DNA of 64,000 nt from Phoronis australis (taxonomy: Eukaryota; Animalia; Phoronida): positions 848,335 through 912,334 of the forward strand of contig NMRA01000039.1 of the NCBI GenBank assembly GCA_002633005.1, written 5' to 3'. The stretch's first letter is position 1, and each line of letters starts with the position of its first letter. The notes below the pieces were generated by a model that ran no database searches, had not been told where the DNA came from, and saw nothing but the letters and a program-made list of their open reading frames with translations. Position numbers and translations under genes: made by a program. Shown here one piece after another: positions 1-64,000 of the stretch.

Positions 1-3000
1 AGCTGTTCCATTATCCTTGCAATGTTTCAGTCCCTTAGCTTAGGGTAGGTTCAGAATAGTGAATGAATGGCTTACCTTCATCACAACAGGGACTGAGATC
101 TAGACCCAATGTTAAAATAGGAGCTCATACTACCCCCACCCCAGATCACTAACACAACACCCTATGAACTGTGGCAGACCAGTGAAATTTCCTGTAGCAC
201 CAAACGAATGTTGGTTCCATGTTCATACTCTGTAACACAGGTACCACCGGACATTACTTTGAAAAGTATGGGCATACGCAACAATTTTACCGAGTCTTTG
301 AAAAATAAAAAGGGCAATTTTGATAATCATTTTTTGTCCAAAATTGGTGAGATTCAACCATAAGCTACATCTCCATCCTTGGTCAATTATTATTATTATT
401 TACAGTAACAAGTGCCCAATAGTCTTAGATTCACTGAAAACCCTTCACAGCTAACAAAATACAAAGGTCATCCTCTTTCAAAACAAACCCCATAAAACAA
501 ATAAATTTATCAGATCATCTTTCAGAGCCTACAAGCCAAACATGGCTGGCAACTGAAATGTTTTCTCATTTTTTCCATGAGATAAGTGGCACCAAAGTAA
601 TGCTTTATGTTCTGCGCCACAACTACCAGCATGGACTTCCACACTGTATAATGCAAGTCCATGCTACCAAACTTGTTCACTAAGGGTCCCAGGTGTAAAA
701 AGCGAGAGTGGCAATGTAGTCCATCTAATCCAGCCTTTTTGTTGTGTTTGCGCAAATACAGAGTTGGATTGTGCTCCTGGGAGTTGTGAGAATACAGTTG
801 GTTGGATACCCTTGTAAATATTATGGTTCTTCTAGGCGACCAACATTGCATTCATTCAACCTGGGATACTGATACACAATAGAAGATAAGTGATAAACAG
901 TAAGATTAGCCTGAGGGTCTCTCTCCATCACTCAGGTTCATTGGCACCATATGTTGCCATTCTATACATACCTAGACAGAAACAAAAAGGCCGGATTTGC
1001 ATGAAGGGAGACTGACCACTGGTGATCTGTGGTATATATTCTTCAATTAAAGATGAAAGAGCCGCTATGGCCAAAAAAGCGTAGTTGATTCTGGTCTGTA
1101 CCGAGACTCATTTTGAGACCTGTGCTCACATCAATTTCAGCCAGGGTGGTCTCGTGATTTTTTGAAAAGCTGCATGAAGGCACGTAGGCAAGATTTGTCA
1201 TGCAATGGATAAAACAAATTTCCCCTAATAATTTTTGCTCACCTCAGGAGCATTTTCTATTTTTGAAAAAGTGAACAACTGAAAAATAATTGCACCAACG
1301 ACTTGATGTTCAAAAATTGACCAGGCTCAACTAAAATGAGCTTGTCTGGCTTATTTTTTGCCATTTTACGAAGGTATACTAAATTAAACTGTAAATGTTC
1401 GACTGAAAAGACAAATGCAGCTCCCTTCATGATACTGCACCATAAATTGAAGAACATTTATGTAAGTAAAAGCAAACTAAACATCAGTTAGTTTGGCAGC
1501 GATACCAAAATCCACCCAACACCCTAAGTATCCCTCACAGACTTCACAGTCTACAGTAACAGTTGATAACTAAGCCATAGGAGTTGATTAAGAGACATGA
1601 TCAGGCACGCCTTTCCCACAAACACCTGAATAAAAAGCCATAAATGTCACTATAACAAAAAGAAACGATGATCAAATTCACATAAACATCCGAAAGAGTG
1701 TTTTTCATCTTAAAATCAAATTTTCTCACAATCGCATTTTTTTCGTAAGAGTGCATACAATGTGTGTCACTTGTTTACAAAGTGGAATAAATAACAACCA
1801 ATTGAGCAGCAGTGATCTCTTCAGAGGCCTACACCCCAGGAAAAGTAGGTCAATTATCACCATGGTGCATAATTAATGAGCGATTTGCATATTGCAATGC
1901 TTGGCAGTGATTGACGGCATCTCACTAGAGAAGATGACACTCGAAAGTCATTGTGGTCGATCAGAAGATCAAAATGTTAGCAAAGTTAATTCTCGACCGG
2001 TGATAGCAAAGTTTAGCAAGTCAAATGGAAATGAATTGATATTTTATCCAGACAAATTAACATTAGGCTACAATAGAATACAAATAGAAAGGAACAAGCA
2101 CCGCTTCAGAGGAACGTGACCTGTGGACATTTTAATGAAAACTCGCCTGAAGCAAACCAGGAGAAAAAAAGAGAACTATGGACTCTGAAAGAAACTTTGG
2201 ACTTAAGTCAAAATAATTAGTGGGCATAGAAGTTCAGACTATGGATCTAGACCCAAGCATTTTCAGACTCAACAAACATGTGGTTACACCATGGGAAGAG
2301 CACAATGCCAACAGCCAAAAATATCTAGTAGTTTCATACAGCATGGCAGTGGTTCAAGGAAATCCGAAAAAAAATTTGCGAAATTTGCTACACGGCACTG
2401 GTAGAAATGTATGAACTCAGATAGCAAATGCCACCACACACATGAGAGGCCTCCCACCCAACATAAAGAGAGTCCTTTCTTCACAAGCACCACCTAGAGT
2501 GCGAGTGTCTCGCTACTAATGGTCTAATTTAGACTGCATGCAGCGAGACGCTCATACACTAGCACCGTCTAATCCAAGCACAACTTGTAGGAGTACCGCA
2601 CAACTCTAGATTATAAAATCGGTTGAGATGAGCACACCAGCACCACCTGTTGCTGTTTTTCACCATAAGATCCACCGCACAGACTGCGCCCAGAACAAAG
2701 TACACTGTGGGCTTGCGAATAACTGCCAGTTTGATATCAAGCTCATAAAACTGCCGGCGACATCTTGTGACCTTTGTCTGGAGATATAACGAAACGCCAG
2801 TTCTTTCCAAGATGCAAAATTACACCTATTTTGACTAGGGAACAATTCGAGACTTACGTATTTCGTTCGTACCTTATGTGGCCTAAACTAACATTCGTCG
2901 AAAGTACTGTGTTGAACATACTCCCTTGTTTTTAACAACTGTATCAGAAGTGATGCCCCCAGAGCCTTAAGAACACGTTCCCTTGAGTTAAAGTTGCAAT

Positions 3001-3196
3001 TTCACCCCGAATTACCTGTGCTTGGACTTGTCATTGGTCAAAACTTCAACAATTGTGATTGCACACAAAAAACAACAGCATAGTGACAGGAATGACACAA
3101 AATTCATTTTTGCACACCTTTTTCTCGTTTACTGCTTTAAAGTATTTCAATTTCCAATTTTCTTGCAATTTTATTATTGCTTGGCTTAAAGTTATA

Positions 3197-3549
3197 TGGT
3201 AAAAGTTCTCCCATTTGGAAAAGTGAAAAATTAATGATTTTGCTCAAGTTCAGAGTTTATACCACTAAAATTTGAAATTTTCGAAATGGGCAATATTGGC
3301 CACCCCAAATTTAAGAAATACAATCAACATCAGGTAGTCATTAACCTCGGTGTCACACATACGATTTCATGAACTGCCAAGTCCATTTTCACATTCTGTT
3401 GATACATAACGTGTTGGCCGATAATTGAGAACCATGATAAACCACAAAATCAGTCATGTCCCAATCATCCAAATCAAGAAAAAATAATTTCAGCACAAAT
3501 TTTGGTGTCTAAACCATAGAGACTGTCCCAAGCTGCAGCATTTTTACAG
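3197..3549. mobile_element. Diverged copy of the 4006-4300 MITE family
   Basis: ggtaaaagttctcccattt...gactgtcccaagctgcagcatttttacag; shares internal segments with 4006-4300. Confidence 0.55.
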
Positions 3550-4005
3550 TAAATATTGAGCGCTGCATCAGTGGATTAAAAATGACCAACTTTGAAATAC
3601 GACAAAATGAGAATGCAGTGGTTTATTTTAAGTGAAAAAGTAACACCCATACCAAGGATTATTTTAGAAAAACGTGGGTGTGGGTGAACTGACCCACAGG
3701 GCCTCAAGTCTGTGGGTCAATTTGGAGGACAGGTGGGCCATGTTAGTTATTTGAACTTTTGTGCTTCCAATTTTAATGGGCCCCTTGACCCGAGCTAAGA
3801 AATCACAGTGCGTCAATGACAATTTCTGCGCCAATGACACAGGGTGTCCTCCAACAATTATCCAGGCTATACACAGTACCACCTTAGAAAACAACGCCAT
3901 TGTGTGAAACTGGATCTCCCAAAGTACATTCGTATCATTTAAGCATTCAAAAAACCTTTAACCTTCAAGCACCAATAAACCCAACTTCATCGGTCAAAGA
4001 ACCTT

Positions 4006-4300
4006 CAGTAAAAATTCTCCAATTTAGGACAGTGAGAAATTAATAATTTTTTTGCCCAAGGTCGGGTCTCGTCCCAAATTCTAGAAATAGACAATATTGG
4101 TCGTCCTAAATTCAAGAGTCACCAAAATGACGGCAAAGTTTCCCACTCTGCACACTGAAAACACATTGTCCACAATTTTAAGAAATATGGTGAACGCCAA
4201 AATAGCCCTCGTCTGAAATTACAGAATGAAAATTCAATCTTAGCGGGAATTTCCGTGTCCCAAATTCTAGAGACTGTCCCAAACTGGAGAATTTTTACCG
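4006..4300. mobile_element. MITE with C(A/G)GTAAAAATTCTCCA termini (Tc1/mariner-pogo-like); related copy at 3197-3549, fragments near 43970 and 59770
   Basis: cagtaaaaattctccaattt...aaactggagaatttttaccg|ta. Confidence 0.65.
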
Positions 4301-5577
4301 TACTTTCAATTTAGACCTCTATGAAACTGGTCCTGTGGCGACTCATTCACAAGTGGGGTCTCAACTACATTCCCTGACACTGCAAATTTAAGTTCATTGC
4401 TGCCTGGGCTATTAACTTTGACATATACCCCAGAGTAAATTATAGTTGCATTTTCAATATTATTGAAATAAATAGGGACAAAGTCCTTAAATTAGGGGTG
4501 TTGAATGAAAAGGTCCCTATTTATTTTCAATGGAATATGGACTAAAGTTTTCAGATACATTTTGGAAAATGTCAAGAAGTAAACTAGAAATCAAGATAAA
4601 GATGAAGTGAATAATAGAAAGGTACTGAGTATACAGTCTACAAATGCGCTGAAAAATTAGGGAACATAGCTCAGCCCCTATTGGGACTGTTGCATGCAAC
4701 CGGACACTAGTGTCAGCAAGAACTGACGGTTTGGTCTTGCTTGAGATCATGCGTGACACAGAAAATGAGGAAAAATGATGCACTCATCGTTGTTTTTCGA
4801 CACAGTTGGTAGCAGATTGCGAATTGAAAAAATGTCGTAAGTCATCAATGTCATAGTAGGAGATGAGAATGTCAAACATTTACAGCAAAGCATAACAAAT
4901 CGTGCAATTTTAGTGATTTTCGTGGTTATTTTGTGAACTGATCGACCAGCAGCCACTGCACCAGAGTACCAACTACCAACTCAAGCTAGTTCCCTTAAAT
5001 TACACGACACTGACTGACTGAATGCTCAGTATCCGCTTGAAGTCTGGTTCCCCAGCAGGTTGCAAATGAGTCACTTGCAAGTTGTTTGATAATTTATAGT
5101 GAGCAAAGAGGTTACACAAACTTCTTTGTGTGTGGGTGCATTTGAAATAGGATATGTGCAACTCTATGAAAAATTTTAGGTTGTCTTGATTGATTGATGG
5201 CAGATAATTAGTCTTTACAGGCGACTAAGTCAACACATCACTCATTGGTTGAAAAATAATAGAAACTCCAAGAAGAACCAATCAGCGGGTACAAAATAAG
5301 AAGCGAGTATTCAGGTACTAAATAAATGTAAAGCAGTGATGGCACAGCATCAGTATGCAAGTGTGGGGAATGTGCACCTTGACTACACAGCATTGTGGGT
5401 AAATACCACAGAATCAGAGAGGGCGCTGTAGTGCATCGGTAAGTGGCTACTGTATACAGTACAATTTATTTCAGGACTAGAATGTTGCAACTGAGCGCAC
5501 GTTATCAACCACGCTCGCAGAACCACAGTTCCACTCTACCTCTCAGGGCTTGGAATGACATACGACAAACAAGAACA

Positions 5578-5810
5578 AAATTTTCCAGGTGATGTATCAT
5601 TCCACAAGTAGGCTTGTGTAATAGAAAAAAAAAATTTTTGCATCAATAAAGTGAAAATAATGATAAAAAAGATGAAAAAAGAGGAAACTGGAAATCAAAT
5701 AAGAGGAAATCGAAACCAAAGAGGAAACTGGAAATTAAATAAGAGGAAATCGAAACCAAAAGAGGAAATCCTCTTAAAAGAGGAAAATTTCAAGCCCGTT
5801 GACAAGCAAA
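5578..5810. repeat. Dispersed repeat with internal aagaggaaa subrepeats; second copy at about 33284-33497
   Basis: Shared ttttccaggtgatgtatcattccacaa and aaagaggaaatcctc.taaaagaggaaa. Confidence 0.6.
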
Positions 5811-8680
5811 GCTACAGTAATAACTTAGCAGAGTAACAACCCTGGATAATCCATAATTTAACTATGCTAGCTCTGCTCATATAATCAATACACGGACTCC
5901 TTCCTGAAGTACGGTAATCGTGCATCAATTGACAGTGAGCTAAGCGGAAAGTCTAGGTAAAGGATAATAGGAAGACAAGAGAATTGATAACCAGATAAAT
6001 CTCACCTGTTGACAAACATTGCAACAGCAACAGGCAGTGTGAAAGGTTGGTTTACTCCCACTTTCCCCTCCCTCAAGAAAATACAGGCGTTAAGCCATGA
6101 AACTTAATCAATCCCACGAGCCTTTCCAGTACTTGAACGGAATCCGATGTCTCTTTGATGTCCAAAAATGCTGGCGTTTGCTTTAATTTAACAAATTCCC
6201 CACTGTTCAGTTCAGTTGTGGCTATTCCTTTGTGTTGAGGTTGGGGGTACTCCCTCAGAAGAGGCATACTAGTGCACTCAGAAGGGTGACTTTTTCACAA
6301 CCAGTTTTCCTATGAAAGGGTGCCTTTTTGGCATTACTACCTTCTAAAGGGTATCTTTCTAACACAATTCATTACAAAAGGGTTCACTTTAGTGCTGGTA
6401 CTCCTGAAGCAAGTGATCAGTGGGTTTAGTAGCAGAATGGACGTTATTTGTACTCAGGGGCAGCTCGAAACACGAGCAACAACTGGAGCTTATCAAGGAT
6501 GGGTAACTTGTTCTAAGATAACTTGACCCAGTCCCACTTGTAGCAGCGTGGATACAAACCTGTAGACAAGGCTGCTTAGTTTAGTTAGAATCCTCTTTGC
6601 ATCATTTTTATTCAAGGTGTAGGGTGTAATTGTCTCGACGCTAGGCTTACTGGGGGGACAAGTTGTTCTAGGACAAGTTGTACGGTGGATAAGACTTTCG
6701 GGTGCTCTAAATTCTACAAAAGGTCCGTTTACCCAACCACAGAAATCTACAGGTTTCTCATATTTATGATTTATATAATAACTTTTTTTGCAAATGATGT
6801 ACTAATTTTTAACAAAGAGCATCTCATCTTGTACTATTTCAGGCTAAATCGGTTAAAAATTGAGCTGACCGTGAATCTCTACAACTCTACAATAGCCTAA
6901 GTTAAGATAATTAACCCTAACAAATGGGAGGTGTTTCGGAAATAAAAACCCAACATCAGAAGGGTGACCGCTACATCAAAAGGGTGACCTTTTCATGGGA
7001 GCTCCATACTAATCATCAGAGGGTTCCTTTCTTCATGTCTACATGAGTGGGTATCCCACATTTCTAGCTGCACCCCGTCCCCATCAAAAATATAGACGAT
7101 TACCCACCAGGCTGATGCTGAGACATTTGCAGGGAACATTTATAAAAAGAAAGCGTTCTTTCAATAGAGTAGGGACTACTGAGTGAAGGTCAAAGTTCCA
7201 AGAGCTACAAGAATTTATAACAAAGAAGTGCAGCTTCGACTTCTGTAATTACATGCGTACAGCAAAGTTCCTAGTTGAACTGTTTCCTTCTACATAATTG
7301 AGTAAATTGCTGTCACGTACTCAGAAACTAGACCTACACAACCACTCTTGGGTCACCAATAAAATGGATACCCTAGACAACACGAAATGATGACATGTCC
7401 CTCTACTATGACTTCAGACTGGTGATGATCGCTGACTCTGATACCTATAACAATAGCCCTACTTGTGTAAAATACATTGTTCTCGTAAGATCAAAATCAA
7501 ACTAACATCTTCATTTTACACCCCGTTCACCTTCTCCAAACTCATAGAATGACCAAGAAGCTATACATCTGAATAGCCATGTGCATAAATTTATATAAAA
7601 ACAGACCCGCCCAACAATTGCCCTCATTATACACCCCTGTTGAATGACACAGTACAAGGGACACAATGTTGTTCTCAGACTTGAAAAGCACCTTAGCTTT
7701 CCCTTATAATAGATGAATAGCATTCATATACAGCTATAAAAACATAACATCCTGCTCACATGTCAGGCGAAGTGCTAGTCCCAAAACAGGTAACAAAAAA
7801 GTCTCTAACACACACTATCCTAAGTGAAAATAAAACTTTGTAAAATAAAATCAAATAATAATGTACTGAAGAAATTAACATTTTAGGGCTACAACTATTT
7901 GAAATGAGCTAAGCGTAACAAAGAAAACATTTCTGATTTCAAGGCAAGTTGAACTAATGACATTGGCTTTCAAGCACTGCTTTTAACAAACTTATATAGA
8001 TCCAGTAATGTGGAACAAGAAACTTAAAAGTGCAGTGTTTTAAACAGAACTTTAAGTTATACATCTGATGAAAAGCCTTACAACCACTCCCAGCAAAAAA
8101 TAATGGTTGGCGAGGTTTCTGTTCATAGATGCGAGATGTCTAGACAATCAATGACAATGTACATCATAACAACAATAATAAACATAACATTTAGGTAGTC
8201 GGCTGGTAAGAGATCAAACAGTATCTGTTTCAGGCATTAACCAAATTCCAATGCTGCAATTCTCACTCTCACTCCCACAAAAATCACCTCCGTCAGCTGG
8301 GTCAAATAACCCGACGTGTTTTCGGTCGAGGAAAGGAGACCCACCCCCTTTGCAAATACAGTAAAAGGGATTGTAAGACTGTGAAATCCTCTATAACGAG
8401 GTAAATAGCCCATGTACTATATTTGAAGTAACAGAACTCGTTCAAAACTTCCAGGGATCTAACACAAAATCACGATCACTTAATAGACGCAAGACTCCAA
8501 CTTCGATGGGTCACAAAAGTCAAATTGAACTGAATATACATGGTCAACAGTGGTGATCGTATTTCATCAAAAACTTTTTGTATAAACTGTGTAAACGGTC
8601 TTGCCCATAGCAACTTCACCAGTGGACAAACAACTACAATACCTGCATCAGAAATTTTGAAACAAGAAATTTAAATTTAC

Positions 8681-9020
8681 CTGGTTTCATGTCCACTTTC
8701 TATGAATTACTTTTGCGTAACTGTCACACAGGAAATAGTAGCAATCGAGTTTATCAACGGAATTACACGATAAATAACGGAAATATCCGAGCGATATTTC
8801 GAAGAAAACACTAAGATTCCTACCGGCTGTCGGCCGGAGTGCGGTGTACGCAGTAGCATGAAACGAACCTTTTCACGCGTCGCTTCATTAAAAGCGTCAG
8901 TTCTATTGAACAATGATATCAAAAATACAAATAAATATAACGGTAACGCCGTGCTTCAAACGCATCAGGCAATGTGCGACTTCGGTCAATACCGGCATCA
9001 GGAGACCGAGCGTGCATAGT
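8681..9020 (-). promoter_or_regulatory. Possible promoter and first exon of an unidentified minus-strand gene running off the left edge
   Basis: CpG-rich patch followed on the minus strand by ATGAAACCAG|gtaaat (donor at 8680); sequence to the left looks CpG-poor; further minus-strand donors at 6005 and 75. Confidence 0.35.
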
Positions 9021-9540
9021 CCTATATATGATTACACAAGTGTAGGAGAAAGAGATACAAATGCAAATAATGATTGCTTCACTTCAATTCAAAACCAAGA
9101 CAACAGCAGTAATATTTTTCATAGTAGTTATGTTTACTTTTCTCTGAGATGCATGACTGTGCAAAATACGAATGATCCATCATGATGTCGGGAAAAAGTT
9201 CTTGGTTTCAGCTAGGTTTCAGTGAAAAAAATCAGAATAAACATCGTCCAAGTTCATTGCTACTGCTCAACTCTACCACTCAAGGATTTGAATTGAGACT
9301 ATGATACCATTAATCAGACATTACCCTCTGGTTTGACAATAATCATATGTTTGCCAATGCTGAAAAATTCAAAGCCGTCCGAGGCACTCTCTATAGTCAG
9401 ACGCAGATAAGCCTATACTCAGCGATTCCGAAAAAATCTTTATGTTGGAACGAATAGAAGTGTGAGAATTCTGTTAAACTGTTGAAAGTACACATTGATG
9501 TCTTGGGGTGGCTGTTTTCAAGCATATGAATCAGATAGAC

Positions 9541-10457
9541 CATAGGCGGATTTAGGGGGGGACAGGGGGCCCGCCCCCCCCCCNNNNNNNNNNNNNNNNN
9601 NNNNNNNNNNNNNNNNNNNNNNNNNNNNNNNNNNNNNNNNNNNNNNNNNNNNNNNNNNNNNNNNNNNNNNNNNNNNNNNNNNNNNNNNNNNNNNNNNNNN
9701 NNNNNNNNNNNNNNNNNNNNNNNNNNNNNNNNNNNNNNNNNNNNNNNNNNNNNNNNNNNNNNNNNNNNNNNNNNNNNNNNNNNNNNNNNNNNNNNNNNNN
9801 NNNNNNNNNNNNNNNNNNNNNNNNNNNNNNNNNNNNNNNNNNNNNNNNNNNNNNNNNNNNNNNNNNNNNNNNNNNNNNNNNNNNNNNNNNNNGAAGCCTT
9901 AGTGAATCACTCAGAAACTCGCAATACTCTCTTTGTCAAACCTTATGTTAAGACGATTTCCAAAGCAATCCCGTCATTATTGCCAACACGAAAAACGGAT
10001 TTGGTCTTTTGGGCATTTGAAGACTATTTTAAATACGACAAATTTGTTAAGAATCGATGGCATAAAACGTGTAATAAGCATTACAAAAAGAAGTAGGTTT
10101 CGCGCGCAAACCCTGTGGACCATAAACAAGTAGATCTCTTAATATGAGAATAGTAGTTACATTGTGGTGGTGTAGCGGTAACGCTCGTGCGCACTGTGCG
10201 CAAGGTCGAGTGTTCGAGTCTTTGGTACTTGCAGTTTTTCCTGTTTGACACGTTCTCTTTTTTGTTTTGCCTTTTTTCTTGGATAATACTTCAGGAATCA
10301 AGGAAAATGGTTCATTTTTAGAGGTAAAAACAGAAAAATTTCCCGACCTCCCCCCATTCGGTGCTATGCGCATCTACAATCGTGGTTCAGTTTGCGCAAA
10401 TGTTTACAGCCGGACAAAATGTTGGCCCCCCCTTGTGATATCCTAGATCCGCCACTG
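9541..10457. mobile_element. MITE with CA(G/T)(T/A)GGCGGAT termini and G/C tracts, spanning a gap; apparent 5-bp TSD
   Basis: cataggcggat...atccgccactg with tagac on both flanks; continuity across the N gap is unverified. Confidence 0.55.
10163..10225 (+). pseudogene. tRNA-derived head (SINE remnant or tRNA pseudogene)
   Basis: A-box-like TGGTGTAGCGG and B-box-like GTTCGAGTC at tRNA-like spacing; no acceptor stem pairing seen. Confidence 0.35.
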
Positions 10458-13165
10458 TAGACGCTTGCCCTCTCCAGTGTTTTGCTTCCAGACATCTGCC
10501 TTATGAGGTGTGGGGAAAACACTCTATGTATTAATTGTAAGGTTCTCCACCAGGGGGTATCTTGATGTAACAACTGAGTTATGTATAGGATGTTGCCAAG
10601 ATCTCATCTTTATTAATGAATTAAGTCGCCATATACGCCAAGCTTGTGAATGCAAATTTTGCCTACACTGTCAAATACTGTTTTCCAATTCTTAATAAGT
10701 CATGTATGTCGGTTTGTATTCTTTCTGTCAGGTACATAGCCCTTCTACTACCTCTCGTTACTTGGCGGAATTCTGGGAATTCCGTCAAGTATGTTGGTCT
10801 GACACCAAGTTTTTTTGTTCGCTCTCTACAGGTCGCAATTTTCGTCCGATTTTCATTTTATGGTATCGGTCACTAGCACTTGTGCTACTGTTTTGCTGTT
10901 AACCTGTTCTATATTGATGTAAAATGAACATTTTACTTGCTATTTACTTACTTTCTTGGCCTGACACAACTTGCAAGGGCACCTCACCCGTACCGACCAA
11001 CAAAAAATCGCGACGAGAGCATTTCAGTTAATAAATGCGCGCACCCAGCTTACTAAAAAATGGGGGGCTCGAATTTGTGAGAATGTGGACATTTTACTCA
11101 GTAAGATTCGTGGGATTCGTTCAGAGCTATGAATTGTGGATTCGACGAATTGTGGTAGTTAATTCCTGCCTTTTTAGTGGGCTTTTGTCTCGCCTTCTAC
11201 TTTTTTGGAGTTTTCGTTTCTCTGAGGCGGAGTTTTGCCCACTTCGCCAAATGGGGGGGGGGCTCGAGCCCCTCGATCACCCCCTTCGGGTGCGCGCATG
11301 TAACACACGCTTCAAAATGTAGAAAAAATTGAACGGTATTTCATTCAAGTTTTTCATTCTGTGAAGTGACGACGAAAAAATAAACGAACAAGTCACAACG
11401 GGTATGAACCGTGTCCCATGTGCACTATGAGCCCTAGACGCCGGTGAACAAGTTGAATCTTTTCGAGGAGTACTTTTAAACGAATCTTCGTTCTTGTTCA
11501 GCATTTATCGCATTTTCTCGTAATTCAGTTAGTAACGAACCATTGCAATAGCGTTACGTCAATACACGGATCAAGAAAACATGCGACCCTAACTCAACGC
11601 CTCTTGTCCGTCGGTGAAGGCCAAAACCTTGAACTTCTGAACACGGCCAGTGCGCCGTCCAATCATTCGTGTATTTCAAGACGAAACGACGATATGGAAA
11701 AGTTTATTTGACATTCAATTCCATATTCTTCATTAAAATAAAAATTTCTGATATTTGCGCCCCCCTGTAACCGTTGATTACGAGTATGCAAAAATTCTAA
11801 GTATAACTGCAATAGTATTTAAAGACAAAAATGGATTTAGTGTCTCATAGGAGTCACAAAATAACAATTGAAGACGAACACACGAAGGTAGCTTCAATGA
11901 TATTTTATGAATCAATCGTGAATTTCGGGTGCTTAAATCCCTCAAATTTTAGCGATTCGACCCAATTTCAGTCGAGACAAGATTATTTTAAGTGTGTAAC
12001 CAAACAACTAACAACCTTCAGATAAAACACAAAATCTCAATTATCACAACATGAAATTTTATGTTTTTGATAAGAGACTCAGGACAGGTACAGCCGCATC
12101 ACTTGTTGATGGGTCGATAAATGAATTTTCTTTCTCGTTCAGTATTTGTAGGAAGTCGGCAACCAGCCCTAGCCTTCCATTCGTCAGAAGTAATACGAAA
12201 CGCAGAGACCATACGGCTCTTGTACAACTTACCTTTGTATCTGTAAAACAGAGAAGAAAAGCTGTGCGAGAGTTGTGTAGTGTACCGCCCAGTGAGACCA
12301 AAGTCAACTCAGTGGGACTGATGATCACGAACCGATCTCGTTACCGTAGTACTCCTGATAGACGCCTCGACCGTGAAAATCGTCATTGTTTTATTCCCAC
12401 TGCCAGACCATTGAGTAAGATTCCCTAGACAATTTCTAAAAATGGCATGATTTAAAAAAATGTTCATGAAAAATTAAAGGCTTTCACAATTTTTGGCATC
12501 TTTTGGAATATCTTTTTCAGTGACTTCCCTACTTAAGTGGTGACCTGGGATTGTGAGCGTGGGAGTAATGGATGTCTGAGTGATAGGCATTTTGTAAACC
12601 ATTCCTGTACACTCTGTATTATTTGACGGAGTGGAATATAATAAAATGACAGTTAACATATCAAAAGTTTCAATAAAAAACCCATTTTGTTAATTACGCA
12701 CCGGAATGTGCGGCGCTTTGGCCATGCCTCTTTCATTGAAAGTCAGACTAAACGCTACAATGAGCATTGCTTAGGTATGGTGTAACTTATATCTAATACA
12801 CCCCGTTTCACACTATGCGCCGAGCGTCGAAGGGCGGTCACAAAAATGAATTATGAAGAATAACCTTACCCTTTTGCCATTTATGGTTATACTGTGGTCG
12901 GAATGGAGGTGTATTTTTTTCTTACCAAACCGATTCATTCTTATTTCATCTTATTTAATATGAAACAAAAAGAGTATGTTTAATGTTAAGCCGTAGGTAA
13001 GTCAAGCTGAAAAACGTGCTTTATTTCCTAGTTCGGCAAATCTCAACCAAAAGGCTCCATTCGGTTCATATTCTTTCGTGAGTAACTTGCCGTATCATAG
13101 AACCAAAAACGAAGGGTTCCACCCCAAGCCATAGACCCTAACCATAGTTTAGTGAAAGACTTGAG

Positions 13166-13339
13166 CAAGGGCGGATCCAGGATTTTGAGTTAGGAGGGTG
13201 GGGGGCAGGGCAGAGTGTTATCCAGGATTTTGCCCGTCAGACATTCGCACCTCCGAACTGCCTGATGGAATTTGGGAGAATGAGAATTTTAGGGGGGGGG
13301 GGGCATGGCCCCCTTGGCCCCCCTCTAAGTCCGCCACTG
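13166..13339. mobile_element. Short MITE of the same terminal family
   Basis: caagggcggatcc...gtccgccactg; flanks ttgag and ttgaa. Confidence 0.65.
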
Positions 13340-15520
13340 TTGAATGCACCAATTTTGATGTAACATACACTTTTAAGACCATACGCAGGCTCCAGGATCC
13401 CCACAAGTTATGCATTGTTATTACGTGACCACCAAGCAAAATAAATTGCCCCGCCAAGAATTGACAGTTCACTCGCCTCTGACTGATAATCGATAAATAT
13501 TCTCGACGAACACAAACACTGATGCATTATAAACTAATAGGGAATCAGTGGAAATCTGAAAAAAATGTCTTATAACAGTCTTATTCTCGGCAACTCAAGA
13601 TTCCTCCTCGTACGGGCGTTGACGTGAACTGCGTCGTTTTCTCATAAACTCAGTTCATTTTTGCGAGTAATATAGTTCTTTTCTCATAAACCACAATTCC
13701 GTTTTTACGAACGCAGATTTTTTTCGTAAACTGCATTCCGTTTGGCGGCTAACATTAAACAAGAGATACTCGTGCTTTAGTGGGTAGGAATCTATTAGTA
13801 TCAAATCTGTCTGTGTATTTAAACTGGCTGTGAAGAATTGAATTAGTAAGAACGGAATTGCCGCACATGAAAACAGAAAAAGTGCTAAGGAAAACCCCGG
13901 CGTGAGGTTTTAGTGGTGAAAGGGTAACATTGTGCCTACTTTATTTCAGCCCGACATCATTCTCGTTTGCCAGTCTTCATGACGGACAACTGTCAAATTA
14001 ACACTAGGCAGGACTGGTGTGTTTCCCCATACTGAGGGCAGGCCTTTAATGGGCCCACTGCAATAACCAGAACGTTGTAAACGCAAGTTGCCAAAAATGC
14101 TTCCATGTCAGGCGAATATTGGAATTTTTACGGTACGTGTTTCGAAGCCCTGGATAGGTTTGAGATAACCGCCTCTCAGAAATGATTGTTATCTTCACAT
14201 GATGACGTGACGCGCTGGATGATCAGATTGTGACAGTTAGATGCTTTAGCTCTGGAATTCCCGGGGTTCTATTTCACCTAACTGGCAAGGGTGCCGCCTC
14301 ACTTTGAAATCTGGATTAAAGGGACATTGTCGGATAGAAAACTAATTTCCTGAGAACAGCCTTGAATCTAGTGGAACCTCTGCGGTAGTAGTCAAATGTT
14401 ACCGTGTAAATAGCAGGCGTATTTCATATAGCAGTTAAAACTGACTAAGCCACCGATCTTCGGTGTTATGTCTGGCAGACAGCAGCAAGAATTGGCGTTT
14501 TGTAATAAGGTCGCAAAATCACAACAGATTTTGTTATTACAGTCATAGCTTTGAACAATACTCGCCAAAAACGTGTTTTTTTTTGTCATAAAACCATTCA
14601 TGCCTCTTTAACACATTACCAGGGAAACCGGGAATGAGCTGGGTGGTCGAAACACTACTAAAAGATGATAAATTCTACCAAAGACAACCTCTACTATTTC
14701 CCACATTGATGTTCATATCAGACAACGCTTCGCGCATGCCGAACACTTATAATTTAGAACGCACTTGTGTTGGATAACGTAAACCCACGTTTTAACCTGA
14801 GTTTTAACTAAGGCCAACGTGAACTGCGGCTGCCCGTCACCTCCGATCCGATATCTGTCAGTGACGAGCATAGTTTTCATAACTTGTTCTTTTACATAAA
14901 AATTATCGCCTACTCACAAATACACGTCGATTCCCTTAGTTTCTCTTTGTCTGTTACGAGTGTCTAGTGCTCGAGATTCGGTGCTGAAGACAGGCACACC
15001 GGCGAAATTTTGATAACATTCCCTGTCAGCAGGTAACACCTGGATATGTAGACTTGTACACACGCATGGGCCTACACTTGAAAAGATAACAAAAAATGGG
15101 CAGGAGTCTCACTTGCGCTAAAGGGACGTTGTCGGTTTTACCGCAGAAAAAAGTATTTTTGAGATTACTTGAAGAGCTACAAAACATCAAAATCCGTTGT
15201 TTTTGCGAGCCAGTTCATGTCATTGTCTAACTCAAGACCGATGTCTTTACCAATCACATATGATTAAACACCGCGCCGCTTATTGAGTGAGGTTTACTTG
15301 CGCTAGCAGCCCGGCCACAGCTACTTGTGGGACTATTCCGCGTTGCGGATGATTTCGGAAAATCAGTGTTCTCGCCGATATAATAATATTATGACTTAAA
15401 GTTTCGCGTACAGCCATATTCGCGTCTATTCATAGTGCACGAATTGAGTATTTTTGTGAGTGTCATTTTCGACACTTTCCATTCACTGAAATAGTTAGCT
15501 ATGTAGGCTACTGGAGTACC

Positions 15521-15672
15521 CAGTGGCGGATTTGGGGGGAGGCAAGGGGGCCATGGCCCCTAAAATTCTCCCAGACTCCATTTGACAGTTCGGGAGTGCG
15601 AATGTATGGCGGGCAAAATCCTGGCTAATACTCTGCCCTGCCCCCCCNNCAACGGCGCCATGCCCCCCCCCC
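15521..15672. mobile_element. Inverted partial copy of the 13166-13339 MITE
   Basis: cagtggcggattt...ggcaaaatcctggctaatactctgccctgcccc is the reverse complement of 13200-13339. Confidence 0.65.
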
Positions 15673-16151
15673 TACTCATAGTCGAAACCCTGTTCATTGC
15701 TAAATACACCTCCGCGGTCGCTCGCAACAGCTTCGCGTCTGGTCCCCAACCTAGTGTTAACTATTGTGACTGAAGTAGTAGTGGTATGTAGTATTTATTT
15801 ATCAATAGTATAGTGACAAGTACAATTAAAGCAAACAGTTATAGGTATAACATTCGTAAGAAAGATAAGTACCCAGCCCAGTTGGGCTTATTAGTCACTT
15901 AAACCACGCAACTCAGATGTGGGCCTACCATAAGTGCGTCGGTTTCTAAGAAAACGGCAGCGGCGATAGATCAATTGAATACATGTCAGTGTTAAAACCG
16001 TTTTCTATCGTAAATGTTAAACTGCAATCAAGCGCTCAAAAACTATGCTCCTTGGTATTGCAATTGAAAGTGCGTCGTATATAGGCACATTACATGTAAT
16101 TCCGAGCGCAGCTTTGCAATACAGGCGCCTGGGCCTAAATACCGGGAGATA

Positions 16152-16487
16152 CCGGGATTTTCCGTAGATGAGCCCGTGGGCATGTATTCGGAAAATGAAA
16201 AATTTCAGACGTTTTGGTAACACCAAATAAACGCCCGGGCGTCCATTCAGAAGAAAAACGTGTAAACGGAAAGTCACAGGTTTCATGACTTTGACATTTC
16301 TTATTTAAAATGTATTTTTAAATTTTATGTCAATACATGCATAGTTCGCCAGCGCTTTGTTTGTTAATGCTCCACAAAATTGAATTTGTGACTAAACGAT
16401 GCCGCTTAGTGGGCTTTTAAGATGAAATTTTCCAAATAAACGCCCATGGGCGTGTCATCAGATGGGCTTATCTACAGAAAACCCCGG
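16152..16487. mobile_element. MITE with TA TSD (Tc1/mariner-like)
   Basis: ta|ccgggattttccgtagatgagccc...gggcttatctacagaaaaccccgg|ta. Confidence 0.7.
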
Positions 16488-16624
16488 TATGTACAACCAT
16501 AGAACAGAGTTCTAGTGTACAGCCAACCTTGAAGCACTGATTCCCTACGAGCATCATATCAAAATTGACATTTTAAACGTCAATTTTAAGATAAAACTTA
16601 AATTTGTCTCATGACCGTTTCAAT

Positions 16625-16683
16625 AGAGAGAGAGAGAGNNNNNNNNNNNNNNNNNNNNNNNNAGAGAGAGAGAGGGAGAGAGA
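16625..16683. repeat. (GA)n microsatellite containing a small gap
   Basis: Direct reading of the sequence. Confidence 0.9.
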
Positions 16684-18533
16684 TCTTTTGAGTTTGACAT
16701 AAGTGTTTGACTTAAGTTTTGTCTTAATCTTGACTATCTTACCCGATATGGAAGTTTTAAAGTTTGGAAATTGAGACAAATCTTGGACTTAAGTCGAAAA
16801 TGAACTCTTAAAGTCAGTTTAATGGAACGGGGCCCGTGTCTACAAGTTATCTCGTCACGGCGTGTCGTTTTAATCATTAAGAATGGTTTCGAAGAGATAA
16901 GAAACTGTCAGGTCTTCGCAAGACCCCAAATCGCACCACACCTAAGTAAGGAACAAATTGTGACTATTATAGCAGCAAGGGGTCAAAATACAAATCTTGT
17001 TTACTTGACACAATGCAGGTTTATTGCCAAAATATTTTCTTGGGAGAGGGGTGGTCAGTGGGAGTGACATCTGCTGGCATAAAATAGTCTTGTGTTTATT
17101 ACGTATGTTAAATACAAAATTAATTAGAGATAAGACAAATCAGTGATTTAATGTCCGCACGAAATCGCAAGTTGATATTAAAATGAACTCATTGAACAAA
17201 GCTCGCAAAACCTGTGAAGTATTCACGGCGACAAATCCCAATTATTTCGTACTAATTGCCCAAATGGACGTTTTTCGACTTTTTTATGTTGACTGCAATT
17301 TTAGGGGAATTTCAGAAAACAGGTCACCCTAAATATAGTCATGGGCCTCCATTAGGAAAGTTATTTGAACATAGTCTGTCCATGGCCCAATGACATTCCG
17401 CCGTCAAAATCATAAAAATCTACCGATTGTAGGGTTTCCGAAAATGAGCATCGCCAACGAGTGTATAACAAAGGTCTGAGAAACGAAACACACCGAATTT
17501 CAGCAGACATTTTGCCTTATCTATCTATAAGCCCGCCCGTTCATCGCAAAAACAAACTTTTAGTTAAGGGCACCCACCCTCCCCAAACTGTGGTCGCAAA
17601 TTGCCCCTTAAATCGGAGGTGATTTCAGAGCTTCGAGAGAACTTGCAGTTGTTATTGCCCGAGAACAGGCCAAACAAGCGGGTTGTCATTTAACGTGCAT
17701 GACATAGTCTCAACTTTTAACGCACTGCAAGTTCTTTGCAAACTAATTTTTTATCTCATCCGAGTAAGGAACAAGCCGAGAGCAATTTTACGGCGGCGAG
17801 TGGTCTAATTCAAAGTTCGACCCTAGAAAGGAAAGCGAGTTTATGCCGCTTTACTAGGTGTAACTTAACATGTAAAAATGGAATTTCCTAAATATACGCT
17901 CTGGACAAGTAGGTAAAAATTGAACGAGTGTTGTTTTACATCTATACAATCCAAACTATGCTACAAAATAAATATAAAGTTCTTAATGTCCATTTTTGTT
18001 GAGAAATATGACACAATGAAACAGCACGAGTCAGTCGTACTGACTAAATAGGCAAAGTACAGTACATTATTAACACCATGCGCTTTCCATGAGAGACATT
18101 AAAGGTAGATTTCGCCGCTGTTAGCTGTCAATGTTGAAATCTTAACGGAAACCCTTTCGGGTTTAACAACATTACCAATTTTATCGCATCTTGAATTGCT
18201 GTTGAATGCACCAGCAATCCATGGACCATTTTCAAATTCGCCAAGGTTGGGCCAATCCCAATTTACTCTGTGTGTCGCTGATGGTTTCATGTTATCGTTG
18301 GTAACAGATATCAAGCTTTACCACGACAGGAATGTTGAGACCGATTTCACGAAAATTACAGGCTCAATACTCTTTTCGTTTTGTTGGAAGCTAAATACTG
18401 AGGAAAGGCAATTTTGTAAGAAGAACTTACAAGGTAACCAGCTTTATGATGATATAAAACCAAAACAAGATGGATATTCACAACAGTACTTTAACAGTAC
18501 CACTGCTGCTCTAAAACAAGGCTGGCTAGGGAT

Positions 18534-18582
18534 ATACATACATACATACATACATACATACATACATACATACATACATACA
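18534..18582. repeat. (CATA)n microsatellite
   Basis: Direct reading of the sequence. Confidence 0.95.
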
Positions 18583-19189
18583 TGCACACACCCACCCACA
18601 CACATGCATAGGTACATTCATACCAACACATTACTTTACAACTACCAAAGAGTGATCCTTCTGATCTAGCTCAGTGAGGTGTAATTCAAACCATAACACC
18701 CAGGGTCTGTCTCATGAAAAGAGACTCAAGCCTTGTTTTAAGCCCCACATGACTGTTTCTTACAAATAATTAAATCTCATTTTACCAAATGTGTAAAGTA
18801 TTAGTCACTTTTCTAGCAAAAGACCCCCCACAATTATATGTTCAAACTTCATTCTTCCAAAGGTCTAGAGTTATACTGGAATTGAGTGTAACCTGATCTG
18901 TATACCTGTGCATTTGGCCTAGTATCCACATGGTTATAAAATTGTGCTGAAAGTGTGTTTGGATTCTATACCAGTCTCCCATCAACTGCAAAGTCATGCA
19001 ACCATATATTTTTAAGTTAAATTTACCAAAAAAGAATGGTACACTGATTCATTGCAAAACAACTGTACAAACAACCAGACAAAATGAAATGTCACATATT
19101 TTTAAATTATCTTTGTCTCCGTGTTTAAATAATTAATAATTTTATTATAAAAGTCCAAAAGTTTCTGAGAACAGTGTAACCAGCCATTT

Positions 19190-19481
19190 CTGGGATTTGT
19201 TTCACAAAAAAGTGACTTAGGACTTAAGTAAAAAAATGACACCATGCGCTCCACATAACCATTTCTGAAAAATAATTACACCTCACCTCTCAGCTAAAGT
19301 ATAGCCCTTCTAAAAGTATATACATGACTGCTAGTTGCTCAGGTACTTTTCATACATTATTTCTAAACTGTGATGTGCAGGAATTACATGGCAAAAATTT
19401 CATTTCCTAATTTTGAAGTAGTAGTAAAGATGAAGATTACCCACTTAAGTCCTAAGCCACTTATCATGAAACACACCCCTG
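19190..19481. mobile_element. MITE with ~40-bp imperfect TIRs downstream of, or within the 3'UTR of, MCRS1
   Basis: gtttcacaaaaaagtgacttaggacttaagt versus acttaagtcctaagccacttatcatgaaac. Confidence 0.65.
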
Positions 19482-20552
19482 ACGTATGGTCTTCCAAGGC
19501 GAGACAAACACAAACATTGACATTTTCGTAAAACTACCCATCAGGTCAAACACTTCCGTTACTAAAATGATAATGACTAAAAAAACTTATAAGTTGATTC
19601 TGTCAAGATGACACCGTGAGACCGTTCTACTCATTCCTTCGCACATAATACAAGACAAAAGCAAATGGACAAAATATTGTTAACAGCTAAAAATGACCAA
19701 AAATGACCTGCATGGCGGCGAAATTCCAATTACATTAAGGGGTTAGCTAATTCATCAGATGTCCCGATAATTCCGCTCCATTCTCTGTCATAAGGGAGGG
19801 TTACTGTGACGAAGAATTCGACTTCCTCCCAGTTGCCATGATGGGAATTGTGGGTCCTTTTGTGTAGATAATTCTGCTGTCTACTGTGCATAGGCCAGGC
19901 TGGTGAGATTCAGAAGTTGACTGCATCAAACCACTGCAAACCAACACAGAAGGACACCAAGATACTGATAGACCCTCGTTCGCCCAGAAATCTCTTCACT
20001 TCCAACTTTAAAGTTGACATATCAAACACACTCAGTCCCTGCTTTATTTGACATTATTGCATTGAGTAAGTCTCCTAATCTCTCAATGGCGAGGGAACAC
20101 CACTATCAGAGACAGCCATCACAGTCAATTGATTTCATGCTCAGTACCACAGGCGAAGGTCAAGATGGGAGAGCTCAGTCACTTCTGTATTGGTGTAACG
20201 AATGCATGCGATTGTCCTTCCAACTCCATTAAATGACAGACGCGGTCAGGTGGTGACTTCAGTGATGCATTACATAACGTCAAACATTTGTGAAGCACCT
20301 TCAGCACGTACTCTTGGCTTATGGAATGGAAATAATCATTCTGCTCCCACAATTCAACAGTTCAGCTTTGCTGTCCAATCACTTCAGTGGCAGCCATTTT
20401 ATTAGTCTACCCTTCAAAGGTCAGCCTCAAGCATACTTGCGCAACGCTGGCTTTTCACTCGCATGATTAAACACAGTCTCGTTGATCTGGCTAATTTCAC
20501 AAGAAACTTGACCTACCACGACTTCTCTCCTCCAGTTTGACGGCAGTCACTA

Positions 20553-20633
20553 CTAGCTCAGCTTTTGAGATTCATTTCGTATGGCACTGATAAGGTCCTG
20601 GTTGATCAAAAATATGAACCGTAGTCCACTAAT
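20553..20633 (-). CDS. MCRS1: MCRS1 last coding exon (ISGLRFIFLINQDLISAIRNESQKLS*)
   Basis: Conserved LRFxFLINQDLI; ttccag acceptor; TAG stop. Candidate AATAAA signals on the minus strand at about 20043 and 19141. Confidence 0.95.
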   Translation of the reverse strand: MSGLRFIFLINQDLISAIRNESQKLS

Positions 20634-23600
20634 CTGGAAGAGAAAATGGAAAATGAAGTCGTAAGCGTGCAGCTGGACATCGTCTTTGAAGGACAACTCG
20701 TAATGCATGTGTAAATGGACCGACGGGGCCCATTTCACTGAAGGACTTTAACTTTTTTGGTTGTGAGTCTGCATTAGACCTATGGCAATTAACCACGCTA
20801 TGACTTGTTTCCAAGATTAAAAAAATAAACTGAAAGAACTTCGGTCCAAAAAGTTCCCAACAACAAATTGACAAATTGAAGTTTTATCTTAAAATTGGCT
20901 TAAATTTAAGATTTCTCTGTGCTAAGTCAGTTCACTTAGAATGGGCCCCTGGTCTAAGTTGAGAGATGATTTTTAGGCTATCGCTTGGACAGTCGAGACT
21001 AGTTCTATAACAGTAACTGACTAAAATCAAGAGTTTTGTTCTTTTGATGCAAGGTAGTTTACAGCAGCTTTAGGTTATTTTCAAACTAACATTTTCTCCT
21101 GAGTAGTGTGCAAAACAACAAGTATTGCTGACCTCAGATATACAATTTGTATTTCCACTCATTTGTCTAATGGGAAACAAAGTTTAATGCACAACATTCA
21201 GTGCAGAAAGCTGGTTTTCAAAATGCGGGATACCTGTAATTATTACCAGTCAGACTAACCTTAGATATTTCTTGTTTTCTGTGATTTTTTTCTAGAATCT
21301 ACATTTTTTCTAGAATATATGTTTTTTTTCTGGCAACTCAATGTTCAGCGAACTTTTGGGGTCCTTCGCAGAATCTCCATAAGCTTTACGTTCTTTATAT
21401 TGTATTAGGTTCATGTGTATTGTGAATGAAGAGTATTACTACCACTGCAGCTGCTGCTACTACTGCTGCTGTTGTTACTATAGGCTGAGGTGGTACAAAT
21501 TATTGTCTAGAGCATTCAAACTGAAAATTCAGAGGTGGGCGGTAAGACGAACAAGGGTGTTTGAAAATCAAATTTTTGAGAAATCAATGGTGGGTGCTTT
21601 ACTAAAACTTACACTACAACTTAATGTCAAGAGAATTGCAGTTATGTCGGTAAGGTCACGTTCAATAGTCACATGAAACTTCCGCGGAATAAACACAAGT
21701 TAACTAATGGTGCGAGTTCAGGACCAGAAATTCTCTGTGGGTACTTTCAAGTGTTTAAAATAATCAATTTCATGCCAAAAACAACCCCAGCAGTCAATCA
21801 ATTATCAAATTAGAACGCCCACAAACACTATCTAATTAGCTTATCTCGAGTTAGCAGCATTCAGTGGTCGAAACATACTACGTAAAATGGAGACAACCAA
21901 TCACATCACTAATCATCCTGCTTTGTGTTTAGTGTGAAAAGTCGTCAGATATTGCTGTTTGTTTTCCCGTGGTTTATGGTATCATAAGGAAGAGCCAGGC
22001 ATTGTGTTTGTGGTGGTTGTGACAACTTAGTATTTGAGCACGCTGTGGTTTTTTCACTTTCCTGTGAGACAACAGAGAAGCGCGGACATGGCACAAGTTT
22101 GTTGGTAAATACGACACACTGGTGCTGGGTAGTTTACACCTCATACTCATCATCGTGGAGCTAAGAAACTTTCAACTGAACTCGTTTTTCTCTATTTCCT
22201 TAACCCTGTTTTTTGGGATATTGAATTTACGGATGTGATATGCATTGTTATAAAGAAAGGTATAATAATGATGACAAGGTAGTCACTCGTCAAAACAAGG
22301 TAAACGTGGTCTTAAGCACATTAAAGAGTAGGGCGGATAACTGAGCATGTGTACTTAAAAGTGAAACTTTTGAAAATCAGGCTTGACATTACCCCCAAAC
22401 AGTCCTGTCCACACACAGCCTACCCTAGAACAACTTGCACCATTGCAACTTACCCCACTTTTACGTGGACTGTCCACACACATATCTGATGACTAGGGTA
22501 AGGCGGAAGTTGTAACTCTGTGCGTGACAATGAACACCTAATGCGAATATGGCGGGCAAATGAAAACCTGTCTGTACGTAACCGCAGCTGATAATTGCAG
22601 CTACACAGGAATTAGAAATGGCACAAGTTACCTTAAAACAAGTTACCCCACCTCGATAATGTGGAGTAAGTTGTCACAAGTGGAGTAAGTTGCGCTAGTT
22701 TAAATAGCGTTCAGACAGCCCTCAAATCTAGCGACAACTTGTTTCTGGAGTAACTTGTTCTAACATAAGTCTGTGTGTGGACAGCACTGTAAGCACCAAA
22801 CTAACCCTGACAAGTACTGTTACCACATATAACTGGTTGGCATGTAAACGCCACTTTAAGGGACAATTTCTGCCTCTCACCTCCACTACAGAGTTGTTAT
22901 TGAGTTTCTGTTTCGTGCCAATCAGCACAGGTTTGCCATCGATGTAAATCGGCCGTTTACCCTCGTTGGCCACATAAAAGTCTCCATTGTTGCGCAGTTT
23001 AATGACGCCCTGCCGCCGGGAGATCTTCCATGCAGGTCCCTCCAGTGACAGGTCCACATCAATCTGGTTGTCCTTGGTAGCACGTCCGATGGTAATCTAA
23101 AATGGACATTCACTCGCATGTTTTATTTACAAAAACTTCATATCATGGCTATAAAAAGTGTCGTTTTGATAATTATTTTCCAAAAAGACGTTTCCTCCTT
23201 ATCCATAACCTAAACCACAAAATCTGTAAGCTCTCACCAGTGCACAATATGGAGGACAAGTGAAATTCCATTTCCTCCATTTTTTTTAGTAAAATATGTA
23301 GGACCAAAAATATCAAATGTTAAATGCTGCACCACACCTATCTTCAGATCTTCAGACAACGTTTTCAGACATTGTGGGCAGCTTTTCCAAATTTAAAAAA
23401 GAGTTTTGTCAATCATACTTGTCCGAGAGGTGAGACTTTACCATAATTGTCCAGTCCACTCAATAAGAAAAAAATTGTCTTCAATCTTTCTATACCGATA
23501 TTGGAAATACCTTGTCTCAATTCAGAGCACAAACTAGAAAGATGTGTGTAATATTACAAACAAGGTTGGTCAACGCTTCCAAGTTTGGACTGCTCCATGT

Positions 23601-26600
23601 CAATAGGAAAATGACCTCAAGTACCATTACATGCCACATCCAACCAGTAAGTGTGAACCCTTCTTACTAGCTGGGGTTACAATATCCACTCTTGGACTTT
23701 CGACAGGCGTTTTTGCTTGGGTATCAGGGAAGCAGAGACAGGGGTCAGTGATAACTAATGCCTGTTCTTGGCAACATTCTTTTCCGCCCATTCTAGAAAC
23801 TACGGACAATGAAAACTGAATCAGTCATTAAAAATTGAACTTTTCATAGTAGTAGTAGTAATACACTTTATTCACGCTACGACAAAAAAGACAATTAATA
23901 CAAATTTACGCTTATGGAAACTCCGTGAAGGACCCGAAGGGTTCGCTGACCACGGAGCCACCAGAGAATAAAAAAATACAGTGTTACAGATAATCAGAAT
24001 TACAAAAATTAAGTGATAATGTAATTTAAAACTACTTGTGAAAAGACCAGGAGAGATTATCAAAAATAGTTACAAAGCAGTTGGGAATAGTGCACTCAAG
24101 TTCATAATTTTCAAAACAAACATTTAAACGCAAACAATCAGTTAACAACAGATGAAAAAAGAACTATGGCATATCGAAACTACTGTTCCTTTGTTTAACC
24201 AACACAATGAAACAACTTGTCTCTTGCAATTTTGATGTCTGTCAGTAATCATCATTTTTATATTTATTGTTATTATAATTGTTAATCTTTCCCCATATAA
24301 TGTTATCCATTTGCGGACTGTTACTGTATCACTTTTCGTTCAATTTCATAAGACGAAATAAATAGTTATCTACGGACACAACTTGATTTGTGAACACTGC
24401 CCCTTGACACAGTGATCTTGATACCCCTAACGAATACAGTCCGAAATTTGAAGTGGGGAGCGTGTCATGCGTTATGATGGAACATCACCAAGATAAGGAT
24501 TTGCATGTTTGTGCGCTAATGAGGACGAAATACCCTTTAAAACAGCTATAAACCCAGCATCCATACGAAATTGAGAAACTTACTGCTGGATAAAAACAAC
24601 AAGAGCAACGCGGAGCGGTGAAAATGCGCCCATGAATGCACCGCAAAAGGTTAGCTTAAAGGGTTGTTTATTCGTATCATAAAAATGGCCACAAGATAGC
24701 ACAAAATACGTCGAATCCATCCAAAAACGGGAACATGTCATCATTTTTTTAATAGAGAGTTATTTACTACATTTCATAGAAATCTGTCAAGGAACTTCAT
24801 AGAAACAAAGGAAAACTGAAAAAAATGAAACTGCCACTAGGGGCACTGCGTTCATTGGAGCAATCTGAAAGTCGTCTTCATCAGTTGTTAACTTCATGTA
24901 AATACACTTACTAAATATAATAAAGATGATGCAGTGGGCTTTGGAGATACAAAACAAAACTACCACTAGGTGGCGCCACAGCAGTCGAAGTCATCATTGT
25001 CAACTCTTCTCTTCACACGGAGAATATACACCGATTTTCAATATCATCCTTAGAATGGTTTGGTTGATAGAGTGAAGGACGTCAAAAAACAGACTCAAAA
25101 ACAGCAAAAATACATTGAAGCCATTCGAAAATGGGAGCATAGCGTCATCTCACCAATAGATGCCTATTCCAAATTTTATGACAATCCGTTGAGGACCTTT
25201 GAAGATACAGAGGTAAATGTAAAAAACTAAAATTGCCACTAGGGGGCACACCAGTAGTCAGATACGTCTGAAAGTCATCGTCGTTTGTTGTCAACTTCAT
25301 ATAAATACACTTGCTAAAGTAAGTAAAGATTCTGCAGAGGGTTTATGAGATACAGCCATGGGCGCAAAAAACAAAATTGCCACTAGGAGGCACCACAAAA
25401 TACCTTGAATCCATCCAAAAACAAAAGGATAGCGTCATCTCGATAAAAGATACCTATATGCCAAATTTTATGAAAATCCGTTGAGGACCTTTAAAGATAC
25501 AGAGGTAAACGTAAAAAATTAAAATTGCCACGAGGGGGAACACCGGTAGTCGGATCCTTCCGAACGTGCAAAATTTCATGAACATACGCCAAAGGATTCT
25601 GGTGATAAAGCAACGAATGCCGGATGGTCAAATAAATATGTGGGTGCATAAAAATCGAATTACAAGCCTTTATGTATCATGAAATCAGTCTCGTAAATAT
25701 TCCTCAGCTTGGTAGGATTTATTTCCGTTATGTTGTATTTTGCAGTGTTGATGCAGTAACTAACTCAACTCTATTTCTAGTATTAATTGCTCTTTGGAAA
25801 TAATAGAGAGGTTACGCAAAGCGACGTGAATGTGAATTAACACGCATACATAATTCTGCGTCATACATGCCGTTGTTGGCTGTGACATACTCCCAATAGT
25901 GTTTGCGTATTTTACCTGAATACAGGGAACTTTGCGTCTCTTTAAACGCGAAACCTGTGTCCTCTTTTTAATTATTTGGCAAGATATCGAAACAATTTTT
26001 TACTTTTGACAGGATTCTCAGTCTTTCTTTTTTGCTTCAGTATAAAATAAACACGATTCTTTTGTCTATAAATGTTCTTAAAGTCTAGCTGCCGGGGTTC
26101 GCTGGATATAATCGAGCTAAAATGGATTTTTAACTGATTTTGGGTTGTCAAAATTTTATATGCTTAATTTACTTGCATCTATTTATTTTAAACTGCAAAT
26201 AAATTTCGCATTCTAAGAGTTGATCATTTTTAGCAGGAGTTTGTCGAAACGACTTTTTTCACATTCAACATATATTTCTATCTTGTATATCTGTAGTGGG
26301 TATCAGGAATTCCAGTTATGTAGTACATATCATGTACTACGATAACTGGACATTCTGAACTCAGTCATTCAGTTCACGTTTACTTTCACGTCCATGTAAA
26401 AATATAGCTGTCGTGAAACCTATTTTTGTTACTGCAACGTGAATCGGCACGTGCAATTCAGTATGTGTGATAATTCACGTTCACGTCGCTTTGCGAAACC
26501 TCTCTAATGGCCCAAAGCCAAAACTGAAAAATCTGACGATGTAAATCATTTCATTGAGGCCAAGCAAAACACTGAAAAACACAGCTGTGACAACAGAGTG

Positions 26601-29600
26601 CGCATGTGTAACAATAATGTGGAATAAAATAGGGCAGAAAATCTTAAATTTGCGACAAAAACCATTGCTAAACTTGCCATATTTGTTTTGCAGATGCTTA
26701 CCACATTGTTGCAAATACTCAAAATTTTTACGAAATGTTGTTTGGTCATAGCTACGCCACACAAACTGTGCTAAAAGCAAAGTAAATTTTCATGAAAAGA
26801 TATTTTTGTTGAGATATTTGGCAAAACAAAATTTCACCTGTCTGTCAAATCGATGTCAAAAACTTAAGAATTTTTACCGAAGCTCAGAAAATGTTACCAT
26901 TTAAAAAATGCTCATCACCGACTTTTCCACCTCAAAACATGGCATCACGGGTTGAAATCTAGCAGAAAAGCAACTTTACATATTCATTTCAGGACTCTCA
27001 TTTTTTACACAAGTTTAAAAACTCCTGAGCATATCAGGAATTTTGTGTTGGAATATTTTTATTTATGTCATTTCTGAAAAATCTTCACAAACATGGGACA
27101 GCATCAAAGTTCATATAAAAGTAGGTTGTCTTACCGGTATTTACATTAGGATGTTATCTAAGTGTCTAAGTGGAATAACAGGATTACATTGTAAGCATTA
27201 CATGAATTTAGACCCTTTCCCACAAAGTTAAATTCACTACAGTCGAAGCTTCGATGTAAACTGTTAACCCGAAGTTAAGGTAGAATGTTCACATCAACAC
27301 CGGAGTCATAGTTCAGCGAAGTTGTCGCAAGGTGGCGCTAATATGACCTTGGCCTGTATATGTTCATACACCTTACTGTTTTTACCCTAGCCATCAAAAA
27401 TTGAAAGAACCTTCCCTCTCCCCACACAGACATGAGGACGTCTATTTCAGAAGGCAAGCAACAGATGTGAAGTTGAGATGAAGAAGATGTAGAAGAAGAT
27501 GACGGCATTTAACAGAAAATTGGGTCTCTTGTGGCTTGCAGCAGATCCATGCAAAGGCGGTATGTCGTTTGGCGGGAACTCGTTTTGCGTACAGAAAACG
27601 TTCAGTGATATTCTATTATTCTTTTAAGGAAAGAATCCCGCAAACACTGGAGAAATTGCCAAAATAAAAAACATTGGAAAAAAATATTGACAAAAATTGA
27701 CTAGTTACTGCCTACTGTTGGTGAACACAGTGACACCTGCTGATTTCAAAAATTATTTTTTTATTATTGTTTCAATAAGAGTAGCTGGGCTCTAAATGTC
27801 AAATTGTTGTTACTTATGTATGGTTTGAAATTGTTTGGGCACAACAAGGTGTAGGTGACACTGCCTCATGTATATGCAAATTTCTATAATCTTGATATCC
27901 AGAACTGGAGAAACAGGATATCTCCCCAATCATTAGATGTTAAAAATTGATTTTGCTATTGAAAAATACACAACATGTCTAGAAAACAATTCACTTAAAG
28001 TAGCCGTTGCAAGATATAGATACTTGGCTCACTCTCTAATGATAGTTAAGGGAAGGTTTAGAGAAGGCAGTGTGGCCTAGTGTGATAGGTGCCCACTTTC
28101 TTTACTCGAGGTTGTGGGTTCGAGTGCCACTGGGCCAGACTGCTCGACCCTTGAGTCAGGCTTCTAGCTCCTCAGCTCGGTTTTAACTACCGGCATATAT
28201 AACAAGAGCAATGCAGAGCGTTGAAATGCGCCCACGAATGCATCGCAAATGGTTTGCTTTTAGGGTTATTTATTTGTATCATAAAAATGGCCACTAGATG
28301 GCGCAAAAATGTACAAACCATCCAAAAACGGGAACGTGCCATATTTCATAAAAATCTGTCAAGGAACCTCAGAGAAATGAAGGAAAACGGAACAAAATAA
28401 AATTGTCACTTGTGGGCACAGTGTCCGTTCGATGCGCCTAAAAGTCGTCGTCTGTTATCTTCATATAAATTCACATACTAAATTTAATAAAGATCCTGCA
28501 GTGGGTTTTGGATATACAGCTATGGGCGAAAAACAAAACAAAACTACCAGTAGGAGGTGCCACAGAAGCCAGTCACCATCATCAAACGTACTCTTCACAC
28601 TGACAACATATACGCCAATTTTCAAAACCATCCCTAAAATGATTTGATTGATCAAGGGGTGGATGCCAAAAACAAGATTTGAAAACAGCAAAAATGGCCA
28701 CCAGGTGGCGCAAAGTAACTCGATTCCGTCCAAAAACAGGATGATAGTGTCATCTCACCAATAGATGCCTATATTCAAAATTTTATGAAAATCTATTGAG
28801 GACCTTTGTAGATACAGGCTGGTAAATGTAAAAAAACTAAAATTGCAGTTAGGGGGCACACCTGTAGTCGGATCTGTCCTAAAGTTCGCTCATGCCGTTC
28901 CATCCACGGAAGGAACACATGTGCAAAATTTCATGAACATACGTCAAGCCGTTTTGGAGATAGAGCAGCGGACGCCGGATGGACAGAGATGACGGCATAA
29001 TGCGTCCACATATAAATATGTGGCTGCATAACAAAACATTTAAAATGGTTCCAGGTGATAAGTGCAATGGGCCCACTTCAGCGGACTCTGCACGTCTGAT
29101 ACAACGTGTACCAGACCGCCTGCAATTATATTTTTTAAGGTAAGGTTTATTGGTCTTGATGGAGGGGAGGAAAGTAAACACATCTCTGCTGCAATAAAGG
29201 AAAGGTGGAATCAGAAATATACTTTCTCCTCGGATGTAAATTATATTCTGATTTGCACATATAGTTCTTACTTATATTTGATAGGGTGGATGAAGCAGTA
29301 TTCAGGGATCTCCTACAGACCCACTATATAAATAACTTGAGAAAAATTGCTGAATATTTAATTAATGGTGAGAAACGTCGAAATGAGTTTCTTAATAAAG
29401 AAAGATTTGACATTGTTTGCTTTCTACACACTAATATGTAGAATGTAAAAAGTAACCGAAATTGGTGTTTGAATCATACAAATCGGTTCTCTATAACTGG
29501 GTTTTCGTACACAGGTCAAAACGACTTCAGCTGCTTGACTGATGAGGAAGGCAGTCCTGCTCAAGAGGAGACTGCATACTGGTGCCCTCTAGAATAATGG

Positions 29601-32600
29601 GAGCACAAAAATGATTTTCGATTGATCCCAAATCAGATTTGGTGGACAGAAATTCAATTACTACATAGTGCAGGGCCCTCGTTCATCTGATTGCATTAAA
29701 TGACACTCTATGATAAGAACAGATAAAATTTGGATAATAAATAATCAATTTTGTATGAAAAGAACCAAAATGAGAATCAATAACAACCAAACAAAATAGC
29801 ACTTTTACACTCACGGTGATATCAATAAGTTTTCAAGGACAACACGGCTTAGTTTATCCTCCATTTGTTGGAGCAATCACCCCCCAAAAAACAAAACAAA
29901 CTGGGTTATCTATCAAAGGAGGCAGGGGGTACTCCAGTAAAAGGTGTACATGGCAAATGCCACTCAGACAAGTGAAATTTTCCCACTTTTTTCTCTACCA
30001 AATACAATACTTTTTTTCTGGCAAAATTCCCTATGAAAGAATATCTCTTGATATAAAATTCTCTGCAAAAGTGTTTACTATGGGGATTAGAAATTCAACA
30101 AATGGATACATTCCAACAAAAATTTATAGAAGGTTTTTTAACTCTATCTATAATTTTCAAACTTAGTTTGCATTTTTGACAACAGTACTTTCTTTGATAT
30201 TGTTTCCAGCTTAATGAGTTAAAAGATATCTGTCCATCCAGAATTCCAACAAAAGGTTAGGTTTTACAAAGGGAAGTGTTTCTATAATAAAATTAAACTT
30301 AAGAGATTTTTAATGGAAATCTCAACAAAGGAGTTCCTTTTTTCCAGTCCACTCTTAATGTTTATTGGTAGGTATTCTAATTTATAAGTAACACCCCCAC
30401 CAGAAATAGTTAAAGGGATGCTAAACCCTGTTTTGATGATTTCAACCAACCCATGTTATGTCACCTGCTAATGCATCATTGCCATCAATCCAGTAAAAAC
30501 TCACATCCCGTATTTCACAAACTGGATATTATGGTATTTTCCCACTTTGAACCGGTTACACTGAAAATTTGAACTTTTCTATTTTGGTCCAAAGTCACGA
30601 TTTTATAGGCAGATTTTGATAAATAATTGGCTGTGACATTTGCTAAAACCGTATACACTTGCTCATTTAGCAGAATTATCAAACTTAGAGGCTTATCAAA
30701 AGTTCCAGAGCCGTGGTTTTAGTATCTGGGTTTGATATCTTTTTAAGTGAACACAAAGTTCAGTGACGTGCTATGTATTATCTGAGATAACCGACTTTAA
30801 TGAAATTCATATATCAGGACAGTTCTAGAATTTTGACAGGCATTTCTTCAGCTTATATTTTCTCATATTTCAAGTTGTGTACTTAGCTCCTTAAATATAG
30901 GTGTCAGTTGGAGAGCGCTGAATTACCTTCAGCGTCGGTAACTAGCCATGGGCCAAATTTTCTGAATGTCGGGTCTCTGAACACTATATATATACAAAGG
31001 TTAAAACACAAGTTGTATATGTTTCAATTCATCAACTATATCTGACAGTATCCCACCTAATTCAATTTGAATTATGGCAGTCAAACTTCAGTTCCTTAAT
31101 TCATTGTAAAAATCTCCCGTCTTTGCACTACAAATTATTAAATGTAAGCTTGCCCATTGCCAAACAAAAGCAGGCCAATTCTTTTGAGTGTAAAAGTACA
31201 GAAACCCGCTTGCTCTAATAGCCCAATTCACTTGAGAGGGTTACATACACTTGGCAAATACATATCGCAAGCAGTACTTATCCTTGTGGCGACCACTCAC
31301 AAAGGAGATAACTTACAGGAATATCATAGGCACTGACTGAGGAGATTGGAGATTATTTTTTGCGCTGTTGTAATTGTTTGTAGGCAGGTTTTTAAGGTGA
31401 CTATAACTAGACAAACATGAGAGGAATCAAACCAAATACACACTTACACTTTAGATTTTCAGGAACTTTTCAAGGCTTTGTGCAAAAATACAAGAAACAA
31501 ACTAAGGGTAGTCAAAGTCTGTGCGAACCATGTTAAGGCAAGACTCAGGGGTTTTCATACATAGCTCAAGACTTTTCAACATGGTGCAGCGCAAAGTCTC
31601 GACCCAGTTTACATCATCAAAAACTAACCTCCCGTGACCTCATCAAGTAGCGGACCAGGCGGCCGCGCAGTACACCTAACGTCTGGTTGTCAAAGTCAGG
31701 GGCACTGATGCCTGTCACACTATCCACGAGGACCTGCCACTTGGGTAGTTCCTGCTCCAGGTGGCGAATCTCTCTCTTCTGACGACGATCGGCGATGGTA
31801 AGCTCTACAAGAAACAAGACGTCAATATTAAATTATGGCAACTGCTCTACAACTACGCACATTCTAAATTATAGCACATCCAAATTTAGTAAACAAAAAA
31901 TATGATACTTTTCTGTGAATTCGCACATGGTACAATGGCAGGCATTCTTAATTTCTATTCATTCCCATATACTTAAACGCCAAAATACCACTCACCCCTA
32001 CCTCTTGAAATAATTACTTAATATTGCATGAATACGTAGAGCAGTTGCCATAAACTGTATTCCTGTCACACTCCCAACCTTGTGAGACTCAACATATGTT
32101 ATCCGATATCTAAATTCGTTTGAGATGTAAATGCAACATATTTGTTGCAACAAATCTGAGAGCGGCACAGTGATGATAAGTGGATCTTGCAACCTATCAA
32201 TCTCAGAGAAGTGAAAGAGGAGCAAGGAAAAATGATCCTCAGTTTCAGGGGGGCCCAAGAACAGAGCTTGAGTCAAGAAGAGCACAACATGAGGCGAGGC
32301 TGAACACCCTTTCAGCATGACTGTCACATACATTGTCTTCACCTGCCATGTCTTTTTCCATTTTACAGGGAAAGCTGTTTTAAATTAGCAAGTTATTTAA
32401 CCCACATAAGTAGAATAACAGTTTTTTGCATCATGAATGCATGAGGTTGCGAGTTTTTTAATTCATCTCACGAAACTTCTCAGGAGCAACCACTGTATTT
32501 CATTTGCCACATTTCCCATGAGGACAGAGAAAAATTTCACAAAGAAATGCGACTTCAGTATTCAAGTGCTGGCTCGTACGAAACTCATACTCAACCCAAA

Positions 32601-35600
32601 TTCAAAATCATTTCAGTACACCTTCACATGCATTAATCCCAACCCCTTTCCGCCACTGGGAAAAAATTCAAAAGAGGGAATCAAATATCAAACTTGACAT
32701 AATATATTATTAATTCCTTTTTTGTGGGCATAAAAATAAAATGTTATATATCTACTTACAATTACGAACTTTCAAATATTTTTAAGGTTAAAAGTAACTC
32801 GAGGATTTTTCAAGGTCAGAATTAAATTCAAAGACAACTCAAGGTCAAGGTTCTAAATTTAAAGACTTTTCAAGACTGTACACACCACGACACTTACCGT
32901 GTTCGAGAATTTCGTCCTTGCTGTCTTTCAATTCGTCGTCGTTGATCATGTCCTCGGCATCGGAGAAATTTAACACGTGATCTCCTCTCGGTATTGGTTG
33001 AACTGTAGAGAAACGACGAGACATACAACATGGTACAGGGTGCACTGTAGAGAAACAAGAGATACAACATGGTACCAAGGTAATTCTGTAATAAGCTTGC
33101 ATTCCATTGATTAAACTAACTTTTGATTCATACCTGCTTACCACTATAAAGCTAGTCTCGAACTCAGAGAAGAATTGATTTATGGGCTTGGATAAAACTA
33201 AGACTTCTGATGATGCTCACTATTTAAGATGACACGCAGACGACACGCCAGGGATTGCAATGACCAATGACAAAAAAGAGGAACATTTTCCAGGTGATGT
33301 ATCATTCCACAAATAGACTTGTATGATAGAAATATTTTTCGGGTAGTGAAATTTAAGGAAATGAATGTTCTTGCACCAATAGAGCCAAAGTGACAAAAAA
33401 GAGACAAAAAAAAGAGAACACTGTAAATCAAATCAGAAGAAATACAAAAAAAGAGGAAATCCTCCTAAAAGAGGAAATCGATGCGCCATGACAAGCCAAC
33501 TATTTGGGCATGATCTCAAGCAATAACAAGACGTCAACTTCTTCCTAAGTCCACAAACTACTTCTAATTTATGTAACGGACAAGTTGAGATAAATTTGTG
33601 TAACGGACAAGTTGAGATAAATTTGTGTAACGGACAAGTTGAGATAAATTTGTGTAACGGACAAGTTGAGATAAATTTGTGTAACGGACAAGTTGAGATA
33701 AATTTGTGTAATGGACAAGTTGAGATAAATTTGTGTAACGGACAAGTTGAGATAAATTTCATAACTACAAATGGTCTAAAAACATTAGTTCTTTTTGACT
33801 GAAGACCAGACGATAGCAGCCTTAAAGTGGAGCTTTTCCTTCAAATAATACTAAACGAACGTGTCTAGGAGAGATCACTTAGCACTCTAATGTTGCGCTA
33901 CCTTCACAACAAAACTAATAGGAATCTTAATTTTCACTGTTCCTACAGAAAAAATCAATTTTAGAAAATCCCGAATTCCTTGTTTTCGTTTAGAATCTGC
34001 CACACCCTGCTCCACTAGTTCTGGTGTCATTTTATTGCGTTGAAAACTGGAAATAGCAATGCCACCTTGAGAAAAGAAAACGGACTTATGTCAACAACAG
34101 TTGAACTTGGTGCCGGAAATAAAGACCCATTACACAGATAACACCCCGGTCTCTAAAATGCAACCGTCAAGCCAACCTGATTGGTCAGGTAGGAGATGGT
34201 ATTGTTTCATCAGCAGCCAATGAGAGTGCAAAGACGAGGCAGTGCGGGCGGGGTGAAACACCGTGGGGTTCTTGTCCAGCGTCTCTTGAAACACGTCCAC
34301 CGTGGGCTGACTAGTCTGAAAGACAAACAAGTGTCGTCACGTCATCCAACAGTTAATGCACCAGCCACAGGAGCATTACATAATACATGACAAGCATTAC
34401 ATAATACATGAAACTTGCGGCAAGATATCTTGGCTTACGGAACGGCAAAAGTAAATTTTCTCTTGAAAGTTATTTCAGCCCCTAAAACTGATCACTTTGG
34501 AGGTAGCCAACTTGGAAGTCATGGTACGTCACTCACAAACTGCTACCCTTTCACTCATGTGCTGTTACTTGACCTTGAGAGTGCTTGACCTTAAGTGTGC
34601 ATGACCTTAAGTGTGCGTGACCTTAAGTGTGCATGACCTTAAGCGTGCTTGACCTTCAATGTGCATGACCCGAGGTTTATCTCCCAAATATTGGATAGGG
34701 GTGTGGGTCTGTGCTGTCAAAATCCCAAATAAAAAAGTAACTAAGTATTTGGTAAACGGGTGCACGAGACAATGACAAGTGATGAAAACCCCTACCCAAG
34801 ACAACAGTTCCTCCAACCAATCATCACCCACCCGGGACAATACCTCAAAGCTGCCAAGTAAGAATACTTCAAATCTGCCATTTACTTATACAAGACGATA
34901 CCAGAAATGGAAACACCCATCCGAGATTACAGCTGAGGACAAAATGCCCACCCAAAATAATGCTCCCAAGTTTTATTGCACATCCCTATTAACCCTTCAG
35001 GTGGGAAAAACCACGGGCCCTCATCGAAGGCAGTGTTCACACTGTGATATTATCCTGGTTGACATAAACTGTGTTCGCATACTCTACCGAAGCAATTTTT
35101 CCCAGCAACGTCTCTTCCTCCTTGCTGTAGAGAGCCTTGGCTTGTACAGACTTCACAATATCCGGGTGAAGTTGGCGAATGGCTTGAACTCCTAGTCTGA
35201 AACAAAGTGTGTGAAGTTGGGTGAGCTCTGTAAGGTATGACCATCAGAGGCAGAATGAGTGTGATGGCAACACAATGTCAACTGTTTGGTGCAAGCTTTC
35301 ATTGTGTTAATTGTCATGAACATTCCGGTGTATATCAAAGATCAACAAAATGTGACTATTGTTAAAATTCATTGTACGGGTACTGGCTATTGGCTAATCT
35401 CTCAAATAGCATTGATAGGATAATGCTTGGTATCATTTTGTTATTTGCACAGTTCTGCTGACAAAAGATATTTAAATGTTCAAAAATTTCTAATCAGAAA
35501 CCCTTGTAGTTGTTTCTGTCTCCAAAAATACAGTTAATGCTTACAACTTGACAGCGACCACTTGACATTAATTGACAGTGATGAATGGTATGACAAGTTA

Positions 35601-38600
35601 ACAACTGACACGTTTCCCAGGGTTGCTCTTTTATATAAGGATATTTTGCCATGACGAACATTTGTGCATGAACCAGTTGAATATCGCACTTTACAACAGC
35701 GATAATTTGATGGTATGGCAATTGAGAAAAAGTAAACGCTGCGAAATCTCTCCATATTAAATACGTCCATCCATGATACAAAATAAATGTTGACTGTAAA
35801 TGACAGTGTTGTCCACCAAATACTATACCAGCACCTAACTACAGATGCTATTTCATTATGTCGCTGCAGCATGTTTTTAAGAAAATTGCAAGTTTCAAGG
35901 ACACAATTCGAAATGAAGACATTCCAAATCAAAAACAGCAACATGAGCAACTAAGTGTGAATGCAGCTTAACTCACCATCAGAGGGACACTGTAAACATC
36001 TACGCCAAATACTTACTTTGATATGACCGAGTCATAAAGCAGCGAGTACCACCGCTCCTGAATCTCTTTCAATGTAAACTTGCAGGAGAACTTCACGCCA
36101 AGATGGACGGCGGTCAAATCACTGGTCTGTAACACATAATTACAGTCTGCACAAAGCATCCACTTGTGGAAACAACCTCTCAACTAAGCATTCTAAATTT
36201 GCAAGCTAGGCATTGTTACAACGTTATACCACTGGTTTGCAACACAGTTCCGCAATTTGAATACAACAAACATCAATAAGAAATAACCTCTGAAGAAGGG
36301 TTAGCAATTATTCTAATTAAACACCCTCAATATTATAAACTGTAAAAATTCTGCAAGACTAAAAGTTTAGAAGTTATAAAACTGTAAAGCAGATGACCAT
36401 TCTGCTTTTAAAAAACAGACCAGACCTCGTGAGAAAAACTGCTACAGCACTATTTTAAGATGGCTTGTTCACAAAGTTATGGTACGTAATCTTTAACTTC
36501 GGGTTGTTATGAATGATCTGAATTTTGATGGTCAAAGAGTGCCCACGTTAGCAGCATAGAGGGCAGTGTACTACATAGGTTTTGACTTTGGAATCGTAGT
36601 TGTGAGGTCCCAGTTTTAATCTTGTGTTCTGTAGCAGATGTCAACCTCATTTTGGTCAAGTTCATATCAGGTCGATGATAAATGATCACCACGCTGTCAT
36701 TCACATTTTGATCATATTTAACGTTACTTAGTGATATGAAATCATATAAATTTTCACCACTGATGATAAATTTTGCACGAAAATTCTATCAACCATTGAT
36801 GTGAATTCTCATCAACCATTAAAATCTTGTCACACCATTCACATGTCATTGAATTCATAACAAGAGCAACGCGGAGCATTGAAATGCGCCCACAAATGCA
36901 TTGCAAATGGTGTGCTTTTAGGGTTATTTATTTGTATTATAAAATGGCCACTAGATGGCGCAAAAACATACAATCCATCCAAAAACAGGAACATGCCATA
37001 TTTCATAAAAATCTATCAAGGAAATTCAGAGAAACAAAGGAAAACAGAATAAAATGAAATTGCCACTAGTGGGCACAGTGTCCGTTGGATCCGCCTGAAA
37101 GTCGTCGTCTTTGTTTTCTTCATATAAATACACTTATTAAATTTAGTAAAGATCCTACAGTGGGTTTAGGAGATACAACTATGGGCGCAAAACAAAACTA
37201 CCACTAGGAGGCGCCACACTAGTCAGTCACCATCATCAAAGATCGTCCTCACACTGAGAACATACATGCCAATTTTCGAATGATTTGGTTGATACAAGGG
37301 TGGACGCCAAAAACAAGATTTGAAAATGGCGAAAATGGCCACTAGGTGGTGCAAAATACCTCGATTCCATCCAAAAACAGGAAGATAGCGTCATCACACC
37401 AATAGATGCCTATATTTAAAATTTTATGAAAATCTGTTGAGGACCTTTGAAGATACTGAGTTAAACGTAAAAAACTAAAATTGCCACTAGGGGTCACAGC
37501 ACTTGTCAGATCTGTCCGAAAGTCGTCGTCATCCATAGTCAATATCATATAAATACACTTGCTAAATTAAGTAAAGATCCTGCGAACGGTTTAGGAGATA
37601 TAGCCATAGGTGCAACAAAAACAAAACTGCCACTAGGAGGCGCCACAGTAGTCCAAATCGTCGGAAAATCATCGTCAACTGTCCTCTTTACATACATGCC
37701 AATTTTCACAATCATCCTTTGAACGGTTTGGTTGATAGAGGGGTGGACACATCCGAAAACGGGAGAATAGGGTCATCTCACTAATAGGTGCCTACATATT
37801 ACATTTCATGAAAATCCATTNNNNNNNNNNNNNNNNNNNNNNNNNNNNNNNNNNNNNNNNNNNNNNNNNNNNNNNNNNNNNNNNNNNNNNNNNNNNNNNN
37901 NNNNNNNNNNNNNNNNNNNNNNNNNNNNNNNNNNNNNNNNNNNNNNNNNNNNNNNNNNNNNNNNNNNNNNNNNNNNNNNNNNNNNNNNNNNNNNNNNNNN
38001 NNNNNNNNNNNNNNNNNNNNNNNNNNNNNNNNNNNNNNNNNNNNNNNNNNNNNNNNNNNNNNNNNNNNNNNNNNNNNNNNNNNNNNNNNNNNNNNNNNNN
38101 NNNNNNNNNNNNNNNNNNNNNNNNNNNNNNNNNNNNNNNNNNNNNNNNNNNNNNNNNNNNNNNNNNNNNNNNNNNNNNNNNNNNNNNNNNNNNNNNNNNN
38201 NNNNNNNNNNNNNNNNNNNNNNNNNNNNNNNNNNNNNNNNNNNNNNNNNNNNNNNNNNNNNNNNNNNNNNNNNNNNNNNNNNNNNNNNNNNNNNNNNNNN
38301 NNNNNNNNNNNNNNNNNNNNNNNNNNNNNNNNNNNNNNNNNNNNNNNNNNNNNNNNNNNNNNNNNNNNNNNNNNNNNNNNNNNNNNNNNNNNNNNNNNNN
38401 NNNNNNNNNNNNNNNNNNNNNNNNNNNNNNNNNNNNNNNNNNNNNNNNNNNNNNNNNNNNNNNNNNNNNNNNNNNNNNNNNNNNNNNNNNNNNNNNNNNN
38501 NNNNNNNNNNNNNNNNNNNNNNNNNNNNNNNNNNNNNNNNNNNNNNNNNNNNNNNNNNNNNNNNNNNNNNNNNNNNNNNNNNNNNTGTGAAAGCAATATG

Positions 38601-40213
38601 AACAGAGTCAATGTGACTTGAATGGGACTGAACATGGTGTAAATGGGGAGTGAACATGGTGTGAATAGGGAGTGAACAGGGTGTGAATGGGGAGTGAACG
38701 TGGTGTGAATAGGGACTGAACATGGTGTGAATGGGGAGTGAATGAGAATGAACGTGATGTGAATGGGGAGTGAATGAGAATGAATGTGATGTGAATGGGG
38801 AGTGAATGAGAATGAACGTGATGTGAAAGCAATATGAACAGAGTCAATGTGACTTGAATGGGACTGAACATGGTGTAAATGGGGAGTGAACCTGGTGTGA
38901 ATAGGGAGTGAACATGGTGTGAATGGGGAGTGAATGAGAATGAACGTGGTGTGAAAGCAATATGAACAGAGTCAATGTGACTTGAATGGGACTGAACATG
39001 GTGTGTATGGGGAGTGAACATAATGTGAATGGACAAATTTTCTACAGCAGCACATGATGAAATACTCTAATGCTGGCAAGATAACTGTTCAAAGATCTAG
39101 GGCGGCGAGATGCAGTTTAATTTGAATCTGGACAAAAGCCAGTTACCTGTTGAACAGCTGTGATTAACAACAAGTCATCTTGCGGTTTCCACCTGCCCAG
39201 ATCTTTGGTCGTCGCGACAACAGGAAGTTGATGCTACAACGACAGATGGCAACATAATCAGTTTTTGGTTCAGGTCAACACCATAGTTTGGTAGATTTTG
39301 GGATCTTTCTGAGCAGTAATCTAGACTAAAACTTTATTTTATACGTGAAGCACTGGAGTAAAATACATTGAAATCGCATTGGACACCAACAGAAATCTGT
39401 GCAGGAAAATTCTACAAACAACAATCCCACGCAACATAAATAGATGGTGTCAATATTGCCCCCATTTGCTTTTACAACCTCTGGTTTCTTCAGAAATTTT
39501 ATTTTCACCTCACAGCAAAGCATTTTCATGCTAACAACTTTTAGGGAGTTACACAGTTTATTCGTATTTCCAATTATTTACCTTAACCTTTTTGTTTTTC
39601 TTCGAAGAGCTTGTCTTGGAGGGCTAAGGAGGGAAACACAACAGCAAATAAATTAGAGCAAAGTATTAACAGAGAAAATCAAGCCAACGTGTTCTTGAAC
39701 ACAGAAATAAGAATGAAAACGTTCACTATTCCCCATAAAGTTTCATCAGAGGTATTACCATGTTGACATCCATCTAAATCCCACTTTATTAGATCATTCT
39801 ACAGTATTGAAAGAACAATCGCTAACAACTCAAAAACCAGGTTTCAATTTTCCTTGGGTTCCAATTTGAAGCTTTTATTGGCAGAAAAAAACCCAAAAAT
39901 TACAAATAACTGTTGACAAAATATAACTGACCTTTTTCTTTTCAGCCACCACAGGCGGTGCTGGTGTTACCACGGCAACCACATCAGGCGACTCCGCTTG
40001 CTTCTCATTGCCACCGCCTGGAAGTGGACGCCCTCTCTCTGTCTTGATCAAACTACTTTCCACGAGCTCGTCATCAAACTTCCTCCGTTTCACAGACCGT
40101 GTTGAGTGTCGCCTTGTTTCTATACTAGATGAGGCTATTCTCCGCACAGGATGACTAAAGGTCAGTTTGCCCCTTGTACTGGACGCTGCGGTGGTATCGG
40201 GGGAGTCATCCAT
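20553..40213 (-). CDS. MCRS1: Microspherule protein 1 (MCRS1/MSP58; NSL and INO80 complex subunit, FHA domain); whole spliced CDS, 10 coding exons, about 448 aa
   Basis: Exons 40213-39932, 39623-39582, 39233-39147, 36126-36017, 35196-35088, 34315-34177, 33002-32898, 31804-31629, 23096-22881 and 20633-20553 all have GT-AG ends and compatible phases. The peptide contains MCRS1 hallmarks KRRKFDDELVESSL, DLGRWKPQDDLLLI, VLNFSDAED, DRRQKREIR, DFDNQTLGVLRGRLVRYLMRSREIT and DLSLEGPAWKISR. Confidence 0.97.
20725..20949. mobile_element. Small MITE with GGGGCCCATT termini (Harbinger-like)
   Basis: ggggcccattt...aatgggcccc; related end at about 16810-16835. Confidence 0.5.
22400..22789. mobile_element. 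MITE with ~22-bp TIRs and internal caacttg/caagttg subrepeats; related fragment at about 6480-6700
   Basis: cagtcctgtccacacacagcct versus agtctgtgtgtggacagcactg. Confidence 0.6.
22881..23096 (-). CDS. MCRS1: MCRS1 coding exon 9 (FHA domain)
   Basis: ITIGRATKDNQIDVDLSLEGPAWKISRRQGVIKLRNNGDF...NNSVVE; ttttag acceptor, GAG|gtgaga donor. Confidence 0.96.
24598..25650 (-). mobile_element. Non-autonomous Helentron-associated element (HINE/pearl-like), copy 1
   Basis: End aacaagagc with a short hairpin; subterminal inverted repeats (atgcgccc / gggtgcat); internal ~140-bp repeats; homologous to four other copies. Confidence 0.7.
25805..26505. mobile_element. MITE with ~45-bp terminal inverted repeats and 3-bp TSD (AAT); PIF/Harbinger-like
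   Basis: agagaggttacgcaaagcgacgtgaatgtgaatt... versus ...aattcacgttcacgtcgctttgcgaaacctctct; aat on both flanks. Confidence 0.8.
28065..29136 (+). mobile_element. tRNA-derived SINE split by a HINE insertion (parts 28065-28200 and 29031-29136)
   Basis: Both halves are colinear with 63541-63777; A box GTGGCCTAGTG, B box GGTTCGAGT. Confidence 0.72.
28201..29030 (-). mobile_element. HINE-like element copy 2, inserted inside a SINE
   Basis: Complete ends; terminal hairpin atgcgtccacata...tatgtggctgcat; degenerate ACGG microsatellite; splits the SINE at 28065-29136. Confidence 0.75.
31629..31804 (-). CDS. MCRS1: MCRS1 coding exon 8 (coiled coil; ELTIADRRQKREIR...RYLMRSRE)
   Basis: Closely matches the recalled vertebrate MCRS1 peptide; gtag acceptor, GAG|gttagt donor. 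Confidence 0.96.
32898..33002 (-). CDS. MCRS1: MCRS1 coding exon 7 (VQPIPRGDHVLNFSDAEDMINDDELKDSKDEILEH)
   Basis: Conserved VLNFSDAED; ctacag acceptor, G|gtaagt donor. Confidence 0.95.
33566..33759. repeat. 27-bp minisatellite, about 7 near-identical copies
   Basis: (aaatttgtgtaacggacaagttgagat)n with no spacers. Confidence 0.95.
34177..34315 (-). CDS. MCRS1: MCRS1 coding exon 6 (TSQPTVDVFQ...HWLLMKQYHLLPDQS)
   Basis: Conserved HWxLMKQYxLL; tttcag acceptor, G|gttggc donor; phase 1. Confidence 0.95.
34570..34669. repeat. 16-bp tandem repeat (tgaccttaagtgtgca), about 6-7 copies
   Basis: Direct reading of the sequence. Confidence 0.85.
35088..35196 (-). CDS. MCRS1: MCRS1 coding exon 5 (LGVQAIRQLHPDIVKSVQAKALYSKEEETLLGKIAS)
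   Basis: Conserved RQLHP and KALYSKEE; tttcag acceptor, gtagag donor. Confidence 0.93.
36017..36126 (-). CDS. MCRS1: MCRS1 coding exon 4 (TSDLTAVHLGVKFSCKFTLKEIQERWYSLLYDSVISK)
   Basis: Highly conserved peptide; ttacag acceptor, gtaagt donor; phase 2. Confidence 0.95.
36859..37820 (-). mobile_element. HINE-like element copy 3 (runs into an assembly gap)
   Basis: Same aacaagagcaacgcggagc end and internal repeats. Confidence 0.72.
38586..39032. repeat. Compound GTGAATGGGGA-type satellite next to an assembly gap
   Basis: Repeated gtgaatggggagtgaa units plus a longer unit (gtgaaagcaatatgaacagagtcaatgtgacttg) present three times. Confidence 0.9.
39147..39233 (-). CDS. MCRS1: MCRS1 coding exon 3 (HQLPVVATTKDLGRWKPQDDLLLITAVQQ)
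   Basis: Conserved DLGRWKP motif; gttgtag acceptor, CAG|gtaact donor. Confidence 0.95.
39582..39623 (-). CDS. MCRS1: MCRS1 coding exon 2 (PSKTSSSKKNKKVK)
   Basis: ccttag acceptor, AAG|gtaaat donor, 42 nt in frame; supplies the basic stretch before TKDLGRWK. Confidence 0.75.
39932..40213 (-). CDS. MCRS1: MCRS1 coding exon 1 (MDDSPD...KRRKFDDELVESSL...EKKK)
   Basis: ATG at 40213; acceptor ctacag puts the exon start at 40233; donor AAG|gtcagt; 94 codons, phase 0. Confidence 0.92.
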
Positions 40214-40949
40214 GACTAAACCGTACTAAAGACCTGTAGAACAAAAATATGCAATATGATTGAGTACTCAATAGAGCCATATGACAAACACTAAAGCCGA
40301 GTAAAAAAGTCCCCCAAATTAAAAAGCTTTGACAGTTTTTCATGAAACGCATGTTAAATCTATACATATGGTTAACACATATCCCAAATACTGATTTTGT
40401 GTGATTTCAGGAAACAAATAACAGTTAAAGCTGTATTTCACCTTGTTTTTAAGAGGATAAAAAATGAAAATCGAATTGGGCCTTTTTCTCTGACTCATAA
40501 AATCGGTCTCATAACATTCTTTACTGTGAGAGGATACCATTTCTGATACCAATTCAAGTTACAGGCAATGTGCACATGCGGGGCTGGCCAACCCAAATAA
40601 ACTCTGATGCGCTGCCTCGAGTCACTGATGCTTCAATGTTCCTGTTGATAACGGAAACAGAATCTTATTCACTATGGAATTTCACGGCACCAATTTTATA
40701 AGAGTACTAAAAGGCCTAATTCCATTTTTGTTTTACCGTAGCAGGCTAAACAGCATGTCAACGAGAACTGAGGTGACTCTGACCAGCACAGCCACAGGCT
40801 CTTCTGACCACAGTCGTGACTGATAACCACCACGAATTTCAACAGATGTCACGCAAGTTAGGCCACAACAAGAGACTGAGCGGTGCACATTGGTTGGTGG
40901 CTAACAGTTGCGATTAGTACAGACACCGATGTGGAGTGTTGTTGCCCTG

Positions 40950-41450
40950 TATAGCCAGTCGACGGGTTACGTGTTGCCTAACACTAACACAGTCAAAGCA
41001 CAATCGACGTAAATGCCCCTGAGTAGCGAGGACAACATAAGTCATCAAATCCCTTCGCGTATCTGTCACCGTGTTAAATTCGCTCACTACAATCGATAAA
41101 AAATCACTCAAAAATTTAATAAATGTGAATAAAAATTATCACAAAGTATGAAATAATATATTGTTTTACTTATCTGATAATCTTTTTTGTCGCAAAATTC
41201 GTTTAATAATACTTTGCACGAGTTTTTTTGCAGGGACGTGACCGATTTTTCAGACCAAAATGGCTGCCGGTAAAAATGACTGCTATTTGGTTTTCAACCC
41301 AGGAGAAGACTAAACTCGCGAATTTTTACGTGAAATTTCGTGAAAGAACAAAAGGGAGCCTTGCGAACACGATTATGTAAGTAGTTTTCACTTTCCTGCA
41401 CTTAAAAGTTGAAAAAGTCGCCTGTTCCCGCGATCTTCAAATTCGATCTG
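40950..41450. promoter_or_regulatory. Probable bidirectional promoter of MCRS1 and the ROCO-like gene; non-coding first exon of the plus-strand gene ends at about 41376
   Basis: Locally CpG-rich; YY1-like CAAAATGGCTGCC at about 41257; strong plus-strand donor AT|gtaagt at 41377; both start codons lie in exons preceded by acceptors, so upstream non-coding exons are required. Confidence 0.6.
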
Positions 41451-44387
41451 AATTTATTGGTATATAGCATAATTTGCGAATGTAATGAACTGTATTCCGC
41501 ACTAAAGGGTTCATTAATGAACTATTTCAAACACTTGTTCTAAATGAAAACTTCGTCAATTTCTGACAATCAGGCGAATTTCTGACTCACTTCGTAGTTC
41601 CGAGTACTGCCGCTAGGGGTGGTCCTGTGAATCGTATTGAATGTTTGGTTTACAACACTGAAGCACTTCAAATTTTCCTGATGAAAACTCAATGTAAAAG
41701 AAAACTAAACAGTTATTTCTCGTAGTGAGAACAATGATTCTTATATTTAAGTTTTTTTTTTCTATTTTGCTTCACATTTTTGTTGGTCAAACCACTGATA
41801 GACTTGGGTTGGCTTGTTGCCAGAGAGGTCCACACCCATTTTGCCTTATTGGTCATGACATTTTAGTCAGAATATGTCAAGATAGAAAATGAAAATATTT
41901 TAAGTTTAGATTAAACAAATATTACAAATGTACAGTTCTACTGCAGTCCTGTGTTTCCAAGACTTTGTGGTCCACTACTATGAAACACATGCTTTCGATA
42001 AACTTTTTTTCTGACCACGGGCCAGTATATATAATTTTTAACAGAACAATTGAGGTTTGCCTAGATTGTTCATAAATCTCACCCTGATCTATATCCTCCA
42101 GGTAAGCTTTGTTGGAAGTTGCTGTGGACCAAACCANNNNNNNNNNNNNNNNNNNNNNNNNNNNNNNNNNNNNNNNNNNNNNNNNNNNNNNNNNNNNNNN
42201 NNNNNNNNNNNNNNNNNTGGATGGCTCATGACAGGGTCTTCATTTTATTACATTGTTGTGGAAAGTTTATGTAAAAGTTTTATTTATTATATGTCTTTCA
42301 GAAGCTTGTATTAAAATGTTCTATTTATCATACCTGTCATCAATACATTTTTGAAATGATGCTTGTTTATCTTTAATTTTTACTTAATGTAATTGATTTT
42401 GACAAAGTTAAGCCGGTTACAAACTGCATGATTGTTAAAAACAATATCACAAATAATATCAATAATTTGCTCAATCAATTATCAAGTTTCAACTTTCCTG
42501 ATAAAAAATCTTTAAAATGATACCTTATTTGTTTTTTTCCTGGAGTAATTGTTATTTTATGAAAATTCGAAATCGCACAATTGTACATAGTGACTTCTCT
42601 TTGTTGACTGTGCTGACTTTAAGGTCAATATCTTCGCACAGGAACGTCTAATCAAAATGGGTTTTTGGCAAATTATTCATCATAAAAAGTTCTTTAAAAT
42701 GATGTATTACATGTCTATCTACGTTTCTTATTTTTGAAATCATAATATTTTGAACTCGCAGATTCGATTTGACAGAATTTTTACCAAAAATTTTGACACG
42801 AAAATGACATTTTCTCCGGAACCATCAATGCGATTTAAAAATTTTTTGTATCGTTATTTTAGTCTCGAAAAGAGCTTTCTAATGATGTATATTACATGCA
42901 CATTTTCTAAAATTTTTGAAAAACGTTGTCCTCCCTACCCTGAGCCTGAGACCGAGAGACCTAAAATTGGTGGTCGGACACCTGGATCGTCTTGTAGTCC
43001 ATTTAGCTCACAATTTCTAGACAAACTTTACGGTTTGGTAATTACTATCTTTTATATCATACATTAATACTACATTCAACATCTCCATGTAAAAGGTTTA
43101 CGCCAATATTGGACAAAATCACACAAGGAAAAACTCACACAACATCTTGCATATCCTAAACCTGTCGAAAGGTGGCACTCATGTAAATATACTTTTAAGA
43201 ATTTTTTTTTCAAATCTAAATTAGCAAAAAATTATTGAAATTTAAATTATCAAAAATAATAAATCTATGTAAAAAAGACAAAAAAATAAGCTTTGTAGCT
43301 TTTAAAATATTTTTGCAAAGATTGACCCCCGCTGTCATTTCCTGTCCATCTTGTGTGTCACCTGTCATCCTGTCTTGGAGACGAGACGCACTCCGTACCA
43401 GGAGGCCTCGGTTGATGCATCATTGTGTATGTTTTAGCTTACTATGCGTGTAGCTTTGTCTACACGAATACTGCTACGACTGTGAAAGCTAAGTTAACTG
43501 CTGTGGTCGACATATGAACAAAGTTTAAACCATATTCACAAATAAAATCAAAGCCGGGCGGTGGCGGTGGTAAAAGTTTCATGACGTCGTTCTCCAGACC
43601 AGTTCGGTGAATTTACCAGACGTTATCGAGGGTTGTGAGCATTATCATATATCATAGCACAGAGTCAGAGAGCCTTTCGAATGACGACCTGCCATTTTGT
43701 TCATTCTGTTCGTCGACACTAAGTCTAAGTGGCATGTGTGGCACTCTCACAAGGATGGTTGCTGAGGGCCTGATGTGCTGACCTGGGTGTTCACTCACTC
43801 CGCACTCACTCACTAGACACTTAAACTCCCCACTTAAACTCCCTTAAAGTTTCAGTGTAATGACATTGACACTCACTAGGTGTCAGTGTCACCCATCCTG
43901 TTGTCACACTTAGTGTCACTGTACAGGGATCGACATTTAGCATAATGTCAAGTTGCCCAAGTGTCGAGTGTGCGGAAAAAATCTCTAGTTTAGGACAATG
44001 ATAAATTATCTTGGTCAAGGTCGGAGCTCATCCTAAAATTAAGAAATAGACAATATAGGTCATCAAAAAGTGCAAGAATCACGAGAAAGACGAATTTTGC
44101 ATTGGCAGCTATTCATTATCTCGGGCTTAGTTGATACTATATTACAATGTCTGATATTTGCGAAATTTGATGAACAGACATTCATCACAAAGGGCCATTA
44201 TTATACTTATTATCAGTATACAGTCATCAAAAAGGCCATTATTATGAGCTCAAGAAGCTAATTCAGCTATGACTTTAGAGAGTAACACATCGACTGAGAT
44301 TCCCGTTGTGATTGCTAATATGGTGATCAAAAATCACTTGAAAATTAAAAGCAGATAATCAGGTATCAAAGTTACTTGGCTGTCAAT

Positions 44388-45115
44388 CTCCTAAACCGTT
44401 TGCAGGCTCGTTATTTAATTTAGCAAGTGTATTTATATGATGTTGACAATGGAGGATGACAACTTTTGGACGGATCTGACTACTGGTGTGCCCCCTAGTG
44501 GCAATTTTAGTTTTTTACGTTTACCAGTCTGTATCTTCAAAGGTCCTCTACAGATTTTCATAAAATTTTGAATATAGGCATCTATTGGTAAGATGACACT
44601 ATCCTCCTGTTTTTGGATGGAATCAAGGTATTTTGCACCCCCAAGTGGCAATTTTTACTGTTTTCAAATCTTGTTTTTGGCGTCTACCTCTCTATCAACC
44701 AAATCATTCTAGGGATGGTTTTGAAAATTGTCGTATATGTTTTCAGTGTCAAGAGGACGGTTGATGATGGCGGCTGACTACTGTGGCGCCTCCTAGTGGT
44801 AGTTTTGTTTTGTTTTGCACCATAGCTATATCTCCAAAACCCAATGCAGGATCTTTATTAGATTTAGTAAGTGAAATTATATGCAGATAACAAACGACAA
44901 CTTTCAGGCAGATCGAACGGATGCTGTGCCCACAAGTGGCAATTTCATTTTGTTCAGTTTTCCTTTGTTCTCTGAAGTTCCTTGACAGATTTTTCTGAAA
45001 TATGGCATGTTCCCGATTTTGGATGGATTGTACGTTTTTGCGCCATTTAATGTCCATTTTTATGATACAAATAAATAACCTAAAAGCGCATTTCAACGCT
45101 CTGCGTTGCTCTTGT
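44388..45115 (+). mobile_element. HINE-like element copy 4 (opposite orientation, truncated)
   Basis: Reverse complement of copies 1-3; ends with hairpin caacgc-tct-gcgttg then ctcttgt. Confidence 0.72.
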
Positions 45116-45742
45116 ATTGTATTATTATGATACAGCTGCTTTATCCCAAAACTTTATTAACTGTTCGCTTGGACAAACGCTTAGACATTAATTTGGCTGA
45201 ACCCTTGGGACTGAGCATCTAATAGGCATAAATGAAGCTGGGTTTTACTATCAAATTGAAAATCAATGAGAACAGCTGTGAGACGATAGAAAACAATTAT
45301 TTCATATGAGAGACTGGGCATTTCATTGTGGAAAGACGGAATTTCAAGTCTGATTTTCCTGACCTGTAGCATTTTTTGTCTTGGAAGTAAGACCCATGAC
45401 ATTAGCAAGAAGTAAGTTTTATATTTTCAGAAAGTAAGATCATACTTCTTTTGATGTCATAACCTGTTTCATAACATAAATGTGAAAAGTTTAATTTCAG
45501 ATATTCTATAGCCTTTTCCAATCATGAACTTGGCTTGAAGCATTTTTGTATCATTTTCATTTTTTCTGTTCCGGGTTTTCATGTATGTTGTACAATCTGG
45601 CAGTTTGATGTTACTTAGGAGATTTAATTTAGAAGTTAATAATTGTTAACTATGTATACTCTGATTATTTATATCTCTTTAAATTTCATTTCAGAACATG
45701 ATCTTGTACGAGGGAAGTATTGGGTAAACCAATTTCACTATC

Positions 45743-45826
45743 ATGGCAGATGGTGATGTCCTAGTTGTGGATATATCTGCATGGTTTGACCATAGCAGAG
45801 AAAGTTTTAACCAAGTAAAATTCACG
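45743..45826 (+). CDS. ROCO-like gene, first coding exon ([28 protein letters not shown])
   Basis: Acceptor tttcag ending at 45694, ATCATGG start context, donor ACG|gtaagc; phase 0 fits the next exon. Confidence 0.75.
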
Positions 45827-48800
45827 GTAAGCTTTAATTAATTCTTATGTTTTTGCTTGCAAAATTGGTTTTGTGTAGACACCATGTACAAAGAGAATTT
45901 GGTTGAAAATACTATAAGATATGTGGAGCAAAGCATCAGCTATTATTATGCGAATCACTTGAGAGTTTGCTAGTGGGTAAACCGTTTTTTAGTCAACAAA
46001 ATTTGTTCTGTTTTATTTATATCATAACTTTTACATAGTCTAAATACACTTTAAAAATAATAATTGCAGGCATCTCGGGTGGGCCCATTGCAGTGATGAC
46101 CTGGAACCATTTTTATGCTTTATTGATTATACAGTTAAAATCGAGCTGAGGAGATTGAGACCTGACAACGGCAGTGCTTGAAAAGTCCACATCGCTTGGT
46201 ATAGCCGAAGAGCGATGGAACGTTTAAAAGTGATCGCCAAAATGGCATCGCAAAAATGCCAAACTTTCCCAGTGCATTCTTTCTGTGATTTTCAAGATGC
46301 GTGTTGCACGTGTGGTTTTGTTTGTTTTGTATTACTTTGTCTACTCACCTCCTATTCTTGTCTTTCATTGAGTAGCAAATTTCACACAAAGGCATCGGTG
46401 ATTGGCACCTGAGGCGGTCATAGAACCATGTGCTTAAACTTTACCTTGACAATTCATTGAGTCACAGACACTCAAAATGTAAATATCCTAAACACAAAAA
46501 GTCACCTGCATTATTTGCTACCACCTTGACTGTTTGGATGATTTCCACCAACCTTCTTTCTGTCACCTGCTAATGCATCATTGGCATCAATTTTTCAAGT
46601 TAAACGCAGGAACCAATAAAAATCCCATACTCCCTATGTCACAGATTGGACATTATGGTCCTTAGCGGATGGTCTGTTCCCACTGTTACAGAGTAATTCG
46701 CTTAATGCGTATGTCACGCTTGCCCATTAACCAAACTTTGAAAGGAATTTTCAAATAATTTCCCTCCAAACTTTTGAGGGTTGTCGAGGGTTTAAGAGCA
46801 TTATTTTGTTTCAGAGAACTGGATGGGAAAATCATTTTTAGTATCAGTATGCCAAAACTGGGGTTTGGTATCCGTTGAAGCTTAGTGGTAACATTATAAA
46901 TCTTTTCAGGAGTATCTCAAGGAAATCAACAGTGAAGAACATGACAAGGCACTCATTATTTTCGATGGTGTTGAGCAGCTAACGGATGAAAGTCTTTACG
47001 TTCTGTCTGAAAGCAAGCATGCAGATCACCTCAGGAACATCCTCACAGATGTCTCTGCTGTAGGATGCGTACATCTCACCGACTGGGGTGTTAAGACTCT
47101 CGCGAAAGCATGTGCCAAACTGGAAAAAGTTAGTTATGATTCTTACCGCAGGGCAAAAGTTGTATTATTCATATTCCATTCATATGCCATCAAGGTTTTG
47201 TCAAATCTTCACTGATTTAATTGACTGTTTGAATATTTTGTCACCAGAGTTCCCATATTTTTTGTTAAAATACTCAATAATTGAAATGGTGGTTGATTTA
47301 CAATGGCTGTAGTCGTGTGAAATCCACCAAGGAGAACTTACTGCCAAATGACACGCTATATAAACATTTCATTTCCTCTTAAAATTTATGCAAATATTTT
47401 CTTGTATATATATGTATATACATTTAACTCTTAAAGGGACGTATTAGCTTTTATGGCCAAAAATGCATTTTTGGGATTAGTGTCGGATGGGATAGACTTC
47501 TTGAAGTTATTAGCTTTGACCAGAGTTATTAAACAGCTAAATCTGTTTTATATAATTATTAATTTGTAATTTTACTGAATATCGTCAATTTCCACCATTG
47601 CGTGCCAGCCATTTACTGAATTCAATGCGGGTGATTTTACCAGTCAACTACACTTTATGTACCCTGTCATATGTAGAGGTGGAGTTTAGCTTCACCAGCA
47701 GAGCATTGAACTGCGACCACCAAAGTTGTGAGTTAGATTCTGTTTTGGGGCTGACATGTTTCCGTAAGTTACATGTTACACGCTGGTATAATGGAGATGG
47801 TTATTATGACATATATCCATTCTTGGATCACAACCCTCACCAAGGATTATGAAATTTAACTCATTACAAATGGATGATGTATCTGGAACAAACCCCCTTT
47901 GAAAAGACATCTTTATTTGGAAGCTTATATCAAACAGATGTCTTTTTTGAGTCCAGTTTCTTAAGGTGGAACTTGCACGCTAATTTCTTATTTCTGGGAT
48001 GGCTGGGCCAAATTAGTTAGAAATGCAACACATAGAGCAAGGATGTGAATATGGAGTAGGTTGAAAAATGCCAAATGTTTAAAGAACGAGTTTTGTGTCG
48101 AAAATGATCCACCATAAATCACTCAACTGTATCCAGAAAGTATCGTGACGTGGTGTTGGGGATTAAGAACACTGCATGATGCAGGCTGTGTAAGGCCCCA
48201 TAAGGTTCGTCATTAGTGCAAAGGTTACCTATCTGTAGATTTTTTTGTTTTCAGATTTAGAAGTTGTCAGTGAATACAACTTTACTTTGTTTAGCGTACT
48301 GACGAAGTTCAAATAGCATTATCGTATTAAAAACGAAGTGTAAAGCCCTAAACCTGAATAAGTGCCGTATATACAATGAGGTTATTGTATTTTCATTAGT
48401 ATGTGAGACTTCGTTCTGTTTTCTGCCCTCAAGGTGACCTTGGACGGTTGCTTGCACTTGACAGACAAGTCCATCACATACTTGATGTTTTATTGCGACA
48501 GTCTCAAATCAATCAGCATGGTTGGCACAGGTGTCACCTATCTACCTCCGTTGTTGGACAACAAGTCTGTCGAGATTCGTGTCAACGGTTGCTCCATCTT
48601 TGACAATCAAGTGAAATCTAAGGATTGTAAGTACATTGGTTTTCATGCGCCCAGATATTTATATCTGGGTTCGTTATCACGTCCGTCATCTCTGTCCGTC
48701 ACTCTGTTCTTTTCATAGATAGGATGGATGGCATGAGCAAATGCTTGGACAGATCCGAAAACTGGTGTGCCCCCTGGTGGCAATTTTATTTATTTCCGTT

Positions 48801-51800
48801 TTCCTCTGTGTCTTTGGAGTTCCTTTATGGATTTTCTTGAAATTTGGTAAATAGGGTTCTATTAATGAAGCAATGACACGTTTTTGTTTTCAGATGGATT
48901 TGACATAGTGCATGCCTCCTAGTTATCGTTATTATGTTTGAGTCTGTTTTTGGTGTCCTTCTCTCTATCAACCAAACTACTATCGAAATCCTTACGAAAA
49001 TTGGTAAAGTGTTCCTACTGAGAAGAGCATAGCTGACGATTTTTGGACAGTTTTGACTAATGTAGTGCCCCCTAGTGGCAGTTTGCTTTTTGACATCTGC
49101 AGCTGTTTCTCCCTGCTGGATCTTTGTGAAATTTGGCAAGTGTATTTCAATGAGCGTGACAACAGATGATGACATTTGAATGTATCTGACTACCACTGTG
49201 CCCCCTAGTGTTAGTTTTACTTTTTACTGTCTTGGCATGTGTAATCCTATTGAGGAGAGCATTGCTGACTTGCTAAGCGCCCCCTAGAGGCTATTTTAAG
49301 TTTACTAGCATTGCTGTATTTAGTGTAAATATTTAAAATAATAATCATCCTTTGTAACTGCACTGTATGTGATTTTGATCTTACAGCTGACACCGGTGAT
49401 TTCGCACCGCGCAAAGTGGTTATACTATCAAGGGAAGGTGTCGAGTATTCCTTTATAGACACGTTGAAAAGCGGCAAATTTGTTCCGAGAACAAAGGATA
49501 GCAAGAAGATAGTTTTTGAAGATACTTGCCTGTCAACTGGTGGTCAGGACAAAGAGGAACAGTACCAGGTCAACTTGATTGAAATTCAAGATAAAATGGT
49601 GAGTCCACCTGTCTTCTTTCTTTTTGTTTAAGAGGCCTCTTGCTTATAGGTTTTCAGACACTTAAATGGCTGTAAACTTTTCTTCTGAAACGAAATTTTA
49701 GACCACTCCCTGTTATGAAATTGGTCTTAAATTGTTCCAAAGTCACATTGGAGATGATTCGGAGCCTGGACAGGACTGACTAACCATAGTGTACCAGTTA
49801 GCTTGTCACAGCATGTCACTTTACATGCCGAGTCATGGACAAAGTGACTGTCAGATCTTTGCCAACACAGAAATGGCCTCTTATCTGAGTGGGAACAAAT
49901 CGAGACCAGTTCTGTTGTGGTGCGTGGTCCAAATCAAAGTTAATTTTCCTTTGACGGAATGTATTTTTTGCTGCATTAACATTATTTAGTGTACTGCAGA
50001 GGTTTCAAGGACTTTTGTCACCCACTCAATTTTTGCATAAATGCTTTTGTCTGTCTGTTAAAGATGAAGTTCAAAGGTTATTTTCACCCAATAGTTTTAG
50101 AATAACTTTTCTGCTGCTTCACTGGTTACATTTTCAGGGCTGCCAACTGTTACGGATTTATCTGTGTTCTTTGAGTCACTATGTATGGATTTTCAAATGT
50201 TACAGACTTTGAGCATTTATTTCTCTTCAAAAATCAGATAAAATTTAAAATTATCATAAAAAATCGTCAGGGCTTCAAAGAACCAGATCGGCAAAGATTG
50301 AGGCAGGAAGTACTGGAAAGTGACGGAAATTGTCGAGAACGCAAGATCCGACCAATGAGACGTATCCTGGGTACCAGTGTGAAATGCAATTTGCATAACA
50401 AATATCCATTTTGTGACTGACTGGTCAGTTGCAGTTTTTTGTGAAGGACTGGCCTATGAAAAATGCGCTTACTTGGTTTTGCATTGTGGGATACCCTTTA
50501 CTTTGGAAATCGTGTTAAGAGCCAAATTACAGATGAATTAGATTACACTGAGAATCCTGACAGGTATAACACCTTTGTGGATCAAGAATTATGAGATATC
50601 AGGATTTGTGGCGTGGTGGTAGTTTGAGAAGGAAACAACCATGCCGACATCAAAAGTTGGAAAACATCGATGTGACGAGTTATTACGTAATGTGGCTTTT
50701 TAGTTCAACACGATTTGAAATTGAAAATTGTTATTTTGGTGTGTATCTATCCATCTTGGGATTGAAATTTAAAACTTCCTGAAAATGTTGGAAATCGTAC
50801 AAGTTTTCACTTACAAAATATGAATTTTGATTGTGAAGGTTACAGATTATGTTCTTAATGGGTTGGCTGCCCTGCATTTTGTAAATAGATCACTTTGAAG
50901 TTTTAGGATCTGGTAGGGTACACTATTTGTAGCTTCATCATACAAGTGAATTAAACTGAATATCGACGACTTATGCTTGTATTTCAGGTTCACTTTAGCC
51001 CGTTTATGACAGAGGAGACTTCATATGTGATTCTAGCCACTATGGATGACATCAAAGAAGGTAGTGCACAGCTGAACATCATTCAGTACTTAAATGCTAT
51101 TAAAGCAGTGGTAAGACAGTTGTTGTTGTTTTTGTTTTTGTTGTTGTTGTTGAATAGGACACTTTCAAATTGTAACTTGGTGACTCATTTTGTAGGACCA
51201 GATAGCAATGACCTCTAGAGGACGAGGAGTCTGTTTATGACTTTTGTGTAAAACCCATCTCGTCAGTTCACGTGCGCTGTTAAGGGGTCTTTCCATGAAG
51301 TCAAACTATTCATCTGCATCAACTGCTGCGAAGACAAAGTGACTCTTCTGGTGCAGCTAGGTGGCGAAATGAGTCACTGGTCCCACGTGATCGGCCCCCA
51401 TTGCTTCCTGAAAGTCTCCCATTTTTACAACAAATGAAGCGGTGTTCATTGTTGTAGTTGTTTACGTCCATAAACCCTCGTAGAATTAGAACTTCTTTAG
51501 GATTACAATCAAAATTCAACTTTCTGTTATTCGTTTTGTTTAAAGCGTTTATGCTTGTCATCATTCTGAAGCCAGTTGTATCCTCTGTTTGCTGTCTGCC
51601 TGCCTGCCTGCCTGTCTGTCTCTGTCTCTCTGTCTCTGTCTCTGTCTGTCTGTCTCTGTCTGTCTGTCTGTCTCTGTCTGCCTGTCTGTCTGTCTGTCTC
51701 TGTCTGTCTGTCTGTCTTTCTCTGTCAGTCTGTCTGTTTATCTGTGAAAGAACAGGTTAGTGATCTTGTGTTAATACAGAGGGTTATGAATAGGTACAAA

Positions 51801-54800
51801 CCAGGTGGTGTTCCGTAAATGCCAGATATTTGCAAACAAGCAAGATCACGGAAGACCACGCAAAATTGGGCAAGTGGTTTGGGAGTATTCTTGGTGCCTT
51901 ACTAATGGCTACCACTGATTGGTTGCTGAGGCTGGAATGTTGAATTATGTAAATAGAATTCATCATTTCTGTTCCATAAGCAAAAATTTCACGCTGCAAG
52001 TGCATGCCTGCCCACTACCATCCGCCTATTTGCAGCTCACTGAAAGAATGATTGTGTAAAAATTAAGAATCAAGTAAACTATCTAAATACTAAGCGACAT
52101 ACTTTAAGCACTTAAAAACGTTTATCATTATTTTATTAAAGGCGTATTAATTATTTTGGAAATGTCACAAAGATGGTAATCTAAGGAGTCGTTCAGTTTA
52201 TTTGCAACTACCTGAGGTAGCTTGTAGCTACACGAATCCTAGTCTGCAGTGGGTTGGACCATAGCTAGGTCCAAAGGTCAATGGTTCAACTACAGTGATT
52301 GACAACGTGCAATCACCTTGGTCAATAGTGACTCTAGTTCCAACTATAATCCCGAGTGAAATTGCTCTGCATGAATGATACCATGTGACTTGTTCATAAT
52401 TTTGGATGGATTGCGTTGAAAACACGAGATATTGGCTCTATCCATCCTTTTGTAATTTCTCGTGAGAAAGTTGGTTATATAAATACATGTTCATTTTAGT
52501 ATGTTTATTTATTTCTATGTGATCATGAATTACTTGGAACAATCTACATGCACTGTCATCACTTGACAGAACTCCCATGAGAAATTATGAAAGGCTGGCT
52601 TTGAAGCTGGAAACAGCTAATATATTTTGTGCGTTCAAAGAAATTTGTGAAAGACAGGTGCTGTCACCGAATTATACTAATTTCAGACGGAGCATGTGGC
52701 CATTGTAATTCTTATTCTGCACAAAGATGATGCCAAACAGGAAGTCATTGATAGCATCGAGGGGCTGTCCCAGGCTTTGGATGACTGTATCACTGCTCAT
52801 TTTGATACGAACAAGGAACACCTACAGCTTGAGAGTTTCAACAGGTAAGTGTACCTGAGCGCTACAACTCAACGAATGATTGGGATGTTTGTTAAAGCGA
52901 GACAAGACTCGTCCAAAACTATACACCTTTATAAACTAAGATAAAAAATATGAAGGCAAAATTTAACAATCAAACCTTGTAATATTTCAGAAAAATGTCC
53001 ATAATATAATGGATTTTTATCAGTTTTTAATAACCTTTTTGATCTTCATTAATTTATGAATCCGTAATTTTGTTTTACCTTTTATTCAAGGTGTAAAACA
53101 ACTTTGAAACGGTTTAATCCGTTGAAAGTAACTGCCTCTCAACTCTTCACCAGGCTCAGAGCAGTCGTGAGAAAGGTTTGGAGAATTTGAGATTTAATAA
53201 CAGTTACTGCTACTTAAAATTTCAGCAAGAAGGCTTTGCGAAAGGACTTCCTGAGCCAAAAACGTTACGTGAAGTCAATGATTCAGCAACAAAGAACTGA
53301 CGTTTACCATTTCATGAAGGTCAATGTTGACACCTTACAGGTAAAAAAATCTGTCCTGCTTATCTTGGAGTAATCCTTCTGTATTGAAGCTGAGAGTAAC
53401 ATTGTGTTTTTTATTCCAAGCTCTGATGTATTCTGTTGCCATGAAGTGAATACTGTGTTCACACAGGTTAGTCCCATTCTGCTGCCATGAAGTGAATACT
53501 GTGTTCACACAGGTTAATCCCCCCGGTACATCCAGCCAGCTTATCCTTTTTGTTTACAAATGCTTATTTACTAGAAATAACCAGGTGCAAATCCGTTTTA
53601 AGGGACATTATAGGCTTTTCGGCTGCAAAATGCATTTCTAGTATTGTTGGTTGGTATAGACTTCTTGAAGTTATTAACATGGACAAGAGCTGTAAAACGA
53701 TGAAATCCATTCTCGTGATTTTATTAGAAATAGCCATTTATTGTCGTTGTCTGCCAGACATTCTCTAGAGTCAAGGGTGGTGTCTTTGCTAGTTAAATAC
53801 ACTTAAAAGGCTTTGGCATTCATCGAGTGTAATTTAGGGTTCCAGGTTTGATTCTGTGCAAAAAATTACAACATCTCTCTAGCAGTGAGTTGATGGTTAC
53901 AACCCAGTTCAAAACACTCGATCAACTAGGAATGGTAATCAGTCAGCTCATTGCTCAAAGCTGACTGTGGTAAAACTTCTTCGCCTTGAACCAATCTGAT
54001 TGACATTGTGTTATTACACAACCACTGTTACTTTTGTCGTCTGGTCGGATAAAACGCAGTACAACAACTTGTGTTATGAGGTGGTGTGGACTGACTTAGC
54101 TGTGCAGTATCACTTTTTACTCATGCTGCCCGGACACCATGTGCCGCTATTCATGATCTGACCAATTACAGTTAGTAGAAATCATAAACCCTGACCATGT
54201 AAACAAATTGACCAGATGACAATGCATTAAAAGTAGGCAAAACATTGCCAAACTAAAAAGGAATGAAGAAGTGAGAGGGAAGAAGCGTCATTGGTCATCT
54301 GATAAAACAAATATAGACTGATCCAAAATACAGACCAATCCTTCCGACAAATCAGATGGTATGAACCTCAGGAGAGCAATGTTGGTCTCCCTTCGTCCAT
54401 GTGTTCTGATATCCTAGGGAACAGTCCACACTTGCGTAATGGTGTACAAGAAGAAGTTTTCAGCTGAGGAGCCTCATTGTAATAGTAAGCTAGTTCTCAT
54501 TAATGTCATCTCTGGAACATTTTATTTTGGTTTTAGCTAATAAGTTGTTGTTTGTTTGTTTGTTTGTTTTGTCGTTTATTTGCTAATCACAAGCCAGAAT
54601 GTTATTTTGTAACCCTTTTAAAGAGAGATATTTGTTTTACCTTTTTGAAGGCATCTTGGGTTAATTTTGCAGGTATTTTGTTGGAACTTCAGATGTTTGA
54701 CTTCATGTTCATTGGCAGGTCTCATGTGTGCAGGGAGGAGGGGTGGATCCATATCTGTTAGTAAATAGTTGTAATTATTTTTCTTATTGATAGCTTCAGC

Positions 54801-57800
54801 AGTACAGCCTTCAGGAGTCAAGGGAGTCTAAGAAAGATGCTGCCACAGTGTATCAAGAGTGGGCTGAAGGGAAAGGGGTAAATATTCATATTTTGAAAAT
54901 TCACATTATTTGATAAACAATACATGGATTACCAAAACTAATTGCATTAAAAAGACTGACATTTCCATCATAATGATAAGCAATACATGGATTACCAAAA
55001 CTAATTGCATTAAAGAGACTGACATTTTCATCATATTGTAAGTGGAATTCATTGTCATTGTAATTTTTTGCCATAACCAAGAAATACTCTCCACTTTATT
55101 GCACACTCACCTCATTTTGCACACCAAAATTATTTAGGAAAATAACATTTTATCAACATGTACTCTGTCGCCACTCAGTTTCGGCCTGTTCTCTCCAACA
55201 ACAAAAAGCACTTATTCTGCCACATTGTATTAGAGTGTATCACATTGTATCAGAGTGTATCACATTGTATCAGAGTGTATCACATTGTTTTATCAATGAG
55301 TCACAAGTCATGTTGTCTGAGAACTTTCACTGGCAAGTTTGAAATGTCCTGTCATCAATTTTTTGTTTTGAAAATTTACGTTTCCGTGGTGATTCTAGCC
55401 CTACGTTGTTTTGATTACAGGCTAAAGCCAAAGAAATGCTCAACTCTGTAAATAAGTCCGAGTTATCTGAGGTAAGGTAATGCATTTCCTGATTGTTTTG
55501 CGATTGGTCGGGCAATGTGAGTGTAAAATTTATTTGTGTTTATCTAAAAGCAATGTTTTCACCAGCTGTCATTCCCAGGGCTCTTTGAAAAGCTTTGTCT
55601 GGGCTTGTGATCACCAAATTTAATGCGAGACTCGAAAATCTGACCAATCCCATGGCATACTTTGAGTAATTTTTCAAATTTTGTGCAATGTGTATGTTGG
55701 TCACAGTGCCTGATGTGGGACAGCCAATACTCAGCTATTAAACAGAGCTGAAGGTCCACCGGAGGGCTTTTCACCACTTGGTGAAATGGATGTGCCACTG
55801 ATGGTTAGCTGTGTCAGACTCATGGAAAGTAGCCAATCAAGTCCAACAGAGTTTATCCAATTTCTTTCTTCGTGGCCGTCAGCAATGCAACTCTTAACAA
55901 AAAAATTTATTTAGCGTGAGATTGATGAAACAGTTGTGGCATTCACTTGATTATCACATAAGCAGCTCCCTCTGGGTATGTATGGGAAAAGTATTACCAT
56001 TCATGAACCGTTATTAGGCTCACATGGTCCGGTTACTAACCCTGGCTTCTATAGCATGAGTAAATGACTGTCCAGTTCCCAGTTATTGGAGGGCTGTAGT
56101 CCATGTCAAGTTTTTTTCCTGGTAGTAGTCACTCACAGGGGTTCCATATTTTGAGTATCACTTTGATTCCCGTTATTCAGTAGAGGAAAGGGGCTCTCAA
56201 AATAAGAGACCCGTGTACGTGACTGTTTCTTTCCAGTCATAACTGGTATTCATCCTCATGGCTGAGTCCACTGAAGCATCACTGTAAAGTGAAGGATACG
56301 GCTACATGGCCACAACATTAAAGCGATACTAAACCCACTTTTGGCCTAAATAAGATACCAAAAATGACTCTTCTGTTCATTTCTCTGAAACAAACTACTT
56401 CTCTGTAATTCTCAACAACCTTCAGAGTTGGGAGAAAAATTTGAAATCTCTTTTCAAAGTCTGCTAAACAGGCCAGCGACCTACACTTTTTGCAAATTAC
56501 CGGGCAACTGCTGGAAAAGACCACCCACCAAGGACCATAAGGTCCAATTTGCGAGATAAGGAGTGTGAGTTTTTAGTTCATTCCTGCTTTTATCTTTTAA
56601 GATTGACGCCAATGAGACATTAGCAGGCGACAAAACAAGGATTAGTTGAAATCGTCAAAACAGGGTTTAGTACCCTTTTAAGTCGGGCATTGAGCCCACA
56701 ACCTTTTGGTTAGTAGTCTTCCACATTCACTTCTGAACCACATAACCACTGCATAGATGGCCAGCATTTGGCTAATTGCCATAGAATTAGAGTGGCGGTG
56801 TGGTATTTTGTGGTGTGGTTATTGTCGCTACATGTAGCTTGATCAGTTGATAAAAATATTCTCTTTTAGTTCTAATTAATGCCTTTCATTTCAGCTCAAA
56901 TCTATGAAACGTCCACCATTAGCAGTACAGGCGTCTCTTTCTTCAATGTTGATTCTATTGAATGTAATGCCCACTAAGACGGGTGATATAGAGGTACGGC
57001 GCCATTTCATTTTTCTGAAATAATTGCATTAATCGCAATTATACTTGGACTTTTTAAAATAAGTGACAAATGAATTTTCCTGATGTGTGTTTACTAGGTA
57101 GTCCTATGTTCCTTTGTCTATTCGATTTTCCAAAGCATTTTTGCCAAATGTAACTTCGCTATTTGTGATGCACATGGTTAGGGTGTTTCAACACTTGGTA
57201 TCTTTCTTGTTGCTTTTGTAGACATTTGTGCAAAACTGTTGGGCACCGGTGAAGAAGCAGCTCTCTGACTCATCCCTCTTGTCTAAGTTGGACAGATTTG
57301 ATCCAGTGAGTTGGTTGTGATTACGAGCATTTGGCTTGTTAATGTTCCGGATCTTTGGAATGATGCCAGCATAATGTTAACATTCGGCTTACTCCGTGCA
57401 GTCATAAAATCTCAGAAATGGCTTATTGGATTTATTTATGAAACTTTCTTATTCTGTGAGTTGTTTGATTTCAAGCAGCCCACTTCTTCATTGTTACTTG
57501 AAATATTTTCAATAATGTCAAATGTGTGACATGGGTTGAAATTTTTGAATTTTTGACTTTTAGTCTCCAAGTTCTGTTTTGCATTTTGAAAACATTTTTG
57601 TCATAAGTTGGTCACTGGAAATGTTGCATTAAGTCAGTGTAATTTGCTTTAAATTTATCCTTTTTTGTAAGAGATCAAGTGCCCTCCGGTGCAGTTTTCA
57701 CTATTTCGTAAGAAACCATTCACTACCATATCGCCATTTTCACAAGTATACTCTTCCTGAAACGGAACAAAAATGTTAGGGTGTACACTGATGTTACAAA

Positions 57801-60800
57801 ACTTAAAATTTACTTTCAAAGTTAACAATTCTCCATGTATTTCATCTTATGGAATGATGAGATAGACTTCCTTTGATGAAAAAATTATAAAAGATGTTAA
57901 ATTTCTAATCTTCATGTTTCTTCTTTTGGTATCATCATTTTTATGATGTTAAAATTTCACGCCAGTGGCAAGTCTTGACCTTTTCCTGCCCTCAAGAGTT
58001 TTGTACTCTTGAGAGGGGGGATGTCGACACTGTCATAAACTATCCATGTCCTCGTTTTTGTTTTCCAGCAATTCATTACAGACAAAGCACTCGTTCATTT
58101 GGATGAAATATTCAAAACTTTCCAAGATGTCATGAATGAGGATCTGGTATGTTGCAGCACCAGTTTAAGGTCAAGGTCATAATCAACATGACTCTCACAC
58201 AGCACTTCAGTGTTCTGTAGCCTGTGTTGGTTCACAAGGAAGACATGTGTGCAAATCAACACTATAAATCTCACCAATGTAGTACACAATATGGCGGACA
58301 AGTGAATTTTGTTTTTTCATTTTTTCAGAAGAGATAACTTGCAGCAAATAAATGCTATTTCATTTTTAGAGACCTTTACCATTGCCATCAACAGAAAATG
58401 GTTGGAGAAATTTTGGGCATTCGTAAAAATGTTAGAAGTCTTTGGAAAATTATAAAAGATCAATTTTTGCAATAATTTTTTTTTCAAAATTAGTGAGATT
58501 ATGCTTTAATTGTTTTTTCTGTAGCTGCAAAGTCATATGAGGTTGATTTGCCAGACAGTGAGAATTCCTGACCTAAATTTCGTAATTCTGATTTTGATGG
58601 AAAAGGTGCACTTGATTCATTGTCACATCCATTGTTAGGATTTTTCCTTGTTTGGTCCCAGCATGGCGACAATGGAAAAGCAATCGTACTTTCATCGGAG
58701 GTATTTTCACATTTGCAATCTCCTTTGTTGTACCATTGACCAAGGTTTTGGATGGAAAATCGTACATCTGTGTCTTCATATCATAAACTTACGATGAGGC
58801 GGTGAAGGATTTTTTCCGTGACCAGTGAAATGGCATTTTTGTCATGTGTTAATGTGAAATTGGCATTGTCATATCTGTGCATTGTGATTTGAAGACCAGT
58901 TTGAGCATGATTTTGTATTTTTTAATACGTTAGGAACCATAAAATTAGTCCGAATCTGTAGGGGTGAATGCAACTTGAGATTGGGGCGACTGGATGGTGG
59001 GAGAACTGTTGGCAAAAGGGGGGAAAATTTTTGTGGAGATTTGATGGCAACTAGGGAAGGAAATGAAAATTTCATGATCCATGCAAAAATGGTGTTGTGA
59101 TTGGTTATTTTACGTGTGAACCCCCTTCACCCCACTTTAAGGTAGTTGCAAGATGGAGATGTAATGTTGAAGTGTTTATACAACTGTCACCTGTCTATAG
59201 TAGGATAACTGTAGGAGTTTTCTAAGCTTTCTGAAACCATGTCACATGACTTAGTTTTCCCACACTGTTACAAGTCTTTGCATGATGTTCCTTCTATGTT
59301 GATCTGTTGTACAACTGTTGTATGGTATTCAATGATTTGAACTTGTTCAAAACTTTACAAGCCTCAAATACTGTATTTAGCGATGTACAGAAACTGAAAT
59401 GTGTAAACTAGATTAGTGTAATTTTTGTCCTATGCGTTTTGTGCATCATATATGGCGGGTTTTACTAGTTTGTTTATCACAGTGCTTTCTTATAGTACTT
59501 CTGTCTGTGTTACCTTTCTGATTTGTTTTTCAGCAAATGAAGGTAAGTTCCTTCTCACGAAAAATCTTCGTCTGGGTTGATGCGATGCGCAGTTACGCCA
59601 AGATTACGAGAGACATTAACGAAAGTAGAAGAACTTACCCGGCTCAAAAAGTAAGTATTTTCATTACAATTTAATGTTTATCTTTAAAACTCAGTTCATT
59701 GATTGGACTAGATTCAATCATGTCTCATAGATACTATGAACTCTCACCAGTTTCAGACAATAATTGCTTCAGTAAAAATTGTTCAGTTTGGAACAGTAGA
59801 AAATTAGTTATTTTGCTGGGGCCAGAGATTGTACCAAACTTCAGCAATAGGCAGTGTTGGCTGTCCTAAATTTATGAGTTACGATCAACAAAGAACCATT
59901 CGTGACGATGTTACATGCTATTAAGATGCATGGAAAGGTGTTGGCAACTGCTTTCATTGGTTTTATGAATTGCCGAGTCTATTTTCAGACTCTGTCGATA
60001 CAAAACATGATACAAACACAGTGGCAAAATACGACACAGAAAATTTGAAATGCTTTCCTGTGCTTACTTTAGAACTGAATGCAACATTTTTAAGTGTCTA
60101 CAACACTTGGTGATCGACACAAGTCATCAGGAGTCACTGGAGCTTGAAAAAGTTGGAAATGGCTAAGTCAAGGAAAGAAAACAAATTATCCTTATCATAT
60201 TTTGAACAAAAAATGCTTTGTTGCCTATTATTTGTCTGCCATAGTTTTCAAACATTCGAATACATGTTTTAGGGTGTGAATGTGTTACTCAGGAAAATCA
60301 ACGGCATTAACTCGTCAACAATTGGTATCAACTTCAAACAAGGCCACACCTACTCGCCAGTCTTTCAGGAGTTTTACAACACGTTTCCTCGCAATCTCAA
60401 GATATGCCGCTTGCTGGATTTCATCGACTCACTTCCTAAGAAGTTTTACGGGTCCAACACGGTCGATTATGAGAACGCTCTGAAGAAACTCCATGTGATG
60501 GTATTGAAATTATTAATATGCAGTTATTGTTATGATTGTCACTAATTGTATTGCTTTTTTTGCCTTGACTGTCACATCCATGGTGTTGTTTTAGTTTGAA
60601 AACCATTTGAATGTTCCATGAAGTTCAGCTGCTTTCACACTTGTTTAGGTTTTCAAAAAATTACATCAAAACTAGGTCACTTACCTCTACAAAATTACTC
60701 TTTCAAATTTTCTTAGCATGCACCAAGAATCAAACAAATGCTTTGAGTTATCATTATGCCCCATGAGCACTTTCAAAATTTGACCGTTTTGGTTCAATCT

Positions 60801-63517
60801 CTGATTATCTCTATTTTATGTGAATGTTGAAACCAATGCTACTATGGCATGGAAATTTGAGGTGCAGTTTTATAAGCCTAATTAGCATATTTTGTGTTTC
60901 ACGTTTTTAGCAGTCAGTGGGAAGTAAGTTCAGTTTTAAATTCCAATTGTCATTCGTGACATTAAACAATTTAAGGGTGATCAAATGAAAACTCCTGAGG
61001 CCTGGTTTTGCTCAGTAGCTGAGCGAGTGAAGGCAAATTTCATTGTTTAATAGATGTGTCGTGGTGCAAGATTGATTGAAGTTACAGCCTAGCAATCAAA
61101 AGTGGTTTTATTAAATAAATACATCACAGGGATATGAAGGTAGTACCTGTCATGTCACCTCGATTGGTAAAAATAAATTTTGATTAAGAATGATCTTGAC
61201 ATTGCTGTTCTTGCATTATTCCAAAATTATTACATTCAGCGACAAAAATGCAGTTTTGTTGGCAGGGACATACTTACTCTAGTGGTGCCATTTTGTGCTG
61301 GCCGCGTTTTTTCTTTCTTTTTTGTTGTGTGTGCATCCCCTGTAGACCCACGACTGACATCGGTCTCAGACAGGCAACACAGTCATGTTTCAAACAATGT
61401 AATTAGTTAAAATAGGTTTGTCAAACTGTTACCTAATATTTGGTGAACAAACTACCTATCAGACCTGCTATCCTAGATCCAACCCTAGCTATATCAGACC
61501 TGCTATCCTAGATCCAATTTTAACCCAAGCCACTGATCTCAGTAGAGCTGGTAAGTTAGTTCTAGTTCATCGTCTAAGTTAGAAATAATCTTAAATCAGG
61601 ACTCTGAACTCATCTGCAGGGACGCTGTCTGTTTTTCCCGCAAGTTATCGGCAAGCCTGTCGTTGGGGATGTTCAGCACTTCATGGACCTCATAGCCTGC
61701 CTCTCATCCCTGCCAAAGTCTTACGATAACAACCGACGATTGACCTCACTTGCTCCCTCTGTTGCTTTGCTCACAGAACACTCCTTAAAACAGTTGTGGG
61801 AACAGAACGTCAGTTCTGACCAGGTATCGTAGTTTTTATCTTCATCTCATCATGTAAAGAAGTGGAGTTACATTTCCTTGAATACTTCATCTGGTTAAAG
61901 TAAAGATAAAAACGTTTAAAGCACTTTTTGTAAGAGTCTAATGGATATATGGTGAGAAAAAATGACCATTTCGGAATAAGTTTCTGTATGTGATTGAGGC
62001 ATTATGGTATGAAATGACTGGTACTCCATGTGTTCTGTTGTATAATTGATGCGTGACAAGTTGCATTGAGTGCCTGATGGATTGTCTCAATTGCCATCTG
62101 TTAATAGCGGTTTGTCAACAACGTGTTGCAAACAGTGTTTGCGACACAACACGTTGGGGCACCTGATGCATTATGCAACAGTTCAACAAGTCGTGCAAAA
62201 AAAATCGATGTTCTTATTGAAGCTAGGTGTTTTTCCATTTACGTTTTACAAAATCATTCGAGGGACCAATTTAAAGTCTCCTTTGCATTAGGCATTGATT
62301 ACTTCTTCCAAGATTTGCTGAAAAGCTGGTTGGGATTGGTACCTCTTGGATAATTTTCAAATGACAGACACGATCATGAAAAATGAAGTGCTTGTGTACA
62401 AATGCAGACTAATGCATTACTCATTAAATGCTAAAATTTGTTTCCCAACTGGTAACTGAAGAGCCTTTTGCATTACGGATTTAGAACGGTGGACTAACAT
62501 TCTTTCTCGACCACAATCATTTTAGACCCAATGCAAAAGGTGATTTGGAACGGTCTAAATTTAGTACGGTACTAAAGTTAGTACACTTGCAAAGACCCAA
62601 GTAACGAGCGTACCAAAGCTGGTTCAATTGCATAAAAGCTCAATGCGAAAGGTTTGGTCTGGACTATTTTGCTCGACCATCCTAAATTATCTCCCCACTT
62701 CACATGATTTTGGAGTTTTCCAGGCATTTTGCACACTCTTAATGTTGTTGCCATTTCTGTTCACTCACTGTTCACTGTACAATTAAAGTTAAACATGTCT
62801 CAAAATAAGAATAGAAATTGGAATTGGTTGTCGGATCCGTTTTGTGGTACAGCGTAGTGACATCTCGAGTATGAAGAAGCTTTAAAGATAAGATGGCGGA
62901 ATGTTAGTCCGGTCTACTGAGAATGGTTCCAATTTGGTATGGTGGGTTGTCACGCTGGTCTAAAATATGTTCTGACCACAAACTAATCTGGACTTACTCT
63001 AATGCAAAGGAAGCATTACTGATCCATTCCCATTGACATCTGAATAGAACTAAGCATTACTGATCCATTCCCATTGAGATCTGAATAGAACTAAGCATTA
63101 CTGATCCATTCCCATTGACATCTGAATAGAACTAACCACAAGTTAAGGCATTGTTTACTTTTATCAACAGCTTCTGATTGGAGACTGGGGAACAGAGATG
63201 ACTGTTAATGATAGCACTGTGTACACTCATTACACTGTAGGCTGACCTGGCCTGTTACTAGTTACTAGGAATACCCTTAAAGAATTTGAAGATATTCGAA
63301 TGTTCACAGTGCCTGCTGCTGACACTGCCATCATATTGCCTCGTTTCAGTTCGCTCTCGTGCTGGAGGTCATGCGTCATTTCGGCATCTTGTTAGAAGTG
63401 CCGTACGTTCGCCGCCAACTGACCGACCCACCGTATTATCTGGTACCAGCCTGTACTCTGTCTGAGAAGTGGTTTTTCCACGCCAAGAAAGAGTCGGAGT
63501 ATCACACGATGCTAATG
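45743..63517 (+). CDS. Uncharacterised ROCO-like protein: Cys-containing LRRs, degenerate Roc domain with inserted dynein-type microtubule-binding domain, COR domain; 3'-partial
   Basis: 15-16 GT-AG exons join into one open frame of about 711-739 aa: 45743-45826, 46910-47128, 48434-48626, 49387-49598, 50988-51110, 52687-52844, 53226-53340, (54794-54877), 55421-55471, 56895-56993, 57222-57305, 58069-58146, 59534-59650, 60273-60500, 61620-61823, 63350-63517. Domains recognised by motif only. Confidence 0.85.
46053..46113 (-). mobile_element. 3' fragment of the same SINE family
   Basis: Reverse complement of ttccaggt...tgcaatgggcccac and ctgcaattatt. Confidence 0.5.
46910..47128 (+). CDS. ROCO-like gene, LRR exon (...[10 protein letters not shown]...[22 protein letters not shown])
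   Basis: ttttcag acceptor, gttagt donor; 73 open codons; GCxxLTD motif of Cys-containing LRRs. Confidence 0.9.
48434..48626 (+). CDS. ROCO-like gene, LRR exon ([38 protein letters not shown]...)
   Basis: ctcaag acceptor, gtaagt donor; second GCxxLTD repeat; phase 1. Confidence 0.9.
48642..49285 (+). mobile_element. HINE-like element copy 5 (diverged, truncated)
   Basis: Starts with hairpin atgcgcccagatat...atatctggg and a gtccgtc microsatellite; internal gccccctagtgg repeats. Confidence 0.62.
49387..49598 (+). CDS. ROCO-like gene, start of degenerate Roc ([19 protein letters not shown]...[10 protein letters not shown])
   Basis: ttacag acceptor, ATG|gtgagt donor; phase 1 in, 0 out; beta1 and P-loop position recognisable but degenerate. 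Confidence 0.88.
50988..51110 (+). CDS. ROCO-like gene, Roc switch II/helix exon ([21 protein letters not shown]...[11 protein letters not shown])
   Basis: tttcag acceptor, gtaaga donor; resembles the Roc pattern HxxFMTxxxLYL...WLxxIK. Confidence 0.88.
51592..51737. repeat. (CTGT)/(CTCTGT)n microsatellite
   Basis: Direct reading of the sequence. Confidence 0.95.
52687..52844 (+). CDS. ROCO-like gene, Roc G4 exon ([15 protein letters not shown]...LESFN)
   Basis: tttcag acceptor, AG|gtaagt donor; IVILILHKD corresponds to Roc PVILVGTHxD; phase 2. Confidence 0.9.
53226..53340 (+). CDS. ROCO-like gene, Roc G5 exon ([16 protein letters not shown]...[13 protein letters not shown])
   Basis: tttcag acceptor, CAG|gtaaaa donor; phase 2 in, 0 out. 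Confidence 0.87.
54794..54877 (+). CDS. Candidate linker/stalk-helix exon ([28 protein letters not shown])
   Basis: T-rich acceptor ttgatag, donor GGG|gtaaat; 84 nt open, phase 0-0; no recognisable motif. Confidence 0.5.
54918..55034. repeat. Tandem duplication of about 63 bp
   Basis: caatacatggattaccaaaactaattgcattaaa...gactgacattt occurs twice. Confidence 0.85.
55221..55288. repeat. 20-bp tandem repeat, about 3.5 copies
   Basis: cacattgtatcagagtgtat. Confidence 0.9.
55421..55471 (+). CDS. Dynein-MTBD-like cassette exon 1 ([17 protein letters not shown])
   Basis: ttacag acceptor, GAG|gtaagg donor; phase 0-0; resembles the end of CC1 and helix H1. Confidence 0.82.
56318..56681. mobile_element. 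TTAA-flanked MITE (Kolobok-like); matching end fragment at about 30410
   Basis: ttaaagcgatactaaaccc...gggtttagtacccttttaa; other ttaaagggac-type ends at about 14317, 47431 and 53598. Confidence 0.6.
56895..56993 (+). CDS. Dynein-MTBD-like cassette exon 2 ([33 protein letters not shown])
   Basis: tttcag acceptor, GAG|gtacgg donor; KSMKxPPxxV signature of the dynein MTBD. Confidence 0.88.
57222..57305 (+). CDS. Dynein-MTBD-like cassette exon 3 ([28 protein letters not shown])
   Basis: ttgtag acceptor, gtgagt donor; WxPxKKxLxDxxxLxxLxxFD pattern (H3-H4). Confidence 0.88.
58069..58146 (+). CDS. Dynein-MTBD-like cassette exon 4 ([26 protein letters not shown])
   Basis: ttccag acceptor, CTG|gtatgt donor; phase 0-0. 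Confidence 0.82.
59534..59650 (+). CDS. Dynein-MTBD-like cassette exon 5 ([39 protein letters not shown])
   Basis: tttcag acceptor, gtaagt donor; WVxAMxxY signature at H6 and start of CC2. Confidence 0.88.
60273..60500 (+). CDS. ROCO-like gene, Roc terminal helix and start of COR (GVNVLLRKI...[10 protein letters not shown])
   Basis: ttttag acceptor, weaker ATG|gtattg donor; phase 0; ALKKLHVM joins GRCLFF to give the COR motif AxxxLHxxG. Confidence 0.87.
61620..61823 (+). CDS. ROCO-like gene, COR exon ([25 protein letters not shown]...[13 protein letters not shown])
   Basis: ctgcag acceptor, CAG|gtatcg donor; 68 open codons; resembles the COR pattern GxxLxF...VxxDPQWL...LxxLW. Confidence 0.87.
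63011..63135. repeat. 41-bp tandem repeat, 3 copies
   Basis: aagcattactgatccattcccattgacatctgaatagaact. Confidence 0.9.
63350..63517 (+). CDS. ROCO-like gene, COR exon ([17 protein letters not shown]...YYLVPACTL...)
   Basis: tttcag acceptor; LxxMxxFxI...YLVP COR motif; donor gtttgt at 63518 is uncertain (gtatga at 63522 is an alternative). Confidence 0.83.
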
Positions 63518-63540
63518 GTTTGTATGATAACCACTCGACG

Positions 63541-63777
63541 AGGCAGTGTGGCCTGGTTGATAAGTGCCCGCTTTCTTTACTCGAGGTCGTGGGTTCAAGT
63601 CCCACCAGGTCACACTGCTAAACCCTTGAGCCAGGTTTCTAGCTCCTCAGCTCAGTTTTAACCATATATTAATAAAGCATAAAAATATTTCCAGGTGATC
63701 AGTGCAATGGGTCCACATGCGAGGCCTGCGCACGTCTGGTACAACGTGTATCAGACCGCCTGCAATTATTTTTTTTT
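63541..63777 (+). mobile_element. tRNA-derived SINE, intact copy
   Basis: A-box-like GTGGCCTGGTTG, B-box-like GGTTCAAGTCCC, T-rich tail; homologous to the split copy at 28065-29136. Confidence 0.72.
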
Positions 63778-64000
63778 ATATAATAACCACTCATTAAGGT
63801 TATGTTGGGCCTTATCAACAAGTTTGTACATTTAGACAAATATCTACTCAACTACAGAATTTAACTCAACAGGTGTATAATATACTTTTGAAAGTAGAAA
63901 TTCCGTAGAATTTGATTTTTGACTTTATATCAATCCGTCACTAATTAGGTCACTTGACCTTGCTTTTTCGGGAAATTTAGCAAACATGTAAAGAACATTG

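What the first reader, a model, noticed from the sequence alone, without database searches (positions are those of the whole stretch)
24598..37820. Transposon carrying periodic arrays of CTCF-consensus motifs
Seen in sequence: each HINE-like copy has internal units of about 115-147 bp whose most conspicuous recurring core is a CCACYAGRKGGCRC-like motif. Examples: ccactaggtggcgc (24963), ccactagggggcac (25236), ccactagatggcgc (28291, 36948), ccaccaggtggcgc (28698), ccactaggaggcgc (37201, 37630). Copy 3 has six motifs at about 36948, 37063, 37201, 37339, 37483 and 37630. Established knowledge: this matches the CTCF core motif, and transposons are known to spread CTCF sites in mammals. Inference: a rolling-circle-derived element dispersing multi-site insulator arrays; this window alone has more than 20 motif-like sites.
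Basis: partly seen in the sequence, partly recalled or inferred. Interest (0 to 1): 0.7.

Follow-up and report, generated by a model that had tools for sequence, protein, structure and literature searches.

The report
Jumping element stacked with CTCF sites
A very common non-coding jumping element in this invertebrate genome carries a string of roughly 145-base repeats, each with a match to the docking site of the genome-folding protein CTCF; the motif was kept while the repeats diverged but mutates as fast as its surroundings in landed copies, so it likely serves the element itself rather than acting as a host insulator.

Summary
Five copies of one repeat family lie in the window, with 27 motif sites, one per ~145-bp unit. 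Of 26 ungapped sites, 8 match the published CTCF consensus CCASYAGRKGGCRS exactly and 9 with one mismatch; 17 matches versus 0.06 expected. The element has HINE (non-autonomous Helentron) anatomy, and read depth suggests roughly 20,000 copies (rough). The units form an A-B-C trimer. Between unit types the motif is kept (12 of 14 columns identical versus 29 of 131), and its variation falls at CTCF's loose positions. Between three sibling copies it decays like its surroundings (15/210 versus 101/1719 changes), so host selection on landed copies is not seen. Best reading: active element lineages were selected to keep a protein-binding block, likely for CTCF, perhaps as a shield against silencing. 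Against this, the kept block extends into an A-tract outside the CTCF core, and neither binding nor the host's CTCF could be tested. Host insulator arrays are not supported. New variant of a known kind.

The parts
24598..25651 (-). HINE copy 1, complete, older sub-lineage; 7 units, 6 motifs (24689, 24834 with a 1-bp deletion, 24963, 25236, 25380, 25528). Strand is the standard HINE (T-rich) orientation; the motifs read CCAC.. on +
   Evidence: lies in the MCRS1 intron between exons 31805-31620 and 23096-22878
28201..29031 (-). HINE copy 2, complete; 5 units (motifs 28291, 28406, 28547, 28698, 28846); inserted at AA/TT inside another repeat
   Evidence: paralogous empty sites at 63630-63715 and 46070-46165
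36859..37820 (-). HINE copy 3, cut by the assembly gap; order A-B-C-A-B-C (motifs 36948, 37063, 37201, 37339, 37484, 37630)
   Evidence: in the MCRS1 intron between exons 39215-39147 and 36135-36016
44386..45115 (+). HINE copy 4, lacking the 5' end; 5 units (motifs on the minus strand starting 45053, 44939, 44799, 44648, 44501)
48641..49300 (+). HINE copy 5, most diverged, lacking the 3' end; motifs on the minus strand starting 49290, 49211, 49078, 48925, 48780; GTCY-type microsatellite remnant at about 48680-48705
48645..48669 (+). 5' subterminal repeat (ATGCGCCC) with nested inverted-repeat hairpin of copy 5; the copy-2 hairpin (about 29006-29023) has a compensated base pair in the stem
   Evidence: DNA fold z=-3.47 for copy 5, -2.67 for copy 2, +0.24 for copy 1; sequences
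45094..45108 (+). 3' palindrome (6-bp stem) of copy 4, followed by CTCTTG; damaged in copies 1-3
   Evidence: z=-2.98 in copy 4; z=+0.95, +0.08, -0.25 in copies 1-3
36878..36891 (-). 3' subterminal repeat of copy 3 (also 24624-24631 in copy 1 and 28226-28233 in copy 2); complementary to the 5' one, 12 of 14 letters between copy 3's 3' end and copy 1's 5' end
36940..36961 (+). Example of the conserved block of each unit: A-tract plus 14-bp CTCF-like core (36948-36961, exact match to CCASYAGRKGGCRS)
20556..40213 (-). Host gene MCRS1 (microspherule protein 1); copies 1-3 are in its introns

Best explanation
This is a high-copy non-coding transposon family with HINE (non-autonomous Helentron) ends whose ~145-bp central repeats each carry a CTCF-consensus core, and the core was likely kept by selection on the actively copying elements, probably because bound CTCF helps them, rather than by selection on the host's landed copies. 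Shown: the HINE-type ends, the A-B-C trimer, the motif match, its retention between unit types and its neutral-rate decay between three sibling copies. Inferred: mobilisation by an autonomous Helentron; binding by host CTCF; and the benefit, most likely keeping the element open and unmethylated. Sites every ~145 bp would leave no room for whole nucleosomes if they were all occupied. My odds by step: HINE about 0.9, lineage-level constraint on the block about 0.8, CTCF as the constraining protein about 0.55.
For: Motif: 8 of 26 ungapped sites are exact and 9 have one mismatch to CCASYAGRKGGCRS (consensus from a PMC6746451 legend; count). The commonest B-unit word equals the first 14 letters of the Spec-seq reference site (PMC5694663), and family reads restore it in copy 3 (37494 T>G in 91% of X1 depth). 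Retention between types: type consensuses are identical in 12 of 14 motif columns versus 35 of 131 or 29 of 131 with monomers cut in another phase. Between-type identity is 0.77 versus 0.42; the best non-overlapping 14-column window is 0.60. Pattern: majority base in 190 of 208 cells at the 8 fixed positions versus 116 of 156 at the 6 loose ones, driven by positions 8, 9 and 13. Decay after insertion: 15/210 versus 101/1719, odds ratio 1.23, 95% interval 0.65-2.18, with hits at fixed positions 1, 2, 3, 7 and 11. Not a general HINE trait: the six 7-letter motif words occur only 11-54 times each in 3.37 million characters of oyster HINE-array supplement, about 113 expected for one. Parallel: an unrelated 38-bp minisatellite with one core per unit varies most at positions 8 and 13 within the motif (31 units). 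CTCF and its motif are reported in annelids and molluscs (PMC7854359, PMC10658182). The shielding idea is stated for mammalian SINEs (PMC3368268).
Against: The kept block is about 22 bp and includes an A-tract upstream of the core (A in 23, 25, 26, 26 of 26 sites). The two best 14-column windows start 6-7 bases upstream of the motif (0.79 versus 0.77), and a second and third block are also kept (about 0.6), so not all constraint is CTCF-shaped. The C-unit word has A at position 9 and the first B unit has T at 8 (and T at 6 in 2 of 3 sibling copies), outside the published consensus. That the three varying positions all fall among the six loose ones has chance 0.055; the columns and units are not independent, so the smaller p-values overstate the case. 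The older copies 1 and 5 show only a non-significant trend (17/111 versus 209/960, p=0.14). No weight matrix was obtained, the host's CTCF was not examined, no binding data exist here, and no autonomous partner was seen. The neutrality test rests on three copies and cannot exclude a rate up to about 35% lower in motifs.
Confidence: 0.5

Rival explanations
1. The kept block is a site for another protein (the Helentron Rep/helicase, or another host zinc-finger factor such as YY1, whose AANATGG-type core I recall and which overlaps the A-unit word), and the likeness to CTCF is incidental.
For: Conservation extends over the upstream A-tract and two further blocks; C and first-B words depart from the CTCF consensus; no upstream CTCF module is visible in the 20 bases before any core (module recalled).
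Against: The 14 core letters are exact or one off in 17 of 26 sites; variation sits at positions 8, 9 and 13; oyster HINEs, moved by the same kind of machinery, show no excess of the motif words.
Confidence: 0.25
2. No selection: one ancestral unit held a chance CTCF-like word, and exchange between units within this block keeps it homogeneous.
For: Reads from other copies leave the reference in unit register 7-13 bases before motifs (joints 37190-37193 to 37617-37619, and 37748 back to 37332), so rearrangements are resolved near this block; landed copies decay neutrally.
Against: Homogenisation should make the block uniform, yet each unit type keeps its own letters at positions 8, 9 and 13 while the fixed positions stay constant between types. 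Joint positions may only reflect where alignments can switch.
Confidence: 0.13
3. The host has co-opted the copies as multi-site insulator arrays.
For: Many near-exact cores in one orientation per copy; mammalian SINE-borne sites are bound (PMC3368268); copies 1-3 and 4-5 point in opposite directions around the MCRS1 5' region.
Against: No excess conservation in landed copies; one motif is deleted and several are hit at fixed positions; three copies sit inside introns of one gene; in an annelid the CTCF motifs are mostly single, at promoters and without directional order (PMC7854359). A small co-opted minority is not excluded.
Confidence: 0.12

Closest known systems
HINE / DINE-1-like non-autonomous Helentrons (PMC4067079, passages read) and oyster Cg_HINE elements with central tandem repeats (PMC7492417, part 2 of 7 read)
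   Same: Subterminal inverted repeats, nested 5' inverted repeat, GTCY-type microsatellite, 3' palindrome, T-rich insertion site, no coding, about five central repeats of 140-180 bp.
   Different: The central array is a trimer of three diverged unit types, each with a CTCF-consensus core. Oyster arrays show no excess of the motif words (cells over 400 letters are cut), and the passages read mention no such motif.
Mammalian SINEs (B2, dog and opossum families) that spread CTCF sites (PMC3368268, passages read)
   Same: A high-copy non-autonomous element carries the CTCF core; dog and opossum elements carry the core only; shielding from silencing is proposed there.
   Different: Retrotransposons with, as I recall, one site each and ChIP-proven binding; here a rolling-circle type DNA element with 5-7 same-direction sites, in an invertebrate, binding untested.
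Caenorhabditis Helitrons with clustered heat-shock elements (PMC6927752, abstract and passages)
   Same: Rolling-circle elements carrying dense clusters of sites for one host factor.
   Different: HSF-1 occupancy and gene effects were shown there; other factor, and Helitron rather than HINE.
Helitron-minisatellite-derived PATC barriers of C. elegans (bioRxiv 10.64898/2026.08.08.743475, abstract and outline only)
   Same: Helitron tandem repeats linked to insulation and resistance to silencing.
   Different: There the barrier is described as mechanical and not a protein-binding motif; periodicity was not tested here.

Membership tests
HINE (non-autonomous Helentron) | Subterminal inverted repeats of about 11-15 bp, 2-4 nt from the 5' end and a few tens of nt from the 3' end | tested here: met
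   ATGCGCCC exact at the 5' end of copy 5 and the 3' ends of copies 1-3; 12 of 14 letters between copy 3's 3' repeat and copy 1's 5' repeat; 5' repeats of copies 1 and 2 are mutated. The 3' repeat lies about 25-33 nt from the end, a little closer than the 38-60 given for mite HINEs.
HINE (non-autonomous Helentron) | Short inverted repeat nested with the 5' subterminal repeat | tested here: met
   Hairpin in 2 of 3 copies that have this end (z=-2.67, -3.47; copy 1 z=+0.24), with a compensated pair between copies 2 and 5
HINE (non-autonomous Helentron) | Short palindrome near the 3' end | tested here: met
   Intact 6-bp stem in 1 of 4 copies (copy 4, z=-2.98); copies 1-3 carry 1-2 substitutions and do not fold better than shuffles
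HINE (non-autonomous Helentron) | Insertion into TT/T-rich sites without target-site modification | tested here: met
   Copy 2 against two paralogous empty sites: insertion at AA (TT), no longer duplication seen, but the sites are only about 83-87% alike. Loose ends before 36859 are heterogeneous and A-rich, agreement 0.38-0.40.
HINE (non-autonomous Helentron) | Microsatellite after the 5' end and optional central tandem repeats; no coding capacity | tested here: met
   GTCC/GTCA-type remnant in copy 5, shorter in copy 2; 5-7 units; longest ATG frames 52-116 aa (not searched against protein libraries)
HINE (non-autonomous Helentron) | An autonomous Helentron with the same subterminal repeats in the genome | not testable with these tools
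   No whole genome is held for this window; no further element end in the window
CTCF binding site | Match to the core consensus CCASYAGRKGGCRS | tested here: met
   8 exact, 9 one off, 5 two off, 3 three off, 1 four off of 26 ungapped sites; a 27th has a 1-bp deletion
CTCF binding site | High score under a position weight or energy matrix | not tested
   The energy matrix of PMC5694663 is a figure without text; no matrix was obtained
CTCF binding site | Second (M2/upstream) module, present in a quarter to a third of mammalian sites | tested here: not met
   The 20 bases before the cores are A-rich runs; compared by eye with the recalled TGCAG-type module. Optional feature (PMC3368268).
CTCF binding site | Host encodes CTCF with conserved DNA-contacting fingers, and occupies the site | not testable with these tools
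   No host genome or chromatin data; CTCF is reported in annelids and molluscs
Host-co-opted insulator | Motif under purifying selection after insertion | tested here: not met
   15/210 versus 101/1719 private changes, odds ratio 1.23 (0.65-2.18), three copies
Host-co-opted insulator | Insulation or loop anchoring at the element | not testable with these tools
   No Hi-C or reporter data; none among the 8 runs listed

The most novel reading that the evidence does not exclude
A Helentron lineage has evolved, and kept through unit diversification, an array of real CTCF sites as a self-protection device. At about 3 near-exact cores per copy and roughly 20,000 copies it would supply tens of thousands of CTCF sites, probably most of those in this genome. 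Unrelated repeat families in other animals would have converged on the same trick, making transposons a main driver of CTCF landscapes in invertebrates.
Probability: 0.3. Interest if true: 0.72.

Novelty: new variant of a known kind. Interest (0 to 1): 0.47.

Why it matters
What CTCF does in spiralian animals is nearly unstudied (PMC10658182), and the idea that transposons keep CTCF sites to shield themselves has been proposed for mammals (PMC3368268). A family with thousands of copies, several sites per copy and three diverged unit types allows both to be tested: selection in the element versus in the host can be separated by sequence alone, and polymorphic insertions give with/without comparisons for occupancy, methylation and folding. 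It is also a caution: CTCF motif counts in such genomes may be dominated by one transposon.

Tried and rejected
No whole genome is held, so all sequence tests rest on five copies, and family-wide per-position variation around a motif remains open: the read table lists only 40 of 256 rows, mostly letters private to copy 3 (1 of its 35 element rows is in a motif; not informative). Rfam and ARAGORN found nothing. Tandem Repeats Finder did not detect the arrays, as the units are too diverged. A motif-plus-box scan of viral contigs gave 0 hits. A looser scan of metagenome contigs gave 79 loci, none with blastn similarity to this element and none better than E=0.001 to the unit profile; they were picked by the motif, so they show recurrence, not enrichment. 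No weight matrix could be read from supplements; PMC3770538 is not held. Two ungapped tables used a mis-set anchor for one copy-5 site; one search is the corrected count. Rejected: a MITE with terminal inverted repeats (the ends are asymmetric), a SINE (no tRNA-like head), a protein-coding reading, and an assembly artefact (contigs and reads of 4 runs cover the element). No indexed RNA holder was listed. Ten literature searches (listings and abstract starts only) showed no report of a HINE or Helentron with CTCF-motif arrays. Subscription journals and repeat databases were not searched.
Full report
Observation. Self-comparison shows five copies of one family: 24598-25651, 28201-29031, 36859-37820 (cut by a gap), 44386-45115 and 48641-49300. 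A unit profile finds 29 hits, all inside them; they cover 6.8% of the called bases.

Context. Copies 1-3 lie in introns of MCRS1 on the minus strand. The best named protein hits are a brachiopod and a chiton at 92% over 73 residues, with hemichordates at 88%, so the host is likely a lophotrochozoan; this is a weak assignment. No genome is held. Laying two DNA and two RNA runs on copy 3 gave 21,500-26,700 records each. Depth at the element's first bin is about 19,000-22,000 times that of the flanking single-copy contig; the tool warns that this is no copy number, so I take it as an order of magnitude. Joints in trimer register show that copies differ in unit number and order.

What it is. Read on its T-rich strand, the element has the parts listed for HINE/DINE-1 elements (PMC4067079, passages; PMC7492417, part 2 of 7). 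These are a subterminal repeat at both ends, a nested 5' hairpin (z=-2.67 and -3.47 in two of three copies, with a compensated pair), a microsatellite remnant, a 3' palindrome (intact in one of four copies), and central repeats. Copy 2 sits at an AA/TT in another repeat, and two empty paralogous sites show no longer duplication. The autonomous partner could not be sought.

The units. There are three types, A, B and C, repeated as a trimer of about 430 bp, each starting with an A-tract and the motif. Against the published consensus CCASYAGRKGGCRS (PMC6746451, one legend), 8 of 26 ungapped sites are exact, 9 one off, 5 two off, 3 three off and 1 four off; a 27th has a deletion and one unit has lost its motif. 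The commonest B word equals the start of the reference site used to measure mouse CTCF binding (PMC5694663, passages). No upstream module is visible (module recalled), and no matrix score was obtained.

Two time scales. Among the sibling copies 2-4 the motif changes as fast as the rest: 15 of 70 columns variable versus 108 of 580 (p=0.63); private changes 15/210 versus 101/1719, odds ratio 1.23, interval 0.65-2.18; 15 observed versus 15.4 expected for its base composition. Several changes hit fixed positions. Copy 2's last unit is not strictly orthologous and supplies 3 of the 15. The older copies 1 and 5 show a non-significant trend to conservation (17/111 versus 209/960, p=0.14). Between unit types the motif stands out: consensuses agree in 12 of 14 columns versus 35 of 131, or 29 of 131 in another phase. 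Variation sits at positions 8, 9 and 13, all loose in CTCF (chance 0.055 for three positions). Against a pure CTCF reading, the A-tract is as well kept as the core, two other blocks are partly kept, and the C and first-B words step outside the consensus.

Comparison sets. In the oyster HINE-array supplement the six motif words occur 11-54 times each in 3.37 million characters, below chance (long cells are cut), and 0-2 times each in the oyster satellitome file. Six related 8-letter words were absent from ten mite HINE files. So the motif is not general to HINEs. A motif-led metagenome scan returned 79 loci: 47 and 16 form two repeat families with mostly a single core, 6 carry a 38-bp minisatellite with a core in each unit, and 10 are singletons. 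In 31 units from 3 of those 6 loci the most variable motif positions are again 8 and 13, but the motif as a whole is barely better kept than the rest (0.91 versus 0.86). These loci were chosen by the motif and are not homologous to this element.

Mechanism. The pattern fits selection that acts while an element is a copying master and stops once a copy has landed. I infer that host CTCF binds the block and helps the element, most likely by keeping it open and unmethylated, as proposed for mammalian SINEs (PMC3368268, passages). CTCF and its motif are reported in annelids, mostly as single promoter sites without directional order (PMC7854359, passages; PMC10658182, passages). Binding, benefit and host CTCF are untested. 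Rivals are another binding protein (0.25), homogenisation of a chance word (0.13) and host insulator co-option (0.12).

Novelty. HINEs with central repeats, transposon-borne CTCF sites, and Helitrons with clustered factor sites (PMC6927752, abstract and passages) are all known. A HINE with a CTCF core in every unit of a diverged trimer did not appear in ten searches (listings only). Figures and bioRxiv supplements were not visible and could hold relevant repeat consensuses. Verdict: real, a new variant of a known kind, interest 0.47.

Noticed in passing
window 36855-37820, RNA runs X5 and X6: About 97% of family-derived RNA read pairs have the first mate on the A-rich strand. If the libraries are of the usual reverse-stranded kind, transcripts carry the T-rich strand, which is also the MCRS1 sense strand for copies 1-3. 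Library strandedness was not calibrated; if it is forward, capture of A-rich RNA could explain the bias.
   Followed up: partly
L025, L033 (also L017, L029, L043, L051): A 38-bp minisatellite with one CTCF-like core per unit, up to about 20 units. In L025 and L033 a few units also adjoin a microsatellite plus hairpin that looks like a HINE end. Unrelated in sequence to the window's element.
   Followed up: partly
47 loci (e.g. L002, L031) and 16 loci (e.g. L010, L052): Two further interspersed repeat families, most copies with a single CTCF-like core; class not determined.
   Followed up: partly
window 25804-26506: An element with 52-bp inverted ends (88% alike), MITE-like, just behind copy 1.
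   Followed up: no
window 28065-28187 with 29029-29136; 46066-46164; 63541-63776: A second repeat family, into which copy 2 inserted.
   Followed up: partly
window 45696-45827, 46910-47130, 48434-48622: Likely exons of a plus-strand gene with leucine-rich-repeat-like stretches (no Pfam hit for two pieces). Copy 5 begins about 18 bases behind a GTAAGT donor-like site, and the reading frame runs on into the element.
   Followed up: partly
window 33566-33759, 34568-34670, 38586-39030, 51584-51745: Tandem arrays: 27-bp (7 copies, 98% alike), 16-bp, an 11/22/32-bp compound array next to the gap, and a TCTG microsatellite.
   Followed up: no
window 4003-4132, 43976-44092, 59767-59882; 5544-5786, 33249-33477; 30410-30490, 46530-46872, 56325-56681; 13200-13339, 15521-15646: Further dispersed repeat families.
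   Followed up: no
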